Source: an uncultured Bdellovibrionales bacterium (GTDB lineage: Bacteria; Bdellovibrionota; FAC87; UBA2466). From it: a DNA stretch of 64,000 nucleotides. Below, piece after piece: positions 1 to 64,000 of this stretch. Within the stretch, counting starts at the first letter, position 1, and every line of letters starts with the position of its first letter. The position numbers and the translations under genes were made by a program. The stretch lies in assembly GCA_937903155.1 (NCBI GenBank), contig CALCZU010000132.1, positions 18,043 to 82,042 of the forward strand. The letters are read 5' to 3'. Below the pieces are notes generated by a model. The model worked only from the letters and a program-made list of their open reading frames with translations. It was not told the DNA's origin and made no database searches.

Positions 1-1734
1 CTCTTCGGGCAAAATTGCTCGCGAACCATCGCCGAGCTCTACAAACGAATCGCCTTTTTTCAAGGCTTCTAAAATCTGAGGCATGTCCGTTTTCGACCGG
101 CTTCCCTCTTCGATGAACTTGAGATCGAACCAATCAATGCCGGATGTGACCTCGATTCGCACTTCTCCTAAATTACGAACAGAAACTCTTTCGGACTCAA
201 CTCTCCAACCGCTTTTGAGAAGATCTTGCACCGCTGGAACAAAAAATCTTGGAGGCACTCGATACTCATCATTGGGCCCCGTGAAGTAGCGCGAGGGCTC
301 AAGCCCTAGAGTCGCCAACTTATCGCGCGCCACTTTTTCAAAAGCATCATCGCGGATATAAATCAGTTTTTTCGCTTTATCTAAAAAGATAGAGGCTTCC
401 GCATCTTTTTTAGAGCGAGAAGTTCCGTAGAGAAAACTTAAGTATCCTGTGATTTCGGGCGATCCGCCGTTACTGCCTTCAGAAATAAAACTGATTTTTG
501 GAGTCGGTTTTTCTTTAACCACTTTCCATTGAAAAGATTCGGGCAAATGAATATCTGGAATGCCTCTTTCCATTTCGGTCATTCGCATCACAAAAGCTTC
601 GGCTTCGCTCGTTTGAATGAAAAGCCCCTCGGCACGACGGAGCTGCTGAATCCAAGGAATGGATTCGGGGTTCGAGAATCGGCACAAAGTTTCTTTGAAG
701 ACAATAATCCCGGTCTGAATGAAAGCGATGGGTTCGGTGATTTCTACCACTTGTTCTTCTCGGACCAAACGGCCGTGAACTTTCCAGCCTTTTTCTTCGA
801 CCTCTTCAAAATAAAGTTCGAATTTCCACGGAGCTCCTAAATCCCATCCCAATAGATTTAGCTCGTTGGGTTGTTTGTTCGCATCGGGCGACCAACCAAT
901 TCGGTTTAGAGCACAAAGGCGCTCTAAAATCACATCTTGATTGAGGCGTGAAAGCGTTGTTCCTACATACAAGGGTTGATGAGAAACATTCGGCGTGTAT
1001 TCCATCGTGGGCCGGCTTCCGATCATCATCGCCAAAACTTTTTTATCTTCGGGAGGAAAATTCTCAATCTGAGCGTCTGAAAATTTCAAAGCCTTGAGAC
1101 GTCCCGGAACGCCTGCGCGTGTGAGCGCTCGTTTATGAAATTTGATCACGGGCGACGGAACGAAAGTGTGAGTCAGAACAAGTTGGTAACAAATCTCACT
1201 GCCGATTTCTAAAGTCAGATTGGGATCCGATTCAAAATGGGATTGAGACTGAATGGCCGCCGTATCTTGGTCGATTCTATCAATCTGATGTCGCCAGGAA
1301 ACAAAACGTTGACGCTCGGCCCGCTCGGGTTGGGCTGTTCGGCGCGGAGGTCTTCTAAAGGCCCCCTCACGCGATCCGCTGTCGCGTGGCAACGTGTGGG
1401 ACAGGACAATATTTGAGGCGGTCTCAAAAAATACCAAAAATTCTGCGGAAAGTTCTGGGGTCAAACGCATTTGTTCTTCCACCGCGAGGAGGGTCGCCCA
1501 GAGATGTTTGCAGAAAAAACCATCCGCAAAATGAGGGCAAGTGCAGGAAGTTTCCAGTTCTTCTTCCGACTCGGCCCATTCGAGCCTTGTCTGGTATGGA
1601 AACGTCCCTTGGACGATCGCATTGATACTTCCCCCAGCTAATTCAATATCTTGAACGCTACCCTTGACGTAGTAGACGTGCCCCTGCGAGCGGGCATTAC
1701 TGGAGAAATAATTAGAAAAGCGGTTCGAAAGCAT
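1..1734 (-). CDS. SWIM zinc-finger domain protein, 5' part only (runs off window start); probably the N-terminal extension of an SNF2-family helicase
   Basis: The minus-strand frame is open from a start at 1734 to the window edge. An in-frame stop lies just upstream of that ATG. The translation contains a CxC...CxH SWIM-type motif (SCTCPHFADGFFCKHLWATLL). The six-frame track shows no competing long ORF in 290..1740. Confidence 0.4.
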   Translation of the reverse strand, partial: MLSNRFSNYFSSNARSQGHVYYVKGSVQDIELAGGSINAIVQGTFPYQTRLEWAESEEELETSCTCPHFADGFFCKHLWATLLAVEEQMRLTPELSAEFLVFFETASNIVLSHTLPRDSGSREGAFRRPPRRTAQPERAERQRFVSWRHQIDRIDQDTAAIQSQSHFESDPNLTLEIGSEICYQLVLTHTFVPSPVIKFHKRALTRAGVPGRLKALKFSDAQIENFPPEDKKVLAMMIGSRPTMEYTPNVSHQPLYVGTTLSRLNQDVILERLCALNRIGWSPDANKQPNELNLLGWDLGAPWKFELYFEEVEEKGWKVHGRLVREEQVVEITEPIAFIQTGIIVFKETLCRFSNPESIPWIQQLRRAEGLFIQTSEAEAFVMRMTEMERGIPDIHLPESFQWKVVKEKPTPKISFISEGSNGGSPEITGYLSFLYGTSRSKKDAEASIFLDKAKKLIYIRDDAFEKVARDKLATLGLEPSRYFTGPNDEYRVPPRFFVPAVQDLLKSGWRVESERVSVRNLGEVRIEVTSGIDWFDLKFIEEGSRSKTDMPQILEALKKGDSFVELGDGSRAILPEE

Positions 1735-1784
1735 CGATGGGTAATAGTCTAAGTGAGTAGTTTAGGCAAATAAAGGCTAAAACA

Positions 1785-2492
1785 TTAGAATAATTCAAAT
1801 AAGATGAATTCTGGCCTTTTTTCGTTTGCTTCACCACTCGGGTTTAAATTTAAAGTGTCTTCGCCTTCGATCGCGAGTCCATCGCCGGCGGAAATTTCGG
1901 TGGAATTGACCTGAAGGCTTCCCTTCACCATCTGAATCCAAACCGATGCGCCCTTTTTGGGCTGATAGGCTTTTACTTCGCCCGCTTTGAATTTCACATG
2001 AGTGACGACCGCGTTTTGATCGAGTCGAATTTGTCCGACTTTTTCTTCCGAAGAAGCGACCACACGCCAAAAAGAATCTTCGTTACTCTTTTTGAGTTGA
2101 TCATAGCGCGGCTTTGCACTGTGCACATTGGGTTTGATCCAAATTTGAAAGAGGTGCACCGACGTGGTTTGAGAAGGGTTGAACTCGCTGTGTTCGACCC
2201 CACTTCCCGCGCTCATATATTGCCATTCGCCGGCACTGATTTGGGCGCCTGTTCCCATACTGTCTTTATGCTCGAGTGTGCCAGAAACAATATACGTAAT
2301 GATGTTCATGTCCCTGTGGCCGTGAGTTCCAAAGCCTTGAGCGGGAGAAATAAAATCTTCGTTGATGACTCGTAGTGTTTTAAAGCCGAGATGCGCGGGA
2401 TCGTAGTAGTCGGCGAATGAAAACGAATGATGGGTTTTTAACCATCCGTGTTCGAATGAACCTCTATCTTTTGCCAGTCGAGTTCGGATCAT
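1785..2492 (-). CDS. Pirin family protein (cupin)
   Basis: 235 aa. N-terminal HGWLxTxHSFSFAxYYDP and downstream GFGTHGHRDMNIITYIVSG...H...SAGEWQYMSAGSGVEHSE are typical pirin/YhhW metal-binding cupin motifs. Confidence 0.85.
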   Translation of the reverse strand: MIRTRLAKDRGSFEHGWLKTHHSFSFADYYDPAHLGFKTLRVINEDFISPAQGFGTHGHRDMNIITYIVSGTLEHKDSMGTGAQISAGEWQYMSAGSGVEHSEFNPSQTTSVHLFQIWIKPNVHSAKPRYDQLKKSNEDSFWRVVASSEEKVGQIRLDQNAVVTHVKFKAGEVKAYQPKKGASVWIQMVKGSLQVNSTEISAGDGLAIEGEDTLNLNPSGEANEKRPEFILFELF

Positions 2493-2628
2493 CTTTTCTT
2501 AACGCGCCCTGTGAGCGCGCTCCCCGTTTACATCGTCTATGAAAATCAGTTACCATTTCTTCATAACGTTCGTTTCACCCTACAATTTATAAACCATTCG
2601 CGGTCATTGCGAAAGAGCGGAGCTAAAA

Positions 2629-4452
2629 ATGAAATCCCCCGTTTATTTTCTCATCGTTTGCATTTTGATTTTATCTCATTCCCTTCAAGCTTCTGATTTT
2701 AAAGTGGCCGAGAGAGATTCGGGAAATTCTATCGAAGTTTTCGGGACCTTTGATCGCGAAGTGCTCGTGCCGAGCGCCGACCAAAAGTTTGAAATTAAAA
2801 AGAATGGTCTTCTTCAAACCATGGAAGCGGGTCTTCCCTCGGTTCCGGTCAAAACGTTTCTCGTTGCTCTTCCCTCAGGAAGAAATTTTCAAAAAGCAAA
2901 GTTCGAAGTCACGGGGACCAGAGCTTATTCAGGACAAATCGTAACATCAGCCGCCCAAATGCCAATCTCATGGATTGGAAACGCGCCAAAAGATCTCAAA
3001 CACGAAGCAGCTCCGCAATACGATTCCCAGTATCCTGCCCAGAAATATACGGTTTCTAAACAAGTGCTTCATGGTGTGACGGTTCTTGTCGTCAATGTCT
3101 ATCCCATTCGTGAAATCGACCACAAGAGCATCGAAGCCTTCTCTCAATTCAAACTTACGCTTTCAACGTCAAGAAGCTCCGAAGCTCCAGTAAAACTTTT
3201 TTCTCACCAAGCAAAAGAACTGAAGAACCTCGTCAGCAATCCTGAAACAATTTCGGCGTATGCTTCTCGCGAAGAAGCAACAAACGACTACTTAATTTTA
3301 GCAACTCCTAAAGTGATCGGATTTACCGGAGCAAACGGACTCGAGGACCTTCAAAAAAGTCTCACCGAAAAAGGTTTAAAATCCAAAGTCGTTTCGCTTG
3401 CGAAAATCGATGAAGCTGCGGGAACAGACAGAGTCGAAAAAATCCGTAATTTTATCCGTGACGAATACAAAACTACGGGTATCCAGTACGTTTTACTCGT
3501 TGGAAAAAGTGTGAAGTCTTCTTCGGAACCTTTCTTTCCAGCAAGACCGCTTTGGACAAAAATCAAAGCGTATTTCGGATACTGGACAACGCTCGAAGAA
3601 AATATTCCCGCAGATCTCTACTACAGCAATCTCGATGGAACCTTTAACGGCAACGGAAATGACAAGTGGGGGGAAACAACCGATGGCGAAAACGGGGGAG
3701 ATGTCGATTTTCTTCCTGAAGTCACCGTGGGTCGCGTAGTCGTTGAAACTCAAGCCCAACTCCAAAACTTTGTTCGAAAAACTCTCTACACAAAGTCTCA
3801 TAAACTTTCTCAAGAGACAGCGCTTCTCGGAGAAGAACTTTTTAAAGAGTTAAATCTTTACGGCGACGATTACATGAATCAGCTGGTCGGCGAATGCTCA
3901 GACCATAATTTTACAACGACAGGATATTCCAATGATTGGAAATTGACGAAGTTTTACGACAAGGCTTCGAAGTGGTCCGGAAAAGACGCACAAAAGGCGA
4001 TTTCCCAAAATCCTATCAGCATGGTCAATCATTTAGGGCATTCGAATCAATCGACGAATATGAAACTGAGTTCATCGAACATTTCTGCATTTACCAACGC
4101 CAATCCTTTTGTTTACTACACTCAAGGATGCTTGGCCGCGAAGTTCACGGTCGGTTCTTTCGTGGATAAAATGGTTACGGCGACAAATGCTGCGGTCTCT
4201 GCGATCGGAAACTCGTCTTATGGGTTAGCTCCAGAAGATCCAGATCCAAATTCGACCAAAACTCCCGGCGGTTCGCAAATGCTTCACCGTCAATTTATTC
4301 ATTCGATTTTCACAAATCATCTGACTCAGTTGGGAAAAGCCCATCAAGCTTCTAAAGTGGCTTTTGTCGGAATGAAAGACATTCAAGAAGTCCGCTGGAT
4401 CAACTGGACCGCGCATTACTTCGGTGATCCGAGTTTAGAATTGAGTTTCTAG
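2629..4452 (+). CDS. Secreted cysteine peptidase-like protein, possibly peptidase C25 (gingipain) family
   Basis: 607 aa with an N-terminal signal peptide (MKSPVYFLIVCILILSHSLQA). Motifs DLYYSNLDGTFNGNGNDKWGE and a His (NHLGHS) about 33 residues before a Cys (YYTQGCLAAKF) resemble the gingipain His/Cys dyad spacing. Family assignment is tentative. Confidence 0.45.
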   Translation: MKSPVYFLIVCILILSHSLQASDFKVAERDSGNSIEVFGTFDREVLVPSADQKFEIKKNGLLQTMEAGLPSVPVKTFLVALPSGRNFQKAKFEVTGTRAYSGQIVTSAAQMPISWIGNAPKDLKHEAAPQYDSQYPAQKYTVSKQVLHGVTVLVVNVYPIREIDHKSIEAFSQFKLTLSTSRSSEAPVKLFSHQAKELKNLVSNPETISAYASREEATNDYLILATPKVIGFTGANGLEDLQKSLTEKGLKSKVVSLAKIDEAAGTDRVEKIRNFIRDEYKTTGIQYVLLVGKSVKSSSEPFFPARPLWTKIKAYFGYWTTLEENIPADLYYSNLDGTFNGNGNDKWGETTDGENGGDVDFLPEVTVGRVVVETQAQLQNFVRKTLYTKSHKLSQETALLGEELFKELNLYGDDYMNQLVGECSDHNFTTTGYSNDWKLTKFYDKASKWSGKDAQKAISQNPISMVNHLGHSNQSTNMKLSSSNISAFTNANPFVYYTQGCLAAKFTVGSFVDKMVTATNAAVSAIGNSSYGLAPEDPDPNSTKTPGGSQMLHRQFIHSIFTNHLTQLGKAHQASKVAFVGMKDIQEVRWINWTAHYFGDPSLELSF

Positions 4453-4479
4453 AAAGCAATCTCGCAGAACTCGAGTGTT

Positions 4480-4573
4480 CCGTCATTGCGAGGGTGCGTA
4501 GCACCCGCGGCAACCTTCCCAGTTTCGGAACACAAAGGTTGCCGCGGCTGCTACACACCCTCGCAATGACAAG
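4480..4573. repeat. REP-like palindromic element: two inverted copies of the GTCATTGCGAG(G)GTGCGTAGCAC unit
   Basis: The left arm ccgtcattgcgagggtgcgtagcacccgcggcaacc and right arm ggttgccgcggctgctacacaccctcgcaatgacaag are near-perfect reverse complements. The same core recurs at 13432, 18501, 25034, 39446, 53837 and in weaker form at 7441 and 41491. Confidence 0.6.
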
Positions 4574-4704
4574 TTTCTTTTCTTCGCACCTATCGACGAT
4601 TTCGAGCGGCAGTTAATTTTTGTCTTCATTAATCACACTTCGCGTCATCCAAAAATTGTTTCAGTTAATGCTCCATGTTAACTCTTTTTTTCCGAGGAGC
4701 TTAT

Positions 4705-6036
4705 ATGAAACTTTCGACTTTTGTTCTGCTTTTTTGCTCTCTTTCTGTTTTCGCTTTTGATTGTACGACTCAATTTGCGACGGCTTTTGGAACTCGCGAT
4801 GTCCGCACCGCTTCTTACGACAAGTCGAGAGGCTTTACCTGGTACGACGATCAGATCGTCGAGGTTGATGGAGTTCCCACCCCGCAGTTTAAATTGGCTT
4901 ACGAACCAAGGGCCACCCGACTCTGGAACCAAGTTCGTTCTTTTGCCATCCAACCTCAATTGGACCAAGGCGCGTACGCAATGGTTCTCGACGGAACCGG
5001 CGTTTTGAAATTTTATAGCCCAGATAGAGTCGCTCTGAATATTTCTCCAGAAAGTATTGGAACCCTCAGTGCCGCCACCCTTTTTAAACCCATCCATCGT
5101 GAGTTGGAGCGGGATTCTTTTCCGGTGCGATATCTCCGCTCTGTCGCAGAGAAAAAACATCCGATTCGAGACGCGCAAGATAGAAAGGATTTGGCTGCTG
5201 CCGAAAAGGTAACTCCGACCTATCTTTATGTCGCGAGTGATAATCATGTTTATCGTACCAAAGTCGTCCCGACTCGAATCGCTGCAAATAGCGAAGTGGC
5301 AAGAGCTCTTTTAGTCGGGCCTGTTCGAGTGACCGGCGACGTCGAGCCACGATTAGGACAGCCGACCTATAAGATTGAACCGATAAAAACGGGCTTAGTT
5401 GATTTTCAATCGAAAGATGCCTCGGAGAGAGTCCTCATTCCTTCAACTCATCCCGAATTCGCGTACCAATTGGAGCGTTTTGAGAGGGTCATTACGATTA
5501 AGGACAGAGAGAACTTGGTCAACGGGATCGATTTTATCCATGTGTTATCCGATAAAAATCTTCTGTTGGCGAACAACCTAGGTCAGGTCATTATTGTGGA
5601 ACCTCAAAAGCTGCAATTAGAAAAAACTTTAAGTTTTCCGGGAAAAGTATGGCTTAACTCAATCTCGGCTCATCAAATCGGAGATGAAATTCAGGTTTGG
5701 GCGATTAATTCAATCGATAAATCTCTGTACTACTGGAACTCAACGTCCGGCGAAAGCGGTATGACGCCGTATCCAGAAAAGCTACCTGACGGAGAAATTC
5801 CTTTGCGAGTCACTTCAAGTGGCCAAATCATTCCCGTTTCCTCCGGGATTGGAAAAAATAGCTACTACTACAACCATTATTCTCTGAAAGGTGACGAAAT
5901 AGCGGAACAAAGGGTTCTCGTTATGACTGCCACCGGAAAAATTTTTGGACTGGTCGATGGCGGTAAAAAATTAGAAACGGAGTTCCCCGTAAAACTTCAT
6001 TGGGAAAGTCAAACTTTTACAAGGCGAAGAGATTAA
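4705..6036 (+). CDS. Hypothetical secreted protein
   Basis: The long ORF has an internal ATG at 4705 preceded by GAGGAG 9 bp upstream, a good RBS. A signal peptide follows (MKLSTFVLLFCSLSVFAFDC). No recognisable catalytic motifs. Confidence 0.5.
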   Translation: MKLSTFVLLFCSLSVFAFDCTTQFATAFGTRDVRTASYDKSRGFTWYDDQIVEVDGVPTPQFKLAYEPRATRLWNQVRSFAIQPQLDQGAYAMVLDGTGVLKFYSPDRVALNISPESIGTLSAATLFKPIHRELERDSFPVRYLRSVAEKKHPIRDAQDRKDLAAAEKVTPTYLYVASDNHVYRTKVVPTRIAANSEVARALLVGPVRVTGDVEPRLGQPTYKIEPIKTGLVDFQSKDASERVLIPSTHPEFAYQLERFERVITIKDRENLVNGIDFIHVLSDKNLLLANNLGQVIIVEPQKLQLEKTLSFPGKVWLNSISAHQIGDEIQVWAINSIDKSLYYWNSTSGESGMTPYPEKLPDGEIPLRVTSSGQIIPVSSGIGKNSYYYNHYSLKGDEIAEQRVLVMTATGKIFGLVDGGKKLETEFPVKLHWESQTFTRRRD

Positions 6037-7418
6037 AGCTTCGGCGACCCGCAATCTCCCCAGAGCTCAGATTTTGAAAATTTCTTTTTAAAGCAAAAGC
6101 CTTGAACAGAAAGTTCTTCCGTTCCCAGCGTATCGAGGTAATAAAAAAGACGTCTTCCCGTTTTTGTAGGAATAAAAGTGCGGGGCGATTTGATGTATTC
6201 GATTTCGCGCTCGGTATACCAAGCAATCCGAGAAGCGCCGAGAAAATTCATCTCATATTGATCCGTAATTAAAACCATCACAGGAGAATCAGAGTACTTT
6301 TGTAAGGCGTCTCGTTCTTCGGGCGCTTTTAACCCATGCACTCTGACAGGTAACCACTGAGCGACGAACACGATTGCAATTGCGAGCGTGACGCTTGCTT
6401 TTTTTGCGGAACTCACAGCCCAAGGAATTTTAGAGAGAATCAAGTCGGCTCCGAAAAGAGCAATCCAAGGCAGGAGCATCAACCAGTATTGAGTGCCTTT
6501 CCGATAGGTCACGGCGTACATCACTAAAAAACTCGTAAAAAACGCGAGGGGGATCAAATACTGTTTCTTTCTTATCGCAAGCCCGAAAGCGGCGGGGAGA
6601 ATGAGAAGAAATCCGTAGGAATCGAAAAGGAGTTCCTTCCAAAAAGGAGGATCGAGAAGTCCCAGGAAGCTCCACGCTTTGGCGAATCGATTGGTCATTT
6701 GGTGTTCCCAATAGATATCGAAAAAATCAGGAACACTGCTGTTCAAAACAATCCCCAGATACGCAAGAAGTGGAAGGATAAAACCCACAACAAAAATTAA
6801 ACTGCAGCTTAATTTTTCAATAGCGGATCGTCTGATAAAAACGAGCGGAACCAAAAAAACAGGTAAAAATCCGACGACGGTGAGGCCTTTGTACATTGCA
6901 GAAAGTGCCAGAGCCATTCCTCCTAAAAACGCGAAACTTCTTTTGGCTTCTTCGATGGATATTTCAAAAAGCAGAATTGAGCTGAAGCCGAGAAATAAAC
7001 ATCCTGGGTCGAGATAGACGTTCGAAAAGAAATTTGAAAATCGGTAAAACGACCAAAGTAAAATGACGGACCAAAAGGCGGTTTTCTCCGAAAACTTTTT
7101 TTGAATCCACAAAAAGTAAATCCATAGAAAGAGGATATAAAACAAGTGGCCGGGAATTCTTGCGGACCAGTCTGCGATAGGGAGAACTTTAAAGACGGCG
7201 GCTAAGACCCAATAGCCTAAATGTGGGTGTTCGACGTAGTACGGCTCAAAACCGGGGACACTCGTCGACATGCGCAGCCAATCGCCCGACTTCACAATGT
7301 TTCGAGCGACGGTGGAGTAAAAAGGCGCATCGCTCGAAAGGCCTTCTTCAAAGTTTCGAAGTCCTACGGCAACGAAAGAAAGAATGGTGACCCACAAAAG
7401 CACATCTCTTTTACGCAT
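6033..7418 (-). CDS. Glycosyltransferase family 39-like (ArnT/PMT-type) integral membrane protein
   Basis: 461 aa and polytopic. The N-terminal region (FEEGLSSDAPFYSTVARNIVKSGDWLRM...) and the many aromatic-rich TM helices are typical of undecaprenyl/dolichyl-phosphate-sugar dependent GT-C transferases. Confidence 0.55.
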   Translation of the reverse strand: MRKRDVLLWVTILSFVAVGLRNFEEGLSSDAPFYSTVARNIVKSGDWLRMSTSVPGFEPYYVEHPHLGYWVLAAVFKVLPIADWSARIPGHLFYILFLWIYFLWIQKKFSEKTAFWSVILLWSFYRFSNFFSNVYLDPGCLFLGFSSILLFEISIEEAKRSFAFLGGMALALSAMYKGLTVVGFLPVFLVPLVFIRRSAIEKLSCSLIFVVGFILPLLAYLGIVLNSSVPDFFDIYWEHQMTNRFAKAWSFLGLLDPPFWKELLFDSYGFLLILPAAFGLAIRKKQYLIPLAFFTSFLVMYAVTYRKGTQYWLMLLPWIALFGADLILSKIPWAVSSAKKASVTLAIAIVFVAQWLPVRVHGLKAPEERDALQKYSDSPVMVLITDQYEMNFLGASRIAWYTEREIEYIKSPRTFIPTKTGRRLFYYLDTLGTEELSVQGFCFKKKFSKSELWGDCGSPKL

Positions 7419-7456
7419 TTGATGAGCTTACTTTATAACCTCGTCATTGCGAACTA

Positions 7457-8050
7457 CTAAGTATGCAGAGGGATCCACAAACAGGATGCGCGATCGGACG
7501 TGGCGACGGCTCGTAGGTTTAGGAATTCTTTTTTAGATTTGCGGGAAACCTGCAAAGTCTCGCCGGCTTTTAAATGGATTTTCTCGGCGTTATTGGATTC
7601 GAGGACTTCGATTTGGCCTTCGACACAATAAATAAAATGTTCAGTCCCAGAGATTGGAAATTGCATCTCTGCATTTCGTTTTAAAAACGTGGGGTAAAGA
7701 CTCCCGCGGCATTTTTCTTGAAGAAGTAAGACGTTAAAATCGACGGCCATGGATTTGAGTCGAGCCTCGGTTTTCCAGCTTCCGTCGAAAGTGTAAGGAG
7801 TCATTTCAGACAACACTCGTCCTTTTTTTTCTGCATGCTGAATATCAACCGGTCCGCCTTTGAGCAAAACAAAAAGTCGCTGGTAAGAAGTGTAATCCGA
7901 AAAGGGCCCATCTTCTTTCAGGAGCGCTCGGCTCAGTCGCCAGAGGAAAGGAGAATGCTCATCCATTGCGATGACCGAAGTCTCGCCCTTGCCGTTTTTC
8001 CAGGGCTCTGTGCGGTAATCCGAATCTGTATAGTGTTTGATGTTGAGCAT
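7457..8050 (-). CDS. HutD/Ves family protein
   Basis: 197 aa. The N-terminal motif EPWKNGKGETSVI matches the conserved pW-NGgG-TrEi signature of HutD. Confidence 0.6.
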   Translation of the reverse strand: MLNIKHYTDSDYRTEPWKNGKGETSVIAMDEHSPFLWRLSRALLKEDGPFSDYTSYQRLFVLLKGGPVDIQHAEKKGRVLSEMTPYTFDGSWKTEARLKSMAVDFNVLLLQEKCRGSLYPTFLKRNAEMQFPISGTEHFIYCVEGQIEVLESNNAEKIHLKAGETLQVSRKSKKEFLNLRAVATSDRASCLWIPLHT

Positions 8051-8125
8051 GGCGGAGTCTGCTAGCTCTCTAAATGATACTCCATTCGATAGGCACCCCG
8101 CAAGATTTGAGGTATACTCGGCCGC

Positions 8126-8620
8126 ATGAAACCATTTCTTATTTTTATCGGGCTTTTTCTCTCAGTCTTCTCTTTGGCGGATGATGTCAAAAAAGATGTG
8201 AAACCCGAAGACTATTTAAAAATCACTTCGGTCAAAGCCGCAACCATTCAGCCCGGGAAACCCGGTGAGGCCATCATCACCGCGAAAGTTTATCCGGGAA
8301 TGCATGTTCAAGCGAATCCCGCTTCCAAACCAAACCTCATCGCCACAGCGTTAACCGTGACTTCAAAAGAGGGTCTCGAAGTAAAAACGCCGACTTATCC
8401 GGAAGGCAAACCTTACCGCCTAAAAGATTCTTCTGAAGATATTTCCTGTTACGAAGATGAGTTTCAGATTCGAGTTCCCATTGGAACGGGAGTCGCCAGT
8501 AAACTGGGAAAAGTAGAATTAGACGCGTCGTTGAGATTTCAAGCTTGTAACGATAAAACTTGTTTCTTCCCACAAAAGCGCGAAATGAAAATTCCCGTTC
8601 AAATCGTTGTGAAAAAATAA
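8126..8620 (+). CDS. Secreted protein resembling the N-terminal (alpha) domain of thiol:disulfide interchange protein DsbD
   Basis: 164 aa with a signal peptide. The C-terminal FQACNDKTCFFPQ matches the DsbD-alpha pattern Q-G/A-C-x-x-x-x-C-Y/F-P-P. Confidence 0.4.
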   Translation: MKPFLIFIGLFLSVFSLADDVKKDVKPEDYLKITSVKAATIQPGKPGEAIITAKVYPGMHVQANPASKPNLIATALTVTSKEGLEVKTPTYPEGKPYRLKDSSEDISCYEDEFQIRVPIGTGVASKLGKVELDASLRFQACNDKTCFFPQKREMKIPVQIVVKK

Positions 8621-9574
8621 GTGCTCAGTAATTTCGATCACATTCTCCCCGACCAGATCTTTCAAGCAGCAGAAATTTTAGGCGGACGTTGCACGGGTCG
8701 ATTCCAAGCACTCAACGCAATGGAAAACCGAGTGTATGACGTCGAGTTCGAAGATGCCTCCCATATCGTCATCAAGTTTTATCGACCGGGTCGATGGTCG
8801 AAAGACACGATTTTGGCCGAGCATGAATTTTTACTGAAATCTCTCGAAGCGGAAATTCCCGTAGTTCCTCCGACTAAAAATGAAAAGGGTGAAACGCTTT
8901 TTGAAATTAACGGGGTTTTTTATTCGATTTTTGAAAAGCGTCCCGGAAGACTTGAGCCCGAATTAAATCCCGAACAATTAAAAAGATTGGGCCACTACCT
9001 CGCACGTCTTCACAATGTCGGCGATAAACTCAAAAAGGCTCCACGCATGTCCTTAACGCCGCAAACTTACGGGACGGATTCTCTAAAAATTTTAAAAGAC
9101 ATCGGCCTTCTCGGAGACGGCTTAGGCCCTCGGTACCAGCAGATTTGTTCGGATATCGTACAAGCTATCGAACCTCGATTCAAAAATCTTCCCATGACGC
9201 TCATCCACGGCGATTGCCATGCGGGCAATATTTTATGGCGCGGGGACGAACCCTACTTCATCGACTTTGACGACATGCTTTACGGTCCGGCCGTTCAGGA
9301 CTTTTGGATGCTTATCGGCGGAGACGACGAGTACGCGATGAAAAATCGTGACATTCTGGTCGGCTCTTACGAAACCCTCCGAGATTTTGACGACGAACAT
9401 TTTAAATTGATCGAACCTTTGAGAGCTCTACGTCTCATCTATTTCTCGGCATGGATCGCGCGACGTAAAGACGACGGCGCTTTTAAATTGGCGTTTCCCC
9501 ATTTCGGAACCGAACGCTATTGGCAGGAGCAAATCGATCACCTTTCGATTCAACGCGACCGGGTTTTAATGTGA
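8621..9574 (+). CDS. srkA: Stress-response Ser/Thr kinase SrkA (YihE/RdoA family)
   Basis: 317 aa with a GTG start. Blocks ALNAMENRVYDVEFEDASHIVIKFYRPGRWSKDTILAEHEFL, HGDCHAGNILWRGDEPYFIDFDD and GPAVQDFWML are near-identical in pattern to E. coli SrkA. Confidence 0.8.
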   Translation: MLSNFDHILPDQIFQAAEILGGRCTGRFQALNAMENRVYDVEFEDASHIVIKFYRPGRWSKDTILAEHEFLLKSLEAEIPVVPPTKNEKGETLFEINGVFYSIFEKRPGRLEPELNPEQLKRLGHYLARLHNVGDKLKKAPRMSLTPQTYGTDSLKILKDIGLLGDGLGPRYQQICSDIVQAIEPRFKNLPMTLIHGDCHAGNILWRGDEPYFIDFDDMLYGPAVQDFWMLIGGDDEYAMKNRDILVGSYETLRDFDDEHFKLIEPLRALRLIYFSAWIARRKDDGAFKLAFPHFGTERYWQEQIDHLSIQRDRVLM

Positions 9575-9593
9575 TTTTGATTATGGTAAGACT

Positions 9594-10721
9594 GTGTCAC
9601 TTGGAGCGTCTATGACAAATACTGCGAATCGCCCCTTAAGAGGCGCAATTATTGGATACGGATTTATCTCTTCTTTAGGCCATGCGGCCGCTTACGAAGC
9701 TCGTAACAAAATGGGAAAAGATGTCGAAATCGTCGCGATTGCCGATATCTGTGAAGCGAGACGGGATCTCGCGATGCAAAAACATCCCGGAGTTAGACTT
9801 TACACCGACTACGAAATTCTTCTCGAACAAGAAGCCGAGAACCTAGACTTCATCGATATTTCAACGCCTCCCGTATTTCACGCCGAGATTGCGCTCCTCG
9901 CTTTCGAAAAAGGACTGCATGTTCTCTGCGAAAAACCTTTGACGGTGAATTTAGGAGAAGCAAAAGAACTTTTACAGGCTGCCCAAAAATACAAACGTGT
10001 TCTATTTCCTTGTCACAACTACAAGCACGCTCCTGTTGTGAAAGCGATTCAAGAAGTGATTGAAAGCGGACAAATCGGAAAAGTTCGCTCGTTGACACTG
10101 AATACATTTCGCAACACCCATGCAAAAGGGGTGACCGAGTGGAAAACGAATTGGAGACGCAGCAAACAATACAGCGGTGGCGGAATTGCAATGGATCATG
10201 GAAGTCATACGTTTTATCTAACGTTTGACTGGCTAAAAAGTTATCCGACGGCCGTCACGGCGAAGATGTCGAATCTCGAACCCGAAAAATGGGATACCGA
10301 AGATAATTTTTCAGCCGTCCTGACTTTTCCAACCGGAATTGCCAATGTGAATTTGACTTGGACCGCGGGCGTTCGAAAAGTGATTTACACGATTCAAGGC
10401 GAATTTGGCGCGATCACCGTCGATGATGATGAGATGCAGGTTGCGCTCATGCAAAAGACTTCGGGACCTGATGTCGCACAGGGTGCCGTCACCTGGCATG
10501 TCGATAAAAGGCAGATCGCTTCGAACTGGATGGATGCAAGCCATGCGACCTGGTTTAACTCCATGTTTGATCTTTTCAAAAAAGCGATTGCGACAAACGA
10601 TTACGTCAGCAAAGAAGCGAAAGAAGCTTATCTGTGCATTCAACTTATTTCCGCCGCATACCAATCGGCGAGTGAGCGGTCTGTGGAGCTTCCCCTCTCT
10701 AGCGAAATCCCTATTAATTAA
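9594..10721 (+). CDS. Gfo/Idh/MocA family NAD(P)-dependent oxidoreductase
   Basis: 375 aa. It has the Rossmann N-terminus GAIIGYGFIS, the family motif LCEKPL and a C-terminal alpha/beta domain. The start may be the internal Met at about 9612. Confidence 0.8.
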   Translation: MSLGASMTNTANRPLRGAIIGYGFISSLGHAAAYEARNKMGKDVEIVAIADICEARRDLAMQKHPGVRLYTDYEILLEQEAENLDFIDISTPPVFHAEIALLAFEKGLHVLCEKPLTVNLGEAKELLQAAQKYKRVLFPCHNYKHAPVVKAIQEVIESGQIGKVRSLTLNTFRNTHAKGVTEWKTNWRRSKQYSGGGIAMDHGSHTFYLTFDWLKSYPTAVTAKMSNLEPEKWDTEDNFSAVLTFPTGIANVNLTWTAGVRKVIYTIQGEFGAITVDDDEMQVALMQKTSGPDVAQGAVTWHVDKRQIASNWMDASHATWFNSMFDLFKKAIATNDYVSKEAKEAYLCIQLISAAYQSASERSVELPLSSEIPIN

Positions 10722-10803
10722 GAATACTTATATCAATTTTGAAGTCGGATGAGAGAAGTTGCAGAAAATCTTAAATCCGCTTATAAAGGGGTAGGAATTT
10801 CAA

Positions 10804-11688
10804 ATGCTTGCTTATGACGTCGTAAATTCGATTGCCCTCATTGGAATTCTTCTCCTCGTCGTTCTGGCTTATACCTTTCGGGTAATGACTCGAGGCAAAG
10901 CTCAGTTTTCAAGAGTCGACAAACAAGGGGGAAGTGTTCTTTTAGGCAAAGGCTTAATGGAAATGGCCTATTGGTCTCTCCAACCGATTGCTCGCTTTTT
11001 AGTGTTCACCGGAATTACTCCCAATCAACTTTCGTGGGCTTCTTTGGTACTCGGCGGACTGGCCGGAACTTCTTTAGCGTACGGTTATTTTGGTTTTGGG
11101 GCGCTCTTCGCAACCTACTCTGCATTTTTAGATACACTCGATGGCATGGTCGCAAGATTGACTCACGTGGCTTCCGATGCGGGAGAAGTTTTAGATGCGG
11201 CAGTGGACAGATATGTTGAGTTTTTCTTTTTAGCGGGCGTCGTGATTTACTACCGACAAGTCGCTCCTCTACAAATTATTGCGCTCTTCGCACTCGCGGG
11301 ATCTTTTATGGTGAGTTACTCGACGGCAAAGGCGGAAGCGCTTCATATTCCGCCGCCTCCGGGGATTATGAGACGTCCTGAGCGCGCGTTTTATTTGATT
11401 TTAGGAGCGGCGCTTTCGCCGATTCCGATGCCGTGGCTTGATACGTTTTTTAATTTTCCACTGACTGTGGGATACCCGCTGCTTCTCGCAACGTTCTTCG
11501 TTGCACTCTTAAGTAATATTTCTGCGATCGAACGTCTTTGGACGATTGGTCGTGCGATGAGACAAAGAGAAGCTGCCGCTCACGCGCAGAACGCGAGCGC
11601 CGAAGAAAACCTCGATGATTCTTTAGAAGCGAACTCTGTGATCACAAGCGAAGAAGAACTCGCTCTTTCTCCTAAAAAACCCCACTAA
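10804..11688 (+). CDS. CDP-alcohol phosphatidyltransferase family membrane protein
   Basis: 294 aa. The signature D-G-x2-A-R-x8-G-x3-D-x3-D is present as DTLDGMVARLTHVASDAGEVLDAAVDR, along with multiple TM segments. The C-terminal hydrophilic tail is unusual. Confidence 0.7.
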   Translation: MLAYDVVNSIALIGILLLVVLAYTFRVMTRGKAQFSRVDKQGGSVLLGKGLMEMAYWSLQPIARFLVFTGITPNQLSWASLVLGGLAGTSLAYGYFGFGALFATYSAFLDTLDGMVARLTHVASDAGEVLDAAVDRYVEFFFLAGVVIYYRQVAPLQIIALFALAGSFMVSYSTAKAEALHIPPPPGIMRRPERAFYLILGAALSPIPMPWLDTFFNFPLTVGYPLLLATFFVALLSNISAIERLWTIGRAMRQREAAAHAQNASAEENLDDSLEANSVITSEEELALSPKKPH

Positions 11689-13388
11689 TTCGGCTTTGCC
11701 GGATTGATGACAAGCTCTTTCAGCTGGTAGTTCAAACCCATGCCTTGAAGACTGCGTTTCGCAACGTCTTCCACTTTGGTTTTTAATTCGGGAGATACCT
11801 TTTTTCCCGTAATAAACCCTGTCACTTCAAACCCGAGAGGCGTTGAGATCGCACTGAACGCCAGATCGACGTCGTTCGATTTGAACTCTTTACGAATAGA
11901 CTTTTCAAGAATCTCGAGCTGAACAGCGACTTCAGATTTCTCGAGGTCGGATAATTCCTTCGAGTGATTCCAACCCTTCATCTGCCGTTCGGGAACGGCC
12001 ACACGAAATTGCCCAGGCGATTTTGCATGCAGAAGCGCTAGAAATTTTTTAAACTTTTCGGAATTTAGATCCTTCTCGCTACAAGTAATTGTCATATCGT
12101 CGCCCGAAAAACGCACTTGAGATGCAGAGTCGACAAGTTTACTTAAACGAGCCGCCGTTTGAACCGTGTCTCTTTGGCGATCCACCCACTCCGTCGCCTC
12201 TTTTTCGCTCTCGCGGGCCGCATTGACCGCATCTAAAACCAAATCCTCGTGAGTGCGCGTTCGGTCCATTTTTACGAGATGTTTAATCAGCTTTTGAAGA
12301 TTGAGTGCACCCACTCCTTTAATATCGACGCTAATCGGCTGACCTTCGAACGTGGGCCTCTCACCCCCAGTGGAATTGATGGAGGGCGAAAACTTATCCG
12401 ACAAACTCGACAAATCTCTGAGTTGAATGATCTCCTCATTTGAAAGTTCAGGGAGGTTTGCTTCTTTCATTTGCGTTTTGATGTATGCCAAATAACGCTC
12501 GAACGCGGTATTGGGTTGAACACCCTCACTTGAAAAGGACGGGGCCTTTCGAAAAATATCCAGAAGTTCGTAGCTGGGAAGAGCGACACCGTCTTCGATT
12601 TCCACGAGGCCTTTCGGAAGGTTTTTAAGGGAAACGGCATCGTGGTGTTCCCAAATCCTTTTTAAGGTTTCAGCAATCTTCGCGTCGTTTGTCCGTATGG
12701 GAATTACATTTTTATCGGTTCTTTGTCCGAAATCTTCTCGTGCAAAACGCGCTCTTAAGCCCGCAAGATCCGCGATCACTACGGGATTCGACACCCCATT
12801 TTTCTGCGCGAAGCCCGCCGTATGCCATGAGGCAATTTGGGAATCTAATCGAGTTTTGGGTGCCGTTTCGATGCGATGGCTAATATCCGGGGCGAGTTCT
12901 TGTAAAGAGGGACCTAAATCTTTCGCAAAGCTTTCGTTTACCTTTTCAAACAAAGCTTTTAGACGAGTGTCGAACGCGGGCTTTGCAAACGCAGGCACGG
13001 CCTTAAAGGCAAGTCGCATCGTTTTAAAATCTGAATATTTCGACAAGAGGTAAGGAAATAAAAAGTCGTCGTTTTCGAGCGCTTCTTGAAACTTTTTTCG
13101 AAAAAGGTTTTCGGCGGCATCGACGACTTCTTTGCTCTGCATGCCGTAATCGTTTTGCCACTTTTTATTCGCAGAATCGATATGAAGTATCGAATCAACT
13201 TGATTGCTTTTGGCAGTCAGTCTTTTGAGATGCGCCTCATTGTCCGCATTGGTGGTGAATGAATAGAACCTGGCTACCTTCTGATAGAGCGCCGCCAGAA
13301 TTTTTTCGCAGCGGAGGTTCGCGCTGCAAATATTCGCAACGGCGAGCCATAAAAACAGCGCAATTTTAAAGGCAGACGGACGCATCAT
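11685..13388 (-). CDS. Hypothetical secreted protein
   Basis: 567 aa with an N-terminal signal peptide (MMRPSAFKIALFLWLAVANICSA). No motif recognised. Confidence 0.4.
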   Translation of the reverse strand: MMRPSAFKIALFLWLAVANICSANLRCEKILAALYQKVARFYSFTTNADNEAHLKRLTAKSNQVDSILHIDSANKKWQNDYGMQSKEVVDAAENLFRKKFQEALENDDFLFPYLLSKYSDFKTMRLAFKAVPAFAKPAFDTRLKALFEKVNESFAKDLGPSLQELAPDISHRIETAPKTRLDSQIASWHTAGFAQKNGVSNPVVIADLAGLRARFAREDFGQRTDKNVIPIRTNDAKIAETLKRIWEHHDAVSLKNLPKGLVEIEDGVALPSYELLDIFRKAPSFSSEGVQPNTAFERYLAYIKTQMKEANLPELSNEEIIQLRDLSSLSDKFSPSINSTGGERPTFEGQPISVDIKGVGALNLQKLIKHLVKMDRTRTHEDLVLDAVNAARESEKEATEWVDRQRDTVQTAARLSKLVDSASQVRFSGDDMTITCSEKDLNSEKFKKFLALLHAKSPGQFRVAVPERQMKGWNHSKELSDLEKSEVAVQLEILEKSIRKEFKSNDVDLAFSAISTPLGFEVTGFITGKKVSPELKTKVEDVAKRSLQGMGLNYQLKELVINPAKPN

Positions 13389-13431
13389 AGCTCTTCTCTT
13401 TCGGCATTCATTAGGAAAACCTTGAATCAGA

Positions 13432-13459
13432 CCGTCGTTGCGAGGAGCGGAGCGACGAG
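13432..13459. repeat. REP-like element copy (CCGTCGTTGCGAGGAGCGGAGCGACGAG)
   Basis: Nearly identical to the copy at 25034..25062. It lies in the intergenic gap between two minus-strand genes. Confidence 0.5.
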
Positions 13460-13468
13460 ATGGAAGAA

Positions 13469-13915
13469 TTAAACGGGATCAATCGTCATTTCGCATTTGA
13501 GGGAATTAGCGATAAAGCAGTTTGCATGGGATTTTTCATGCATCGTTTTGAGCTTTTCCGGGCTCGGGGCTTCGCCACTGAACGTGACTTTGGGATTCAA
13601 TCGAATATGGGTGACACACATTTTGCCGTTTTCACCTTTATCGAGTTTTGCGACGGCATTGTCAGTATAGCTATCGACCGTCAGTCGGCTTTTTGCAGCA
13701 ACCGCAAGAAAGGTTAGCATATGGCAGCTCGCTAATGCGGCGGCCAGCATTTCTTCGGGGTTCGCCAATTCTTTTTTCCCCGAAAATTCTGGCGCGGATG
13801 ACGCCGAAATCAGACTTCCTCCTCCGTAAACGACGGTATGAGTGCGATCATATGTTTCGTAAGCGAAATCAGGGGTCAGTCTTTTCCAAGTTACTTTTGC
13901 ATGGTGTTCGGACAT
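13469..13915 (-). CDS. OsmC/Ohr family peroxiredoxin-like protein
   Basis: 148 aa. The Cys-containing motifs ALASCHMLTF and HANCFIANS are typical of OsmC. Confidence 0.8.
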   Translation of the reverse strand: MSEHHAKVTWKRLTPDFAYETYDRTHTVVYGGGSLISASSAPEFSGKKELANPEEMLAAALASCHMLTFLAVAAKSRLTVDSYTDNAVAKLDKGENGKMCVTHIRLNPKVTFSGEAPSPEKLKTMHEKSHANCFIANSLKCEMTIDPV

Positions 13916-13998
13916 TTTTGGCCTCCAAAAACGTTTATTGTGAACACAAAGTTTTGCGAAGACAAGCCCTTCTCACGAAATTTTGATTCTCCCAAGAC

Positions 13999-15378
13999 TT
14001 GAGGTATAACGCTGGCGCTATGGAAATAAACGCTTCCCAACCCAAGAACCAAAAAGCCCAAATCAAAACTGCAATCCCAGGTCCGAAAAGCCGGGAACTG
14101 AGGGCCCGAGAAGAAAAAAACTTGGCTCCCGGTCTCCAGGGGTTCGCCTTAAAAGCGGGCGTCGTCGCACAAGAGGCCAAAGGCAGTACGGTTACTGACA
14201 TCGACGGCAATACCTTTTTAGATATTATTGGTGGAATCGGAGTCAACGGACTTGGTCATTCCCATCCGACTTACGTGAATGCGATCAAAAACCAAGTCGA
14301 AAAAATTTCGGTCGGAAGTTTTACAAGCGAAGCGCGGGTGGAACTTTTCGAACGCATCGGCAATCATCCTCCTGCCCCGGGTGTCGACCAAGCTCAACTT
14401 TATTCGGGCGGTTCTGAAGCCGTCGAATCTGCTTTGCGTCTTTCGAAGTGCTATACCGGAAAATACGAGTTTGTGAGTTTTTGGGGCGGTTTTCATGGAA
14501 AAACGATGGGAACCCTTTCGCTGATGGGATCGGATTTCAAAGACAAGCTAGGACCCATGGTACCTGGCGCGCATATTATCCCCTACGCCAATTGCTACCG
14601 TTGTCCGTTTAAGCTGGAGCCCGAATCGTGCGGAATGGCTTGTGTGGATTTTGCGAGGAAGCATTTGAAATATGCGAGCAGCGGAGAAATTGCGGCCTTT
14701 ATCGCGGAACCGATGCAGGGTACAGCCGGAAATATTATTCCTCCCAAAGATTTTCTTCCCGCGATTAAAGAAGTCGCCAAAGAATTTGGCGCACTCATGA
14801 TCGTCGACGAAATGATCACGGGCTTTGGTCGCACCGGCAAATATTGGGGAGCAGAACACTCAGGCGTTCAACCCGATATCGTAACCCTTGGAAAACAATT
14901 CGGTGGCGGATTCCCCATCGCGGCCCTTCTCTCGAAAAAAGAAATTGTAGAGACCAAACCTTGGTCTAACCCATCGGGTTCTTCTTCAAGCTACGGAGGA
15001 AATCCTCTCGCATCGGTTGCCGCCGCGACTTCACTCCGAATTATTGACGAAGAAGGGCTTGTCGAAAATTCAAAAGTCGTCGGAGAATACTTCCTTCAAA
15101 AAATTAAACACTTCGAAGAAAAGTATCCGTTCATTGGTCAGGTCCGAGGCGCTGGGCTTTTTATGGCGATTGAAATGGTCAAAGACAAAAAGACCAAAGA
15201 ACCTCTTTCGAAAAACGAATGTGACAAGGTCTTTATGGAGTTCCTCCAGGAAGGTCTCTTGACGATGTCTTACGCTCCCAGTTTCCGGATTCAACCTGCG
15301 ATGACGATCGACAAAGGAACCGTCGACGAAGTGGTCAAAATCATGGAATGTGTCTTCGATAAAATGAAGAGCGTCTGA
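13999..15378 (+). CDS. Class III (AT-III) PLP-dependent aminotransferase
   Basis: 459 aa. GNTFLDIIGGIGVNGLGHSHP, the DEMITGFGRTGKYW PLP-Lys region and a C-terminal AT-III fold pattern. An alternative start is at 14020. Confidence 0.85.
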   Translation: MRYNAGAMEINASQPKNQKAQIKTAIPGPKSRELRAREEKNLAPGLQGFALKAGVVAQEAKGSTVTDIDGNTFLDIIGGIGVNGLGHSHPTYVNAIKNQVEKISVGSFTSEARVELFERIGNHPPAPGVDQAQLYSGGSEAVESALRLSKCYTGKYEFVSFWGGFHGKTMGTLSLMGSDFKDKLGPMVPGAHIIPYANCYRCPFKLEPESCGMACVDFARKHLKYASSGEIAAFIAEPMQGTAGNIIPPKDFLPAIKEVAKEFGALMIVDEMITGFGRTGKYWGAEHSGVQPDIVTLGKQFGGGFPIAALLSKKEIVETKPWSNPSGSSSSYGGNPLASVAAATSLRIIDEEGLVENSKVVGEYFLQKIKHFEEKYPFIGQVRGAGLFMAIEMVKDKKTKEPLSKNECDKVFMEFLQEGLLTMSYAPSFRIQPAMTIDKGTVDEVVKIMECVFDKMKSV

Positions 15379-16284
15379 TTATTTAGACAGAGATTTCCAA
15401 ACTTCTGCAACTCCGTTTTCAATGAAATTCGGATAATCGTAACTGGGATATTTCTGTAAAATTGTTTTTACAATTTTTTCGGAGTCCGATTTCTTGAGCG
15501 CTTTGCCTTTTTTAGGGTGAAACGATTTGAACGTCCGAATGACGGTATTTAAATATTCGCTTTCGCGCGTTAAGACATCGGCATCGCCCGAACCACCCCT
15601 TCCGGTGCGAACATAAGTGGGTTCCATCGCATTGATTTCTTCAATTCGCTTTAGCCATTCTTCGGGTTGACCTAACTCTAACCAGCTGTGAAATCCAATC
15701 GTTGCGAGATCACCCACAAAAACATTGTCTTCGAACTGCACGACAACATGCGCGTCACTACAGCCTTTTCCTAAAACGTGCGCTTTAACGGTCAGTCCTG
15801 CGGCTTTCAATTCAGTCGTTTTATCGCCAAAAGATTCGGGCTTCGGAACCTCGGTGGGATAGTCGGGTTTAAAACTTTCAAAGAACCACGACGTCCGCAA
15901 TTTGTGAACCGCAGGAATTAGACTTAAAACTTGCGAGGAGGTTACCACTCGAATCCCTCGTTTTTGAAAAAGCTCGGTGCCGTTAAATTTATCGGGATTA
16001 GGATGAAGAATAATCGCGAGTTTCGCCTTTTTCGCAGTCACTTTCTCTGCCCAGTTCAACATCTCTTCTGAAGCGCTGGGTAGAAATTGCGTGTCGATCA
16101 GGATTAAGCCGTCGGGCCCTTCAATCCAGTACGAGGAAGTCCGAAATCCTTTCCAGCTTGAAACGTAGGTTCCGATGCGTCCGTCTCCTTGAGTCATCGT
16201 GACTTCCGCTTTTTCAGGAAGCAAGGACGCGGAACAGAGAATCGATAAAAAGGATAAGATAAAAACGAAATAGAAGGGTTTCAT
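15379..16284 (-). CDS. MBL-fold metallo-hydrolase, secreted
   Basis: Starts at MKPFYF with a signal peptide. LILIDTQF and HVLGKGCSDAHVVV are beta-lactamase-fold-like blocks. Motif identification is weak. Confidence 0.5.
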   Translation of the reverse strand: MKPFYFVFILSFLSILCSASLLPEKAEVTMTQGDGRIGTYVSSWKGFRTSSYWIEGPDGLILIDTQFLPSASEEMLNWAEKVTAKKAKLAIILHPNPDKFNGTELFQKRGIRVVTSSQVLSLIPAVHKLRTSWFFESFKPDYPTEVPKPESFGDKTTELKAAGLTVKAHVLGKGCSDAHVVVQFEDNVFVGDLATIGFHSWLELGQPEEWLKRIEEINAMEPTYVRTGRGGSGDADVLTRESEYLNTVIRTFKSFHPKKGKALKKSDSEKIVKTILQKYPSYDYPNFIENGVAEVWKSLSK

Positions 16285-16366
16285 GCGGATTCGAGTAACA
16301 TGACCGAATGGTAAGCGCAAATTTTTGATGTGTTATTCGCAAACATTGCATGTATGATTTTGTCTC

Positions 16367-17281
16367 ATGAGTTGGAAAATCTCTATCCTCTTTTACTTTC
16401 TATTCGCTTCTCTAGCTTATCCCATTGTCGAAAAAATCAACGGACCTGAGGCGGGAATGGAAGCCGTTCCTTCGGCTCTATTAACCGATACGGATTCAAA
16501 ACTTCCTTTGGGCAAGGCGTCCCATGAATCTTTCTATGCGAATTTATTTTTTCCGATTGAAGTGAAGAGTCTTGGATTCAGTTTAGTTCCCAAAGTCGAT
16601 TTTTATCATGAGCGCCGACATCAAACAGAGGTTTTAAACCCCGTTTTAAATTCTGGAAATGCCATGAACTCTCTTTCGACACTTGCAACGGGGGCATTTT
16701 TCATCAAAGAAAAGACGGCGTCATTGCCCGAAATCGTGATTGGCGAAAGTCGCTACACAGGAGTGAGTGTCGGCGGAGGCCCTGGCAGCCTATGGGAGAC
16801 GATTTTAGGTGCGACCTTCGAAGGCTTGTACCCCGAACTTGGAAGCGGCAAAAACGAAACGTTCTTTGGCGTTCGTTGGAGACACTATCCGGGATTCGAT
16901 CAGTTTCTTCCGCTGATTTTCAAACGCCTCAGTTTTGAAGACGGTTGGTATTTCGATGTTCAGATTCCAACGCATATGTATTTAGGTTGGATTACCGAAG
17001 ATCGGGGGTGGGATTTTTTCACGGGCCCCAAACTTTCGGATGTTCAGTACCCTCACGACACTTCGGTTTTTCAGGGATGGATGCGGGGAACTCGAATTGA
17101 CATCGTTTTAGGCGCACGTCGCAATCTTGCGGGCGTTTTTTATGCTTCTTTAGAAACGGGGATACAGGGCGACTCCCTCACCTTTAATCGAAGCGATGGA
17201 ACCGAAGCCCTTTCGATGAAAAGCAGCTTTCGACCCGTTGTGCGATTCTCACTGCAAACCTGGTTTGACAGGGCTCCTTGA
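16367..17281 (+). CDS. Hypothetical secreted protein
   Basis: 304 aa with an N-terminal hydrophobic leader. No motif recognised. Confidence 0.4.
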   Translation: MSWKISILFYFLFASLAYPIVEKINGPEAGMEAVPSALLTDTDSKLPLGKASHESFYANLFFPIEVKSLGFSLVPKVDFYHERRHQTEVLNPVLNSGNAMNSLSTLATGAFFIKEKTASLPEIVIGESRYTGVSVGGGPGSLWETILGATFEGLYPELGSGKNETFFGVRWRHYPGFDQFLPLIFKRLSFEDGWYFDVQIPTHMYLGWITEDRGWDFFTGPKLSDVQYPHDTSVFQGWMRGTRIDIVLGARRNLAGVFYASLETGIQGDSLTFNRSDGTEALSMKSSFRPVVRFSLQTWFDRAP

Positions 17282-17312
17282 CAATAAGTAGCCGACATAT
17301 TTCAACTAAGGG

Positions 17313-18494
17313 ATGAAGATTCCCCTCCTGGATTTAAAAAAGCAGTACCAAACGCTTAAACCTGCGATTTTAAAAGCCATCGAAAACATCGTCGAAAGTG
17401 GCCATTTCATCATGGGCCCCGACATCGAAGCGTTCGAAAAAGAAGTCGCAGGTTACTTAGGGGTGAAGTACGCGTTGGGAGTGACGAGCGGAACCGATGC
17501 GCTTTACATGGCACTCAAATCTTACGAGATTGGACACGGCGATAAAGTCCTCACAACCCCTTTCACTTTTTTTGCAACCGCGAGCGCGATTTGTAATGCG
17601 GGAGCCGAACCTGTTTTCGCAGATATTTTAGAAGATACGTTTAATATCGATCCCGAAAAAGTAGAGGATGTTCTCAAACGCGACATCCATAAAAAAATTA
17701 AAGCCATGATGCCCGTGCATCTTTACGGACAAGCCGCCGAAATGGGTGCGTTGCAAAGCTTGGCACGCAAATACAATGTGAGAATCATTGAAGACGCCGC
17801 GCAATCGATCGGAACCACTTTCCAAGGAAAAATGACGGGAACTTTTGGCGGATACGGCTGTTTCAGTTTATTTCCGACAAAAAACTTAGGAGCCATGGGA
17901 GATGCGGGCTTCTTAACGACTCAAGATGAAGTGGCTTATCAGAAAGCAAAATTAATTCGCGTGCATGGCGGCGCAAAGCAATACCATCACGATATTATCG
18001 GAAGTAATTTTAGAATTGATACGATGCAAGCGGCAATCTTACGAGTAATGTTGCCGCATCTTCCGACTTGGATCTCTGCTCGCCAGGGTCTCGCTCAGAA
18101 ATACAATGAAGCGTTTGAAGAGATGACACCCCTTGTGACGGCTCCTAAAACAAGTCAGAACTCCAATCACACTTATCACCAATATACGATTCGGGTGCAA
18201 AACGGACTCAGAGATTCTTTAAAAGAACATCTCACGCAAAAAAATATCGCCTCTGCGATCTACTATCCGATTCCTTGTCACTTACAAAAGGCGCTTTCGA
18301 ATTTAGGTTATCAGCCCGGCAATTTCCCTGTGACTGAAAAAGCGTCCCAAGAAGTTTTAAGCTTACCCGTGTATCCGGTTTTAGAAGCTGCCGAACAACA
18401 ATATGTAATCGATTCGATCAAAGAGTGGGCATCCCTGCAAACTCATCGCACGATGCCGTTAAGCAGAGACATCGGACAAAGTCCCGAAGCGTAG
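17313..18494 (+). CDS. DegT/DnrJ/EryC1/StrS family PLP-dependent sugar aminotransferase
   Basis: 393 aa. The N-terminus IPLLDLKKQY...ESGHFIMGPDIEAFEKEVAGYLGVKYALGVTSGTDALYMAL is canonical for this family. Confidence 0.9.
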   Translation: MKIPLLDLKKQYQTLKPAILKAIENIVESGHFIMGPDIEAFEKEVAGYLGVKYALGVTSGTDALYMALKSYEIGHGDKVLTTPFTFFATASAICNAGAEPVFADILEDTFNIDPEKVEDVLKRDIHKKIKAMMPVHLYGQAAEMGALQSLARKYNVRIIEDAAQSIGTTFQGKMTGTFGGYGCFSLFPTKNLGAMGDAGFLTTQDEVAYQKAKLIRVHGGAKQYHHDIIGSNFRIDTMQAAILRVMLPHLPTWISARQGLAQKYNEAFEEMTPLVTAPKTSQNSNHTYHQYTIRVQNGLRDSLKEHLTQKNIASAIYYPIPCHLQKALSNLGYQPGNFPVTEKASQEVLSLPVYPVLEAAEQQYVIDSIKEWASLQTHRTMPLSRDIGQSPEA

Positions 18495-18500
18495 AAACCC

Positions 18501-18540
18501 TTGTCATTGCGAGCGTCCGTAGCACGCGCGGCAATGACAG
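18501..18540. repeat. REP-like element copy (TTGTCATTGCGAGCGTCCGTAGCACGCGCGGCAATGACAG)
   Basis: Shares the GTCATTGCGAG core and GCGTAGCAC with the other copies and is internally palindromic. It sits between convergent genes. Confidence 0.55.
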
Positions 18541-18562
18541 AATGCGCTCTCCATCAAAAAAG

Positions 18563-19534
18563 TTAAGTTGGAACGGTGCCGGGGACGATGATGCCTTTTT
18601 TCTTGAGGCGGTGATTCCAGTAGGCATCGAGGGACATTGCGACGATGATTGCGTAAGCCGATCCCCATAAAATATCTAAGATGTAGTGGTGATTTAAATA
18701 CACGGCCGAAAAACACATCAATAAATAGTAAAGCGTTGTGAAGATTCTAAGCGATCCAAAACGGAACGCCCAATAAACAGAAATCAGTGGATAGGCGATA
18801 TGCAGCGAGGGAATCGCTCCGTGCACATCCGCGCTGCGCCCGTAAAAGTTTGCAAAAACCGGCAAGCCCACAAACTGATCAAAACGCACACAGCCGGCCA
18901 AGTTTGCGGGGACATCTAATCGCGCAGGTCCTAAACCATAAAGCGCCACATACCAAGGCGGCGAAGCCGCATACCAGTAGTAGGTCGAAAATCCGAGCAT
19001 ATTGACCCAAAAAAACGCCCACATGATTTGAGGCGATCGATAAAAAACCGAATGCGGGTGACAGATTTTTGTCCCCTTCCCCGAGAGCCAAAAGCGGTAA
19101 TAGCCTGCGACGATAATGTAAACAGGCACAAAGATGATGTAAGCAATCCCGCAAATAAAATCGAGAAATCCTATCGTATGCTTTTGCCACCACTCATTGG
19201 GAGTTAAAACCCCTTCGAGTGTTTTAATTCCAAAGAAATATTTATCAAACTCATAAGGCTCGCGAACGTGAATGGGTCCCCGAATGAGGTCTGCGTAGTA
19301 GCGTTGAGTATCGTAAATAATCAGCATTAAAAAAAGCGGGAATAGAAAATCAAAAAGGGGACGCGTTTTTTTTCCCCCGTAATAGAGCAGTGTCGGAACA
19401 AGACCCATTAAAATAATCTCGGCCCGGATTCCGCTCGTTTTTGAAGAGATAAGGACGTTGGAGACTTTTCCGTCCAAAAAATAGATGAGACCCCAGTAAG
19501 CAAACATCAAAACAATGGGGAAAATCTTTTTCAC
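18563..19534 (-). CDS. PAP2-superfamily integral membrane protein with sphingomyelin-synthase / AUR1 (IPC synthase)-like motifs
   Basis: 323 aa, polytopic. IPSLHIAYP resembles the SGH box and NHHYILDILWG resembles H-Y-x-x-D-[VI]. These are the SMS/AUR1 D3/D4-like motifs. Confidence 0.45.
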   Translation of the reverse strand: MKKIFPIVLMFAYWGLIYFLDGKVSNVLISSKTSGIRAEIILMGLVPTLLYYGGKKTRPLFDFLFPLFLMLIIYDTQRYYADLIRGPIHVREPYEFDKYFFGIKTLEGVLTPNEWWQKHTIGFLDFICGIAYIIFVPVYIIVAGYYRFWLSGKGTKICHPHSVFYRSPQIMWAFFWVNMLGFSTYYWYAASPPWYVALYGLGPARLDVPANLAGCVRFDQFVGLPVFANFYGRSADVHGAIPSLHIAYPLISVYWAFRFGSLRIFTTLYYLLMCFSAVYLNHHYILDILWGSAYAIIVAMSLDAYWNHRLKKKGIIVPGTVPT

Positions 19535-19540
19535 AATTTT

Positions 19541-20680
19541 TTAGATATAATTTTTTCTTTTGATTTTCTCAATGATGATTTTTTCGGGCATCGTGGGGTC
19601 GCGAGGATCGACCGTAAAGAAAGCTTGCTGCTCACAACGTCTTTTGTTTTTCAAAAGCCAATGAAGGATTTCGGAGAGTCCTTTATTCTTTTTGTCTTTA
19701 AAAAACGGATCGTTTTTCAGCGCATCCGCCGCTTTTTTAAGCGCTCGCGCCTCACCGACATCGGTTTCTTTCACCGGATAGTCGTTGAGATCATACTTTT
19801 TGATATCTTCAGGCAAAACGCCCAAGAAGCGGACTTCGGGAGCGGAGAAATCTGAGTTTCGAATCAAGCTCGCAGCACTTCCGGCTTTCAGCGTTCTAAA
19901 AATATTTTGCATCGTATAGGCGTCCAGATCCCCGAAGAAGTAAATCGGAACATCTAACTCATCTTGGATGAGCTTACACCAACCTCGAACCGCATTACTG
20001 GGAACCCCTTGGGCACCCATTAAAATGCAGTTGTTTCGTTTGCAAAATCCGTTTGAGACGAACGTATTTGCGGTACCTTCGGATTCGACAACTAAGCAGA
20101 AGTCGATTTTTTTCTTCGCCTTTAATTTCAAACTTTGAGGGCGGTTTTTCGGTTGAAACGGGGTCGTTCCAAGAGAACTTAAATCCACAACCGCTTTTCC
20201 ACCATCGGGAAGCGTTTCTGTGACGACCAGCTGGTTCGAATACGTTTGGCCTCCGCGATCATTGGCAAAACAATTTAATTCTTCACGGTAGCACTCAAGC
20301 ATTTCGCAGATGAAATCGATGACAGAGTCACTCTCGGTCTGATCTAAAAAGTCGAGCGGTTTCAAAGCAGGATTATGCTTCACTTCACCTTTCGCGATGT
20401 AGTAAAGCTCACGCTTCGTATTGACCGCACCCGTTTCGAGGTTTCTTAAAAAAATCTCGAGAAGAAAAATCGCACGCGACATTTTTTGGACCGAGCTGAC
20501 ATTGAGTTCCGTGCGGACCATTTTATCGCCTGGGGTCAGGTATCCGACCTTAGGATTATAATTCGAATTATCGAGAGAACATTTGACGGCTTCCATCACC
20601 GGACGCTTCGCATTTTCGAGATCCGTCAAAAGGCGGCTACAAAGATCTTTTGACATTTCTGGGATGGTTTCGTCTCTCAT
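19541..20680 (-). CDS. top6A: DNA topoisomerase VI subunit A (Spo11/Top6A)
   Basis: 379 aa. The catalytic-tyrosine motif TKRELYYIA sits in a winged-helix region. The Toprim region has VVESEGT and the acidic FFGDLDAYTM DxD motif. Size and order, downstream of top6B, are as in archaeal operons. Confidence 0.8.
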   Translation of the reverse strand: MRDETIPEMSKDLCSRLLTDLENAKRPVMEAVKCSLDNSNYNPKVGYLTPGDKMVRTELNVSSVQKMSRAIFLLEIFLRNLETGAVNTKRELYYIAKGEVKHNPALKPLDFLDQTESDSVIDFICEMLECYREELNCFANDRGGQTYSNQLVVTETLPDGGKAVVDLSSLGTTPFQPKNRPQSLKLKAKKKIDFCLVVESEGTANTFVSNGFCKRNNCILMGAQGVPSNAVRGWCKLIQDELDVPIYFFGDLDAYTMQNIFRTLKAGSAASLIRNSDFSAPEVRFLGVLPEDIKKYDLNDYPVKETDVGEARALKKAADALKNDPFFKDKKNKGLSEILHWLLKNKRRCEQQAFFTVDPRDPTMPEKIIIEKIKRKNYI

Positions 20681-20684
20681 GACT

Positions 20685-22472
20685 CTAGTCTACTTTCTCA
20701 ATTTGTTTCTTTTCAGTTTTCTTCTTCGGAGCCGGTTTCGCCTTTTTTTCTTTGATTTCGACGTCAGGCGTTTCCGCTTCGAGTTCCACCGGAGCTTCTT
20801 CTTTCGTCTCGTCTTCGTCTTTTTTGACGACCTGGAGTTTTCCGGACTTCTTCGCTTTTTCAGCGTGGACTTCGGCTTCTTCAAGCTGCTTTTTTGCGAG
20901 ATTAATATCACGGCCCAAAAGCTTCACTAAACCTTCATTCGCCTTTTTCTTACGTGCCGCCGGCGCTTTGGTAATTCGGCAAAGACAGTCGACCAGAATC
21001 GGACAGAATTGCTCGATATGTCTTAACTTCTCTTCTAAATCGTTAGCCTTCGTTTCTTTACGAATATGCCGCGAAAGTCTTTGTCCGGCTTGAATCAATG
21101 TCCGGCGAATTTCTTCGACAAGCTCATCACTCGCATCGACCGTTTCTTTGGAAGCATTTTTAAATTTAATAAACGGCGAAACAAGACTGAGGGCAATCAC
21201 GTAAGGCCCATTCGGAAGACTATCTTTAGGCTGTTGAAGGCCGTAAGCTCTCCAATTCACAGTCTCAATTGCTTTGACCATCGCACAGGCCGATTTATCA
21301 AACTGTAAAGGGACGCGATTTGCAAAACGCAAAACCTGAACCGGAGGATCATTTCCCTCCGAACCATCGCGGACCAAATTCTTCAATCGCGCAATTGCAA
21401 CTTCAACCGCCACCGGTTTGAAATCGCAAATCGTAGGTTTACGAGTCACGACCGAAAAGAAATCCACTTCGCCAAGACGTCGGACACTTTTCGAAAACGC
21501 TTCTTCACCAATAATCATGACTGAACGCGTACTCGGCGCCATGAGTTCTGTTTTGTGAATCGCACCAAAAACTTCTTTGAATTGTAATTCACTTAACTTA
21601 TCAATCGATTCATCCACATATTTTTTAGGAAGTCCGTTTTTAATAAACTCCTGAATCGTATTATCCGTAATGCGCGAAAAGGCTTTCTTCAGCCAAACCT
21701 TTAAAGTCACTCGCCCAAAGAGATGGGAAAAAGCAATAAACTCTCCCAACTTCATCGTGTGAGGATGAGGCTCCGTCGCCTCGGGAATGTCAGGCCCTTT
21801 ATCGGTAACTCTCAGAATTTTCTGCTTGGGCTGATCGAGAAGTTTGTAAGTCAGATTGAGATGCGGATTTACAAGCGCGGTTCCATTCAAATAGGTAAGA
21901 AGACCGCCTTCTCCCTGCAACTGAATTCGTCCGTCAATTTCAAACTCAACGCTCACGCCATGGGGTCTGTCCCAAGTAATCGATTTTTTATCTTTTAATA
22001 AACCTTTATTGTTTTTAATATCGACTTCGACTCGCGCCGAAACCGCTTGCCGCATGCCCTTCGTCTTCGTGATGACGGTCGCTCCCTTTGCCGAAGTCAA
22101 TTGCGCCCACGTCGTCGCCGCCGAAATCCCAATCCCCTGCTGCCCACGCGAACATCTTCCACGCCCAAATTTAGAACTCGCAAGGTACTCACCAAAAACT
22201 TTTGTCACTTCTTCTGCATCGAGTCCAGGACCATTGTCCGAGATCTTAATCCGAATCAAATCCGTATTTTTTAAAGTCCCTGTCCCAATTTTTTCGATGA
22301 CGACATCAATCTCAGGCAGGATTTCGTGGTCTTCACAAGCATCCAAAGAGTTATCAACCGCCTCTTTAAGCGTTGTCAGCACAGCTTTCGTAGGAGACGA
22401 AAACCCCACTTGCTGAAGATTCTTAGAAAAATATTCCGCAGTACTACTAGATGTAATTTTCTGTTTTGCCAC
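20685..22472 (-). CDS. top6B: DNA topoisomerase VI subunit B (GHKL ATPase, Top6B) with lysine-rich C-terminal tail
   Basis: 595 aa. Bergerat-fold boxes EAVDNSLDA (N), ISDNGPGL (G1) and SRGQQGIG (G2) are present. The transducer block VLRFANRVPLQFDKSACAMVKAIETVNWRAYG aligns with Sulfolobus Top6B. The last ~60 aa are K/E-rich. Confidence 0.85.
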   Translation of the reverse strand: MAKQKITSSSTAEYFSKNLQQVGFSSPTKAVLTTLKEAVDNSLDACEDHEILPEIDVVIEKIGTGTLKNTDLIRIKISDNGPGLDAEEVTKVFGEYLASSKFGRGRCSRGQQGIGISAATTWAQLTSAKGATVITKTKGMRQAVSARVEVDIKNNKGLLKDKKSITWDRPHGVSVEFEIDGRIQLQGEGGLLTYLNGTALVNPHLNLTYKLLDQPKQKILRVTDKGPDIPEATEPHPHTMKLGEFIAFSHLFGRVTLKVWLKKAFSRITDNTIQEFIKNGLPKKYVDESIDKLSELQFKEVFGAIHKTELMAPSTRSVMIIGEEAFSKSVRRLGEVDFFSVVTRKPTICDFKPVAVEVAIARLKNLVRDGSEGNDPPVQVLRFANRVPLQFDKSACAMVKAIETVNWRAYGLQQPKDSLPNGPYVIALSLVSPFIKFKNASKETVDASDELVEEIRRTLIQAGQRLSRHIRKETKANDLEEKLRHIEQFCPILVDCLCRITKAPAARKKKANEGLVKLLGRDINLAKKQLEEAEVHAEKAKKSGKLQVVKKDEDETKEEAPVELEAETPDVEIKEKKAKPAPKKKTEKKQIEKVD

Positions 22473-22630
22473 GCTGCAAGAAATCCTTAAGTTGTAACGA
22501 GCTATTTATTTGAATGTGCTCTAACCATTAAATGTACGAGGGAACACGGAAAATGTCCAGACAAAGGAAAAAACCTGCCTGCCCCGCCTCGGAATGGTTA
22601 AAGGAAAAACTATTAGAAACCTTTCAGAAA

Positions 22631-22771
22631 GAAGAGACGTGCGGGTCCTGTCAGCTGCGTCCGATCCCACTGTCTCTTCGCGCGTTCAATCTGGTGCTGC
22701 GAAATGCAGTAGATTGAATAAGCGAAGAGACAGTGGGATCTAACGCAGCTCACAGGACCCGCACTCTTTTC
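22631..22771. repeat. Long nested inverted repeat (~50-bp arms, ~40-nt loop) between gltA 3' end and top6B 5' region
   Basis: The left arm GAAGAGACGTGCGGGTCCTGTCAGCTGCGTCCGATCCCACTGTCTCTTCGC matches the reverse complement of the right arm with 3 to 4 mismatches. Each arm is itself bounded by GAAGAGAC / GTCTCTTC. Confidence 0.6.
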
Positions 22772-22812
22772 CAACAGAAAAGTTTGTGATGGCCCCGTTC
22801 CTTTGAACTTTC

Positions 22813-24114
22813 TTACTTTCCGGTTCGCTGCGCTGCCGGGACGTAGTCGGTTTCGCGCGAGCCGGTGTAGATTTGGCGTGGGCGGCCGATTTTTGAGTCT
22901 GGGGTTTCGACCATTTCTTTCCATTGGGCTATCCAGCCGGGGCAGCGTCCGATGGCGAACATGACGGTGAACATGTTTGTTGGGATTCCGATCGCTCGGT
23001 AGATGATGCCGGAATAGAAGTCGACGTTTGGATAGAGTTTTCTGGAGACGAAGTATTCGTCTTTTAAGGCGACTTCTTCGAGTTCCTTTGCGTATTCGAG
23101 AAGTGGATCGTGGATTCCGAGTTTTGTTAAGATCGTATCGCAGGAGCGTTTGATGATTTTGGCTCGAGGATCGAAGTTTTTGTAGACGCGGTGGCCGAAG
23201 CCCATGAGTCTCGCGCCGCCCTCTTTGTTTTTTACTTTATCGACGAATTTTTTGACGCTATCGCCGGAATCTTTAATTCCTTGGAGCATCTCTACCACTT
23301 CTTGGTTTGCTCCCCCGTGTAATGGGCCCCAGAGTGCGGAAATTCCTGCCGAGACGGAGGCGTATAAGTTTGCGCGACTGCTGCCGACTAATCTTACCGT
23401 CGATGTGGAGCAGTTTTGTTCGTGATCGGCGTGCAGGATTAAAAGAAGATCAAGCGCTTTTGCGACTTCGGGATCGACGTAATATTCTTCAGCGGGGACT
23501 GCGAACATCATTTTTAAGAAGTTCGAGCAGTAGTCTAAGCTATTCGTTGGGTAAACGAACGGTTGGCCGATCGATTTTTTGTACGAGAATGCGGCAATCG
23601 TTGGAATTTTTGCGAGCAATCTGAAAATAGAAAGTTCGACGTCGATGGTGTCGCTTGAGTTGAGCGAGTCTTGATAAAACGTCGAGAGCGTGCTGATGGC
23701 GGACGAAAGCGTTGCCATCGGATGCGCATCTCTTGGGAAGCCGTCGTAAAAACGCTTCATGTCTTCGTGAAGCATGGTGTGACGGGTGAGATTTGTCGAA
23801 AATTTTTCGAGTTCGTGTTGGAGGGGGAGCTTTCCGAAAATGAGAAGATACGCTGTTTCTAAGAACGTTGAATTTTCTGCGAGTTGTTCGATGGGAATTC
23901 CGCGGTAGCGTAAAATTCCTTTTTCGCCATCCAAGAAGGTAATGCCGCTCGTGCAAGCGCCCGTATTCATGTAACCGCTGTCGAGAGTGACGTGGCCTGT
24001 GAGATCTCTCAGCTTTCGGATATCGATGGCGCGTTCGCCTTCGGAGCCCTCATAGATAGGAAGTTCAATTTCTTTTCCATCTAAGATTATTTTTGCCGTC
24101 TTTGCCATAGTCAC
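22813..24114 (-). CDS. gltA: Citrate synthase (type II, hexameric class)
   Basis: 433 aa. LDGKEIELPIYEGSEGERAIDIRKL, the catalytic-His blocks GPLHGGANQ and MGFGHRVYK, and the C-terminal IPTNMFTVMFAIGRCPGWIAQW. Confidence 0.95.
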   Translation of the reverse strand: MTMAKTAKIILDGKEIELPIYEGSEGERAIDIRKLRDLTGHVTLDSGYMNTGACTSGITFLDGEKGILRYRGIPIEQLAENSTFLETAYLLIFGKLPLQHELEKFSTNLTRHTMLHEDMKRFYDGFPRDAHPMATLSSAISTLSTFYQDSLNSSDTIDVELSIFRLLAKIPTIAAFSYKKSIGQPFVYPTNSLDYCSNFLKMMFAVPAEEYYVDPEVAKALDLLLILHADHEQNCSTSTVRLVGSSRANLYASVSAGISALWGPLHGGANQEVVEMLQGIKDSGDSVKKFVDKVKNKEGGARLMGFGHRVYKNFDPRAKIIKRSCDTILTKLGIHDPLLEYAKELEEVALKDEYFVSRKLYPNVDFYSGIIYRAIGIPTNMFTVMFAIGRCPGWIAQWKEMVETPDSKIGRPRQIYTGSRETDYVPAAQRTGK

Positions 24115-24150
24115 CTCTTTTTGGAAAGTTTCAATTTTCTTAAACTTGTT

Positions 24151-24975
24151 TTAAAGCTTTGCGAGCTTCGCCAAACTCTTCGCCCGTTTTGTGGCCTGCA
24201 CAACCGCTTTAATAAGTGTAACACGAAGCTTTCCATCTTCGAGTTCCATTAACCCATCAATAGTACAGCCGGCGGGCGTGGTCACTTCATCTTTGAGTGC
24301 CGCAGGGTGCTTACCCGTTTCAATGAGCATCTTCGCCGCCCCTAAAACCGTGTGGGCCGCGAGTTTCGTCGCCAAATCTCTCGGCAAACCGACTTTAATT
24401 CCGCCATCCGTCAAAGATTCTAAAACCATGTAGATATATGCCGGGCCGCAGCCACTTAAACCGGTAACCGCATCCATGTGTTTCTCATCAGCTGCGACTA
24501 AACTACCCAACGGATCAAAAATCATTTTCGCAATTTCGGCACTCTTTGAATTGGCGTTTTTTCCTAAGCAGAATGCGGTGATCCCCGCGCCCACAAAGGC
24601 TGGCGTGTTGGGCATCGCGCGAATGACGGCAACTTTTTTGGTAATTTTATTTTCCATTTCCCAAGTGGAAATACTGGCCACGATTGAGACGAGCGTTTTT
24701 TCAGGCGTTAGGCTCGGACCGATTTCGGTGAGAACTTCCCCGATATTCTGCGGTTTGACCGCGAGCAAAATAATATCGCAGTCTTTAACGAGCTCCAGAT
24801 TGGATTTTTTGCGGGTAATTTTTAAAGATTTCTCTAAATCATGCGAAGACTCAGCGTGTCGTGTCGTAAAAGCGACTTGAGAACTGGTAAATTGCGAAGA
24901 TTCTAAAAGGCCAGTGACAATGCACTGCCCCATCCGTCCCAATCCAATGATGCCGACTTTTAATGCCTTAGACAT
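24151..24975 (-). CDS. proC: Pyrroline-5-carboxylate reductase
   Basis: Rossmann VGIIGLGRMGQ, LAVKPQ and MPNTPAFVGAGITA, with a C-terminal dimerisation domain. The likely start is MSKALK at 24975, not the upstream Met at 25011. Confidence 0.85.
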   Translation of the reverse strand: MSKALKVGIIGLGRMGQCIVTGLLESSQFTSSQVAFTTRHAESSHDLEKSLKITRKKSNLELVKDCDIILLAVKPQNIGEVLTEIGPSLTPEKTLVSIVASISTWEMENKITKKVAVIRAMPNTPAFVGAGITAFCLGKNANSKSAEIAKMIFDPLGSLVAADEKHMDAVTGLSGCGPAYIYMVLESLTDGGIKVGLPRDLATKLAAHTVLGAAKMLIETGKHPAALKDEVTTPAGCTIDGLMELEDGKLRVTLIKAVVQATKRAKSLAKLAKL

Positions 24976-25033
24976 GTCGCATAGGCTACCAAAGATAAAA
25001 ATGGAAGCCAAGCGAAGTAGCTCGCGGAGGATT

Positions 25034-25062
25034 CCGTCGTTGCGAGGAGCGTAAGCGACGAC
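25034..25062. repeat. REP-like element copy (CCGTCGTTGCGAGGAGCGTAAGCGACGAC)
   Basis: Near-identical to the copy at 13432. It lies between proC start and the stop of the adjacent gene. Confidence 0.5.
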
Positions 25063-26289
25063 TTATTTAAGCGAAATCACACGCAGCGTGTTTGTTTGAA
25101 GATTGATTTCACCTGTGGGCGACGTCGAATATTTTTCGTGTCGAATTTCGAATGCTTTTACGAGTTGGCCCGAATCGTAAGTCCGCGTCGAAGAAAACTC
25201 ATGTGTGACGCCAGAGTTTTTCACTTTCCCGCGGAGTCGACTAAACCAAACAGGTTTTCCTAAGACTTCGTCTTCGCGATTCTGCAAAAGAACGCACTCG
25301 CTAAAATTCGGTTTGGGTTTAAAGACCGGAACAATCACGCCCGACGAATCGGAAATGACAGGCGCTACGCCGAGTTTCATTTTGTCGTAAGTTAAATATA
25401 AAACCTCTTCGGATCCTTGAGAACTTCCTTCTTCAATTTTTCGAGTGACTTTGAGGGTGATTGTTTTGTCATTTTGATTTTCAAACTCAAATGTCAGATA
25501 AGCGCGTGCAACATTGTCCTGAATCAGAGGTTCTTCAGTCGTCAACTCAAAGACCACTCGATTGCTCTTGGTCCAACTTAAGGGATTCAGATTCAAGACC
25601 CCCGAATTGAGCCCTGGATAAAAATTGGCGTTCGCGCAATCGAGATCCATAAGATTCAATTCTTCCACTTTGCGTTGATACTCTGCTTGATCCATGTAAT
25701 CGGCATGCCGAGAACTCATGAGTCCAACGTAGATGCGAGACAGAATCGAATTTTTTTGTCCTAACTGAGTCGCATCGTAATAAACAATCTCATGCAGAAT
25801 CAATGCGGCTCGACTGTCGTCAGTCAGAAGACTGTTATCCCAAAGATCTTTATTCACGAGATAAATTCGGTCTTCCGGAACGCGCTTTGTTCTCCGCGCA
25901 GCGAGTTGCTCGATGGTGCAACCGGGCTCTAGAGGTACAAAACCGAAATCGTCTGTACTGGGAATAATGACTTTCTCGGTGAAGGTCACGTTGTTGAAAA
26001 AATCATTCGCTTTGATTCGATAGCGACGCGCTCGGACCGGATCGAACCTCTCGATTCGGGCGAGCAGAATTTCGAGCTTTGAATAAATCGACAGTTCTTT
26101 TCCGCCAATCTCGACGTCGAGACTTCGGAATCTATTTTCAAATAAATCCAAAAGTTCAATCGATTTAACCTGCTGAGAAGAGTCTCGACAAACCACGATA
26201 CCGCCACCGCTCCCGCGGTCATTTCCGGCAAAAGTTGAACCTGCGAAAACTCCGAACCAGAATAGAATTCCAATAAATCGACTTGTCAT
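25063..26289 (-). CDS. Hypothetical secreted protein
   Basis: 408 aa with a signal peptide (MTSRFIGILFWFGVFAGSTFA). No motif recognised. It overlaps the upstream gene by 4 bp. Confidence 0.4.
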   Translation of the reverse strand: MTSRFIGILFWFGVFAGSTFAGNDRGSGGGIVVCRDSSQQVKSIELLDLFENRFRSLDVEIGGKELSIYSKLEILLARIERFDPVRARRYRIKANDFFNNVTFTEKVIIPSTDDFGFVPLEPGCTIEQLAARRTKRVPEDRIYLVNKDLWDNSLLTDDSRAALILHEIVYYDATQLGQKNSILSRIYVGLMSSRHADYMDQAEYQRKVEELNLMDLDCANANFYPGLNSGVLNLNPLSWTKSNRVVFELTTEEPLIQDNVARAYLTFEFENQNDKTITLKVTRKIEEGSSQGSEEVLYLTYDKMKLGVAPVISDSSGVIVPVFKPKPNFSECVLLQNREDEVLGKPVWFSRLRGKVKNSGVTHEFSSTRTYDSGQLVKAFEIRHEKYSTSPTGEINLQTNTLRVISLK

Positions 26290-27107
26290 CTTTCGGTCCC
26301 TCTTAAATCAGAGACGGGAATGAGTTGTACATTTAAGTTGTACACTTCGGTCCGTTCTCCAGTTTCTAGAACTCTTGCCAAGTATCTTCGAAAGTTTTGT
26401 ATGAGCTCTTTTGCGATTTGAATCTTTTTAGGATCAATCGCCATCGTGATTGAAGTTATATCAGAATCCTTTACGGAGACTTCGTCAAGCGCCGAGATCG
26501 CCTGTTCTAAGCTTTGTCGATGCGATTCTCTTAGCGCAGCGCAAGGAGTATTACTCGTCGTGGCAACCCCATTTTGTGCTGGACGTAACTTTTTACCTTC
26601 GCTCACAATAAAACCCATTCGGATCAGTCTATCGACGGCTTCTTTCACTTCGCGAACCGTAATCTTAAGTCGAGACGCCATCCATTTCGGATCATTTTTA
26701 AAATCATCGGTTTCGATCAGACTGAGAAGCGCAAAATGATACCAGTCCGCAACGATAGCGAACTGATCGAACGAAATCTGTTTGTAGTCCGAATGGTGCT
26801 TTCCTAAATTTTCTCCTTCTTTAATCACGGTTGCGGAATCTTCTTGCTCGACAATCAAAGAGAGAAACGCTTTTTTCTCTTCTTCGGAAAATCCCAATCT
26901 ATCGGCGATACGGATCCCCATTTTTGTGGTGAGGGTTCGTTTGCGCGCAATGATTTCAGAAAGCGGACCGGCCGGAACTTGCAAATTACGAGCGAATGCG
27001 CGCAGCGAATAGGAATGATTGCGATTACGGCGTGTTTGAAACTCTTTGGTGAGCCACGAGATGGGATCTTTTTCCCGTCGATGATTTTCGTTTTCGTGTT
27101 GGGACAT
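26286..27107 (-). CDS. HTH-containing protein, resembles TIGR02147 paralogous family
   Basis: 273 aa. The N-terminal block HSYSLRAFARNLQVPAGPLSEIIARKR is a helix-turn-helix-like segment. Family recall is from memory and not verified. Confidence 0.4.
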   Translation of the reverse strand: MSQHENENHRREKDPISWLTKEFQTRRNRNHSYSLRAFARNLQVPAGPLSEIIARKRTLTTKMGIRIADRLGFSEEEKKAFLSLIVEQEDSATVIKEGENLGKHHSDYKQISFDQFAIVADWYHFALLSLIETDDFKNDPKWMASRLKITVREVKEAVDRLIRMGFIVSEGKKLRPAQNGVATTSNTPCAALRESHRQSLEQAISALDEVSVKDSDITSITMAIDPKKIQIAKELIQNFRRYLARVLETGERTEVYNLNVQLIPVSDLRGTER

Positions 27108-27252
27108 TAGGATAATGAAATTTCACTAAATAAAGGGGGGGTTGTCGAGCACAAATTGGAACAAAGTGTTCCTTTCTGCTAAGGAACGATTGCGGGAATA
27201 AAACAACCAGCGTTTGATACTCAAATGAAACCTCAAGGTGTGGAGATCGGAA

Positions 27253-27894
27253 ATGGATAAAGTGATGAAAAAGTTTTGTTGCGTTATGATTTTTGCTGCG
27301 TGCATCAGACTGACTGCGGATCCTATCGAGTATTGTCAGAAATCTGAGTTTCAATTTTTTAACGCTTATGCTTCCACAGTCATCAATCCATCCCAGTGGA
27401 ATGAAGCAAGCCAAGCCACTATTTTATTCGGGGCAAAACCGATTTACTCCGAAGGATCTAGTTTTCGAAAAGAACTTTATCTCGTGAAATTTACTTTCCA
27501 CTCCAAAAAAGATGGAGAACTCACTTTAAAAGGAGAAATCAAACAGGTCGACGCCCCGAATCCCGAAAAGTCGAGCAGAGAGTGTTGGAAGACGGCCCTC
27601 TATTTTGTTTATAACTTAAACGACCACAACGCTTATCCCGAAATTTACACTTCTGATTTTGTGCATGTTCCGATGCTGAACGACAATTTGGTTTTTAAAT
27701 CCTGCTCGGTCCTGTCTCGAGAAAAATTGCCGCCTTCTCAAAATGAAATTGTTTCGGGCATTACGTCCGAGGGGGATGAGTATCGATTTTTAATGACCTA
27801 TGCGCGGCCTGAATCCTTATTGAAGGCCTACGAAGGTCAACGCACCAAGAATGCGAAAACAGTCTTCTTTGAAACCATCGGCCTTAAAAACTGA
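27253..27894 (+). CDS. Hypothetical secreted protein
   Basis: Start MDKVMKKF with GGAG 8 bp upstream, and a signal peptide. No motif recognised. Confidence 0.4.
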   Translation: MDKVMKKFCCVMIFAACIRLTADPIEYCQKSEFQFFNAYASTVINPSQWNEASQATILFGAKPIYSEGSSFRKELYLVKFTFHSKKDGELTLKGEIKQVDAPNPEKSSRECWKTALYFVYNLNDHNAYPEIYTSDFVHVPMLNDNLVFKSCSVLSREKLPPSQNEIVSGITSEGDEYRFLMTYARPESLLKAYEGQRTKNAKTVFFETIGLKN

Positions 27895-27928
27895 TGGTTT
27901 CAGAAAAATCCCCAATCACCCCCAAAAA

Positions 27929-27959
27929 TTTGAGGGGGGAACTGCCTTCCCCCCTCAAA
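27929..27959. terminator. Stem-loop (11-bp G/C-rich arms TTTGAGGGGGG / CCCCCCTCAAA, 9-nt loop) downstream of the 27253..27894 gene
   Basis: Seen directly in the sequence. No canonical T-run follows on the plus strand, so terminator function is uncertain. Confidence 0.3.
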
Positions 27960-28038
27960 TCAATCCTACCGAAAACCGATTTTTAGAGAAATTTGACTGG
28001 AAGCTCTCCACGCTATATGACTCACGCATCTTAGTTAA

Positions 28039-28112
28039 GGGTGTTTAGCTCAGTTGGTTAGAGCACCTCGCTTACACCGAGGGGGTCCACGGTTCGAGTC
28101 CGTGAATACCCA
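28039..28112 (+). tRNA. tRNA-Val (anticodon TAC)
   Basis: Manual cloverleaf: acceptor GGGTGTT/AATACCC, D-arm GCTC..GAGC, anticodon stem CCTCG/CGAGG with loop CTTACAC, T-arm CACGG-TTCGAGT-CCGTG, discriminator A. CCA is not encoded. Confidence 0.9.
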
Positions 28113-28160
28113 AACTTTTCCGCCGCCACGAATCAGTGAACATTTTGCTATAATAGACGA

Positions 28161-29255
28161 ATGCCTATCAGAGCATTTCTCTTCCTCGCCCTTACCTTTT
28201 CCATTTCACTACAGGCGACCCCCTGGGGTTATTGCAAAAGAGTTTTTCATACGATGACTCGGGGGCGGTTCCAAACGAAGATAGGTTTTTCAGAAAGATC
28301 TGAACGGTGGCTTGGGTCGGGGACCCATCCGTTAGACGTAGTCTTCTATCGCGCTTATGACGGCTATCGGGAAGTCTTTGAAGACGTTTATAAAAATGAG
28401 GTAGATGCCCTCACAAAAGACGACCTCTATATCGATGTGGGATGCGGATTGGGACTCGCCCCCCTCGAAGTGGCAAAGAAAAACGTGAATACCGTCGGGA
28501 TCACTCATATCGATTATTGGAAAGAAGTGGAAAAGCTTAAAAAACTTGGGCCCGCGGATCTGGATTTTCAAATGACTGATGGAGACACAAGAAAAACTCT
28601 CGTTACTCGTATCGGCGACGTCTCTCTGCATTCGATCTACTCGCTTAATAAATTAGTAAAGGGTCCTCTCGAGGCGAATTATTATGTAAACGGCACTCAG
28701 GAAATTGTAGCGCCGAAATCAGGAGGAGTTTACAGCCCCGGTGCCACCGCAAAAGCCATCCATACCTTAGCAGACAAGGTGGCCGAACTGAAACGGAATG
28801 CCCCTGCAGAGTTTAGGTTGACTGTGGGTGACACTCGCACTGAGCTCGCAAAGCACGCCGGAAAAGCGAAGTTAATTTCTGACCTTTATGGTGATTACCA
28901 ATACGACTTCGATCCGGCATCTTTAATCTCCGCCTATGGCAGTGCACTTGCACCCAATGGAAAAGCACTCGTGTTAGCGCAGGCGCGAACCGCTTGGGAG
29001 GGTTTAAAAGGCGGACCTTCGGTCAAAACAAAGACGGGAGACCAAATCTCCCTACATGAATATCTCGCAAGCAAGTACCCGCAAAATTTTTCAACAGAAA
29101 CAATCGATATCATGGGTGGGTTTAAAACCATCCTCACCCTTAAAAAAGGCGCGGACGGAAAGTTTCCTGAGTTCAATCTTAAAAAGGTCTCAAGCTCGAA
29201 GCCGAAAGACACCCTCTACGATACTTCCCGCTACATCCTCTACGAAGAAGGCTAA
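28161..29255 (+). CDS. Hypothetical protein with N-terminal leader and class-I SAM-methyltransferase-like glycine motif
   Basis: 364 aa. The leader is MPIRAFLFLALTFSISLQA. LYIDVGCGLGLAPLEVAKK resembles MTase motif I. A TATAAT hexamer lies 8 to 13 bp upstream of the ATG. Confidence 0.35.
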   Translation: MPIRAFLFLALTFSISLQATPWGYCKRVFHTMTRGRFQTKIGFSERSERWLGSGTHPLDVVFYRAYDGYREVFEDVYKNEVDALTKDDLYIDVGCGLGLAPLEVAKKNVNTVGITHIDYWKEVEKLKKLGPADLDFQMTDGDTRKTLVTRIGDVSLHSIYSLNKLVKGPLEANYYVNGTQEIVAPKSGGVYSPGATAKAIHTLADKVAELKRNAPAEFRLTVGDTRTELAKHAGKAKLISDLYGDYQYDFDPASLISAYGSALAPNGKALVLAQARTAWEGLKGGPSVKTKTGDQISLHEYLASKYPQNFSTETIDIMGGFKTILTLKKGADGKFPEFNLKKVSSSKPKDTLYDTSRYILYEEG

Positions 29256-29269
29256 AAGATCCGGCCTCC

Positions 29270-32200
29270 CTATTTTTTAAACGGAGCTAAGAGAGGTTCG
29301 TAGTCATTGGATTCGCTGAAACGGGTGTCTGGGAGTGCGATTCCTTTTAGGTTTGCGTAGAGTTCGATGACTCGGACGATTTGATTTGCGCTGTGGGGTG
29401 ACTTTGCATCGATTGCGTTTGTGAGAAGTTCTTTAGAGGGAGGAGCGTTGCCGAAAATGAGTTGCATTCGTTCATCCCACTTTGTTTGTTGTTCTGGAGA
29501 AAGGGCGGCTCTCATTCCTGAGGTCACGAGTGCAAAATCATCCTGGGCTTTGAATACGGTTTTGATTTCTTGAAGAAGATTCCTGTATCTTCCGTAAGTT
29601 TCTGGCGTAATCCAATTCTTTCGGAGAAACGCTTTATAAAGGATATCGGCTCTCTTTTCTCCGAGTTTTTTCCCACCGACACCGAGATCAAAACCTTTGA
29701 GCTGAGCGTAGTAGTCGAGCATTTCTATGATCTGAATCGAGGTCGGTTGGTCGGCGACAGAATTTGATTTAAAAATGTCTTTTATCTTGAGATCCCACTG
29801 GTCGCCGACAGAATCATCGAGCGAGTTCCTTAGTTCCGCTAAATAGTTTGAAAAATCATCTGATTTGAAAGTTTTTTGTAACCGCTCTAAAAATGGAATG
29901 TATTCAGGGAATAGATTTCGCTTGATAGGAGACGCTGCCTTCCTCGGAGCTTCTACTACGGGCACCGCAGGGAGGTCTGGTTCTAAATCTGGTTTGAAGG
30001 ACTTTAGGAAAGTCGTAAATTTTTTAGCATCTTTAAAATCCTCTTTCGAAAGCGGGGAACCTCTCAATTGGGAATAAAATTCCATTAGAGTTAGAATGCG
30101 ATTCGCATGATTTGCATTCTGATGAAAAAGAGTCGTTGTGAGTAAAGCGGGTGGCGGCCCGCTGGCAAAAATACGATCAATCTCTTGATCGAGTTTAACG
30201 AGATCTTCTTTTTGAAGATAACTTTTCATGCCTGCAATCACCTTGCTAAACTGATTACTCGCAGTGAAAGTTTTTTGTAGAGTCTCTAAAAAAGGACGGT
30301 ATTCGTGGAAGTTTTCGCTGGTAACGACTTGTTCTACGATCCCAAAAGAGTGAAAAAGCTTGAGGAATGTTTTTGGTTTTTCCAGATCTCCCGCAGTAAC
30401 GGAAAGGCCTTTTAATTTTGCATAAAGAAGGGCCAGCTTTACAAGTTTATTAGCCTTCGGAGTCGACCGATCTCTAACCATTCCTGTGAAGAAACTCTTC
30501 GAGGGTTTCTTTTTTTCAAAAATCTCAAGGACGCCCTCATCCCATTCCTCGTGCGTTGAAAGATCCAGATCCTTTTTAAAGGCCGTAGTTACCTTTAAAA
30601 AATTGTCACCTGGTTCAAACGTTTCTCCTAATTGTTCTAGAAATGGAATATACGCGGAAAAATTTTCAGAATGGACGGGCGTTGAGTCAGCAACTCCATA
30701 CTGATCCAAGAATTCATCCAGCTTATTCGGTTTTCTGAGCTCAGATGGGCTCAGTCGAAGTCCCTTCAATCGTGCGACTTCTGCAAGAAATCTTAAGACT
30801 TTATCGGCATTCGCGTCGGATTTGCTATAGATCGTGGTATTTAGAATAAAATTCGAAGGACCCGAAGGGCCAAAAATTTCTTTTGTTTTTAAATAATAAA
30901 CTATTTGCTCGGAAGGAGAAAGCTGGTCTCTGAAATGGGAAATCACTTTCGAGAAGTCGACTTGCGCTTTCAGATTATCCGATAGTTTTTTGATCAAAGG
31001 CAAAAAGGTATCAAAATTGGATTTTGTGACAATCGCTTCTTTCGACCCCAAAGTTTTTAGGAATTTATTGTACTCTTTTGTTTGATGTAGATTGTCCGGC
31101 GAGACTTTGACCCCGGCAAGCTTTCCGTAAAGCTCGAGGACTTTCAATATCCTGTCTGCATGGTTCAATGACTTCCTCTGGAGTAGAGTCGTGAAAAGGA
31201 CAGGTAGTGGGCCGTTTTCGCCGAAAATTTCTTTAATTCCCTTCTCCCAGTTTTCATGTAGTCCGGGACCAATGTTTTTTTTGAGGGCCTCGAGAAATCT
31301 ACTAAAATCTACGGATGCTTTAAACAGAGTCTGAAGTTTTTTGAAAAACTTTAGATAACCTTCAATATTATCCGGATTCGCATATCCGCCTTCTTTCGAA
31401 GGCGCGTTCCAAAAATCGATCCGCCCTGCCTCACGAATCAATGCGATATAGTCTTCTAGAGCAATCACAGGATGATGATCTTCTTTTTTCCGTTTAGACT
31501 TCCCTGCAGTGCCTTTTCGTTCGATATCGTCCATACGCTTTGCAAGCGCTTCGTGATCCAGAGATTGAGCTAAGTAAATTTCCACATCTCGCTTGCCAGG
31601 CGCGGTTCTGACTACGCGCCCAAATCTCTGAGTGAGCGAGAAAGGATTGGGATCGTCCCGCAGATCGACGAGACACGAGGCTATCGGAAGATCGACGGCT
31701 TCATTCAGTCTATCGACAGAAACTAAAACATGAATTTCACCTTTATTATACCGTTCTAAAATCTCTGTGACTGGAGTGACAACGAGTTGCCCGTCTTTGT
31801 TTTCGACATAGCCTTCATAATCCGAAGTGTAGACAGCGACTTTTCTACCGTGGGGAGTGAGTTGTCTTGAGAGATATTCGGTCAACCTCAGCGCTTCTTT
31901 TTGGGAGTTGACTGAAAACAGACTTGGACGGCTCAAAAGAGAATCGCGAGTTTGCTCGAATAAAGAAGCATAGTGCTGGTCGAGAAGCTCTGCTCTTTGT
32001 CCGCGGTCGACTGGAGTATAAATCGGATCTCCTTCTTTCAGTGCGAAAACCAAAGGTCGCACTTTCTCAAAGCCTACTAAGTCGCCATTTGCAAAGGCCG
32101 CCTCAAGTTGCTTCATCACGTCGCCCGGAGAGCGATCCGCAGCTCCCCGCTTCTCTAACCATGCTTCAGGCGTATCGAGGTAAGTGTAAAACCCTCGGCC

Positions 32201-33346
32201 TCCCGCCATTCTTTGAACACGGCTATCCGGGGTGGCCGTGATCAAAAGGGCCGAAGCTTCGGGATTCTCTTTTAAAGTTTCATCAAAAATTTTTCCGATT
32301 TGTAATGCGCCTGCATGGTGAGCTTCATCGTAGATCCAGTATTTTAAAATGGATCTTAAGTGTTGGACATTTTTGGGATCTGGCAAAAATTCAGGTTCTT
32401 CATTTTCGTTCGTAACCTTTTCTCCTTTAATTCGCGAACGTAATGAGGATGCAGTGGTGACAAGAATCACGGGCTCGTTCCCGCTCTCAACAAGTGCTTC
32501 AAGCTCTTCAAAAGTCTTTGCATCGGCGTTGCGTTTTCCACCGTCTCCCCATTCAACCAGCTTGATTCCGATAGGAGGTTCTCCCTCAATTCCACTTTGA
32601 ATTTTTTTTACCTCTTTTGTCAGTTGGGAGACGGTATTTGTTTGATCGCTTAGGACGATATATAAACCCTTCCCTTTTGTCTTAAGACGGTCTCGTAAAA
32701 GGGCACGAACGATTTCGGATTTTCCCGTGCCCGTTGGGGATACCGCGAGAAAAACCTGGTCCTCTGCATTTTTATCTTTATCAAATTTTTTAAGAAGCGT
32801 TTGTCCGAGGTCAATCACTTCATTTTGAATCTCGCGGTGAACGAGTGCAGGTTCCCCCAAAGCTTTTCGCTCTGCCTGATGAGGTCCATTGGGATCCACG
32901 AGAAAAGGATAGAGTGGATGACCTAAAAATGTATTTCGAATCAGCCCCGTTCGATTAGGGAATTTACTCCAATCAAACTCGTGAGGAATTTCTAACGTTC
33001 TAAGTTTCGCATCGATGTTGACCATGCGAGGAGTAGTAACTCCCTCTACAAATCGAATCTCAACCGCAAATCCCTCTGGCGAAGTACTTCTCAAATGCCC
33101 TTCAGAAGTTCGCTCCCACCTCGGAGTTTTTTTCGATCCCACAATGGCTCTTCCACCTAATTCCGGAAGCAGGTTTTCAAGAAACCGAACTTCATCGGCA
33201 CTCATCGCCAGCCGCTTTTTTTGAAGCGCAAACTCCGCAAAAACTTTCGCACAAGGGGTAGAAAAAAGCGGCTGGCGCGCGTTGCCCACAGAACAGGCAA
33301 AAAGAAGCCCTAAAATGAAAACAAAATTTAAAATGGGGTGAGACAC
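29270..33346 (-). CDS. Large SF2 helicase (ResIII/DEAH-like core) with signal-peptide-like leader and ~6 C-terminal ~125-aa tandem repeats
   Basis: 1358 aa with GTG start at 33346. Walker A is AVSPTGTGKSEIV and the DEAH box is IYDEAHHAG. Motif III ITATP and motif VI QRFGRVVR are also present. The C-terminal half has repeated units matching [FY]IPFLE-x-L-x-TF...FSKV...W...IFG...ANxxL...LYAKLKG. An alternative start is at MSADEVRF, about 46 codons in. Confidence 0.7.
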   Translation of the reverse strand: MSHPILNFVFILGLLFACSVGNARQPLFSTPCAKVFAEFALQKKRLAMSADEVRFLENLLPELGGRAIVGSKKTPRWERTSEGHLRSTSPEGFAVEIRFVEGVTTPRMVNIDAKLRTLEIPHEFDWSKFPNRTGLIRNTFLGHPLYPFLVDPNGPHQAERKALGEPALVHREIQNEVIDLGQTLLKKFDKDKNAEDQVFLAVSPTGTGKSEIVRALLRDRLKTKGKGLYIVLSDQTNTVSQLTKEVKKIQSGIEGEPPIGIKLVEWGDGGKRNADAKTFEELEALVESGNEPVILVTTASSLRSRIKGEKVTNENEEPEFLPDPKNVQHLRSILKYWIYDEAHHAGALQIGKIFDETLKENPEASALLITATPDSRVQRMAGGRGFYTYLDTPEAWLEKRGAADRSPGDVMKQLEAAFANGDLVGFEKVRPLVFALKEGDPIYTPVDRGQRAELLDQHYASLFEQTRDSLLSRPSLFSVNSQKEALRLTEYLSRQLTPHGRKVAVYTSDYEGYVENKDGQLVVTPVTEILERYNKGEIHVLVSVDRLNEAVDLPIASCLVDLRDDPNPFSLTQRFGRVVRTAPGKRDVEIYLAQSLDHEALAKRMDDIERKGTAGKSKRKKEDHHPVIALEDYIALIREAGRIDFWNAPSKEGGYANPDNIEGYLKFFKKLQTLFKASVDFSRFLEALKKNIGPGLHENWEKGIKEIFGENGPLPVLFTTLLQRKSLNHADRILKVLELYGKLAGVKVSPDNLHQTKEYNKFLKTLGSKEAIVTKSNFDTFLPLIKKLSDNLKAQVDFSKVISHFRDQLSPSEQIVYYLKTKEIFGPSGPSNFILNTTIYSKSDANADKVLRFLAEVARLKGLRLSPSELRKPNKLDEFLDQYGVADSTPVHSENFSAYIPFLEQLGETFEPGDNFLKVTTAFKKDLDLSTHEEWDEGVLEIFEKKKPSKSFFTGMVRDRSTPKANKLVKLALLYAKLKGLSVTAGDLEKPKTFLKLFHSFGIVEQVVTSENFHEYRPFLETLQKTFTASNQFSKVIAGMKSYLQKEDLVKLDQEIDRIFASGPPPALLTTTLFHQNANHANRILTLMEFYSQLRGSPLSKEDFKDAKKFTTFLKSFKPDLEPDLPAVPVVEAPRKAASPIKRNLFPEYIPFLERLQKTFKSDDFSNYLAELRNSLDDSVGDQWDLKIKDIFKSNSVADQPTSIQIIEMLDYYAQLKGFDLGVGGKKLGEKRADILYKAFLRKNWITPETYGRYRNLLQEIKTVFKAQDDFALVTSGMRAALSPEQQTKWDERMQLIFGNAPPSKELLTNAIDAKSPHSANQIVRVIELYANLKGIALPDTRFSESNDYEPLLAPFKK

Positions 33347-33511
33347 TCTTAATTTTTCGGTAAAGATTTCGAGCTACTTAACACGAAACCACCCCAAACA
33401 TGCAGAATTTTCTCGCCTTGCATCAAGACAAGCTTTTAAAGGACAACACACACTTCCCACCGGACAGAAACTGAATCGTGTAACTCTTTGTTATCTTTCG
33501 ACTCTAGTCTC

Positions 33512-33937
33512 TTACGGTTGGAATGCGTTTTTTCTGGCGGGAAGATTTCTGACGTCGGGAAGGTCTTTGGAAAGAGAAATCGCTTTGGCACTTGCCCATT
33601 GCTTAGGGGCAGGAAGGTTTTTCATCCCCGCATCCATACTCGGAGGGGCCGTGCCCATGACTCCTTGAGGAATTTCAAAACCGGGAGCTGTAGGAAAGTG
33701 CATTCCTAAATTCTGATCGGGACCGGCAATATTTCTTCCTGGAAAGGAGTTCGCTTTAACTACGTGAGGATCCATCGGAGGAGGCAACTCTTTACCGACT
33801 TGGGGAAGAGGAATCTGTGGCAAAGCTGGAGACGAACTAATCTCTCGAATGCTTTTCTTAGAGAAGTGTTTTTTTACTTCAAGCCCCGTGACTACGACGA
33901 GCAAAATCACGACGGTGTATTTGATATTCGCGCTCAT
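33512..33937 (-). CDS. Small membrane-anchored proline-rich protein
   Basis: 141 aa with an N-terminal TM (VVILLVVVTGL) and a Pro-rich C-terminal half. It overlaps the upstream pilin-like gene by 1 bp, which suggests co-translation. Confidence 0.3.
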   Translation of the reverse strand: MSANIKYTVVILLVVVTGLEVKKHFSKKSIREISSSPALPQIPLPQVGKELPPPMDPHVVKANSFPGRNIAGPDQNLGMHFPTAPGFEIPQGVMGTAPPSMDAGMKNLPAPKQWASAKAISLSKDLPDVRNLPARKNAFQP

Positions 33938-35157
33938 TAATAGGTCTTCTTGTGAAACGTGATTTTAGCTTTGACGTAAGGATGCACTAAAAGACTGACT
34001 CGATAGGGGTCCGTGTAAGGCACGTTAATTGGCTTCACCGGGTTCGGGCAGTACTGATGGGTGTAATTGAATACATAAGCCCATTGGTAGGGCTGCAAGA
34101 CCGTCATCTGTCGACCATCGCCGAGGGCAAACCAGTTATAATATGGCCACGCAATTTGGCCCGTTAACCCAGTCCAGGTGTTATTGCTCAGAGAAGGTTG
34201 CTCCAAAAACATATCGGCCGTAAACGTCGTCACGTAATCGTAATACGTTTTGTGCTGCATATTAAATGAGATCGTACAGCCCAATTCTCCACCGCAAATA
34301 TCTTTAATGTCGATGTTCTCCACGCAACCCCAAGTACTTAAGTCCGGCGGGATAATGTCGTAGCTGACAGGGTACTCAGAAGTTTCCGAGAAACACCCCG
34401 CGACTTCTCTTGTTTGTGAATCGGCTAAAAGACCGACAAAGAAATCTTTCGAGTAAACTTTTCGATTCATGAGATCGGATTTTGAGGAAGCTTCCAAATG
34501 CACCTTCGCAACGTACTTATCTAAATTTTGATTGTTGCGAGTGTCTTTTCCCGCGTTAGACAAACTATCGATTTGAAGTCGGTTGATTCGAAGCGTTCCA
34601 CTCGCATATTCCCCTAACGCGGCGACGGTCGAAACTCCTGTCGTCACTACGGTTGAAGACGATTGACCACTGACTGCCGTCGGAGAACGGTTATCCATCG
34701 TGCCTGAACCTTGGCTCGCACCGCCTGAACCGTCTGCGGAAGAAGGCACAGAATCCCCACTCCCCACGGTGCTCGAACGATTTTCTACGGAAAGGGTTGT
34801 ATTTTTAAGAGCGTCTGGAATCACTTCCTGAAGCGTTGTCACAGCCATCGCCCCTGGTAACTGAATCGCGCTGATGGCAAGTGGGAGTTTATTCAATTCG
34901 ACTTTTAAAGGGAGGCCATTGTTCGCCATGCGCAATGTCTGACCGCAGGTCGTAGGATTTGATAAAACGAGCTGCATTCCCATCACTAAATTTTGAAAAT
35001 CTGATTTTGAATCAATTGCAGTTTGTGACTTAAACATCGAACCTAAAAGCTGAGAATGATAAACCCCGACCAGTGCAATGAGCGAAGATGCAAGTAACAC
35101 TTCTACTAACGTAAATCCTTTTTGATTTTTGCGAATCTTCATTTTGATTTTACCCAT
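33937..35157 (-). CDS. Prepilin-type N-terminal cleavage/methylation domain protein (large type IV pilin-like / pseudopilin-like)
   Basis: The N-terminus ...KNQKG|FTLVEVLLASSLIALVGV is the class-III leader peptide motif G-F-T-L-[IV]-E. 406 aa is larger than major pilins. The likely true start is MKIRKNQKG at 35142. Confidence 0.6.
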   Translation of the reverse strand: MGKIKMKIRKNQKGFTLVEVLLASSLIALVGVYHSQLLGSMFKSQTAIDSKSDFQNLVMGMQLVLSNPTTCGQTLRMANNGLPLKVELNKLPLAISAIQLPGAMAVTTLQEVIPDALKNTTLSVENRSSTVGSGDSVPSSADGSGGASQGSGTMDNRSPTAVSGQSSSTVVTTGVSTVAALGEYASGTLRINRLQIDSLSNAGKDTRNNQNLDKYVAKVHLEASSKSDLMNRKVYSKDFFVGLLADSQTREVAGCFSETSEYPVSYDIIPPDLSTWGCVENIDIKDICGGELGCTISFNMQHKTYYDYVTTFTADMFLEQPSLSNNTWTGLTGQIAWPYYNWFALGDGRQMTVLQPYQWAYVFNYTHQYCPNPVKPINVPYTDPYRVSLLVHPYVKAKITFHKKTY

Positions 35158-35326
35158 GTATAGTTATCGGCTGATTCTATAGATTAGCTGATATGAAGAA
35201 GGCTTCTCAACTGTAACGTTTTAGTCATTTTTTGTGCCTAGAATTATGTCCGTTCAGACACAATGTAAAAAAGTCCCTATCTCCATTCGAAGATAGGGAC
35301 TTTAAGAGCTATTATACGGATCCGGA

Positions 35327-37444
35327 TTACCAGCGCGGACGGGGAATCGGTGGTGGTTTAGTCGGTACCGACGGCAAAGAAATGGGCGGCTTCGGCAACG
35401 GTGGCAAGATACTGCCTGGATTCGGAATAGGAATCGACGGAACCCAGGAACGAATGCGCGCTTCCAAGTTCGCGGCCTCTCGCGAAAGTTGATTAAAGAG
35501 ATCTGTTAAACGACTCAAATCTTTCGACAGGTTTCCATAATCGGTGACAAAGTTGTTGATCTGAGGCCCCAACAGCAAGAGTCTATTTGCTAGAACGTCG
35601 ATAGAGTTTTTTAGTCGCGCTTCTTCTGCCCCGAGACTTCCAAGCCGCGTGCGAAGGTTTTGCAAAACCTGACTTGCACCATCGAAAGCGACGGCCGCTT
35701 GATTCGACACGACTTCTGCAGCATCGAGCTTTGCCTTCAGCGAGATAAGCGTTTCTGTGAGTCCTTGCGTCTTCGAACGAATACTTGCAAGGGATGTCTT
35801 CGTTGCTGCCTGGAGCAGATCCATCGCACCGATTCGAAATGAAGAACTCTGATTTTTGTACCAATCATTGAGTGCTGTCGCCGCGTCTTCAAGACGTCCC
35901 CAGCTTTGCTGGTGGAGGATATCTACGGTCACATTGACGGCCATGCGATTGAGATCGAACTCAAACTGAGTCACTGTCGCTTTTCCTTCATTTCCTTGCG
36001 CGAGGTACACAAGCCGTTGTTCTAAAACTTGAGCGGCTCTCGTTCCTTTTAAGTCAATGATGGGATTTCCTTCTTGATAACGGCTCATCATCTCACTCGA
36101 GTTGACTCCGATAGAGGTCATCATCTTTGCGGTGTTGAGTTGTCCCGCGATACTGGCCGCGACAACCGCGTAGTCAAACCCGCCGAGAAGTTTTTGCACG
36201 TTTCTCGATGCATTTCCTAGGAGTCTTTGAGAGGCGATTTTAAAAAGTCTCTCGGTTTGACCTTGAACTTCTGCTCTCGAATCGAAATTTTGAATTCGAT
36301 CCCGGAAGCTTGTCGCACGAGTGCTTCCCAATCCACCTTTCAACCCAAAGGCCAAGTGACTCGACGGGAGCGTCGCACTCATACCAGAAGGAATTTTTAA
36401 ATTGGGCAAGAACATCGTAGGAATATTTGTCATCCAACTGCTTTTGGTTTTGTAAATGCAGTCGACGCCTTCTGCTTGAACAGCGAACTGGACTCCGATA
36501 TCTAAAGGACAAGCTTCTCCTAAGATGGAACTTAAGGCACAAGTTGCCGCATTTTCGAGATCCTGCTGTCCACTTTGGAGGATAAAGGCGACGACATCGT
36601 TGAACTCAAGCAGCAGTTGGTCTTGAGCTTCTCGCAAGGATTGCTCAACACTTTTTCCGGCAGTCGCAATTCCTAAAGCAATGTGGTGGGCGCCTGTTTC
36701 AACACTCGCCCAGTCGACAAAGCGTTCCGAAGCGTAATAGCTGTGGGCAGCGCCGGATTGAGCGTAAAATCGATCGCGTGCAGTTCGGTACTTCGTTTCG
36801 TGTTGTAATTGCTGAAAAGCCGCAGAACTAAAAAGAAACTCGACGGGATTCACTCGTGGGATGGCGAGCGTTCCACTCAACCAGCTCTCAATTTTCTTAG
36901 AGTCGAGCGTGATTCCGTTTCCTAAATTCACTTCGCCGAAGAAAGTTCCTGCTTTGAAATTGTAAGAGAGTTTAGCCTCGGTATTTAGCGAATAGGCGAG
37001 AATTTTTTGGTTCAGGTTAAAATCAAGAAGGGCTTGATACTGTTTTCCATACTCCAGAAGTTGATCCGAAAGAGCGGCTCTCTGTGCGATCAGACTGTTG
37101 ACGGCAGCTTTACTGGCATTCAGCCTTTCTTGGAGAGGGGCAGCGGCCGATTGCGCCTGGGCAACTTGCTGGTTTACCGCAACGACAAGACCCTGAACAT
37201 TATTTAAGTTCGCCGTTTCATTTGCGATTTGTTGATTAATCGAATTGAATGCGGCACGGGCATTCGCAAGGTCCCTATCGACCACGCCGATTCGAGCGCT
37301 CACAGCGTCCATCTCTCTTTTGACTCCATCTCTTCGGCCGGCAACATTGCTTAATTGGTTTTTAAGATCGGTGAGCGGATCTGCAGTCAGGGTCAGTGCA
37401 AATAAAAAAAGTCCTAATAGGACCTTCCAGTTTCTACCATTCAT
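35327..37444 (-). CDS. Secreted coiled-coil protein with proline-rich C-terminus
   Basis: About 706 aa from MNGRNWKVLLGLFLFALTLTA, which is a signal peptide. Long heptad-like stretches rich in A/Q/L/N sit in the N-terminal third. The C-terminus is PIPNPGSILPPLPKPPISLPSVPTKPPPIPRPRW. Confidence 0.45.
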   Translation of the reverse strand: MNGRNWKVLLGLFLFALTLTADPLTDLKNQLSNVAGRRDGVKREMDAVSARIGVVDRDLANARAAFNSINQQIANETANLNNVQGLVVAVNQQVAQAQSAAAPLQERLNASKAAVNSLIAQRAALSDQLLEYGKQYQALLDFNLNQKILAYSLNTEAKLSYNFKAGTFFGEVNLGNGITLDSKKIESWLSGTLAIPRVNPVEFLFSSAAFQQLQHETKYRTARDRFYAQSGAAHSYYASERFVDWASVETGAHHIALGIATAGKSVEQSLREAQDQLLLEFNDVVAFILQSGQQDLENAATCALSSILGEACPLDIGVQFAVQAEGVDCIYKTKSSWMTNIPTMFLPNLKIPSGMSATLPSSHLAFGLKGGLGSTRATSFRDRIQNFDSRAEVQGQTERLFKIASQRLLGNASRNVQKLLGGFDYAVVAASIAGQLNTAKMMTSIGVNSSEMMSRYQEGNPIIDLKGTRAAQVLEQRLVYLAQGNEGKATVTQFEFDLNRMAVNVTVDILHQQSWGRLEDAATALNDWYKNQSSSFRIGAMDLLQAATKTSLASIRSKTQGLTETLISLKAKLDAAEVVSNQAAVAFDGASQVLQNLRTRLGSLGAEEARLKNSIDVLANRLLLLGPQINNFVTDYGNLSKDLSRLTDLFNQLSREAANLEARIRSWVPSIPIPNPGSILPPLPKPPISLPSVPTKPPPIPRPRW

Positions 37445-37653
37445 TTCAGCGTACATCCTAGTTCCTCTCTGGTTTTTTGATTTCACAACTTTTACTAAGA
37501 GCAAATCAGATGCCAGCGCCAAAACCTTTTTTTCGTGCGTAAAAGCGATTTGAAAATGCATTTTGCAAAACCCAAAATTAAAAAATTACTTGAGTGGGGA
37601 CAGATTGGCCCTGAGCAGCATTCATTTGTGTAAGAGGGAATTTCGCAATATGC

Positions 37654-37682
37654 TTAACTCTGTTAAATATAAACAGAGTTAA
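37654..37682. promoter_or_regulatory. Perfect 11-bp inverted repeat TTAACTCTGTT-N7-AACAGAGTTAA, candidate MarR operator
   Basis: Located 32 bp upstream of the MarR-family gene start at 37715, in the divergent intergenic region. MarR dimers typically bind such palindromes. Confidence 0.4.
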
Positions 37683-37714
37683 TTATTTTTATTTGAAAAG
37701 CCGATAGGAAAGTT

Positions 37715-38194
37715 ATGAAGCCGCACCCCACTTTATCTAAACCCTCCGATGCCCAGCTCGCAGAACTGATTCTGGACGTGGTCCCCGGACAAATGCGCCT
37801 GCTCCGAGCAAAAATGCGAGCAAATGCCGAAGGCGAATTCACTGTTCCCCAGCTCAGAGTCATGGCTCATGTCTATAAGGGGGCGGCGACGGCGAACGAA
37901 CTGGCAAGCCTTCAGGGAGTCAGCTTACCCGCGATTTCAAAACTCGTCGATACACTGGTCACAAAGCATCTACTTGTCCGCGAATATAAAGAAGGAAATC
38001 GCAAGCAGGTCTTTCTTTCGCTCAGTAAAAAAGGTGAGAAACGTTTTCTAGAGATCAGAAAGCGCACTGAAATCGAACTTGCAGAATCGTATGCCTCCCT
38101 TTCGTCAGAACAAAGAGGAAGCATTTGTGAAGGATTAAAAGCACTTAAAGATTTTGAGTCACAAACTTTTTCCAATCAAAAGCGGGGTAATTAA
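37715..38194 (+). CDS. MarR family transcriptional regulator
   Basis: 159 aa. The winged-helix block FTVPQLRVMAHVYKGAATANELASLQGVSLPAISKLVDTLVTKHLLVREYKEGNRKQVFLSLSKKGEKRF is a canonical MarR fold. Confidence 0.8.
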   Translation: MKPHPTLSKPSDAQLAELILDVVPGQMRLLRAKMRANAEGEFTVPQLRVMAHVYKGAATANELASLQGVSLPAISKLVDTLVTKHLLVREYKEGNRKQVFLSLSKKGEKRFLEIRKRTEIELAESYASLSSEQRGSICEGLKALKDFESQTFSNQKRGN

Positions 38195-38196
38195 AA

Positions 38197-38707
38197 ATGG
38201 TTCTTTCGGATCTTTCTATTCGTCGTCCCGTCTTTGCTTGGATGCTCATGCTGGGACTGATCGCTTTCGGCGGCTTATCCTTTCTCCGCCTAGGCGTGAG
38301 CCAGCTCCCCGACGTCGATTTTCCAGTGATTTCCGTTTCTGTCCATCTCGAAGGCGCACCGCCCGAAGTGATGGAGCAAGATGTAGTGGACGTTCTCGAA
38401 GATAAACTCATGAGTATTGAAGGCGTTCGGGCGGTGAGTTCTTCTTCCAAAAGTAGCTTTGCAACCATCAAAGTGGAATTCTATTTAAGTCGCAAAATCG
38501 ATATCGCACTTCAGGACGTTCAGGCCAAAACTGACGGGAGAATCACTTAACATCTACAGTATGATCGGTCTGATTCTTCTCATGGGTATTGCGAAGAAAA
38601 ATTCCATTCTTCTTGTCGACTTCACAAATCAAACTCGAGAGTCTGAAGGAAAAAACATCATCGATGCACTCTTGCATGCCTGCCTTATCCGGCTTCAGCC
38701 GATTTGA
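38197..38707 (+). pseudogene. Remnant of an RND (AcrB/HAE1-type) efflux transporter gene with a large internal deletion
   Basis: The first 117 codons encode a typical RND N-terminus (MVLSDLSIRRPVFAWMLMLGLIAFG...VISVSVHLEGAPPEVMEQDVV) and then hit a stop. From 38552, in a different frame, about 52 codons encode the extreme RND C-terminus (IYSMIGLILLMGIAKKNSILLVDFTNQTRESEGKNIIDALLHACLIRLQPI*). Roughly 900 codons in between are missing. Confidence 0.6.
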
Positions 38708-38814
38708 GGATCGCCAGTCGCTTCTGGAAAAAGAAACCCAATCAGCCGCGTAAACATCACTTCCGAAGGAGTGCTGCTTTACTCCAAGACTCTACCGACT
38801 ATAATGGTTAGTAA

Positions 38815-39438
38815 ATGGCATTGAAAACCGCTCCTAAAGCGCTCCTTTTAGACCTCGGAAATGTTATTTTCGAATTGGATTGGGAAAAACCGATTCAAAC
38901 TTTAGGTCTCAGAGGATCTCGGCTTGAAAAAATCCTGCTGCATCAAATCCAAGCGTGGGGTCCTTACGATCAATACGAACGAGGGAAACTCACGACCGAT
39001 GAGTTCTTGATTTTCCTAAATCAAAACTGTGATCATCCCATCAAACGCGCTGATTTTTTAGAAGCCTGGCAATCGTTGATAGCAGGCTATTTTATCGGAA
39101 TGGAAGAGCTGCTAGAAAAACTCTCGGACACTTTACCTTTGTACGCGCTCACCAACACTAACCCCGCACATTACGACTATATCCTTTCACTCAAAGGGAT
39201 GTCGCATTTTAGACAAATCTTTTCGAGCGTGACGACCGGCTTCCGCAAACCCGAAAATCAGATTTTTGAAACCGTATTAGAAACCTTAGAACTGCCGCCC
39301 GAAGAAATTTTATATATCGACGACACCGAAAGCCATGTGGAGGCCGCAAAAGCACTCGGCTTTCGCGCAGAAGTTTTCCGAGGCAGTAGCGCCACCGATC
39401 TCATCAGAGTTCTCTGGCGCCACCGAATCGAAGTTTAG
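38815..39438 (+). CDS. HAD-superfamily phosphatase (YihX-like, subfamily IA)
   Basis: 207 aa. The N-terminal ALLLDLGNVIFELDW mirrors E. coli YihX MLYIFDLGNVIVDIDF. Downstream LTNTN and the C-terminal YIDDTESHVEAAKALGF match HAD motifs III and IV. Confidence 0.7.
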   Translation: MALKTAPKALLLDLGNVIFELDWEKPIQTLGLRGSRLEKILLHQIQAWGPYDQYERGKLTTDEFLIFLNQNCDHPIKRADFLEAWQSLIAGYFIGMEELLEKLSDTLPLYALTNTNPAHYDYILSLKGMSHFRQIFSSVTTGFRKPENQIFETVLETLELPPEEILYIDDTESHVEAAKALGFRAEVFRGSSATDLIRVLWRHRIEV

Positions 39439-39445
39439 TATCGAG

Positions 39446-39546
39446 CAGTCATTGCGAGAAGCGAAGCGACGAAGCAATCTCGCTGATAACAAGAGCGCTC
39501 TTTCGCGTCGAGATTGCTTCGTCGCTTCGCTCCTCGCAATGACAGC
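39446..39546. repeat. REP-like palindromic element pair between convergent genes
   Basis: The left arm CAGTCATTGCGAGAAGCGAAGCGACGAAGCAATCTCG and right arm CGAGATTGCTTCGTCGCTTCGCTCCTCGCAATGACAGC are reverse complements. Confidence 0.6.
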
Positions 39547-39549
39547 GTT

Positions 39550-40761
39550 CTATGAAAGTTGGACGCCTTTGGCGATGGGGACGTGAAGGACTCTAACGAC
39601 TCCTAAGACTGCAGAGATGAAAAGAGTGATTAAACAAAGTGCGGTAATCGTAAGAATGTCATTTGGAAAATAACTCACGGTAATCTGGCTCCCGAGTGTC
39701 ATTCCAGGGGCGGGAGGCATCGCAATCCCGTTCGCAAGAAAAGTGCGTGAAACCATCACAACAAGAATGACGCCGCAGATCGCTGATCCCGCGCCTAAAA
39801 GGGACATTTCCGTAAATAAAAGGCGTAAAATATCGACTTTCTTCTCTCCATTCGCTCGGGCGACTGAAAATTCGTAGCATCTTTCGGCAACCGAAACCGT
39901 AACCGCATTAAAAATACCAAGAAGGATAATCACGAGAATGATCAACTCAAAAATCCGGCTCTGCCCCTTTAACCATCTCACCCCATTCACGTAGTTGATC
40001 TGGTCGAGCTCTTCAAAACTGAAAAACTCTACGTCATTTTTTTCCCACAACGAGGCTTTTAAATCTTCCCATTCCACGCCCGGCTTCAGGGCAACCGCAA
40101 CCGATTCTATCGCTTGGGTATCGAGGAGCACTTGTGCATCTTCTAACTCGACTTTGAAAGAAACATCATCGACGGCTTTGACGCCTGTCTCAAAAACCCC
40201 GACCAAAACAAAACTCATCATATTGACCGACCCATCCACGGTCGTCGTCAAAAAGCTCAGCGATTGGCCCAACTTCACGTTCAGTGCTTGGGCGAGCCCC
40301 TTACCAATAAAAATATTCCCTCGACTGCCATCGAGTGGGTGACCTTCAATGATTTTCAAGCGATCAAAGAAAGCGGCCTCTCGGACTCCTTTCACACCCA
40401 TTCCCAAGCCACTGAGAGAAACCGTTCCATTTCCGATCAGACCCGAGAGTCCCAGCCGCGGAAAAGAATCTTGAAGCAAACCCGATTGGGTGAGGTGGGG
40501 AAGAATCTCATCCGCATTTTTAAACCAACCCTTCCATGCATTTTCTTTCGTCTCGGTTCCATGATAGCCCTTCTTAAAGAGTGTTCCATGTCCGTAGCGG
40601 GAGTGAATCGACATTTCACGATAGTCCGAAAGAATTCCGTGATTAATCCCTCTAAAGAGTAAAAGTGCCGCCGCTCCAAAAGCAATCGTCGAAAAAATCA
40701 ATAAAGATCGCCTCGGGTTTCTGAGGAGATTTCTTAATCCGAATTTAAAAATTCTCGTCAC
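39550..40761 (-). CDS. ABC transporter permease, FtsX-like (MacB/LolCE family)
   Basis: 403 aa. N-terminal TM, a large periplasmic domain, three C-terminal TMs and the conserved FtsX-family block. It overlaps the upstream ATPase gene by 4 bp. Confidence 0.8.
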   Translation of the reverse strand: MTRIFKFGLRNLLRNPRRSLLIFSTIAFGAAALLLFRGINHGILSDYREMSIHSRYGHGTLFKKGYHGTETKENAWKGWFKNADEILPHLTQSGLLQDSFPRLGLSGLIGNGTVSLSGLGMGVKGVREAAFFDRLKIIEGHPLDGSRGNIFIGKGLAQALNVKLGQSLSFLTTTVDGSVNMMSFVLVGVFETGVKAVDDVSFKVELEDAQVLLDTQAIESVAVALKPGVEWEDLKASLWEKNDVEFFSFEELDQINYVNGVRWLKGQSRIFELIILVIILLGIFNAVTVSVAERCYEFSVARANGEKKVDILRLLFTEMSLLGAGSAICGVILVVMVSRTFLANGIAMPPAPGMTLGSQITVSYFPNDILTITALCLITLFISAVLGVVRVLHVPIAKGVQLS

Positions 40762-41441
40762 GTTCGGTCGATCTTTCCATCTCTTAATCGGATATTATCG
40801 TCGGCGCTTTCTAAAACCATTCCGTCATGACTTGCGACAATGGCACTCAATCCAAATTGCCGGCAGCCTTCTTTCAAAATCTGAATCACCTGTTTGCCAT
40901 TCGCCTGATCTAAACTCGCCGTCGGCTCATCCGCTAGAATTACCGAAGGTTTTTTCGCAAGCGCTCTCGCAATCGCGACTCTTTGCCTTTGTCCGCCGCT
41001 CATCTGATGCGGAAATTTTTTCTTCTGCCCTTCGATACCGACCATTTTCAAAGCTTCGTCCACGCGTTCTCGGCGTTTCAACTTACTCAGTCCCTGCCGA
41101 TGAAGGAAATACTCTACGTTTTCCTCGGCCGTTAACGTCGGAAAAAGATTAAAGCTCTGAAAAATAAAGCCTAAGTCAAAAAGACGGGCTTTCTCTTTCT
41201 CTTTTTCCGAAAGACGATTCACATCCTGTCCCTTAAAAAAAAGTTTTCCAGACTTCGGTTTGTCCAAAAGTCCAAAGAGATTCAAAAGCGTGCTCTTCCC
41301 CGAACCCGAAGGCCCTGAAAGACACACAAGCCTTCCGCTGGGAATTGAGGTTTCTATCGACTGCAAAGCCTCAATCGTTTCTTCCCCTAGACGATAGGAA
41401 TAACTCAATCCCTCAACGTGAAAAATACTATTTGTCTTCAT
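40758..41441 (-). CDS. ABC transporter ATP-binding protein (MacB/LolD-type)
   Basis: 227 aa. Walker A GPSGSGKST, signature LSGGQRQRVAIARAL and Walker B ILADEPTASLD. Confidence 0.9.
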   Translation of the reverse strand: MKTNSIFHVEGLSYSYRLGEETIEALQSIETSIPSGRLVCLSGPSGSGKSTLLNLFGLLDKPKSGKLFFKGQDVNRLSEKEKEKARLFDLGFIFQSFNLFPTLTAEENVEYFLHRQGLSKLKRRERVDEALKMVGIEGQKKKFPHQMSGGQRQRVAIARALAKKPSVILADEPTASLDQANGKQVIQILKEGCRQFGLSAIVASHDGMVLESADDNIRLRDGKIDRT

Positions 41442-42454
41442 ACTTCACTCACACAGTAGGCCTTGAAACTGTTTTTTACCGTTTCACGATCGCTTTTTGT
41501 CATTCCGAGGCACGGATCCCACTTCATCCCCACTCCTAAAGCTCCGTTATATTCGACGGCGCCGACACCCAGAGGTTGACCGGGATGGACGGGCGGAACG
41601 ACTGCCCAACCGACGAATCCTTTTTCTTCTTTTCCGCACCATCTCCCTAAGTTGCTGAAAGTTCCGACTCTTTTTTTCTTCGCTACCGTCGATGCGAGGA
41701 TTTTTCGATTCAAATTGTCCGAAAGAAAATCATTTAAGAGAACCGCTACAATCGTGCCCCAATAAGATTGCAGATCCACTTCTTTTTTGACCTTCGCATG
41801 GACGATTTCCGCCGTGTCATTATCCGCAAGATTAACTTCCATGATAGAGGTTTTAATACCCGGCGCTTTCGCTTCTTCAAAACTTTCGTAAAGTGAGACC
41901 GGAACAATCCACGTGCTATTATCTTTTTCTGACGGTTCTAGATAGGGTCTGACGGCACCATTCAAACTGTGAAGCAGGTGTGAGTTCACAGAAACTCCCC
42001 GTTTTTTTGCAGATTGACGCGTTTTTTGGGTTTCTTCTTCGCTTAAAAAAATCCAATCACACACGATTGTCGATTCACAACGCGGTTTTTCTTTCCACTC
42101 TCGGCTCTTTCGGGAGAACTGAACGAGCACGCGAAAAAACTGGATGATCCGCTTAAACCACTTCACTAAAAAACCGCTCTCATCGCGAGGGGGAACCGGC
42201 GGAAACGAGGTTTCCGTAATTTGGCCTTTGTCAGTGAGAAGTTTCACAAGTCCATTCATTCCATCGTAATCCGAATGGGGAATCTCAATCGTTTGAATTC
42301 CGGTTACATCCTTTGCAGCGTAGAGAATAGAAGTATCAAACCCCAACTCCGCAAAAAGATGAAAAGAGCGCTTAAAGGCATGGCCACCCGTAATCTGTTT
42401 TTTAACCACTCCATTACGAGACATCATAGATTCCTCTTTGTCCGGTTTTTTCAA
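41438..42454 (-). CDS. Hypothetical protein, possibly acyltransferase-like (weak WS/DGAT or condensation-type motifs)
   Basis: 338 aa. HSDYDG is a degenerate HHxxxDG. The C-terminal GTFSNLGRW resembles the WS/DGAT SNVPGP block. Speculative. Confidence 0.3.
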   Translation of the reverse strand: MKKPDKEESMMSRNGVVKKQITGGHAFKRSFHLFAELGFDTSILYAAKDVTGIQTIEIPHSDYDGMNGLVKLLTDKGQITETSFPPVPPRDESGFLVKWFKRIIQFFRVLVQFSRKSREWKEKPRCESTIVCDWIFLSEEETQKTRQSAKKRGVSVNSHLLHSLNGAVRPYLEPSEKDNSTWIVPVSLYESFEEAKAPGIKTSIMEVNLADNDTAEIVHAKVKKEVDLQSYWGTIVAVLLNDFLSDNLNRKILASTVAKKKRVGTFSNLGRWCGKEEKGFVGWAVVPPVHPGQPLGVGAVEYNGALGVGMKWDPCLGMTKSDRETVKNSFKAYCVSEV

Positions 42455-43304
42455 TAAAAGGTTGTTTCATTTGCGCCATCAAACGGTTTGAAACGGGGGA
42501 ATAATCATCCCTCGTTCCCACTTCTTTTACAAAATCGGTTTCCCGGTAATACCAGGTTCGAAAAAAGACGTCCCAAACACAGAGAACCTTGCCGTAATTT
42601 TTCTGATACTCCCCTGCTACCGTCGAATGGTGCCAGCGATGAAGTTCGGAAGTATTAAAAATTCGATTTGCGGTTCGAGAGGCATATTGAATATTCGCGT
42701 GTTCTAAAAGTCCTGTGACGATATTGATCGCAACGAAAAGACAGAGAATCTGTTCATTGGCTCCCATCAAATACACCGGAAAAAAATAGAGCGTCATCGT
42801 CAAAAAGAGATCGAAGGGATGAAAGCGAGCCGCATTTGCCCAATACACTCTATCGGCCCCGTGATGGATGCGGTGAAACCTCCACAAAAATCGATTTTCG
42901 TGCGCGAATCGATGAATGAGATAGAAAAAAAGCTCTGCAAATAAAAGAGTGACTAAGAACTTCAAGGCCAGGGACTGATTTAAAAGCTCAAACTGAAACG
43001 TCGGAATTGAAAACCCAGTAAAAAACCATCGATTTAACCAAGAGCTTAAAAGAACAATGACCGGAAAAAGAACAAAGGAGTGGATCAGATCGGCTAAAAA
43101 ATCCCCCTGATTGAGAAGCCAGTCTTTCCTCGCCGGATCTTTCTTTTCAAGCCAAATCATCGCGACAATCAGTGGAGAAGAAAAAAGGAGCGGGTAGACT
43201 TCTAAAAACTCGACGGGAACAAAACGCATTGTCAGAGCGATAAAAGTCATAAAGGCGGCAACGAGACTTAAATATCCCCAATGTGTATGTAATTTTTTAA
43301 ACAT
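42414..43304 (-). CDS. Sterol desaturase / fatty acid hydroxylase superfamily membrane protein
   Basis: Histidine boxes HRFAH, HRIHH and HRWHH sit in a polytopic membrane protein. The likely start is MFKKLHT at 43304. Confidence 0.75.
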   Translation of the reverse strand: MFKKLHTHWGYLSLVAAFMTFIALTMRFVPVEFLEVYPLLFSSPLIVAMIWLEKKDPARKDWLLNQGDFLADLIHSFVLFPVIVLLSSWLNRWFFTGFSIPTFQFELLNQSLALKFLVTLLFAELFFYLIHRFAHENRFLWRFHRIHHGADRVYWANAARFHPFDLFLTMTLYFFPVYLMGANEQILCLFVAINIVTGLLEHANIQYASRTANRIFNTSELHRWHHSTVAGEYQKNYGKVLCVWDVFFRTWYYRETDFVKEVGTRDDYSPVSNRLMAQMKQPFIEKTGQRGIYDVS

Positions 43305-44523
43305 GGCTGAGAAGCTCCACGAGAGTTTTTTTCTCCACCTGTCTAAGAGCGTAGAGCGTCGCGAGTAACGAGCAGGCAATCCCTAAGGCAGACCACTTCA
43401 CGGCACTTAGCGAACTCAGTCGAATTTGCGCGTAATAAAACCCTTCAAAACCTGGGGGCGGCGCCATCCAGACTCCTTTTGGGAAGAAAACCGCAAGAGC
43501 GCTGATCACAATGATCAGTCCGAGAGCAGCGCCCGCGCATCCGAGGATGAAAGCCTCGAGCAAAAAGATTTTCTTCACATTAATGCTCGTCTCGCCATTA
43601 GAGCGTAAGACTCCAATTTCTTTTGAGCGGTCTAAAACCCCGAGGGATGAGGTGTTAAAGACTCCTAAAAAGATGACGGAGGTGAAGATGACAAGAATGA
43701 GAAGAAACTGACTGTCGAGCCAGACTTTTGAAGTCTGATACATGACCTTATCCATTTCCTCGAATGAAAAAGCCTCGAGTTCAGGGAACCGAGGTAAAAC
43801 TTCAGAGTGAAATAAAGACCATTTGTCGGGATCTTTTAAACCGACCGAGAAAAATTCAACCTTCTCTGTTTCTAGTAACTGAAACGCTTGCTTCAGTTGT
43901 ACTCTAAAAAAACTATGATCCAGATCCGCATTCCCAGTGGAAACAATCCCTGCCACTTTACATTCGATTCCATTTAAATTTCCGCGCACCGTTTGTGAGA
44001 GCACGGTAATCGTATCGCCGACTTTTGCGTTGAGGGATTCTGCAACACCTATTGCGAGAATGATTCCATCTGGTTCATCTGTTAGATTTTTTCCGTAATG
44101 GATTTTAAGCGAATCAAAAAACGGAGCTTCTTTACCGCCATCGATCCCCTCTCCTCTTCCTGAAAAATTACTGCTACTCGCGCTTCCCTTTGAGAGTAGC
44201 GCTGTAAAACTCACGCGCGGATAAATGCCCGCAACGATCGGATTCTTTTCCATGTCAGAGACAATGTTTTGCCAATCCCCAATCCAGCCTTCAAAAGATT
44301 TCTCCTGAACGCTCTCGTAATACCCTTTACTAAATATTTTACCGTTTCCCACCTGCTGATGAATCACTTTATCGCGGTACTCACCCATCATCCCATCGTT
44401 AAACCCTTGGAATGCAAAAAGCCCTCCGACGCCCGCAGCGAGCGTAAAAAGGATTAAAAAAGAACGCATCGAGTGTCGGAGGCAATTTCGAAAAGCGAAA
44501 GGAAGAATCACTTTAAGATTCAC
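43297..44523 (-). CDS. ABC transporter permease, FtsX-like (second copy)
   Basis: 408 aa with the same architecture as 39550..40761. The N-terminus is MNLKVILPFAFRNCLRHSMRSFLILFTLAAGVGGLFA. Confidence 0.75.
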   Translation of the reverse strand: MNLKVILPFAFRNCLRHSMRSFLILFTLAAGVGGLFAFQGFNDGMMGEYRDKVIHQQVGNGKIFSKGYYESVQEKSFEGWIGDWQNIVSDMEKNPIVAGIYPRVSFTALLSKGSASSSNFSGRGEGIDGGKEAPFFDSLKIHYGKNLTDEPDGIILAIGVAESLNAKVGDTITVLSQTVRGNLNGIECKVAGIVSTGNADLDHSFFRVQLKQAFQLLETEKVEFFSVGLKDPDKWSLFHSEVLPRFPELEAFSFEEMDKVMYQTSKVWLDSQFLLILVIFTSVIFLGVFNTSSLGVLDRSKEIGVLRSNGETSINVKKIFLLEAFILGCAGAALGLIIVISALAVFFPKGVWMAPPPGFEGFYYAQIRLSSLSAVKWSALGIACSLLATLYALRQVEKKTLVELLSHV

Positions 44524-45503
44524 AAAAAATCCTTACGATATAAAACGTAACGGTGGTCCCAGAGATCGCGTGATTTCTTATTGTAGGAAGCACTGTGATT
44601 GCCACGGTGGATTAAAGCCGTCGTAAACTTATCAATTCCGTTTTCAGAAGCTTTCAATGCGGGCAAGTAACTCAAGGCTGTCGAGATCCCTTTTCCCCGG
44701 TAGACCTCATCCACGACTATTGTTTTTAAAACCAGATACTCTTTTTCAACAAAGATAAAGAAAAATCCAATCTCTTTTCCTTCGGGAGAGACGGCGAAAT
44801 AGCTGTAACTATAATCCTGTTTCGCTGCGAGCGCAGAATAGAGTTGCTTGAATAGCGGCAAAGAAATGGGTTCATAGAGTTTGTTGTTTTTAAAACCTTC
44901 AATGCTTAAGGAGTAAAGTTTCTCAACTTCTTTTTCCATGAAGTTCTCAGAATCAAACGGTCGGAACTGATAACCCTCTTGAACTAATTTCTCCCAAGTC
45001 GGTTTGATTTTTTGGGCGTATTCCTTAAGTCCTTCAGACCCAGGGCTATGGTAGTGCTCTGCCGCGACAAAACCCGCTTCTAAAAAGTACTGATTGTAGA
45101 TGACCGGATTTTTTGGCTCCCAACTGAATTGTAAAGGATCTGAGTCCTCGCGAAACCGGTAGGGAAACCAGGTATTAAAAGCCATCGGCCCATAGACAGT
45201 TTTTGCCCCACGCGCTTTCATCCACACACTTGCAGAATCAATCAGGCTTTGCGCAACTTCAGCACTCGACGCTTCGAAAAGTCCAAACGTTCCGGTGTCA
45301 GGATAATCCCGCATGAGCCCAGCACTCATCCGACCGACAGGTTCGTTGTTTTCAAGAGCAACAAAGAAACAAGCACTCGCAGAAGGCGGAAAAAGAAGTA
45401 GAAAATATTTCTTAATCGCTTCCGGTTCGCTGCCAATTTTTAAAAAGGCCGATTCAAATTCATTTGAAGGATTCTCATTCGAAAGAATTTTAATTTTCGA
45501 CAT
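44520..45503 (-). CDS. Hypothetical protein (possible GNAT-like fold)
   Basis: 327 aa with no clear motif. It is translationally coupled within the operon. Confidence 0.3.
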   Translation of the reverse strand: MSKIKILSNENPSNEFESAFLKIGSEPEAIKKYFLLLFPPSASACFFVALENNEPVGRMSAGLMRDYPDTGTFGLFEASSAEVAQSLIDSASVWMKARGAKTVYGPMAFNTWFPYRFREDSDPLQFSWEPKNPVIYNQYFLEAGFVAAEHYHSPGSEGLKEYAQKIKPTWEKLVQEGYQFRPFDSENFMEKEVEKLYSLSIEGFKNNKLYEPISLPLFKQLYSALAAKQDYSYSYFAVSPEGKEIGFFFIFVEKEYLVLKTIVVDEVYRGKGISTALSYLPALKASENGIDKFTTALIHRGNHSASYNKKSRDLWDHRYVLYRKDFL

Positions 45504-45505
45504 CC

Positions 45506-48226
45506 CTACCTCAAAATTCTGATTTCACCCTTACCTGCGTCTACCCGCACTCGATCACCCGTTTTTAAACGCGTCATTAAGCCACCATTGACACCCACAA
45601 TCGTCGGAAGACCGAGCTCTCTCGCAACGACCGCCGAATGGGACAAAAGACTTCCTCGTTCAATTAAGAGGCCGCTACACGAAGGATAAATCGGCACCCA
45701 TCCTGGATCGGTTCTTCCCGTCACTAAGATTTCGCCATCAATCCCTTGCGCATCTTTTGCGGAATGCACGACGCGAACAACGCCTTCGATAATTCCGGGA
45801 CAACAAGGAGTTCCCATCAAGACATCCGGATCATCACTGACTAAGAGATTCCTTAAGAGATCCCCTTCGGCCATTACAGAGGGAAAGCGAGCTGCGGCTC
45901 CCAGCGCACCCATCGTCACCATGCGATCGGGAGGGGCGACCGTTTTGTCGAATGTCGCATACTCCGCTTTTCGGATGGCTACGATTTGCTTCAATTCAAG
46001 AGACACGGCACGGCCCTCGATGAAAGCCACAATTTCTTCCACTGTGAGATAGAAAACATCCTGTCGAGTCTCCAAGAATCCAAGCTGGGTAAGTTTTTCT
46101 CCCATCGCTCTAAAAAGATGACGACTCACCCCAAAAATCTTCGTCCGCGCGAATCTTAAATTTTCGCGATTGCGAACGGCTCGACGGGCCTGCTTTAAAA
46201 TCCAACGGTAGACAATTTTTTTAACGCCCGAAAGCGCTTCGTCCGCCACTTTCTCGGCGGCAATGCGAATTTCTCTTTCGCGGGCTTCCATGTGCTCGAT
46301 TCGGTAAGACTGCGTTTTTACGTAACTCACCACCGATGAAATCACAAAAGTCGGATCATCGTGCAAATCCGGTTCTTCGAGTTTTAATTCGTTAATACAA
46401 CGGAATCCGTAACGGTCGAGGAAGTCTGCGAGGTCCTTCGCGAGGAAGGTTTCCTTGCCTTCGCCTTTAATAAAGCTCCAAAGCTCTTCTGGTGTACTTT
46501 CTAAAGCTTTTTTCTTTAGAATCACATCTTGATCGAGTCGAGCAGCAATTCTCATTAAACATTTTGTCGGCTCGGTGGAATCTAAATCTCCTTGCCCGCA
46601 GAGCAAGTCATTTTGAAGAGAATCTGCTTTCGATGAGTCCTTCACAACCCATTCGCTAGTGAGCTTCTTTAGCAATCCGAAAAAGACCATGCAAAGATAA
46701 TCGTTGATGATCGGTGCCTTCCATTGCTTGAGAAGTTCTTCGTCTAGATAAAAGAAATAATCCGAGAGCTCTTGCAACGACATTGCGTTGAAATTTTTCT
46801 TTCGAGCAACGTCGTAACATTTATTAAATCGATTCTGAAACTCCGCAATAATCGAATCAATTTTTAAAAACCGATTCAAAGTCCTAACGGAAAGAACAAT
46901 TTTTGAGAATAAGGAATACTTCGGTGGCTCTTTTACGAAATCAAAAATTTCTTTCAACTCAGGCCGGACCTGATCTTTCACTCCCATCATGGTTTCCATG
47001 AAGCCCTTGTTGCTCGAGGACCCCGGGAGCATCAGAACGAGCTGATACCAATTCACGAGATTGTAATAAATTCGTCCGCGAATTAGGGCGAGCATATTGC
47101 GAAAGACCTTAGCTTGTTTATCGACGAGCTCTTGAGGCACGCCCATCAGCTCGCAAAACTGAATATAAACTTGGTTATACGCCCGGCTTGCGAAACTAAA
47201 AGTCAGCGGAGACGTCACTCCACTATAGCTTTCAATGATATTCGAGTTATCCCAAAGAATCGGTTGTTTACCGACAATCGTCGGATCGTAAAAAGCATCG
47301 GGAGGAAGACTCGTAATCGGTCTCGTCTGAACCAAAAAGATTTCATTTCCTTCAAGACACCATTCGATATCTTGAGGCGATCCTAGGCTTTCTTCCAATC
47401 GACACGCAAGACCTGCGATTTTTAAAACTTGAGAGTCGGAAAGAGAGGATTTTCCCTGAAGGGTCGCTTCAAGTCCGACTTTTTCAATTCCACCTGAAGA
47501 AAGCTGAGACATCTTCTCTTTTTTATCCGCGATTTTCGAAATAATGTTTTGTGTCTCGCGGTGAGCTTCGAAATCATCCGAATCGAGTTCACCACTGACA
47601 AGCCCTTCTCCCAGTCCCCACACCGAGCTAATTAAAACATGATCTCTGTCTAAAACTTTAATGGGATGCCTCGAGAAGGCGACGCCCGCACTGGTCGCAT
47701 TCACCATCTTCTGAATCACAACCCCCACTCGGATATTGTGAAGAGTGATTCCTCTTTCCAAACGATAGCTCAAAGCTCGTTCTGAAAAACCCGAAGCCCA
47801 GCAGGCTTTAATCGATTCACAGATCTGATCAAATCCTTTCTGAAATAAAAACGAAGAGAATTGTCCCGCAAAAGAGTGCTCGCTTGAATCCTCATCGATT
47901 CCGCTTGAACGAACGGCAACGAACGGGGTCAGAAGTCCCGCTTTTTCGAGTTCACTTTTTAAAATTTCGCCTAACGAAGCTGAAAACGGAGCTGAAGTAA
48001 TCTTCGAATGGATTCGCTCGCTTTCGGCGAGTGGCTCGCCATCGACGACGAGCGCGGACTCCAAATTGTTTTCTTGAATAAATCGGTCGAAAACTTCTGC
48101 ACCGACACAAATCCAGGGCGGCACCGGAAAATTTTTCTGGGAAATTTTAGCGAGATTTGTTGCTTTACCGCCCCCGCGGTTTTGAAAGAACTCAATGGGA
48201 TCATTCGGAGATAGGATCAGATTCAT
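45506..48226 (-). CDS. PEP-utilising phosphotransferase with PPDK_N ATP-grasp domain and C-terminal phospho-His swivel domain (rifampin-phosphotransferase/PEP-synthase-like architecture, no TIM-barrel PEP domain)
   Basis: 906 aa. The N-terminus GGGKATNLAKI is the PPDK_N nucleotide-binding motif. The extreme C-terminus ERGSLLSHSAVVARELGLPTIVGVNGGLMTRLKTGDRVRVDAGKGEI is the PEP-utilisers mobile-domain motif with the catalytic His. Confidence 0.7.
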   Translation of the reverse strand: MNLILSPNDPIEFFQNRGGGKATNLAKISQKNFPVPPWICVGAEVFDRFIQENNLESALVVDGEPLAESERIHSKITSAPFSASLGEILKSELEKAGLLTPFVAVRSSGIDEDSSEHSFAGQFSSFLFQKGFDQICESIKACWASGFSERALSYRLERGITLHNIRVGVVIQKMVNATSAGVAFSRHPIKVLDRDHVLISSVWGLGEGLVSGELDSDDFEAHRETQNIISKIADKKEKMSQLSSGGIEKVGLEATLQGKSSLSDSQVLKIAGLACRLEESLGSPQDIEWCLEGNEIFLVQTRPITSLPPDAFYDPTIVGKQPILWDNSNIIESYSGVTSPLTFSFASRAYNQVYIQFCELMGVPQELVDKQAKVFRNMLALIRGRIYYNLVNWYQLVLMLPGSSSNKGFMETMMGVKDQVRPELKEIFDFVKEPPKYSLFSKIVLSVRTLNRFLKIDSIIAEFQNRFNKCYDVARKKNFNAMSLQELSDYFFYLDEELLKQWKAPIINDYLCMVFFGLLKKLTSEWVVKDSSKADSLQNDLLCGQGDLDSTEPTKCLMRIAARLDQDVILKKKALESTPEELWSFIKGEGKETFLAKDLADFLDRYGFRCINELKLEEPDLHDDPTFVISSVVSYVKTQSYRIEHMEAREREIRIAAEKVADEALSGVKKIVYRWILKQARRAVRNRENLRFARTKIFGVSRHLFRAMGEKLTQLGFLETRQDVFYLTVEEIVAFIEGRAVSLELKQIVAIRKAEYATFDKTVAPPDRMVTMGALGAAARFPSVMAEGDLLRNLLVSDDPDVLMGTPCCPGIIEGVVRVVHSAKDAQGIDGEILVTGRTDPGWVPIYPSCSGLLIERGSLLSHSAVVARELGLPTIVGVNGGLMTRLKTGDRVRVDAGKGEIRILR

Positions 48227-48238
48227 AAAGTTTTCCCT

Positions 48239-49087
48239 CTATAGTTTTCCAAACAGTTTTAATAAAAAAACCGACCAAATATGAATCACTAAGCTGAGAC
48301 TCGCCACAGCCTCTACCACTTTGTGAAGACGAAATCGAAGCAAAAGATAGGAGAGGGGAACGGCAATCGCAAATACTGCGGTCAGAGGATAAACCCCTAA
48401 ATAATAACCGCTTATGAGGGCTATCGTAGTAGTCACTAAAATGATCCCTAAACAGCCTTTGATTCCATACATCTGCCGGTAGGTTTTTAGAAGAACATGA
48501 GCATTCGGGTCGAGCTTACGAGACACTTCGTATGTGAAAAAAGAACCCAGCACGGTAAAGGCGTAGTACCAGGAATAAGATTTAGCGAGCGCTTGCGAAT
48601 CCGTCATAACGACGGGAAACAGACTGACCCAGACGAGAACTAACTGGTGGGTTGTCGCATACAAAATCTGGCGCGCCTCAAGCCACGGGCCTAAATAAAA
48701 CTCCACATACATCAGCCAAAGATGCACGGTGAGCCCCAAAAAGATAAGCCCGCTCACAGGTGAATGCGCGAAGAAAAGACAGCCAGCAAAAAGACCCATT
48801 CCCAAAACGACCAAAAGGATGACTTTCTTCACTTGTTCAACAGGGAGAAGCCCTCGAGGAAGCGGGCGGGTCGGATTTGCGATACAGTCTTTGTGGTAAT
48901 CCTTCACCTCATCCATCATTCTTAACATCGCGAAAAAAACCATAAGTCCCAGAAAAGAGAAGAGAAACTCTCTGGAAAGGAGAATGCCGCCGGCCAAAAG
49001 AGTTCCCGAGGCGCTAAATCCGCCCACCAAAATCGTATACACGACGAGAGGGAATCGCTCTTTTGTGTAGATCCACCAAGCCTTCAT
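48239..49087 (-). CDS. UbiA family aromatic/isoprenoid prenyltransferase (membrane)
   Basis: 282 aa. The first Asp-rich motif is RMMDEVKDYHKD (NDxxDxxxD type) followed by PTRPLPRGLL, in a 7 to 9 TM protein. Confidence 0.75.
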   Translation of the reverse strand: MKAWWIYTKERFPLVVYTILVGGFSASGTLLAGGILLSREFLFSFLGLMVFFAMLRMMDEVKDYHKDCIANPTRPLPRGLLPVEQVKKVILLVVLGMGLFAGCLFFAHSPVSGLIFLGLTVHLWLMYVEFYLGPWLEARQILYATTHQLVLVWVSLFPVVMTDSQALAKSYSWYYAFTVLGSFFTYEVSRKLDPNAHVLLKTYRQMYGIKGCLGIILVTTTIALISGYYLGVYPLTAVFAIAVPLSYLLLRFRLHKVVEAVASLSLVIHIWSVFLLKLFGKL

Positions 49088-49265
49088 TTTTTGTCCTTTA
49101 AACTACTTCAGTCCTACAAAACTACTGGCCCCCACTACAGCCTTGTGCACTTCGAGATGTGTCCTAAAACTTCCTCCACCCGAACACTTCAGTCAAGTGG
49201 GGAGGGACTTTTTTAAAGACTTGAAGTAAGGTTTTTGCTAACGCCTTATCCAAGGGGAAACGAAG

Positions 49266-49976
49266 ATGAAAAACCTCAGTTATTTTTTCGCATTGGCTCT
49301 TTTCATAGGGGCTTCAAGCTTTGCCATCACCCCTCCCGAAATCATCTCGAATGCCGATGCGATTCGAAATCCTTCGCAGAATTTTCACCTCAAAGTCGCC
49401 GTTACGAGCACGGACACCGATGACCAGTCTATTTTTGATGTTTCGATCCAGGGAAATACCCGAACGTTGATTCGGACGTTAAGTCCGGCCCGAGACAAGG
49501 GACGCAATATGCTGATGCTCGAAGAAGACATGTGGTCATACTTGCCCACTTTAAAAAGAGCGGTGCGAGTGAGCTTGAGCCAAAAACTCACCGGCCAAGC
49601 TGCGAATGGAGATATCAGCCGAATGAGGTGGGCCGAAGATTACGAAGCCACCCTCACCCAAGAAACACCCAAAGAGTGGGTTTTGCATTTAAAAGGAAAG
49701 AAGAAAGGTCTGACTTATGATCAGTTAGATGTTTGGGTTGAAAAAGATTCTTTTCGTCCTCTCAAAGCAAATTATCTAAGCGTTACCGGACAGACTTTAA
49801 AAGAAGCGAGTTATCTCGATTACAAACTGATGGCTGGCAAGCAACGACCTACCAAAATCGTGATTCAAGATGCGATTAAAAAATCTGCATCTTCGATTTT
49901 GACCATCCTCGAAATGGAATCACGCGATTTTCCACAATCCCTTTTCACTCAAGGAAATCTATCCCGCAGTGAATAG
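49266..49976 (+). CDS. Outer-membrane lipoprotein-sorting protein, LolA-like fold family
   Basis: 236 aa with a signal peptide. Composition and pattern are typical of small LolA-like (pfam17131-type) proteins. It overlaps the next gene by 8 bp. Confidence 0.5.
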   Translation: MKNLSYFFALALFIGASSFAITPPEIISNADAIRNPSQNFHLKVAVTSTDTDDQSIFDVSIQGNTRTLIRTLSPARDKGRNMLMLEEDMWSYLPTLKRAVRVSLSQKLTGQAANGDISRMRWAEDYEATLTQETPKEWVLHLKGKKKGLTYDQLDVWVEKDSFRPLKANYLSVTGQTLKEASYLDYKLMAGKQRPTKIVIQDAIKKSASSILTILEMESRDFPQSLFTQGNLSRSE

Positions 49977-51174
49977 ACTCGCCTTCACCCTTTTTATTTT
50001 GCTAAGTGCGTTTTATCGCTCTGCAAATGCTTACGAGTTTTCTAAAATCCAATGGACACCCGACTTTGAACTGGGACATCAGCTCGTCTACGGAGCAAAA
50101 GAAAACAAACTTTCGAAGAACTTAGGTTACACCGTTCTCTCGCTCAAGACGGACTTCCCCACCGAGTCGGCGACAGATCTCATCAACACGCGCATTTCTC
50201 TCAGGGGAGCACTGGACACCCAAGGGCCCGATGAAATTTCGATTCGTGCTTTTAACCTCAATTACGGAAACAACTGGCTGACCGTTACTGCAGGTTTTCA
50301 AGAAATAGCGTGGGGAGAAACTTTCGGGGTTTATATTTCCGATCTCGTCAATTCTAAGGACTTAAGAGATCCGTTCCTAAACGATTTGAGTTGGATTCGA
50401 ATTCCAACGGCGTCTTTACTCGCGCAAATCAATCTCGATAATTGGACACTCCAAGCCATCGTCACTCCGTTTCCGAAGAACAATCAATTCCCAGACGAAA
50501 TCAATCACCTTAAAATTGTTGAGCCTCCGGCGCTTCGACGAGACAATGTCTTTGAGCAAGCCGAGTGGGGCGCAAAGTTAGGACGTCTCTTTTCAACGGG
50601 CCTGGACGTGAATTTTTTCGCGCTCTACCATTGGAATCGAAACCCAGTGTTTGCACCTCAGCTTGTGGGAACGACGATTGGACTCATGCCCATTGTCCAG
50701 CAAACAAAATCGACAGGGCTGAGCTTTACTCAAGCGTGGGATAAAGTCGTTCTTCGAGGAGATTTCGTTTACCATTTACAAACACCGTTACAACCCGACT
50801 TCACCCAAAGACACCGAATCGGGAATTTTTTCCAAGCCATTCTGGGATCGGACCTCACGCTCGAGGAAAATTTGATCTTAGGGGCGCAATATCATGGGGA
50901 CTACGACGATGCTTCGAACCGGCATTGGTTGGGTTTGAGGGTCTCCAAACCCTTGCTTCGGCAAAAATTAACGCCAGAGCTTTTTGTTTTTCAAGGAATC
51001 AACAATAGCGACACCTGGATCCAACCCAAAATCCGATGGAATACTTCAGCAAATCTATCTCTTGATTTTGAATACTCTTGGATTCCCAATTTTCGAAGAA
51101 CGGCTCAGCCTGGATACTTTGGAACGTTTGAGAATTATCACCGGGTGTTTAGCTGGCTAAAATACAAATTTTAG
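49969..51174 (+). CDS. Putative outer-membrane beta-barrel protein
   Basis: 401 aa with a signal peptide. Alternating amphipathic beta-strand pattern and a C-terminal aromatic residue (...WLKYKF). Confidence 0.4.
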   Translation: MNRLAFTLFILLSAFYRSANAYEFSKIQWTPDFELGHQLVYGAKENKLSKNLGYTVLSLKTDFPTESATDLINTRISLRGALDTQGPDEISIRAFNLNYGNNWLTVTAGFQEIAWGETFGVYISDLVNSKDLRDPFLNDLSWIRIPTASLLAQINLDNWTLQAIVTPFPKNNQFPDEINHLKIVEPPALRRDNVFEQAEWGAKLGRLFSTGLDVNFFALYHWNRNPVFAPQLVGTTIGLMPIVQQTKSTGLSFTQAWDKVVLRGDFVYHLQTPLQPDFTQRHRIGNFFQAILGSDLTLEENLILGAQYHGDYDDASNRHWLGLRVSKPLLRQKLTPELFVFQGINNSDTWIQPKIRWNTSANLSLDFEYSWIPNFRRTAQPGYFGTFENYHRVFSWLKYKF

Positions 51175-52259
51175 ATCTTTTTCAGAAGTTCCACTTCGTA
51201 AACACCGACTTTTTCTTTCGAAATTAATTCGCGGTAGTTTTGAGTGATGTCGACGTAACCTGTTTTGTCACTGTTCTCAGGGATGTGGAGGTAATGTCGT
51301 AAGACGACCAATGCATTTTTTGAAAGATGCGGTAAGAGATCCGCAAGGTACTTCTTTTCTTTATTTCCCGTAAAATAAGACGGAACATCGGAGAGTGAAT
51401 AAAAATCAATCGGGGAATTCGCCGTTTGAGCGAGTTCAATCACATCTCCCTGCTGATATGAAACCTCACAGTTTTTTGCGCCTTCTTTTGCTGCAGCAAA
51501 AACATCGGGATGACATTCCACAGTACAGCCTTCGGGATAGGCAATTTCTCCCATAAAAAGAAGCTGCAAAAAGAAATTTTCGCGCGCTAACGTATTTTCA
51601 AAAAGATGGGCAAAGACTCGATTGTAAAACCCGACGTAACTCTCGGAGATATTCTTCTTGGTAAAATCGCCTTTATAGAGGAGCGCATTAAAAACCGAGG
51701 CATTTCCTAAGAGCGCGAGCACTAGTTTCCAACGCAAACGCGGAAAACGTTTTTTAAAGTACTCCTTTTGCTCTTTTAAATCTCGGCATTCAAAAATTTT
51801 TCTCCCCGCACGGCCTGTGATTTTGGAATTTACTTTGGAGAGATTTACAAAAAGATTTTCCCACTTACCGAGATACAATAAAGGCTTCCAGTAAATCGAT
51901 TCAAACATTCCCGAGAGATATTCGCGCGCAGGATTCGAGAGTGTCAGAGAATTAAAAATCTTTTTTCTCTCTTCGGCCGTCGCTTCTACTCCGGGATAAC
52001 CGAAAAGTTTTTTAAATTCATCGAGAGAAAGCGCTTTAACGCCTTCAATTCGCATTTCGGTCAGATAGAGCTGAAAAGGAGAAACATCGACGCAAGTGAG
52101 TTTCTTTGGCGCGCGAGAGAGGAGAGGCATGGCTCGCCCGCCACTTCCCGCAACGGTAAAAACATGGGAAGCATTTAGCGGGAGCAAGGCGACTTCTAAA
52201 GCCGTATCTTCATTAGCTAAAGTGTAGTTCAGTTTATTTTCAAAATATTGATTGCTCAC
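51171..52259 (-). CDS. DUF3419 / BtaA-like protein (SAM:diacylglycerol 3-amino-3-carboxypropyl transferase family)
   Basis: 362 aa. The N-terminus LNYTLANEDTALEVALLPLNASHVFTVAGSGGRAMPLL....LTCVDVSPFQLYLTEMR matches the BtaA/DUF3419 pattern (NY..cWED...L.....vl.itSgGcnaL..L....v.aVD.np.Q..L.eLK). Confidence 0.5.
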   Translation of the reverse strand: MSNQYFENKLNYTLANEDTALEVALLPLNASHVFTVAGSGGRAMPLLSRAPKKLTCVDVSPFQLYLTEMRIEGVKALSLDEFKKLFGYPGVEATAEERKKIFNSLTLSNPAREYLSGMFESIYWKPLLYLGKWENLFVNLSKVNSKITGRAGRKIFECRDLKEQKEYFKKRFPRLRWKLVLALLGNASVFNALLYKGDFTKKNISESYVGFYNRVFAHLFENTLARENFFLQLLFMGEIAYPEGCTVECHPDVFAAAKEGAKNCEVSYQQGDVIELAQTANSPIDFYSLSDVPSYFTGNKEKKYLADLLPHLSKNALVVLRHYLHIPENSDKTGYVDITQNYRELISKEKVGVYEVELLKKI

Positions 52260-52361
52260 GACCGCATCCCTCTCAAACCTTGTAGATGCCCCGCCCGCCT
52301 CACTATTAGAAAATTTCGCCTAAATTAGCAAGCCGTTCCTATCAATCTATGGTAACTCTTT

Positions 52362-53780
52362 TTGAAAATTTATAACTTTATGAATTGTATAGAAATTTTT
52401 GCGGAACGACAAAAAGAGGTCAAAGACAATCTCGCTCTATGGTGTCCTGGCCAAGAGAAAATGAGTTTCGGAGAATTATACTCGCTCGCCGCTCGCATTC
52501 AGATTGAACTTTTGAAGCAGGGGTTACGTCCAGAAGATCCGGTTTTAGTTTTTGAAGGTTTATCACCTCGACTTTATGCGACGATTTTAGCCCTTTTATC
52601 GACGGGAGCGACGATTCTCTTCGTTGAGCCTTGGATGCCTTTGAAAAAAATTGAACATGTGATTCAAACTGCAAAACCTCGTTTCTTTCTTGCGGGAGTC
52701 GTTGGTAAACTTTGGGGTTTAAGAGTTCCTGCAATCCGCAAAATTCCAAATTGGATCAGTGTCAACTCGCTCGCAAAAGCTACCAAAACGGGAGAGCTTA
52801 AAATCGAATCGGTTCCCGGCGAAGTTCCAGGGATTATCACTTTTACAACTGGCACAACGGGAAAACCGAAAGGCGTTGTTCGACACCAAAGTTATCTTCT
52901 CGAACAGTACCGCGTTTTTTCAAAGTCTCTTTCAATTAACGATCATTCGGGACCTGACTTGTGCATTTTTGCAAACTTTGCGCTCGCCAATCTTGCAGCA
53001 GGTAGAGGCAGTCTCATTATTCCCTCTGGATGGAAGAAAAAGCATTTAAAACAGCTCGATCATTTTTCCGCGAAAGAAAAACCGGAGACAATGACTTCGG
53101 GCCCGGCGTTCCTCATGCGTTTAATGGAACTTGGGGTCGCAAGAGATCTCAAATCGATTCATATCGGTGGAGCTCTCACCGATTGTGCGATTTTCGAAAA
53201 GGGATTTGCTCACTGGCCAAAAACACACTGGATGCACCTCTATGGAAGCAGCGAAGCTGAGCCCGTAGCACTTGCAGATGCCGAAGAAGCCGTTCGAAAA
53301 AGCCGCGAAAAAGGCCTGTTTCAAACTCTCTATCTGGGAAAACCGATTTCCGAAGTCGAAGCAAGAGTCGAGGACAAAGGCCTTTGGATCACAGGCCCTC
53401 ATGTTTGCCCAAAATACTTTGCAAACGAAGATGAGAATCGAATCCACAAACACACCGATGAAAAAGGTCGAGTGTGGCACGCGATGGGAGATCGGATTGA
53501 AGAAGACTCTAGCGGATGGTGGTATTCGGGAAGGGCTCAGCAATCGCGCGCTGATTTTACGTTAGAACAAAATATTTATTCTCACCTTCAATCGAGCAAC
53601 GCCTTTCTTCATCGAGACAAAGACAAGTTGATTGTTTATGGAAAAAATCTCGAGAAACGAAAAGGCGAACTTCTAAAAGCATTTCCTTCTCTGACAGATT
53701 GTTTTTCCGCACCCATTGTCCGAGATCGCAGACACCGCGCCCGAATCGACCGCGTCGAAAGCCGCAAGCGCGCGAAGTAA
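52362..53780 (+). CDS. AMP-dependent synthetase/ligase (adenylate-forming enzyme)
   Basis: 472 aa. The core motif ITFTTGTTGKPKGVV is the A3 box (T/S)GTTGxPKG. Confidence 0.75.
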   Translation: MKIYNFMNCIEIFAERQKEVKDNLALWCPGQEKMSFGELYSLAARIQIELLKQGLRPEDPVLVFEGLSPRLYATILALLSTGATILFVEPWMPLKKIEHVIQTAKPRFFLAGVVGKLWGLRVPAIRKIPNWISVNSLAKATKTGELKIESVPGEVPGIITFTTGTTGKPKGVVRHQSYLLEQYRVFSKSLSINDHSGPDLCIFANFALANLAAGRGSLIIPSGWKKKHLKQLDHFSAKEKPETMTSGPAFLMRLMELGVARDLKSIHIGGALTDCAIFEKGFAHWPKTHWMHLYGSSEAEPVALADAEEAVRKSREKGLFQTLYLGKPISEVEARVEDKGLWITGPHVCPKYFANEDENRIHKHTDEKGRVWHAMGDRIEEDSSGWWYSGRAQQSRADFTLEQNIYSHLQSSNAFLHRDKDKLIVYGKNLEKRKGELLKAFPSLTDCFSAPIVRDRRHRARIDRVESRKRAK

Positions 53781-53836
53781 ATCGGTCGAAGCCCGTCAAG
53801 GTTTCACCGGCACAAGATCAAAAACTGTGATTGCGC

Positions 53837-53866
53837 GGGTGCTACGCACCCTCGCAATGACGGCGT
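53837..53866. repeat. REP-like element copy (GGGTGCTACGCACCCTCGCAATGACGGCG)
   Basis: Matches the right-arm unit of the 4480..4573 element. It lies between convergent genes. Confidence 0.5.
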
Positions 53867-53897
53867 ATCCAAAATTCTTCTCAAGTACTGCTAGAAA

Positions 53898-55982
<2,085 letters not shown>

Positions 55983-58046
55983 TTAGTGAGCCCAGTCTCT
56001 GAGACCTTCGCGTCCTAAGTTTCTCGCCTGAGCGATTCTTTCAGGCGTAATAAATCCTTCGGGCCCGCGAATCGCCGAGAGTTTTGCACCGTGTTTTAAA
56101 CCAATTTTATAAATTTCTTTCACTCGATCCATTGAGAGTTCGCGAGAGAGAGAAAAGGGCTCATATCGGCCTTCCATCGTGAGAAGAATCGTTTCTGCTA
56201 GGCACGCATAGACCGAAGGTTTGGGCAGTCCGATATCGACGTTGTAGTCGGGAGTTCCTGGAAGATGCACTTCTCCGCTTTCGATCACCAAAACATCGGG
56301 GCGCTTCGCCGCGTCTTCCGCACTAATATCGAGTGGCCGCGAGCAATCGCAAATCACTGCCCCCGGTTTCACTTCGTTAATATTTAAAATGCTGCCAGAG
56401 AGATTTGAGGTCGCCGTCACAATGAGATCGGCCGTCGGAAGATCCGCATTGGCATGAGTCGACAACTTTACTTTGGTGTGAGGAGACTTCGCTAAGACTT
56501 CTTCTCTTAACTCCAAAAGCTTGTCCGAACGCTGCCCAACAAGCACAATATCGTCGAAAACCAATGACACCAGAAGCGAAGCCACGCGCCCGATACTACC
56601 GGTCGCGCCAATAATCATCGCTCTTCCGTGAACTCGTTTGCCATTTTCATGGGGTTTTACAAATCCCATTTGAGCAACCATATCTCTCGCAGCCCAAAGT
56701 GTTGTCGCAACTGAATAAGAATTCCCTGTCGTGACAGGAAGTGGAGAGCGCCTGGAAACCGTCACTCCCGCATCCCCCACAATTTTGGTGTAAGCTCCGA
56801 GACCGAAAAGCAAAGCGCCATCTTTTTGTGCCATGACACTTGCGTTGACGAGTTTTTTGTAAATCATTTCTTCTGAGTTTGAGAGAAGTTGTTTCGGTGT
56901 TCCCATGATCCCGTAAATATCGCAGACCACTTCTTGACCATTAAAAGCACTCTGTGCACCAGTCAAAAGTCCGTATTTAAACACAGGGAGACGAATTAAA
57001 GACTTCTCAACCAAATCCTTCACCGGTTTAGACGTTTTTTTAAAGGGCCGAAACGCAGGAACTCTAAAAATATCCCTTTGGCTGAGAGGATGAACGATGA
57101 AGGCACAACGTCTTGCCCCTTCGACTCTTTCCCCTTTTAACCGGTTAGGTCGAATTTTTAATTTCGAAATCCATTCCAAAGCGAAATCATTGAATGCGAG
57201 TGGGCTATCTTCTGCGAGACGAATCTGATCAATCGTCGCTGAAAGCAACGAAAAGGGTTTTGCTCGCATGGCTTCAAGAAGCGGGTGGTGCGGAACAAAT
57301 TCGATAACCTGAGCCACTCCATTGGCTTCCAATTGTTCTCGCTGCGAACGAGAGAGAAAATCAACAAAAACAATCTTCCCTTTAACGACACTTAAATCAG
57401 GAATGTGTTCGAAGAGACTCGAGTAAGTGACAAAAACGTCGGACTGCTTGACCCACTCGCCCAGTTTCTTGAGCAAAGGCTGCTTTTTGTTATTGGGATT
57501 AAAGTAACTTTTCACCCAATTTAAAACTTTTAGCCCTTTGGTGAGGCGCTCTACGTTTGCTTCCCCTTCGAGTAAAACGGGGAGAGACGAAAAGACAAGC
57601 GCATCAGCACTAAAAATACGCGCACCATTTGCTTTGAAGACTTCGTAAAAGGAACTCGCTAGCACTGAGTGGAAGAGAACTTTTTTTCCACGAACCAGAT
57701 GCGGGTGATCTTTAAACACCTTTTTAAGTGTCCATTCTGCAAATAGGTTTCGAATTTCGTCGCCAATGTAAACCTGGCTTCTTTTTGCCAATCGAAAAAG
57801 GGCGAGCGTTTGGTCGTGAAATACTTGGGTCTGGCCAATTCCAATCGATTTACGTGTTCCGCTGAGAGCAATCGCATCCACATAGCCGTCATAGCGTTGG
57901 ATCAAGGCTTCGGCCGTTTTAAAATCCCATCCGATCGAGTGCGTTTGGACGTTAAAATCAATGCCTTCCATCTCGAAGATAAACTCTTGAGGGGTAGCGA
58001 CATTCAAAAAATCTAAAATTAAAATTTTTCTCTCTTTGCGAATCAT
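55983..58046 (-). CDS. Two-domain protein: N-terminal ~300-aa unknown domain fused to a C-terminal acyl-ACP reductase (AAR)-like NAD(P)-binding domain
   Basis: The C-terminal half aligns block-by-block with cyanobacterial AAR: AFIVHPLS vs FGLIGHLTS, TTGNSYSVA vs TTGNTHTAY, IIGATGSIGRVAS vs VVGATGDIGSAVC, LVGQRSDKLLELREEV vs LTARNQERLDNLQAEL. The comparison is from memory of the AAR sequence. Confidence 0.5.
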   Translation of the reverse strand: MIRKERKILILDFLNVATPQEFIFEMEGIDFNVQTHSIGWDFKTAEALIQRYDGYVDAIALSGTRKSIGIGQTQVFHDQTLALFRLAKRSQVYIGDEIRNLFAEWTLKKVFKDHPHLVRGKKVLFHSVLASSFYEVFKANGARIFSADALVFSSLPVLLEGEANVERLTKGLKVLNWVKSYFNPNNKKQPLLKKLGEWVKQSDVFVTYSSLFEHIPDLSVVKGKIVFVDFLSRSQREQLEANGVAQVIEFVPHHPLLEAMRAKPFSLLSATIDQIRLAEDSPLAFNDFALEWISKLKIRPNRLKGERVEGARRCAFIVHPLSQRDIFRVPAFRPFKKTSKPVKDLVEKSLIRLPVFKYGLLTGAQSAFNGQEVVCDIYGIMGTPKQLLSNSEEMIYKKLVNASVMAQKDGALLFGLGAYTKIVGDAGVTVSRRSPLPVTTGNSYSVATTLWAARDMVAQMGFVKPHENGKRVHGRAMIIGATGSIGRVASLLVSLVFDDIVLVGQRSDKLLELREEVLAKSPHTKVKLSTHANADLPTADLIVTATSNLSGSILNINEVKPGAVICDCSRPLDISAEDAAKRPDVLVIESGEVHLPGTPDYNVDIGLPKPSVYACLAETILLTMEGRYEPFSLSRELSMDRVKEIYKIGLKHGAKLSAIRGPEGFITPERIAQARNLGREGLRDWAH

Positions 58047-59047
58047 GCGTTTTCCCTCTGTAAAAAATCGCTATACCCTCTAAAAAATACATCTTGGTAT
58101 TTTTGAAAGGAAGGCACGAGGTTTTCTGAAAAGTCTCTGGTAAATTCCGGGTTTTTTAATTCCGTCGGAGTAAAACAAAAATCAAAAAGTTGAGACGGTA
58201 TATGCGTGTACCGAGTTTGTAGTTTCAGTGTCATAGAGGGGGCTCGGGTCATCAAAACTTTGGTTCGCGGAAAATATCGCCGCACCATCAAATTTGCTAA
58301 AATCGAGGCTCTCAGACTGTTGGGATTGTAAACACCATAAATCGGTTTGAGATCATTCATAAAGAGTGCCTTTACAAAGGCAAGGGCCGCCACATCGACG
58401 GGCACCAATGGGAGCAACGCTTTTCGTGCTCCTGGAATCGGAAGCACAGGGAGCCTTCCCAAAACTCTATTGGACTTTAAATTTTGTAAAAAATTTAAAA
58501 GGTAGTAAGGCCCATCTAGTTTTGCGATTTCACCTGATTGGCTGTCACCCACGAGAATTCCCAAGCGCAGTGCAACGCCTCTGACAGAAGACTCTAACAC
58601 GAGCTTCTCCGCCATCGCTTTGGTATGCGCGTAGGCTTTTTTCTTTGACGGCAGTGCGGTTAAAGGCAATTCATTTGAAACCGCTCCCCACGAGTCATTT
58701 TCGACAGCGTAACTAGAAGCATGCAGAAACAGCGGCTGATTCTGCGTTCTTTGCGCCCACTGGACAATCGAAGACGTTGCTAAAATATTATGGAGGTAAC
58801 ACTCTCGGTAATTCGCTTCGAATTGATAAAGGCCGGCCAGATGAATGATCGCATCGACTTTATTTTTCACGCCGTAAAGAGAGGTCGGGTCCGAGAGATC
58901 ACATTTGACGGATTTGATTCGACTATCGAGAAACTTCCGTTCACTTCTTGAGAGAAGGATAATCTCTGAAACTCTTTCTTCTTTTAACAGTTCACTTAAA
59001 ACCTGTTTCCCCAAAAATCCTGTCGCGCCGGTTAATAAAACTTTCAT
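58043..59047 (-). CDS. SDR-family NAD(P)-dependent epimerase/dehydratase/reductase
   Basis: 334 aa. N-terminal LLTGATGFLG Rossmann motif and a catalytic YxxxK region. It overlaps neighbours by 4 bp on both sides, so it is part of an operon. Confidence 0.65.
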   Translation of the reverse strand: MKVLLTGATGFLGKQVLSELLKEERVSEIILLSRSERKFLDSRIKSVKCDLSDPTSLYGVKNKVDAIIHLAGLYQFEANYRECYLHNILATSSIVQWAQRTQNQPLFLHASSYAVENDSWGAVSNELPLTALPSKKKAYAHTKAMAEKLVLESSVRGVALRLGILVGDSQSGEIAKLDGPYYLLNFLQNLKSNRVLGRLPVLPIPGARKALLPLVPVDVAALAFVKALFMNDLKPIYGVYNPNSLRASILANLMVRRYFPRTKVLMTRAPSMTLKLQTRYTHIPSQLFDFCFTPTELKNPEFTRDFSENLVPSFQKYQDVFFRGYSDFLQRENA

Positions 59048-60006
59048 ACGGATTCACTCAATAATTCTGGATACGTCTCTGTCATCGTTTTACGAAGTCG
59101 ATTGGTTCGATACACTTTTAGAGAAGACGGAAGAATGGAAAACTCGAGACGACTCGCTTTGGTCAAAGTTTCACCATCGCCAAAAACACAGAGTTTCTCA
59201 CCATCAATGGACTCTACAACGACCTTTTTTGAGGTAAAGGTAATGGCACCCTCGGGAGGTCTCCCTCTTTTGATATCCGAAAAAACTTTGAGAACATCTA
59301 CGGCACGCGTTTTTGCGATAATCAGCGATTCCATATAGCCGTCGCTGTTTCTGGCATTGGGAGAGACCCAGAGATCCCCTCCGAGCTTTTGTTGATTGCA
59401 AATGAAAATAGCCGCGGTGTCGTGCACGCCATGATAACTCTCAGAAGTAATGCGCACCTTGTGCTTATAGCCATTCTGGAAAAAGATTTGTTCGAGAGAG
59501 AGAAAAGAATAAATCTGTGACTTCATTTTTTTCGCAAGCCAGTTGATCGGTTTGAATCGATTGCGGAGCTGATTAAACTGCAGCGTGAGCAACGCGCCAA
59601 AACCAATTCCGCCAACTGTCGCAAAAGGACATCCATTCACAATAATGAGGTCCATCTCCTCATATTGTTTTTCTTGGATGAGTTCCGGAACTTTTTCCCA
59701 GTTCACTCTCATCCCGAGTTCTTCAACGAGATCATTTGCGGTGCCACCCGCAATTAACAAGAGAGGAAGATTTCTTCCCATCACCGCCGGCAATGCTTGG
59801 TTCAAAGTGCCGTCGCCCCCGATTAAAATCACGCATTCATAATCCGCGGGCTGGAGCTTCCAAAGACACTCGCGCAGTTCTTCGGTAGATTCGGGACAAG
59901 CAAATTGAGTTTGGAAATTTTTTAAGAATTTTTCTGCCATCAATTGATGGAGTTGAATTTCGGCTTTGGCCTTACAGCCATTCACTACAATAAAAACTTT
60001 TTTCAT
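59044..60006 (-). CDS. Lipid kinase, diacylglycerol-kinase catalytic-domain family (YegS/BmrU-like)
   Basis: 320 aa. The DAGK_cat signature is VILIGGDGTLNQALPAV. Gly-rich nucleotide loops IAGGTANDL and GGIGFG are present. Confidence 0.7.
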   Translation of the reverse strand: MKKVFIVVNGCKAKAEIQLHQLMAEKFLKNFQTQFACPESTEELRECLWKLQPADYECVILIGGDGTLNQALPAVMGRNLPLLLIAGGTANDLVEELGMRVNWEKVPELIQEKQYEEMDLIIVNGCPFATVGGIGFGALLTLQFNQLRNRFKPINWLAKKMKSQIYSFLSLEQIFFQNGYKHKVRITSESYHGVHDTAAIFICNQQKLGGDLWVSPNARNSDGYMESLIIAKTRAVDVLKVFSDIKRGRPPEGAITFTSKKVVVESIDGEKLCVFGDGETLTKASRLEFSILPSSLKVYRTNRLRKTMTETYPELLSESV

Positions 60007-60142
60007 TTTTTAATCACCCAGCCTAAGCCTGCAAGCTGACATAATGCGTTAGCAGTGTAAACCACGCTTTAAAGAAATGATTTTTTTCTGTGGTTCTAGG
60101 TGTTTACGGGGATTAAAAACAGTTGAATTTGAGAGGGGATTT

Positions 60143-61273
60143 TTACTTCTTAACCAAGTGCTTAAGTGGGTTAGGAGTACACGGATCAAAACCTTCTGCC
60201 AAAAGGACATCGGGCTTTTTATTTGCGAAGTTTTTATTAAACGATTGAAAAATTTGTGGATCAAATTTTCCGGGTTGCATCCCGTACATTGTATTCAAAG
60301 CTTCTACCGGAGGAATCGCTTTATGGTACGAGCGATCGGTCGTTAAAGCATCAAAGACATCCGCGATCGCGACAATTCTCGAGAGAGGAGCGATCTGATC
60401 GCCTTTTAATTTTTGAGGATATCCGGTGCCGTCAAAATTTTCGTGGTGTTCGTGCACAACGTTTCGCGTTTCCAGCGGAATGTTTTCGATATCTCCGACC
60501 AGCTCTTTTCCATAAATCGGGTGTCTTTTGACTTCTTCCCACTCGTCTTTTGTGAGCGCAGAACTTTTATTGATGATTTTGACATCAATCTTACGTTTGC
60601 CGATATCGTGTAGTAAGCCGCCGAGCCCCGCAAGCATCAACATGTTCTTATCTTCGCCAAAAAATTTTTTCGCAAGGGCAATGGAATAGACAGCCACATC
60701 CACGCAATGATTATAAGTGTAATAATCGTGAGTCGAAAGTCTCATAAGAGATGCGACAGCATTCACGTCTTCCGACACAAAATTCACCATCTCGGAGACC
60801 AGGTCTTTTGCTTCCATCAGGGTTGCCGCGACATTTTCTTTTGTGAAAAGATCGTGCACATGTAGAAACGCAGACTCTTTAATGAACTGACTTTTAAGTT
60901 CTGTCCCCGTACTCGGGTTACTGATCACATCTTTCAACGATTTTAAGTAAAGATCACGTTGATCCTCAGGAACCAAAAATCTTTCACCCCCGTGATGCAG
61001 GAGTTGTTTAATCCGCTCCTTGGAGAGGAGCTCGTTGCGTTTACGGAAAAGAACGGGGTTTCCGCCGACCGTTAAGTAAATATCGTAAGGGAGAGGCGCT
61101 TGGACCGCGACACTTTTTACTCGGATTTCAAAAAACGGAGTCGCTGTTAATTTTTGTGCAGGCTGTGACACTGAATGGTCTCCTTCCCCTTCTATTCGGA
61201 AAAAATCGGCGTAAACTACAGGCGCAAGTGAGAATAACAACGCGAAGCAACAACTAAGAAGGAATTTCCTCAT
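60143..61273 (-). CDS. HD-GYP domain phosphohydrolase (probable c-di-GMP phosphodiesterase) with N-terminal hydrophobic leader
   Basis: 376 aa. HD motifs are HCVDVA....LLHDIGK....HHENFDGTGYP...DVFDALTTDRSY. The leader is MRKFLLSCCFALLFSLAPVVYA. Confidence 0.85.
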   Translation of the reverse strand: MRKFLLSCCFALLFSLAPVVYADFFRIEGEGDHSVSQPAQKLTATPFFEIRVKSVAVQAPLPYDIYLTVGGNPVLFRKRNELLSKERIKQLLHHGGERFLVPEDQRDLYLKSLKDVISNPSTGTELKSQFIKESAFLHVHDLFTKENVAATLMEAKDLVSEMVNFVSEDVNAVASLMRLSTHDYYTYNHCVDVAVYSIALAKKFFGEDKNMLMLAGLGGLLHDIGKRKIDVKIINKSSALTKDEWEEVKRHPIYGKELVGDIENIPLETRNVVHEHHENFDGTGYPQKLKGDQIAPLSRIVAIADVFDALTTDRSYHKAIPPVEALNTMYGMQPGKFDPQIFQSFNKNFANKKPDVLLAEGFDPCTPNPLKHLVKK

Positions 61274-61317
61274 TTATGACAAACTGCATTCACTTTCCTC
61301 CGCTATCCTCTGGGAAT

Positions 61318-62520
61318 ATGAAAAATTTTTTAGCCTTGTTTCTGGGATTTTTAGCGGGTTTTAGCTCATTTGCGTTCGCACAAGACTGCACTCCAAACTG
61401 GGAAGTCTTTTCTTCTGAGCCTTATGTCGAAAAAGCGTTTCCCGACACAAATGTGACCTACTGGCGATACCGCTTTGAGGTTCCCGAAAATTCAACGACA
61501 GGACTTAAGATTAGCGGCAAATTCCCGTACTCCCGCTACATGAACTACAACGTTTACGATCAAAAGACTTTGGATACTGCAGGGTCGCTACCCGACCGCG
61601 AGATTCTTCCTGAAGATGGATCTAAAAACCCTTTCTTAGAAAACGCCGATCGCAAAATGGTTCAAAGAGATTATTCGACCTGGATAGTCCCCTCTGCTTA
61701 TCTCTCAATGCCTTTGCCCAATATTTTACCCCTTCCCAATGGTCAGTATGTCGAAGTTTGGTACCGGGTCTACGCGCCCGATAAAGGAAAAGATAAGAAC
61801 GGAGGAGTCGCTTTACCGACGATAAAAAGCATCGATCTTCTCACCGGAGAAGAAACGGCTTGTCCTAAAGCGAAAGCCTTGAAAACCCCACCCTTCTTGG
61901 CTTTCGGGTCTCTTCCCCCTGGCACCAATCGCGACAAAATCGAATTCTATCGCCCTAAACCAGGTGGCTTTTATCCCAATAAAGACAATACGTATCTCGT
62001 CGGCTTTTTGTCGTCAGATCGAAAAGACGTCAACGTGATCCAGATGAGGGTTCCTACTTTTGCAAAGACCGACCCAGGAGAACCCTTCTTCTCCGATAAA
62101 AACGAAACTCGATATTGGTCACTCTGTTCAGGAGGCGTTTCGCAAAAAACTGCCGATTGCATGAGAGACTTTCACTTTAAACAACGCAAAGACGGATTCA
62201 TCACCGCAGTCGTTGGGCCCGCTTCTATCCGTGAAAAAGTCGAAGCGCGTGGATTAAATTTTATCAATCGAGGGGAATTTGTTTTCTCAGTCATGATTTA
62301 TCGAAATCTACTCGCGCAAGAAAATTTTGTCGGAAACCAACGCAAGGTGCCTATGTTACCGGCTCCCGAGCTATTTAATGAAAAAGAACGCCGAAGATAT
62401 GCCGCTCAAAATTATATCGGCGATTACGCCCCCCAAGGCCAAAGTTGTTCCGTCGAAACGTTCCTCGCCGAACTCGAGATCGGAAAATCGACTCTTTGTA
62501 ACGTCCCCTCTGGTCTCTAA
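61318..62520 (+). CDS. Hypothetical secreted protein
   Basis: Start taken at MKNFLALFLGFLAGFSSFAFAQ, a signal peptide. About 400 aa with no motif recognised. Confidence 0.4.
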   Translation: MKNFLALFLGFLAGFSSFAFAQDCTPNWEVFSSEPYVEKAFPDTNVTYWRYRFEVPENSTTGLKISGKFPYSRYMNYNVYDQKTLDTAGSLPDREILPEDGSKNPFLENADRKMVQRDYSTWIVPSAYLSMPLPNILPLPNGQYVEVWYRVYAPDKGKDKNGGVALPTIKSIDLLTGEETACPKAKALKTPPFLAFGSLPPGTNRDKIEFYRPKPGGFYPNKDNTYLVGFLSSDRKDVNVIQMRVPTFAKTDPGEPFFSDKNETRYWSLCSGGVSQKTADCMRDFHFKQRKDGFITAVVGPASIREKVEARGLNFINRGEFVFSVMIYRNLLAQENFVGNQRKVPMLPAPELFNEKERRRYAAQNYIGDYAPQGQSCSVETFLAELEIGKSTLCNVPSGL

Positions 62521-62698
62521 GACCGGTTCTCAGCCAGCCTCTTGCGTCCTTGATGACGCGTGATGCATTTCTGCCGTCGCATTAAGATTTATCGACGACT
62601 TGGCAATCTGCATTCCCGTGGATACAATGGCATCAAGTTCGAATTCCGTCCGTACATTACCAAAAACAAAAAGCAGTTATTACTTAGGAGGTTCTTCC

Positions 62699-64000
62699 AT
62701 GAGAAGTACTTTAAAGTTAATGGGACTTAGTCTCATGATCAGTGCAGTGACGTTTGCTGCGAAAATTGCCGTGGTCGATAGTGGCGTTGATTACAAACAT
62801 CCCGAGCTCAGTGGCAAAATTTGGGACAATGCCGGCGGCACCGTTACCGATGCCGATGGAAAAAAATACGCCAACGTCACTCAAGGGTGGAATTTCGCGG
62901 AAAACAATAATCAAGTGATTGATTATAAATACTTAGGAACTTTCTCTGCGGATTGCACAAAAATCTTCGAAGTTCAGGCGAAGATTTTAAAAGAAGAAGC
63001 TTCTGAGGAAGAAAAATCCTGGTATGCCTCCAAGAAAAAAGACGAAACCTTCTTAAAGGAACTTGGCAAATTCGGAAACTTCGTCCATGGAACTCACGTT
63101 TCGGGAGTTTCTGCACACGAAGCCGGCGATGCTGAAATCGTCGCGGTCAAAATCATTCCGACGGCTCCTCCCGGTAGCCGCGCTCAAGAAATGCTGAACC
63201 AATTTATGGTGGGCAGAAGAGCCGAAAACCCTCTCGTAAAAATGTTCTTAGGCATGCTCGCTAAAAAACAAGGGGACATGCTGACGGGCTTCGGAAAATT
63301 CGTTGCAGCGACGAACTCGCAAGTGGCTAACGGATCTTTTGGCACAAGCGTGAAAGCAGTCATTCCTGCAATCACTCCCCTTCTGACTCAGCTTTTAGGC
63401 AAAGAGCCCACTGAAGAAGAAAAATCCGAATACGCAAAATATTTCGTCGAACAAATTCTTGTTTCGTCGAAAGGTTTTGTGGATTCTTCCAAAGAAACGC
63501 TCTTCGTGTTCGCCGCTGGAAATGACGGAACAAACAATGATTCGCTCCCGACGTCTCCTGCGAACTTAAAACAAGACAACACGATCGCCGTCGCGGCAAC
63601 GAATGGTTATACAGCCCTTGCAAGCTTCTCGAACTTCGGTTCGAAGATGGTAGAAGTGGCAGCTCCTGGGGTCGCAATCGTTGCGGCAATTCCCGGTGAC
63701 GCTACTCTTGCCATGAGCGGCACCAGCATGGCGGCTCCCTTTGTAACGAACGTCGCGGGTCTTGTGAAAGATGCCAACGAAAAACTTGAGTCGGTCAATA
63801 TCCGCAAAGTCCTCATGGAAACTGTGGATAAAAAAGATTTCCTAAAAGGAAAAGTCACCACCGGCGGAATCGTAAACAAAGCCCGAGCGCTTCGTGCAGC
63901 GGATCTTTCTCGCACGATGTCTTTGAGCGAAGCGATTCTTGCAGCTCGTCGTGATGTGAGAGATGTCGTCGAACACGATTCTCGACTCACAACACTCGAG
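62699..64000 (+). CDS. Subtilisin-like serine peptidase (S8 family), 3'-truncated by window end
   Basis: ATG at 62699, with the frame open to the window end, so it is absent from the ORF track. Signal peptide MRSTLKLMGLSLMISAVTFA. The catalytic triad is visible as Asp in VAVVDSGVD, His in HGTHVSG and Ser in GTSMAAP, with the oxyanion Asn in AAGNDG. Confidence 0.8.
   Translation, partial: MRSTLKLMGLSLMISAVTFAAKIAVVDSGVDYKHPELSGKIWDNAGGTVTDADGKKYANVTQGWNFAENNNQVIDYKYLGTFSADCTKIFEVQAKILKEEASEEEKSWYASKKKDETFLKELGKFGNFVHGTHVSGVSAHEAGDAEIVAVKIIPTAPPGSRAQEMLNQFMVGRRAENPLVKMFLGMLAKKQGDMLTGFGKFVAATNSQVANGSFGTSVKAVIPAITPLLTQLLGKEPTEEEKSEYAKYFVEQILVSSKGFVDSSKETLFVFAAGNDGTNNDSLPTSPANLKQDNTIAVAATNGYTALASFSNFGSKMVEVAAPGVAIVAAIPGDATLAMSGTSMAAPFVTNVAGLVKDANEKLESVNIRKVLMETVDKKDFLKGKVTTGGIVNKARALRAADLSRTMSLSEAILAARRDVRDVVEHDSRLTTLE

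Follow-up and report, generated by a model that had tools for sequence, protein, structure and literature searches.

An apparently intact archaeal-type topoisomerase VI operon in a Bdellovibrio-like bacterium, and the KGRR-loop position and C-terminal tail of its B subunit

Introduction

Two adjoining genes in a 64-kb stretch of DNA from an uncultured relative of Bdellovibrio (hereafter the window) raise the question of whether a predatory bacterium carries a complete archaeal-type DNA topoisomerase VI (Topo VI), by what route the enzyme was acquired, and what it would do there. The original prediction, made from the DNA itself, held that the pair encodes both subunits of such an enzyme, with the B gene preceding the A gene. 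At the level of sequence this is confirmed, and the locus codes for an apparently intact archaeal-type Topo VI in a Bdellovibrio-like predatory bacterium. Furthermore, we regard it as very probable that this predicted, catalytically competent Topo VI is an old, vertically inherited operon of the Bdellovibrionota, most likely acting as the decatenase and relaxase of the lineage in place of topo IV.

Topo VI is already documented in the Bdellovibrio lineage, and its presence here is not new. The enzyme of B. bacteriovorus has been assigned to Bd2864/Bd2865 in a FEMS review (PMC11318664), the only mention of these two genes that we found in the literature, and Pseudobdellovibrionaceae are among the 17 Topo VI-bearing bacterial families of Allen & Maxwell 2024 (PMC11302465). 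The Topo VI of strain HD100 comes from the same phylum, apparently belongs to the same family and likewise has two subunits; HD100 is cultured, whereas the window derives from an uncultured relative.

Results and discussion

Both subunits of a two-gene topoisomerase VI

The two minus-strand genes adjoin with 4 bp between them and B ahead of A, as originally described (Table 1).

Table 1. Features of the top6B-top6A locus. Positions refer to the 64-kb window.
Feature	Position	Strand	Description
gltA	22813..24114		Upstream of top6B; Citrate_synt 472 bits
Inverted repeat (hairpin)	22639..22764		Near-perfect, 59-nt arms, 8-nt loop; in the gltA-top6B spacer
Sigma-70-like promoter candidate	22531..22559	-	TGGACA-17-TACATT; about 59 nt upstream of the top6B GTG, downstream of the hairpin; consensus match only
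top6B, DNA topoisomerase VI subunit B	20685..22472	-	595 aa, GTG start; GHKL ATPase residues ~30-225, H2TH ~228-310, transducer 313-482, stalk helix to ~542
KGRR-loop position	21909..21920	-	Top6B residues 185-188 (L-Q-G-E), aligned with the M. mazei KGRR(186-189) T-segment sensor loop
C-terminal tail of Top6B	20685..20849	-	Residues ~542-595, predicted disordered and bipolar: acidic stretch DEDETKEEAPVELEAETPDVE, then lysine-rich end IKEKKAKPAPKKKTEKKQIEKVD
B-A junction	20681..20684	-	top6B TAG stop, then 4 nt (agtc), then top6A ATG
top6A, DNA topoisomerase VI subunit A	19541..20680	-	379 aa, ATG start; winged-helix/5Y-CAP with catalytic Tyr94 (RELYY); Toprim with E199, D251-x-D253
PAP2-family membrane protein gene	18563..19534	-	Starts 6 nt past the top6A stop; resembles phosphoinositol dihydroceramide synthase

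All four Pfam domain models scored well over their cut-offs. Top6B matched Topo-VIb_trans (PF09239) at 144 bits (cut-off 24) over the full profile positions 1-159, and HATPase_c (PF02518) at 40.6 bits (cut-off 26.4), while Top6A matched TOP6A-Spo11_Toprim (PF21180) at 136.5 bits (cut-off 24.1) and TP6A_N (PF04406) at 50.1 bits (cut-off 26). Against the NCBIfam equivalog NF003218, Top6B reached 501.4 bits for a cut-off of 274, and against the older TIGR01052 model it lay just under the cut-off (372.5 versus 380.7 bits). Top6A scored 420 bits against the equivalog NF003335, 4 short of its cut-off of 424, with residues 11-378 giving full-length coverage.

Comparison with solved structures places both proteins beside archaeal enzymes. 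The best PDB match of Top6B is the M. mazei subunit (2q2e_B; E=8e-80, 272 bits, residues 5-495), and the M. mazei enzyme (2q2e; newer entries 9o0g, 9o7o and 9o8p) has the GHKL, H2TH and transducer regions and the switch lysine in common with it, together with a WKxY-type motif that reads WRAY in the window protein. By sequence alignment alone, the H2TH region matches its M. mazei and S. shibatae counterparts with few gaps. Top6A is closest to the archaeal M. jannaschii subunit (1d3y_A; E=8e-36), which scores 127 bits (S. shibatae 78, M. mazei 67) in a comparison that spans residues 68-353 only. One cluster of bacterial topo VI-A has been placed near the Methanococcales (PMC11302465), in line with this best match. 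Together, the profile, structural, catalytic-residue and synteny evidence backs a two-subunit archaeal-type Topo VI.

Catalytic residues and expected activity

The motifs quoted in the original prediction were all found, and the catalytic tyrosine and the Toprim DxD are kept on alignment. More specifically, Top6B carries EAVDNSLDA at residue 37, ISDNGPGL at 77 and SRGQQGIG at 108, and Top6A carries RELYY at residue 90 and GDLDAY at 250. In Top6B, E37 and N41 align with E38, the general-base glutamate, and N42, the Mg-binding asparagine, of S. shibatae, and both the DxGxG box (D79/G81/G83) and the GxxGxG box (G110/G113/G115) are present. The transducer alignment with Sulfolobus Top6B proposed earlier holds as well: the S. 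shibatae match reaches residue 526, and the switch lysine K442 (NASKE) falls on K427 (SAGKE).

Across 79 clade sequences, Top6B residues E37, N41, D79/G81/G83, G110-G115 and K442 are invariant, as are R90, E91, Y93, Y94, E199, D251 and D253 of Top6A across 70. In 1d3y_A, the counterpart of Y94 is chain residue 35, taken here as native Tyr103 of M. jannaschii provided that the construct begins at residue 69; the Toprim acidic residues of that chain are matched by E199 and D251/D253. The catalytic tyrosine, Toprim glutamate and DxD are shared with the M. jannaschii subunit.

From homology, the active enzyme would be an A2B2 assembly of two Top6A and two Top6B chains. The Top6B GHKL domains would dimerise on ATP and so capture a T-segment, and each Top6A Tyr94, together with Mg2+ held by Toprim residues E199/D251/D253, would cut the G-segment. 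Passage of the T-segment through the cut G-segment would result in decatenation and relaxation. We infer this enzymatic activity from the sequences of the two subunits.

Lineage, inheritance and origin

Relatives of the window Top6B occur in at least 184 species-level genomes, and the best 80 of them, at 65-88% identity, almost all bear a Bdellovibrionota, Oligoflexia or Bacteriovoracaceae label. The closest relative (88%) is from the Pseudobdellovibrionaceae, and orthologs at loci labelled Bdellovibrio sp. are 68-77% identical. The B-then-A order, likened at the outset to that of archaeal operons, holds here and in relatives, with top6A after top6B in 76 of the 77 informative related loci. 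In the roughly 29 closest loci, which come from independent assemblies, the order gltA-top6B-top6A is also kept. The paired genes and the gltA synteny point to a vertically kept chromosomal operon and not to a mobile Topo VIII, and the clade-wide operon with its near-universal B-A adjacency favours an old trait, maintained by vertical descent, over a sporadic one. The view that Topo VI is only sporadically reported in bacteria was therefore an understatement, given the published B. bacteriovorus and Pseudobdellovibrionaceae records and the related genomes counted here. That the pair is stably integrated was also proposed, and stands on the conserved synteny; the hairpin that had been cited for it is no evidence for integration.

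Among Top6B representatives at 50% identity, clade members are 54-78% identical to the window protein, and the nearest full-length outsiders are 36-39% identical. Judged from these identity gaps, together with published trees (PMC11302465), the Bdellovibrionota Top6B is an isolated branch, less than 40% identical to any other Top6B.

Two other origins would remove the operon from vertical descent. Type IIB enzymes are known on plasmids (PMC11302465) and a large palindromic element lies just upstream of top6B, as might be expected of a Topo VIII or Mini-A-like enzyme on an integrated plasmid or prophage. Topo VIII shares the type IIB chemistry, with a GHKL ATPase and a Spo11-like cleavage domain, but its two parts are fused into one polypeptide, encoded by plasmids that are free or integrated (PMC11302465), whereas the window genes are separate and chromosomal. 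They are flanked by housekeeping genes (gltA and proC among them), the gltA synteny is conserved, and a GC content of 0.448 at the operon, against 0.42-0.48 across the window, gives no compositional anomaly. The full-length alignment to archaeal Top6B, H2TH region included, and the 501-bit match to the Topo VI equivalog also speak against a mobile element. A tblastn search of 72,556 plasmids gave three Top6B genes on haloarchaeal megaplasmids (33-35% identity), a weak match of 61 bits and nothing else. With no close plasmid homolog among them, we rejected a Topo VIII or plasmid origin and give a mobile-element source hardly any probability; the earlier distinction from fused Topo VIII is borne out by the two reading frames, their context and this search.

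Archaeal contamination or a chimeric contig has to be weighed too, the source apparently being a contig of a metagenome-assembled genome. Against this, the gltA-top6B-top6A arrangement recurs in the roughly 29 independent assemblies, and one of the 76 loci with the B-A pair lies on the 2.98-Mb contig CAVZSV010000004.1 and another in a record not labelled as metagenome-assembled. In the closest relative, gltA (92% identical) sits on the same contig as top6B, and cultured B. bacteriovorus has Topo VI (PMC11318664). The conserved synteny refutes contamination or chimerism, which we consider extremely unlikely, and vertical inheritance within the Bdellovibrionota remains the preferred reading.

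A probable stand-in for topo IV

The probable functional analogue of this Topo VI is topo IV (ParC/ParE), which is dedicated to decatenation and to the relaxation of positive supercoils. Topo IV is a type IIA enzyme, with a cleavage-domain architecture unrelated to that of type IIB Topo VI; type IIA breaks are staggered by 4 nt, compared with 2 nt for Topo VI, and type IIA enzymes have more dimer interfaces (PMC11302465). We infer that Topo VI most likely replaces topo IV as the decatenase and relaxase of the lineage because B. bacteriovorus is published without ParC: it has gyrase and is missing from the seven that carry ParC as well (Allen & Maxwell 2024, PMC11302465). The same paper cites unpublished data in which M. 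mazei topo VI complements E. coli parE(ts). The FEMS review (PMC11318664), however, lists 'Top IV (Bd0005)' in B. bacteriovorus, in conflict with the GyrA-box classification in PMC11302465, so the premise that topo IV is missing rests on one paper. No type IIA domain was found in open reading frames of at least 600 aa in the 64-kb window, which is too small to show the gyrase or topo IV of the genome.

The KGRR-loop position and the C-terminal tail of Top6B

The KGRR loop of M. mazei Top6B is a sensor of the T-segment, and its replacement by AAA or EEE abolishes strand passage (PMC5922973). At the aligned position, where M. mazei has KGRR186-189, the window protein reads LQGE, and 79 of 79 clade members have L-(Q/N)-G-(E/D). 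Lysine or arginine occurs in these four columns in none of the 79 sequences, and aspartate or glutamate in every one; a conserved arginine, R182, lies three residues upstream of LQGE. The loop falls at the same position in the phmmer and the profile alignment to 2q2e_B, with moderate posterior support. Most other Top6B representatives are basic at the loop, and some lineages are non-basic (for example xEQGPx). As read from these alignments, the M. mazei-type basic KGRR loop is lost from the Top6B of the clade.

Other elements described as DNA-sensing in M. mazei Topo VI (Wendorff & Berger 2018) appear to be retained in part. The WKxY-type motif corresponds to W407-R408-A409-Y410 (WRAY), which keeps the tryptophan, a basic residue and the tyrosine. 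Among the stalk residues, N406 stands at the position of K399 and Q464 at that of R457, with R/K465 adjoining, and K401 is kept as R408. Since KGRR mutants lose strand passage in M. mazei, an enzyme naturally without a basic loop may differ from the archaeal model.

The second distinctive element is the C-terminal tail of Top6B. The lysine- and glutamate-rich extension noted in the original prediction is real and lies outside the known domains, past the end of the NCBIfam Top6B profile at residue 542 and of the S. shibatae alignment at 526. No Pfam domain was found past residue 482, and the M. mazei alignment ends at 495-497. Residues 521-595 contain 19 lysines and 15 glutamates per 75. Per-column identity in the tail is only about 0.10-0.13 against 78 relatives, and a net-negative first half followed by a net-positive second half is found in 27 of 28 close-clade sequences. 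Basic C-terminal tails are the rule in the close clade and are seen in further Top6B lineages, and to that extent the extension is not unique to the window protein.

An AF2 model of Top6B assigned residues 544-595 a pLDDT below 50 and no secondary structure; built from a 26-sequence alignment, it is poor overall (mean pLDDT 61.7, pTM 0.39) and lends weak support to disorder only. Where M. mazei Top6B ends in an Ig-like domain, the window protein has its predicted disordered acidic/basic tail. The Ig-like fold is absent from the window Top6B, in which the tail is low in complexity, unconserved and unstructured in the model. In PMC11302465 the Ig-like domain is reported only in gyrase-bearing archaea, and the bacterial topo VI-B proteins modelled in that paper lack it, in agreement with the window protein. 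The tail, which would leave the stalk beside the DNA gate, may add or regulate DNA binding.

A literature search for a lysine-rich Top6B tail returned nothing relevant, and PMC11318664 and PMC11302465 are both silent on the tail and on the KGRR-loop change. Both the charge pattern of the tail (~50 aa) and the loop replacement appear to be undescribed.

These features could mean that a real Topo VI homolog has diverged in function, with substrate sensing or regulation shifted, for instance to a decatenase tuned to the multi-chromosome predatory filament or to a nucleoid-associated role, and is not a plain stand-in for topo IV. The clade-wide exchange of basic for acidic residues at the KGRR position, the stalk substitutions at N406 and Q464 (next to the retained R408), a tail conserved in charge pattern and not in sequence, and the distance of the clade from all other Top6B (below 40% identity) would fit such a change. 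Yet the ATPase and cleavage residues are all invariant, which makes ordinary strand passage the simplest reading, non-basic loops and basic tails occur in other Top6B lineages as well, and the loop alignment is only moderately confident. We judge a diverged function improbable and retain a strand-passing Topo VI in the place of topo IV.

A more elaborate proposal, which we put forward as speculative and rather unlikely, is that the clade has rewired DNA sensing in Top6B. Besides losing KGRR, the clade would have kept the tail under selection on its charge pattern only, with the basic end tethering or sensing DNA and the acidic segment acting as an intramolecular DNA mimic or autoinhibitor. Together, these changes would adapt the sole decatenase to resolving the many chromosomes of the predatory filament before synchronous septation. 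Cultured Bdellovibrio is available for testing the function of loop and tail. Should bacterial Topo VI be studied further as a replacement for topo IV or as a model for drug or herbicide targets, the clade supplies a naturally 'KGRR-less' enzyme.

Flanking elements of the operon

The spacer between gltA and top6B measures 340 nt in the window; in relatives it is about 7-90 nt where both genes directly adjoin. The segment at 22620-22790 (171 nt), which contains the hairpin, has a folding energy of -111 kcal/mol (z = -16). The hairpin has no second copy in the window, no Rfam match and no counterpart in the 80 related loci, and two scans of metagenome contigs with the arm sequence were empty. 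With no further copy in the window, the 80 loci or the metagenome contigs, a repeated MITE-type element was rejected. The hairpin is a window-specific insertion, uninformative on stable integration. It is separate from the topoisomerase and probably represents a palindromic element that was inserted, the gltA terminator, or both. Around the promoter candidate downstream of it, sigma-70-like sites are fewer than in shuffles of the same region.

On the other side of the operon, the PAP2-like protein scored 40.6 bits against PF14378 and 185 bits against NF052609, under the cut-off of 480. Its gene may be co-transcribed with top6A in the window, but the linkage to top6A is not conserved: the 80 related loci yielded no homolog at E<1e-10. 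At the B-A junction itself, many relatives have an overlap of -4 or -1 in contrast to the 4-nt gap seen here, and these overlaps point to translational coupling of top6B and top6A.

Identity of the top6B and top6A genes

Two minus-strand open reading frames encode the B and A subunits of a topoisomerase VI (Topo VI). Both lie exactly where the original prediction had placed them, and the 4-nt gap that it gave separates the TAG stop of top6B from the ATG of top6A. All of the motifs that it named were found, namely EAVDNSLDA (37), ISDNGPGL (77) and SRGQQGIG (108) in subunit B and RELYY (90) and GDLDAY (250) in subunit A.

Features of the window discussed in the text
Feature	Coordinates	Strand	Details
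PAP2_3 membrane protein	18563-19534	-	
top6A	19541-20680	-	379 aa, ATG start
top6B	20685-22472	-	595 aa, GTG start
Stable fold	22620-22790		171 nt, -111 kcal/mol, z = -16
Inverted repeat	22639-22764		near-perfect, 59-nt arms, 8-nt loop
Citrate synthase gene (gltA)	22813-24114		upstream of top6B, 472 bits
408-aa protein	25063-26289	-	matches no Pfam or NCBIfam family
DUF4423 protein	26286-27107	-	163 bits
tRNA-Val	28039-28112		
1358-aa protein	29270-33346	-	ResIII, DEAD, Helicase_C
406-aa protein	33937-35157	-	N-terminal prepilin-type methylation motif
744-aa protein	35327-37561	-	no Pfam domain

Top6B matched the Pfam models Topo-VIb_trans (144 bits) and HATPase_c (40.6 bits), and Top6A matched TOP6A-Spo11_Toprim (136.5 bits) and TP6A_N (50.1 bits); these are the families by which the pair had been proposed to be recognizable, and all four matches are well above the gathering scores. 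Against NCBIfam, Top6B scored 501 bits with NF003218, 'DNA topoisomerase VI subunit B' (cut-off 274), and Top6A 420 bits with NF003335, 'subunit A', over its full length and 4 bits under the cut-off of 424. Among PDB sequences, the window Top6B matched its counterparts from M. mazei (2q2e_B, over residues 5-495 at E=8e-80) and S. shibatae (2zbk_B, over residues 2-526), and the best match to Top6A was M. jannaschii Top6A (1d3y_A, E=8e-36). The observation is thus confirmed and its interpretation as Topo VI supported.

The alternative of a Topo VIII, against which the separate A and B genes had already been cited, was excluded on that ground together with an alignable H2TH region and the lack of a close plasmid homologue. 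A tblastn search of 72,556 plasmids returned only three haloarchaeal megaplasmid Top6B genes (33-35% identity) and one 61-bit match.

Conservation of the operon

Scanning one genome per GTDB species yielded 184 relatives. The best 80 of these share 65-88% identity, and nearly all are labelled Bdellovibrionota, Pseudobdellovibrionaceae (to which NCBI assigns the genus Bdellovibrio), Bacteriovoracaceae or Oligoflexia. The predicted B-then-A order is kept in 76 of the 77 loci with enough downstream sequence. The sole exception, locus L077, has a small membrane-protein gene (2780-3603) after top6B, so that top6A is elsewhere or missing in that MAG. Overlaps of 4 nt or 1 nt between top6B and top6A are common among the related loci and suggest translational coupling. 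The pair is a vertically kept chromosomal operon, of unremarkable GC content and flanked by housekeeping genes; gltA lies upstream of top6B in the closest loci, about 29 in number, immediately adjoining it in most.

Top6B was searched exhaustively against 1.84 billion cluster representatives, of which 1999 matched at E<=1e-3. Members of the Bdellovibrionota clade are 54-78% identical to the window protein, and the next full-length representatives reach 36-39% at most, a gap that marks the clade as an isolated Top6B branch. Eight representatives (P0136, P0145, P0146, P0159, P0160, P0188, P0198 and P0226) are 1000-1570 aa long with the Top6B-like region in the C-terminal half, and may be eukaryotic proteins or fusions.

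Catalytic residues and proposed role

In the alignments to the PDB sequences, E37 and N41 of the window Top6B pair with E38 and N42 of the S. shibatae protein and the switch lysine K442 with K427; Top6B also has both glycine boxes. The catalytic tyrosine and the DxD motif of Top6A, on which the assignment had been made to depend, are retained: Y94 pairs with residue 35 in the 1d3y chain, which a construct beginning at residue 69 would make native Tyr103, and E199 and D251-x-D253 pair with the Toprim acidic residues. These residues are invariant among 79 Top6B and 70 Top6A sequences from related loci. By homology, the window enzyme would be an A2B2 type IIB topoisomerase with ATP-dependent strand passage.

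Topo VI has been reported in this lineage before. A FEMS review on chromosome biology reports it for B. bacteriovorus as Bd2864 and names Bd2865 next to it (PMC11318664), and Pseudobdellovibrionaceae (B. bacteriovorus) is among 17 bacterial families bearing it (Allen & Maxwell 2024, PMC11302465). In the latter study, bacterial topo VI-A forms two clusters within the archaeal clade, one near Methanococcales, and the position of B. bacteriovorus topo VI-B is termed 'anomalous'; the Methanococcales structure as best match to the window Top6A and the isolated Top6B clade fit these placements. Seven species with Topo VI also have ParC (Supplementary Figure 6, PMC11302465). B. bacteriovorus is not one of them, so in the published picture it has gyrase and Topo VI but lacks topo IV. 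At odds with this, PMC11318664 lists 'Top IV (Bd0005)', possibly a GyrA under a wrong annotation. Unpublished work mentioned in PMC11302465 has M. mazei topo VI complementing a parE(ts) mutant of E. coli. Drawing on this literature, the cellular role is most likely that of the lineage's decatenase and relaxase, replacing topo IV. The 64-kb window, a small fraction of the genome, contains no type IIA topoisomerase genes.

Lineage-specific features of subunit B

Judged from the NCBIfam profile and PDB alignments, the canonical part of Top6B extends to about residue 540. Residues ~543-595 comprise an acidic stretch and then a lysine-rich end. The tail proposed earlier is therefore real and lies beyond canonical Top6B, although K-rich tails are not confined to the window protein: K/A/P-rich tails also occur in unrelated representatives such as P0148, P0254 and P0262. 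Within the close clade (L001-L029 and the window), tails measured after position 550 span 19-111 residues (median 58), and in 27 of 28 the net charge is negative in the first half and positive in the second. In more distant Bdellovibrionota the ends are mostly short and acidic; 16 of 50 carry a tail of at least 30 residues, bipolar in 12 of the 16. Since the charge pattern is kept while per-column identity to relatives drops to about 0.1, the tail appears to be under compositional selection. It is probably disordered, with pLDDT below 50 in an AF2 model that is poor as a whole. We found no description of this lysine-rich tail in the literature.

A second difference concerns the basic loop KGRR186-189 of M. 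mazei Top6B, which senses the T-segment or DNA crossing and whose mutation abolishes strand passage (Wendorff & Berger 2018, PMC5922973). Pairwise and profile alignments agree, with moderate posterior support only, in placing L185-Q-G-E188 of the window protein at this position. Across the 79 clade sequences these columns hold K/R in none and D/E in all; the position is basic in most other Top6B representatives and in S. shibatae (KAKSR). The M. mazei WKxY motif is retained as WRAY, whereas K399 corresponds to N406 and R457 to Q464, with R/K465 adjoining. The absent basic loop is a genuine lineage-specific difference, as far as the moderately supported loop alignment indicates, and it is speculation that the basic tail end compensates for it. 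The window enzyme belongs to a kind already published, with the bipolar tail and the absent loop as small, apparently undescribed variations that are open to biochemical testing.

The gltA-top6B spacer and neighboring genes

The spacer between gltA and top6B measures 340 nt, compared with roughly 7-90 nt in relatives with both genes directly adjacent, and contains the hairpin; a promoter-like site lies between hairpin and top6B. No second copy of the hairpin occurs in the window, and none was found in the 80 related loci, in the metagenome_contigs collection or, as a family match, in Rfam. Its uniqueness and the short spacers of relatives point to a local insertion. Either a palindromic element that was inserted or a terminator of unusual size, perhaps serving gltA, could account for it. 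The original prediction had counted it, with the placement downstream of gltA, as a hint of stable integration; the hairpin provides no evidence for or against.

The PAP2_3 gene starts 6 nt past the top6A stop, a linkage not kept in relatives. Its product, possibly a sphingolipid head-group transferase, resembles phosphoinositol dihydroceramide synthase (NF052609, 185 bits, under the cut-off of 480). The genes for the DUF4423 and 408-aa proteins overlap by 4 nt. The 744-aa protein, with weak coiled-coil-like matches to SMC models only, is encoded next to the 406-aa protein. The 1358-aa protein, a possible helicase or nuclease of defence type, is encoded next to tRNA-Val and shows a weak match to a dnd-associated restriction enzyme domain.

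What the first reader, a model, noticed from the sequence alone, without database searches (positions are those of the whole stretch)
29270..33346. 1358-aa SF2 helicase with signal-peptide-like leader and six C-terminal ~125-aa tandem repeats
The N-terminal 600 aa carry a complete SF2 core: Walker A AVSPTGTGKSEIV, DEAH box IYDEAHHAG, motif III ITATP and motif VI QRFGRVVR. The C-terminal ~750 aa consist of about six divergent repeats. Each has the pattern [FY]IPFLExL...F...FSKV...W...IFG...ANxxL...LYAKLKG. I do not recognise this repeat as any named domain. The annotated GTG start gives a textbook Sec signal peptide (MSHPILNFVFILGLLFACSVGNA). An exported ATP-dependent helicase would be unusual because the periplasm lacks ATP. 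Two readings would fit. One is delivery into another cell's cytoplasm, as with the predatory effector proteins expected in a Bdellovibrio-like organism. The other is a mis-called start. The gene is co-oriented with a pilin-like/coiled-coil operon immediately upstream, and the whole block lies just downstream of tRNA-Val.
Basis: partly seen in the sequence, partly recalled or inferred. Interest (0 to 1): 0.65.

Follow-up and report, generated by a model that had tools for sequence, protein, structure and literature searches.

The report
Signal-peptide-bearing helicase family of predatory bacteria
This gene encodes an apparently intact ATP-driven helicase that, like about a hundred undescribed relatives traced so far only to Bdellovibrio-type bacteria, starts with an export signal, so the motor probably works outside the cell that makes it.

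Summary
ORF 29270..33346 (-) encodes 1358 aa. It has a hydrophobic leader (aa 1-23), a family-specific N-domain (24-172), a complete SF2/ResIII core (173-~600) and six tandem ~116-aa helical repeats (659-1358).

Relatives settle the start-site question. Only three close homologues exist, but a full HMMER scan found a wider family: 112 of 185 retrieved proteins carry the N-domain. In 39 of the 42 with a complete N-domain, a signal-peptide-like leader precedes it. The hydrophobic core has a median of 12 aa, and the N-flank is more positive than the C-flank in 66 of 70 leaders. An almost invariant Cys follows about 12 aa later. Family proteins are cysteine-poor (0.29% against 1.29% in other SF2 hits). 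All ATPase motifs are invariant. The stretch between the leader and Met48 is conserved, so the internal ATG is not the start.

The two named genomes are Bdellovibrionota MAGs. There are no conserved neighbours, so the pilin/coiled-coil "operon" is not supported. The repeat and the N-domain match no Pfam family or solved structure. One relative carries Pfam HA (DNA-binding) repeats instead.

Best reading: a Sec-exported DNA motor, plausibly prey-directed. Export is well supported. The target compartment is inferred. No literature on this was found.

The parts
29270..33346 (-). Whole gene, 1358 codons plus stop, GTG start
   Evidence: Identical protein P0001 is in public data.
33278..33346 (-). 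Leader, aa 1-23 (MSHPILNFVFILGLLFACSVGNA). Hydrophobic core aa 8-20. Candidate SPase I site GNA|R. Lipobox-like LLFA|C18.
   Evidence: Strongest hydrophobic segment of the protein. Leaders of the same build occur in 39 of 42 relatives with a complete N-domain. The n-region lacks K/R. No SD upstream.
32831..33277 (-). Family-specific N-domain, aa 24-172. It holds the near-invariant C32 and the GHxL(H/Y)P motif (aa 142-147).
33203..33205 (-).
   Evidence: Residues 25-47 upstream of it are conserved in the homologues.
31427..32830 (-). SF2 helicase core with linker, aa 173-640 (Q174, Walker A, DEAH, TATP, QRxGR), ending in the conserved AGRxDFW motif (aa 640-646)
   Evidence: Pfam ResIII, DEAD and Helicase_C. 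Motif residues invariant in 37 family members. Weak PDB sequence match to XPB/Rad25 HD2.
32717..32740 (-). Walker A, SPTGTGKS (aa 203-210)
32318..32329 (-). Motif II, DEAH (aa 340-343)
31607..31630 (-). Motif VI, QRFGRVVR (aa 573-580)
31025..31372 (-). Repeat 1 (aa 659-774)
30671..31018 (-). Repeat 2 (aa 777-892)
30320..30667 (-). Repeat 3 (aa 894-1009). This unit was modelled: seven helices, pLDDT 80.
29972..30319 (-). Repeat 4 (aa 1010-1125), followed by a Pro-rich linker
29606..29911 (-). Repeat 5 (aa 1146-1247), the most divergent unit, with an internal deletion
29273..29602 (-). Repeat 6 (aa 1249-1358)

Best explanation
The gene is real and starts at or near the GTG at 33346.

Architecture. 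It belongs to a family of large proteins (about 800-1300 aa) that I could not find described. All share this order: Sec-type signal peptide, a family-specific ~150-aa N-domain opening with a near-invariant Cys, an SF2 (ResIII/XPB-like) ATPase core with every catalytic motif intact, and a lineage-variable C-terminal array of tandem alpha-helical repeats. The window clade has 3-6 copies of a ~116-aa, seven-helix unit.

Proposed mechanism:
1. The protein is exported through Sec and the leader is removed. This is shown only at the level of sequence statistics.
2. It leaves the producer's cytoplasm for good. This is inferred.
3. It works as an ATP-driven translocase or helicase on DNA in a compartment that holds NTPs. 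For a Bdellovibrionota organism, the obvious candidate is the cytoplasm of a prey cell or the bdelloplast. This is inferred.
4. The C-terminal repeat array serves as the nucleic-acid- or partner-binding module. This is inferred from position, because one relative carries DNA-binding HA repeats in the same place.

My confidence by step: real gene with the leader translated, about 0.9. Exported, about 0.75. Acts on DNA, about 0.5. Acts inside prey, about 0.35.
For: Start and leader:
- Residues 25-52 are conserved in the three close homologues. All three have their own non-homologous n/h/c leaders.
- Among 185 retrieved proteins, 112 match an HMM of the N-domain. Of the 42 matched from the domain's first positions, 39 have an SP-like leader, and the domain begins at median residue 28.5.
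- In 70 leaders the hydrophobic core has median length 12 (IQR 10-15). That is too short for a membrane anchor.
- N-flank charge exceeds C-flank charge in 66 of 70 leaders, which predicts N-in, C-out.
- Ordinary ResIII helicases retrieved in the same searches start with 'MxLRPYQ' and have no leader.
- Named genomes show the same layout: L003 (Bdellovibrionota MAG) starts MRERRPVLFLIFLLWVSLAQA|GIDAKRC; L004 (Pseudobdellovibrionaceae MAG) does likewise.

Independent sign of an extracytoplasmic life:
- Family proteins hold a median of 0.29% Cys, against 1.29% in the comparison SF2 hits (Mann-Whitney p = 2e-15).
- They have 1-7 Cys per ~1000 aa, mostly 1-4. One Cys is invariant in 36 of 37.

Active ATPase:
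- Q174, G208, K209, D340, E341, T370, T372, P373, Q573, G576 and R577 are invariant in 37 sequences sharing only 17-46% identity with the window protein.

DNA as substrate:
- The best Pfam families are ResIII and, in relatives, SWI2_SNF2.
- Relative P0077 (= L004) has Pfam HA repeats above the gathering score in the C-terminal position.
- An NMR study of that domain is titled as indicating DNA binding (Mills et al. 2013, seen only as a reference-list title in PMC12191111).

Stand-alone gene:
- No neighbour is shared with the window across seven loci.
Against: - No signal-peptide predictor was available. The leader calls rest on my own hydrophobicity and charge heuristics.
- The window protein is the weakest case of its family: no K/R in the n-region, no SD before the GTG, and a second in-frame GTG at codon 20 that would remove the leader.
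- The periplasm holds no ATP, and no route from the predator's periplasm into prey cytoplasm is known for any protein (my own knowledge).
The window's own organism was not identified.
- The repeat array is not markedly basic (pI 9.06, net +11 over 704 aa; pI 6.1 in P0004). It shows no profile similarity to HA repeats.
- No experimental data exist for any member.
Confidence: 0.45

Rival explanations
1. Exported but kept in the producer's own envelope. It would sit in the periplasm, as a lipoprotein, or on the surface. There it would handle extracellular or incoming DNA, for example fragments of prey DNA on their way in, or biofilm eDNA. It would use external ATP leaking from the prey, or act without turnover.
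For: Same export evidence as the main explanation. The window protein's leader contains LLFA|C18, which fits the core of the PROSITE lipobox pattern. A few relatives have FAC at the end of the h-region. A pseudopilin-like gene lies upstream.
Against: The lipobox is absent from the three closest homologues and from most of the family. Invariant ATPase residues argue for regular NTP turnover, which the periplasm cannot support. The pilin-like neighbour is not conserved.
Confidence: 0.25
2. A cytoplasmic helicase tethered to the inner membrane by an uncleaved N-terminal helix, with the motor facing the cytoplasm. One example would be a restriction-like or repair motor working at the membrane.
For: This would remove the ATP paradox. 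The window protein itself has no positive charge before the hydrophobic core and has Arg24 after it. There are local PADLOC and NCBIfam matches to defence helicases (PbeA 5e-12, dnd_restrict_1 1e-9).
Against: Family-wide, the core is too short (median 12 aa). The charge bias points the other way in 66 of 70 leaders. Small residues at -3/-1 follow the core in the leaders read by eye. Cys depletion fits an oxidising compartment. The defence-family matches cover only the generic HD2 domain (about 60-100 aa). No partner genes are present.
Confidence: 0.1
3. An ordinary cytoplasmic helicase. On this view the leader is an artefact of taking the longest ORF, and translation starts at GTG codon 20 or ATG codon 48.
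For: There is no SD before GTG 33346, and two in-frame alternatives lie downstream.
Against: Neither alternative has an SD either. ATG48 would cut off conserved residues. Leaders with n/h/c build recur in 39 of 42 complete relatives called by different pipelines. In L001 the ATG that precedes the leader is the only ATG there.
Confidence: 0.07

Closest known systems
ResIII-type SF2 helicases and translocases (Pfam PF04851; motors of Type III and Type ISP restriction enzymes, XPB/Rad25)
   Same: RecA-like HD1 and HD2 with the Q motif, Walker A, DEAH, TAT and QRxGR. ResIII is the best-scoring Pfam family. The only PDB sequence matches are to XPB/Rad25 HD2.
   Different: No methyltransferase partner and no recognisable nuclease domain. 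It has an N-terminal export signal, a private N-domain and C-terminal tandem repeats. PDB matches are marginal (E 0.0035-0.008 over 65 aa).
Helicases with C-terminal HA (helicase-associated, PF03457) repeats
   Same: An SF2 core followed by a tandem array of small all-helical modules. One member of this very family (P0077/L004) has HA repeats above the Pfam cut-off.
   Different: The window's unit is ~116 aa with seven predicted helices. It gives no Pfam HA hit and no profile similarity to HA-like repeats (hhalign probability 0.15%).
Sec-exported nucleases of Bdellovibrio bacteriovorus (Bd1244, Bd1934, Bd0934, Bd3507)
   Same: Nucleic-acid enzymes of a predator that carry export signals and are proposed to act on prey nucleic acids (PMC2797640, PMC3593177).
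   Different: Those are cofactor-independent hydrolases. This is an NTP-dependent motor, with no sequence relationship to them.
Bd1370 / BMS_2214 'RNA helicase' of the predatory core genome
   Same: A helicase gene up-regulated 30 min into predation. It is among 15 predator-specific orthologues shared by Bdellovibrio and Bacteriovorax (PMC2797640; PMC3526173).
   Different: I could not obtain its sequence, so any relationship to this family is untested. It is a lead only.

Membership tests
SF2 helicase superfamily | Motifs Q, I (GxGKS/T), II (DExH), III (TAT/SAT) and VI (QRxGR) in order on two RecA-like domains | tested here: met
   Q174, SPTGTGKS 203-210, DEAH 340-343, TATP 370-373, QRFGR 573-577. 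Invariant in 37 relatives.
Pfam ResIII (PF04851) with Helicase_C (PF00271) | Score above the Pfam gathering cut-off | tested here: met
   ResIII 44.3 bits (cut-off 22.5). Helicase_C 32.0 bits (cut-off 23.5).
Type III restriction enzyme, Res subunit | Adjacent Mod methyltransferase gene and a PD-(D/E)xK nuclease domain on the same protein | tested here: not met
   No methyltransferase family in the neighbours. No nuclease family on the protein.
XPB/Rad25 | Full-length similarity including the damage-recognition domain, RED motif and thumb | tested here: not met
Known anti-phage defence helicases (PADLOC; NCBIfam dnd_restrict_1, PLD anti-phage) | Full-length match at the curated score, with partner genes | tested here: not met
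   Matches cover only ~60-100 aa of HD2. NCBIfam scores 37.5 against a cut-off of 600, and 20.2 against 1100.
Sec (SPase I) signal peptide | Positive n-region, 7-15-aa hydrophobic core, small residues at -3/-1 | tested here: inconclusive
   Window protein: core of 13 aa and G-N-A before Arg24, but no K/R in the n-region. Family: n-region charge and core length fit, with median core 12 and N-flank more positive in 66 of 70 leaders; small -3/-1 residues were read by eye, not counted. SignalP or DeepTMHMM could not be run.
Bacterial lipoprotein (SPase II) | Lipobox [LVI][ASTVI][GAS]C at the end of the h-region, conserved among orthologues | tested here: inconclusive
   LLFA|C18 fits the looser PROSITE core but has Phe at -2 and no K/R in the first seven residues. 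It is absent from P0002-P0004.
Tat signal peptide | S/T-R-R-x-F-L-K motif | tested here: not met
   No RR in the window leader. Only a few relatives have RR, and none has the full motif.
HA domain repeats (PF03457) | Pfam match, or profile similarity to HA repeats | tested here: not met
   No HA hit for any of 15 repeat units at E<=10. hhalign against HA-like repeats of P0077, P0007 and P0019 gives probability 0.15%.

The most novel reading that the evidence does not exclude
Bdellovibrionota make a whole family of ATP-driven DNA motors that are secreted and work inside the prey cell. There they would use the prey's own ATP to unwind, strip or feed the prey chromosome to the predator's secreted nucleases. 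The rapidly diversifying C-terminal repeat arrays would act as target-binding modules. To my knowledge these would be the first helicases shown to act as exported effectors.
Probability: 0.3. Interest if true: 0.85.

Novelty: new variant of a known kind. Interest (0 to 1): 0.68.

Why it matters
To my knowledge, helicases are treated as strictly intracellular enzymes because they need NTPs. Full-text searches for 'secreted helicase', 'periplasmic helicase', 'exported helicase' and 'extracellular helicase' returned no paper.

A conserved family of intact SF2 motors behind export signals, concentrated in obligate bacterial predators, has two possible meanings. One is a new class of prey-directed effector. 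That would bear on the long-standing question of how Bdellovibrio dismantles the prey nucleoid in an orderly way. The other is a source of usable NTP outside the predator's cytoplasm. Either way, it gives concrete, testable candidates: about a hundred sequence clusters.

It also adds two uncharacterised domains. The N-domain models with high confidence but has no relative among solved structures. The other is the ~116-aa helical repeat.

Tried and rejected
- Self-BLASTP of the protein found no repeats. A diagonal scan and HMMs did.
- Two genome-contig scans. The first, with the four-protein alignment, found nothing, not even the window's own genome.
- Scans of viral contigs and metagenome contigs gave no family member, only generic helicases.
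- Two profile searches of the 5.8-billion-protein index failed to recover known family members and added nothing.
- The listing of cluster members gave no organism names. The look-up of encoding contigs does not hold the window's own record.
- The afdb50 fold library was unavailable, so UniProt-named relatives such as B. bacteriovorus HD100 proteins could not be identified.
- Hypothesis that the 116-aa repeat is a diverged HA domain: rejected.
- Hypothesis of a genomic island at tRNA-Val: no composition signal.
- Hypothesis of an operon with the pilin-like and coiled-coil genes: no conservation.
- Hypothesis of a defence system: only local HD2 matches.
- Literature searches found no description of exported helicases or of this family.
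Full report
**1. What is in the sequence**

The minus-strand ORF 29270..33346 is intact, opens with GTG and encodes 1358 aa. An in-frame TAG lies ten codons upstream, and none of the nine codons between it and the GTG is ATG, GTG or TTG. The longest possible protein therefore starts MSHPILNFVFILGLLFACSVGNARQ.

Pfam places ResIII (aa 173-374, 44.3 bits), DEAD and Helicase_C (aa 524-581) on the protein. NCBIfam, PADLOC and PDB sequence searches add only local matches to the second RecA domain: dnd_restrict_1, PbeA and XPB/Rad25. This is a divergent ResIII/XPB-like SF2 core, not a member of any curated full-length family.

**2. The repeats**

- A BLOSUM62 diagonal scan gives off-diagonal 30-aa windows scoring up to 79, at offsets that are multiples of ~117. 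The maximum in shuffled sequence is 41.
- I aligned fifteen units from the four closest proteins (alignment A2). The consensus is F.PL...L..TF.AS..FS.V..A.R..LP......W...L..IF....P...LL...........A........LYA.L.G...P...
- An HMM built only from the non-window units finds exactly six units in the window protein, at 20.7-89.3 bits. The best of 200 shuffles scores 8.7 bits.
- Copy number varies: 6 in the window, 5 in P0002, 3 in P0004.
- Units within the window protein share only 24-30% identity with the reference unit. Units 1 and 3 of P0004 are clearly much closer to each other (sequences). So the array is old but still changing.
- A unit models as seven helices (pLDDT 80, pTM 0.73).

**3. The start site and the leader**

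Only three close homologues exist among 5.8 billion clustered proteins (37-46% identity). All three begin with their own hydrophobic leader, unrelated in sequence. A conserved block follows: PLF..PCA ... RL.LSADE. Residues upstream of Met48 are therefore coding, and the internal ATG is not the start.

A full HMMER scan of 1.84 billion representatives, using aa 1-1200 as query, returned 174 hits at E <= 1e-3 and 33 at E <= 1e-30. Most of the better hits align from about query residue 20-50 to 600-650. That span is the N-domain plus the helicase core. It defines a wider family.

- Of the 42 matched from the domain's first positions, 39 have an SP-like leader. The domain begins at median residue 28.5.
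- In 70 leaders the hydrophobic core has a median of 12 residues (IQR 10-15). The N-flank is more positive than the 15-residue C-flank in 66.
- These are the features of cleavable Sec signal peptides, not of membrane anchors or reverse anchors.
- Ordinary ResIII helicases retrieved in the same searches start 'MxLRPYQ' with no leader.

Two further observations fit an extracytoplasmic protein.

- The family is strongly cysteine-depleted: median 0.29% against 1.29% in the comparison set of other SF2 hits, p = 2e-15. The comparison set probably contains a few distant family members.
- One Cys (C32) is invariant in 36 of 37 aligned members. The next Cys lies a median of 12 aa after the hydrophobic core.

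The window protein is the weakest example of its own family. It has no K/R before the core, no SD, and a GTG at codon 20. It also has an LLFA|C18 motif that could be a lipobox, which its relatives lack. I therefore rate the family trait as solid, and the exact processing of this particular protein as open.

**4. The ATPase is intact**

In 37 sequences that share only 17-46% identity with the window protein, these residues are invariant: Q174 (Q motif, adenine recognition), G208, K209, D340, E341, T370, T372, P373, Q573, G576 and R577. This is the pattern of an enzyme that still binds and hydrolyses ATP.

**5. The N-domain**

- Residues 24-182 model with pLDDT 92.4. The order is two helices, a four-stranded sheet, then three helices.
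- A profile of the domain hits nothing in the PDB.
- I note this as a lead for a nuclease test, and no more.

**6. The C-terminal arrays across the family**

- Members differ in what follows the helicase.
- P0005 and P0006 carry ~110-116-aa repeats. The P0006 repeats align in register with the window's unit by hhalign (E 7e-5 over 90 columns). The P0005 link is weaker (E 7.5e-4 over 51 columns).
- P0077, which is the protein of the Pseudobdellovibrionaceae locus L004, carries repeats that pass Pfam's cut-off for the HA domain (32.7 against 28.4 bits).
- An NMR study of the HA domain is titled as indicating DNA binding (Mills et al. 2013). I saw it only as a title in the reference list of PMC12191111.
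- The window's repeat is not an HA domain, but it occupies the same position.
- Its charge is only mildly basic.
- DNA binding by the window's array is therefore an inference from position.

**7. Context**

- No ORF near the window gene has a counterpart near any of six related genes.
- The upstream 406-aa ORF has a prepilin N-methylation motif, and the 744-aa ORF is coiled-coil.
- A 15-bp hairpin followed by a T-run on the minus strand (35303..35270) follows the coiled-coil gene.
- G+C is flat across 20-45 kb.
- The gene appears to stand alone. The tRNA-Val 1.2 kb away has no visible bearing on it.
- Family members were found in a Bdellovibrionota MAG and a Pseudobdellovibrionaceae MAG.
- The window's own organism could not be identified with the tools.

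**8. Mechanism**

Shown by sequence statistics: a Sec-type leader, an intact ATPase, a private N-domain and a variable helical array.

Inferred: the protein leaves the cytoplasm. Because the periplasm lacks ATP (established knowledge), it must work where NTPs are available. For a predator that lives in or on other bacteria, that place is the prey cytoplasm or the bdelloplast.

Bdellovibrio is already proposed to export nucleases against prey nucleic acids. A helicase gene (Bd1370) is up-regulated 30 min into predation and belongs to the small predator-specific core (PMC2797640, PMC3526173, PMC3593177). I could not test whether Bd1370 belongs to this family.

Rivals are:
- retention in the predator's envelope (0.25);
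- a cytoplasm-facing membrane tether (0.1);
- a start-site artefact (0.07).

**9. Novelty and verdict**

Five full-text searches found no description of exported helicases or of this family. The core is a known kind of enzyme. The export signal, the N-domain and the repeat are new. I rate it a new variant of a known kind, interest 0.68.

Its 'mis-called start' reading is rejected. Its 'delivered into another cell' reading is the best available hypothesis but is untested. Its operon and tRNA context does not hold up.

Noticed in passing
window 28161..29255 (+): The convergent neighbour encodes a 364-aa protein with its own SP-like leader (MPIRAFLFLALTFSISLQA) and a Cys five residues after it. 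It also has a DVGCGLG stretch that gives only marginal PDB matches to SAM-dependent methyltransferases (E 0.03-1). It could be a second exported enzyme of a normally cytoplasmic type. No Pfam hit.
   Followed up: partly
window 33937..35157 (-): A 406-aa protein with a prepilin-type N-terminal methylation motif (KGFTLVE; Pfam N_methyl, 27 bits). It has a long Ser/Thr-rich region and a C-terminal part with no family match. That is unusually large for a pilin or pseudopilin.
   Followed up: partly
window 35327..37561 (-) and 35270..35303: A 744-aa coiled-coil protein with an N-terminal hydrophobic segment and a Pro-rich C-terminus. A 15-bp perfect hairpin plus T-run (terminator-like) follows it.
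   Followed up: partly
window 33512..33937 (-): A 141-aa Pro-rich protein with an N-terminal hydrophobic helix. Its ATG start codon overlaps the last base of the pilin-like gene's stop codon (33937). No family match.
   Followed up: no
window 26286..27107 (-): A DUF4423 protein (Pfam E 9e-48). As I recall, this is a paralogous family known from Fibrobacter and abundant in Bdellovibrio-type genomes.
   Followed up: no
window 38197..38550 (+): The 117-aa ORF begins like the N-terminus of an RND (AcrB-type) efflux pump (MVLSDLSIRRPVFAWMLMLGLIAFGG...) but stops after 117 codons. It may be a truncated or frameshifted pump gene.
   Followed up: no
L007 328..2832 and 2839..3567: The closest homologue, P0003 (834 aa), is not cut by the contig end. 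Its ORF stops inside repeat 2, and the next ORF carries further repeat units. This points to a frameshift, a stop mutation or an assembly error.
   Followed up: partly
P0042 (350 aa), P0111 (138 aa), P0136 (145 aa): Proteins made only of the ~116-aa repeat, with no helicase part. P0042 has three units and starts with Met. These may be gene fragments, or the repeat may exist as a stand-alone protein.
   Followed up: no
L006 4260..6293: In one family locus (P0013), a UvrD-type helicase gene follows immediately on the same strand. This was not seen at the other loci.
   Followed up: no
family N-domains, alignment A3 columns 140 and 147: About 40% of family members have an extra Cys pair (CxxxxC to Cx7C) some 50 aa after the invariant Cys. 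The window clade lacks it. It may be a disulfide or a metal site in part of the family.
   Followed up: partly

Follow-up and report, generated by a model that had tools for sequence, protein, structure and literature searches.

The window, a 64-kb stretch of DNA from an uncultured Bdellovibrionales bacterium, contains three adjacent genes of the same orientation, one of which encodes an unusually large protein with a prepilin-like N-terminus. The locus raises the question of whether these genes make up a single surface-fibre operon, as the original prediction had it, and of what the large protein is. On balance, our analysis favours two separate transcription units, namely, unit A, consisting of the coiled-coil protein gene, and unit B, consisting of the genes for the 406-aa and 141-aa proteins, with the 406-aa product being a modular type IV pilin or pseudopilin, the C-terminal domain of which (hereafter, C-domain) is probably a ligand-binding head.

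Gene organization of the locus

The three minus-strand open reading frames (ORFs) span positions 35327..37561 (744 aa), 33937..35157 (406 aa) and 33512..33937 (141 aa). All three resemble bona fide genes of the window in codon usage, scoring between +0.18 and +0.21 per codon in frame 0 and between -0.2 and -0.3 in the alternative frames. For the first gene, the ATG at 37456 is the favoured start, given the alignment of homologues and the Shine-Dalgarno-like sequence GAGAGGAA, which yields a 709-aa product. The features of the locus are as follows.

37715..38194, plus strand: MarR-family gene (Pfam MarR match)
37654..37682, unstranded: perfect palindrome TTAACTCTGTT-N7-AACAGAGTTAA, a candidate operator located between the divergently oriented coiled-coil and MarR-family genes
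35327..37456, minus strand: gene for a secreted coiled-coil protein, 709 aa (ORF; homologues P0003-P0005; alignment A5)
35270..35303, minus strand: intrinsic terminator 3' of the coiled-coil gene, with a perfect 15-bp stem, a 4-nt loop and U6
33937..35157, minus strand: gene for a modular prepilin-type protein, 406 aa (ORF, N_methyl, TIGR02532, coding potential, AF2 model)
33512..33937, minus strand: gene for a 141-aa protein (ORF, coding potential), the ATG of which shares 1 nt with the stop codon of the pilin gene

The coiled-coil gene is separated from the 406-aa gene by 169 bp, and the terminator located in this gap (35303..35270) folds with -23.6 kcal/mol (z = -4.15; 0 of 200 shuffles fold equally well). 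The genes for the 406-aa and 141-aa proteins share a single base, 33937 (TAATG), and coupling is limited to these two genes. Thus, the three genes are indeed adjacent and co-directional, with a 1-bp overlap of the last two, but they do not form a tightly packed operon, because the terminator comes between the coiled-coil and pilin genes and their linkage is not conserved in relatives. A sigma-54 promoter 5' of the pilin gene, judged by eye, was rejected because the -12 GC element is missing. Rfam and tRNA scans detected no RNA gene within the locus, and a reading of the neighbourhood as a defence system was dropped, the PADLOC matches being merely to generic helicase and coiled-coil models.

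The coiled-coil protein and its putative operator

The 709-aa protein begins with a signal peptide; two coiled coils flank a conserved central domain, in which three cysteines are invariant in the alignment of homologues (A5), and a Pro-rich tail with a final Trp follows. The description of this product as a secreted coiled-coil protein with a Pro-rich tail is borne out by its hydrophobic N-terminus, the flanking coiled-coil-type segments and the 16 prolines within the last 46 residues. Searches of Pfam, NCBIfam and PADLOC returned only generic or weak coiled-coil matches, and no relative was found in the PDB. The homologues P0003-P0005 (36-49% identity) are encoded on three other contigs (L002-L004), where their neighbours are unrelated and include no pilin gene. 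The coiled-coil protein represents an independent small family.

The palindrome upstream of this gene occurs once in the window, with 0 occurrences expected by chance. Unit A would be a stand-alone gene for the secreted coiled-coil protein, with a strong intrinsic terminator at its end and possibly with the divergently encoded MarR-type regulator controlling it through the palindromic operator.

The 141-aa gene

The 141-aa protein, originally described as a single-pass membrane protein with a Pro-rich ectodomain, indeed contains one N-terminal hydrophobic stretch followed by a low-complexity, Pro-rich remainder (14% Pro overall). The outward orientation of that remainder is a different matter: a Lys cluster directly follows the hydrophobic segment, so that, under the positive-inside rule, a cytoplasmic C-terminus is equally allowed. 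This protein has no family match in Pfam, NCBIfam or PADLOC, and its database copies are only identical sequences from the same organism. The gene is a lineage-specific orphan translationally coupled to the pilin gene.

Modular architecture of the 406-aa protein

Type IV pilins and pseudopilins are typified by a short basic leader, a Gly and about 20 hydrophobic residues, usually with Glu5, and the pilin fold consists of an extended α1 helix of about 50 residues packed against an antiparallel β-sheet. The 406-aa protein comprises the following segments.

35116..35157, minus strand: leader peptide, residues 1-14 (MGKIKMKIRKNQKG), with Gly preceding the predicted cleavage site G14/F15 (sequence)
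34387..35115, minus strand: pilin module, residues 15-257, with the α1 helix at 17-66, a short helix at 68-74 and β-strands at 176-256
34639..34848, minus strand: disordered insert rich in Ser, Gly and Thr, residues ~104-173, which separates α1 from the β-sheet within the pilin module
33940..34386, minus strand: β-rich four-Cys domain of ~150 aa, residues 258-406, at the C-terminus

The leader MGKIKMKIRKNQKG is followed by the predicted mature N-terminus FTLVEVLLASSLIALVGVY, with Glu at mature position +5. The class III leader proposed originally (KNQKG/FTLVEVLL) is present, with scores above the cut-offs of both Pfam N_methyl PF07963 (27.0 bits against 21.2) and TIGR02532 (21.1 bits against 16.3). 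The concern that a mis-called start had placed the motif inside a longer protein is dispelled by an in-frame stop 15 codons upstream of the leader Gly. The database copy of the protein begins at the second ATG (35142) and is 401 aa long. By these sequence features, the protein has the class III signal peptide of the type IV pilin/pseudopilin superfamily.

An AF2 model built from an alignment of 61 sequences (mean pLDDT 81), which superseded a single-sequence AlphaFold model (pLDDT 33), contains the 50-residue α1 helix and the β-sheet, so that the predicted structure has the pilin fold sought in the original proposal. PDB matches of the A2 profile are pilins only. Cys71 and Cys255 are invariant among 24 pilin-type relatives and, therefore, presumably form a disulfide; several of these relatives bear other C-terminal modules on the same pilin module. 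In the model, pLDDT falls below 50 at residues 104-114 and 120-173, and similar low-complexity inserts are present in the relatives P0013, P0063, P0028 and P0066. GT-C genes neighbour those of relatives, which hints at possible O-glycosylation of the Ser/Gly-rich insert. The 406-aa protein is truly type IV pilin-like and is built of three pieces, namely, a pilin module, a disordered insert and a C-terminal domain.

The C-terminal domain family

The C-domain is confidently modelled (pLDDT >90 for residues 264-403). It includes four conserved cysteines (Cys278, Cys288, Cys294 and Cys370) and an invariant Glu319 (LEQP), within the motif W-x-C ... C-G-x-x-x-G-C ... MQH ... EQP-LS-NN ... NY-H-YCP ... 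PY ... HP; an Asp, a Ser and a Gln-His pair are conserved as well (alignment A1). No sequence match to the C-domain was detected in Pfam, NCBIfam, PHROG or PDB, and N_methyl is the sole Pfam match of the whole protein at E <= 1. A fold search produced no convincing match, the weak neighbours being β-sandwich lectins and fibre proteins.

A word-indexed homology search with the 406-aa query retrieved only the protein itself, a domain-profile query retrieved 13 short 'hypothetical' proteins, and profile-based locus scans returned no relatives; the family count, accordingly, rests on an exhaustive HMMER search. This search delineated 79 cluster representatives (~80 clusters at 50% identity), with annotated members from Bacteriovoracia and Candidatus Gracilibacteria. 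A prepilin leader is present in 15 of the 79 and a signal peptide or transmembrane N-terminus in 40; collagen runs occur in eight and GNVGIG fibre repeats in 10. The domain is C-terminal in 68 representatives and forms the extreme C-terminus in all 20 metagenome loci. Its partner domains are Collagen, TSP3_bac, Dockerin_1, Golvesin_C and HpiC1-like. The C-domain is an undescribed, cysteine-stapled domain family. Because in other proteins it almost always ends collagen-like, fibre-repeat, dockerin-containing or membrane-anchored stalks, a tip or head role is suggested, and in the 406-aa protein the C-domain most likely serves as the head with which a type IV filament binds a ligand. Modular pilins as defined by Raynaud et al. 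(2021) combine a pilin module with an extra C-terminal domain that also exists outside pilus biology; given the occurrence of the C-domain on non-pilin proteins too, the 406-aa protein, as judged from sequence, belongs with them.

Relatives' loci and filament machinery

Neither coiled-coil nor 141-aa homologues were found at the eight examined loci of pilin-type relatives, and a search for a hidden partner common to the neighbours of the pilin relatives found none. Genes for a type IV filament machine, which comprises an assembly ATPase, a platform and a secretin, are missing from the window and from the same eight loci; the window contains no gene for a prepilin peptidase (PilD/GspO), the enzyme that cleaves and N-methylates pilins, and there are no T2SS genes near the 406-aa gene. 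A scan of genome contigs with the 406-aa protein gave no match, and one with the citrate synthase encoded in the window gave broad matches of 63-74% identity spread over many phyla. Pilin genes often lie scattered, away from the machinery genes, so the lack of machinery nearby is not decisive. The premise that the organism is a predator draws weak backing from the closest full-length relative (26% identity), which is annotated from a Bacteriovoracia metagenome-assembled genome.

Comparison with known systems

Close parallels are the modular pilins of Streptococcus sanguinis, PilB (pilin and vWA) and PilC (pilin and lectin) (Raynaud et al. 2021, PMC8179133), in which, as in the 406-aa protein, the extra module is presumed to be displayed on the filament for adhesion. 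CofB, a large type IVb minor pilin of ETEC in which extra β-rich domains follow the pilin module, is proposed to form a tip trimer (PMC8179133); similarly, the C-domain in its other contexts comes after collagen and fibre repeats that form trimers. However, the 406-aa protein matches CofB neither in sequence nor in fold, and the leader of the 406-aa protein is of the short T4a/T2SS type rather than type IVb.

Comparison with PilY1, PilX, FimU and GspK, as suggested originally, yielded no family signature in Pfam or NCBIfam. The curated pseudopilin models, GspI/XcpV and GspK among them, all score far below their cut-offs; furthermore, the 406-aa protein has Glu5, which GspK lacks, and a disordered insert where GspK has an α-domain in the β-sheet. 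The 406-aa protein is not a GspK-type tip pseudopilin. It shares with the tip adhesin PilY1/PilC the presumed role of a large adhesin shown on type IV pili, but PilY1 is a non-pilin defined by a C-terminal β-propeller, and none was detected in the 406-aa protein (Pfam, E <= 1).

Bdellovibrio MAT (mosaic adhesive trimer) fibres have variable β-rich, sometimes disulfide-containing C-terminal tip domains of previously unseen folds that recognize prey surfaces (Caulton et al. 2024, PMC10769870). The concept is shared, and some members of the C-domain family have phage-fibre-like GNVGIG repeats. Nevertheless, the 406-aa protein has a pilin module where MAT proteins have a β-helix stalk and, at the N-terminus, a conserved β-rich domain of ~130 aa; it has no S74 domain, and the solved MAT tip domains are not among the fold matches of the C-domain.

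Alternative explanations

That the three genes are one co-transcribed adhesin module, with the coiled-coil and small Pro-rich proteins as dedicated partners of the pilin, appears improbable. Their adjacency on one strand, the 1-nt overlap of the last two and the failure to detect a consensus promoter in the 169-bp gap agree with such a module, as does the gene for a small anchor-plus-Pro-rich protein 3 nt downstream of that for the relative P0009. But the likeness of this small protein to the 141-aa protein is one of type (BLASTP E = 0.05, not significant), so that it was rejected as a homologue, and P0010 has no such neighbour; together with the terminator behind the coiled-coil gene, the unrelated neighbours of its homologues and the missing partners at the relatives' loci, this speaks against the three-protein fibre module of the original prediction. 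What stands of that prediction is the unusually large pilin-like protein, possibly a pilus-borne adhesin, with its class III signal peptide, predicted α1 helix and β-sheet, and a C-terminal module that tips stalks elsewhere.

The prepilin leader might instead serve export and anchoring or release only, the product being an unpolymerised surface, secreted or pseudopilus-associated protein with an extracellular C-domain. This would fit the isolated position of the gene, as neither machinery nor further pilins are encoded close by, be it in the window or at the relatives' loci, and the presence of the same domain on ordinary signal-peptide or membrane-anchored proteins. We nonetheless consider this unlikely, because a full-length α1 helix with Glu5, a pilin-like β-sheet module and invariant cysteines, kept across 24 relatives, exceed the needs of a mere export signal, and scattered pilin genes are common. 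There is also little probability that the C-domain has an enzymatic activity, such as the modification of glycans or peptidoglycan, and is delivered on the filament. The conserved polar residues of alignment A1 are compatible with catalysis, and modular pilins with peptidase modules have been reported (PMC8179133), but Pfam, NCBIfam, PHROGs and PADLOC contained no matching enzyme family, none of the weak fold neighbours is an enzyme core, and a seat at the end of collagen- or fibre-like stalks would be typical of receptor-binding heads.

Under the preferred reading, a modular pilin with a binding head, the prepilin would insert into the inner membrane via its hydrophobic α1N, and a prepilin peptidase encoded elsewhere would cut the 9-14-residue leader after Gly14. 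The pilin module, with α1, the β-sheet and the presumed Cys71-Cys255 disulfide, would then join a type IV filament as a low-abundance subunit; other bulky modular pilins suggest by analogy that its place is most likely the tip or close to it. The four-Cys β-rich domain, held away from the filament body, would bind a ligand, which is probably a glycan or a protein on a surface. A more far-reaching version is possible, if rather doubtful: the C-domain could be a new fold family of swappable recognition heads in predatory or epibiotic bacteria, carried on pilins and on collagen-like and phage-fibre-like stalks, with the 406-aa protein as a pilus-borne prey- or host-recognition subunit and the Cys71...Cys255 module as a scaffold for different heads.

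Implications

The operon call is corrected in that the coiled-coil protein stands apart from the pilin unit. Modular pilins account for diverse functions gained by simple filaments, and, according to a prediction by those who defined the group, domain databases still fail to recognize many of the extra pilin modules (Raynaud et al. 2021, PMC8179133). The 406-aa locus is a concrete case, with a confidently modelled, disulfide-stapled domain of ~150 aa that has no database signature or convincing structural neighbour and belongs to a family reused on pilins and on collagen- and fibre-like stalks. If this domain does serve as a binding head, it becomes a candidate for determining which surfaces or prey are recognized, and a new Pfam-type entry for it would help to annotate extracellular proteins now labelled 'hypothetical'.

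Gene organization of the locus

The features of the locus are as follows:

33512..33937, minus strand: gene 3, ORF of the 141-aa Pro-rich protein
33937..35157, minus strand: gene 2, ORF of the 406-aa prepilin-type protein
35303..35270, minus strand: intrinsic terminator between genes 1 and 2 (perfect 15-bp stem, 4-nt loop, then UUUUUU)
35327..37561, minus strand: gene 1, ORF of the coiled-coil protein, 744 codons
37654-37682: perfect palindrome TTAACTCTGTT-N7-AACAGAGTTAA, 11-bp arms
37715-38194, plus strand: MarR-family gene, divergent from the coiled-coil gene
38197-38550, plus strand: 117-aa ORF right after the MarR gene

For all three minus-strand ORFs, the codon-usage log-likelihood per codon is +0.18 to +0.21 in frame 0, compared with approximately -0.2 to -0.3 when read out of frame. 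The in-frame scores resemble those of the bona fide genes in the window; by this measure, the 141-aa ORF, although an orphan, also appears to be protein-coding. Translation of gene 1 likely starts at the ATG at 37456, which would yield a 709-aa protein: GAGAGGAA precedes this codon, and three homologs of the coiled-coil protein align from the same Met. The original prediction described three tightly packed genes. The ORFs and the one-base overlap between genes 2 and 3 (TAATG, where the stop of the former and the ATG of the latter have one base in common) were borne out, whereas genes 1 and 2 are separated by a 169-bp gap that contains the terminator. The terminator hairpin is highly stable (-23.6 kcal/mol, z = -4.15; 0 of 200 shuffles fold equally well), and no comparable structure was found 3' of the 141-aa gene. 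The locus consists of two units, namely, the coiled-coil gene and the pair formed by the pilin gene and the small gene.

The coiled-coil protein and the MarR region

The coiled-coil protein has four detectable relatives, three of which (database proteins P0003-P0005) are 36-49% identical to it; in the loci of these three, the neighbors are unrelated and there is no pilin gene. In the alignment, a signal peptide is followed by a first coiled coil, a central region (~150-540) and a second coiled coil. The central region is strongly conserved, with three invariant cysteines and motifs including SSH-x-x-FGL, GNPI-x-DL and LAQGNE. A short Pro-rich tail of the W/F-[VI]-P type with an aromatic last residue is common to the coiled-coil protein and the full-length P0003 and P0004; P0005 diverges at the tail and ends earlier. 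Family searches with the coiled-coil protein yielded only generic coiled-coil or SMC-type matches, and a PDB search identified no relative.

The palindrome occurs only once in the window, within the intergenic region from which the MarR and coiled-coil genes diverge, and is a plausible candidate for the MarR operator; if so, the coiled-coil gene would be under MarR control. The 117-aa ORF aligns (E = 1e-31) with positions 2-109 of the AcrB/ACR_tran model, which has 1021 positions, and is what is left of a truncated RND efflux pump gene; the original MarR-pump pair thus appears decayed.

The pilin module of the 406-aa protein

The N-terminus of the 406-aa protein, MGKIKMKIRKNQKG/FTLVEVLLASSLIALVGVY (the slash marks the leader boundary), has Glu at mature position 5 and scores above the cut-offs of both Pfam N_methyl (27.0 bits against 21.2, residues 9-31) and TIGR02532 (21.1 bits against 16.3). 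The reading frame is closed by a stop 15 codons before the leader Gly; therefore, the prepilin motif cannot be a TM helix within a longer protein whose start was mis-called. No other prepilin motif of this type occurs across the 64-kb window.

AlphaFold prediction from the single sequence gave a pLDDT of 33; with a 61-row MSA, the mean pLDDT was 81. The model contains the helix continuation expected of a pilin fold (α1, residues 17-66), a short helix (68-74), a disordered Ser/Gly-rich insert (104-114 and 120-173, pLDDT < 50), β-strands at 176-256, and a C-terminal β-rich domain (264-403, pLDDT mostly > 90). Fold searches with the full-length model gave weak results: there was nothing below E = 0.1 in Foldseek against PDB and no convincing match in BFVD.

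A word-indexed homology search with the 406-aa protein matched only the query itself. An exhaustive HMMER search retrieved 103 cluster representatives in three groups: full-length matches (for example, P0013 and P0063); matches to residues ~5-110 only, that is, pilins with other C-termini; and ~80 matches to residues ~255-403 only. In the alignment of 24 pilin-type relatives, two cysteines are invariant, namely, Cys71 just past α1 and Cys255 where the pilin module (residues 15-257) ends; past Cys255, these proteins bear either the same C-terminal domain or quite different sequences. The PDB matches of this pilin profile are exclusively type IV pilins and pseudopilins, over α1, including geopilin PilA-N, PilA, TcpA, MshA, PAK pilin and GspG. 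The identification of the 406-aa protein as a pilin-type protein is thus upheld by the leader, the upstream stop, and the modeled α1 and β-strands: its class III signal peptide is genuine, it contains a pilin-like module, and it is probably processed by a prepilin peptidase.

The C-terminal four-Cys domain family

The C-terminal ~150 aa (residues 258-406; hereinafter C-domain) define a family with the consensus W-x-C ... D-x-CGDxDGC-x-I-R ... MQH ... D-x-V-R ... IYMEQP-x-LS-x-N ... G-x-YGWT ... PW-x-W ... NY-x-H-x-YCPG ... PY-x-F-x-F-x-x-HP ... IYD. In an alignment of 39 sequences, Cys43, Gly48, Cys49 and Glu74 (domain numbering) are invariant, and conservation is 90% or higher for Cys33, Asp62, Ser79, Gly88 and Cys125; the full-length positions are 278, 288, 294 and 370 for the cysteines and 319 for the Glu. 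The CGDxDGC loop of the window protein (34276-34296, residues 288-294) reads CGGELGC, with both Asp absent, and several of the pilin-type proteins closest to it likewise have a degenerate loop; the window protein may thus have an altered version of a site that functions elsewhere in the family. The disulfide-closed CGDxDGC loop of the family resembles DxDG calcium-binding loops.

No Pfam or NCBIfam model matches the C-domain in any of the 39 members, no PHROG covers it (PHROG matches are confined to upstream collagen/fiber repeats), and a PDB sequence search with the C-domain profile gave no match. Among 79 cluster representatives, 15 have a prepilin leader, 40 a signal peptide or TM N-terminus, 8 collagen Gly-X-Y runs, and 10 GNVGIG fiber-type repeats; in 68, the domain is the extreme C-terminus. 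Irrespective of the stalk, 0-6 residues follow the C-domain in 20 metagenome loci. Long members contain additional domains (Collagen, TSP3_bac, Dockerin_1, Golvesin_C or HpiC1-like). Source labels are sparse: P0013 is annotated as coming from a Bacteriovoracia bacterium MAG and a P0029-like dockerin protein from Candidatus Gracilibacteria, and the remaining labeled members carry only the names 'hypothetical' or 'prepilin-type ... domain-containing protein'. Here we show that the C-domain is a confidently folded, database-invisible module that is re-used at the terminus of diverse extracellular stalks.

Genomic context of the pilin gene and its relatives

Within the 64-kb window, no pilus or T2SS machinery, prepilin peptidase or second pilin was found; the genes nearby encode the MarR regulator, the truncated RND pump, a HAD hydrolase, MacB/FtsX ABC transporters and a 1358-aa SF2 helicase. 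The genomic setting changes from one pilin-type relative to the next:

P0007 (locus L005, 1-1017): a GT87 glycosyltransferase gene overlaps the pilin start
P0013 (L006, 12531-16027): between a gene of no assigned family and Phosphodiest, GT22 (Glyco_transf_22) and DUF2079 genes; a further pilin and an FG-GAP protein at a distance of 8 kb
P0008: genes without assigned family on both sides
P0028 and P0054: tandem paralogs
P0009: among purine-biosynthesis genes; 3 nt later, a 165-aa lipoprotein-like Pro-rich protein (L091, 11797-12294)
P0010: arginine decarboxylase next downstream
P0049: solitary

None of these loci encodes a homolog of the coiled-coil or 141-aa protein. Together with the terminator between genes 1 and 2, this speaks against the proposed three-gene surface module. 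The small protein beside P0009 is like the 141-aa protein in type only (BLASTP E = 0.05); it may be a partner that arose by convergence or evolves fast, or the likeness may be coincidental. The C-domain of P0009 is the closest to that of the window protein.

The P0007 and P0013 pilin genes adjoin genes for GT-C-type membrane glycosyltransferases; none is adjacent to the window's pilin gene. These neighbors, along with the Ser/Thr/Gly-rich inserts in both pilins, hint at pilin O-glycosylation.

Several other features of the window were observed. A tRNA-Val(TAC) gene (28039-28112, plus strand) is located ~5 kb from the pilin locus; between the two, neither an integrase nor a composition shift was seen, so there is no evidence of a genomic island. 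The SF2 helicase gene (ResIII/DEAD/Helicase_C; 29270-33346, minus strand) lies directly downstream of the 141-aa gene. Its start may be mis-called: the N-terminus as called resembles a lipoprotein signal (…LLFAC), an unusual feature in a helicase. The C-terminal half contains, by eye, about six repeats of ~110 aa, and PADLOC gave only weak PbeA-type matches, to the helicase C-terminal motif. Adjacent genes (19541-22472, minus strand) encode subunits A (Spo11/Toprim) and B (transducer/HATPase) of topoisomerase VI, an archaeal-type enzyme uncommon in bacteria. A DUF4423 protein gene (E = 9e-48; 26286-27107, minus strand) adjoins an unannotated 408-aa gene.

The 406-aa protein as a modular pilin

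In modular pilins, a pilin serves as the carrier that displays an added functional module; more than 1,200 such proteins with 264 architectures have been found, and many more modules without a database signature have been predicted (PMC8179133; Raynaud et al. 2021). We place the 406-aa protein among the modular pilins, with a module that has no earlier description. Following this established paradigm, we infer that type IV filaments incorporate the protein as a minor subunit, probably close to the tip, and that its C-domain would bind a ligand. In Bdellovibrio, the novel β-sandwich fiber-tip domains of the MAT proteins serve prey recognition (PMC10769870; Caulton et al. 2024); the analogy is functional only, as no MAT feature was found in the 406-aa protein. 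The most useful product of this analysis is a new family of extracellular four-Cys 'head' domains, together with a carrier pilin module with swappable heads.
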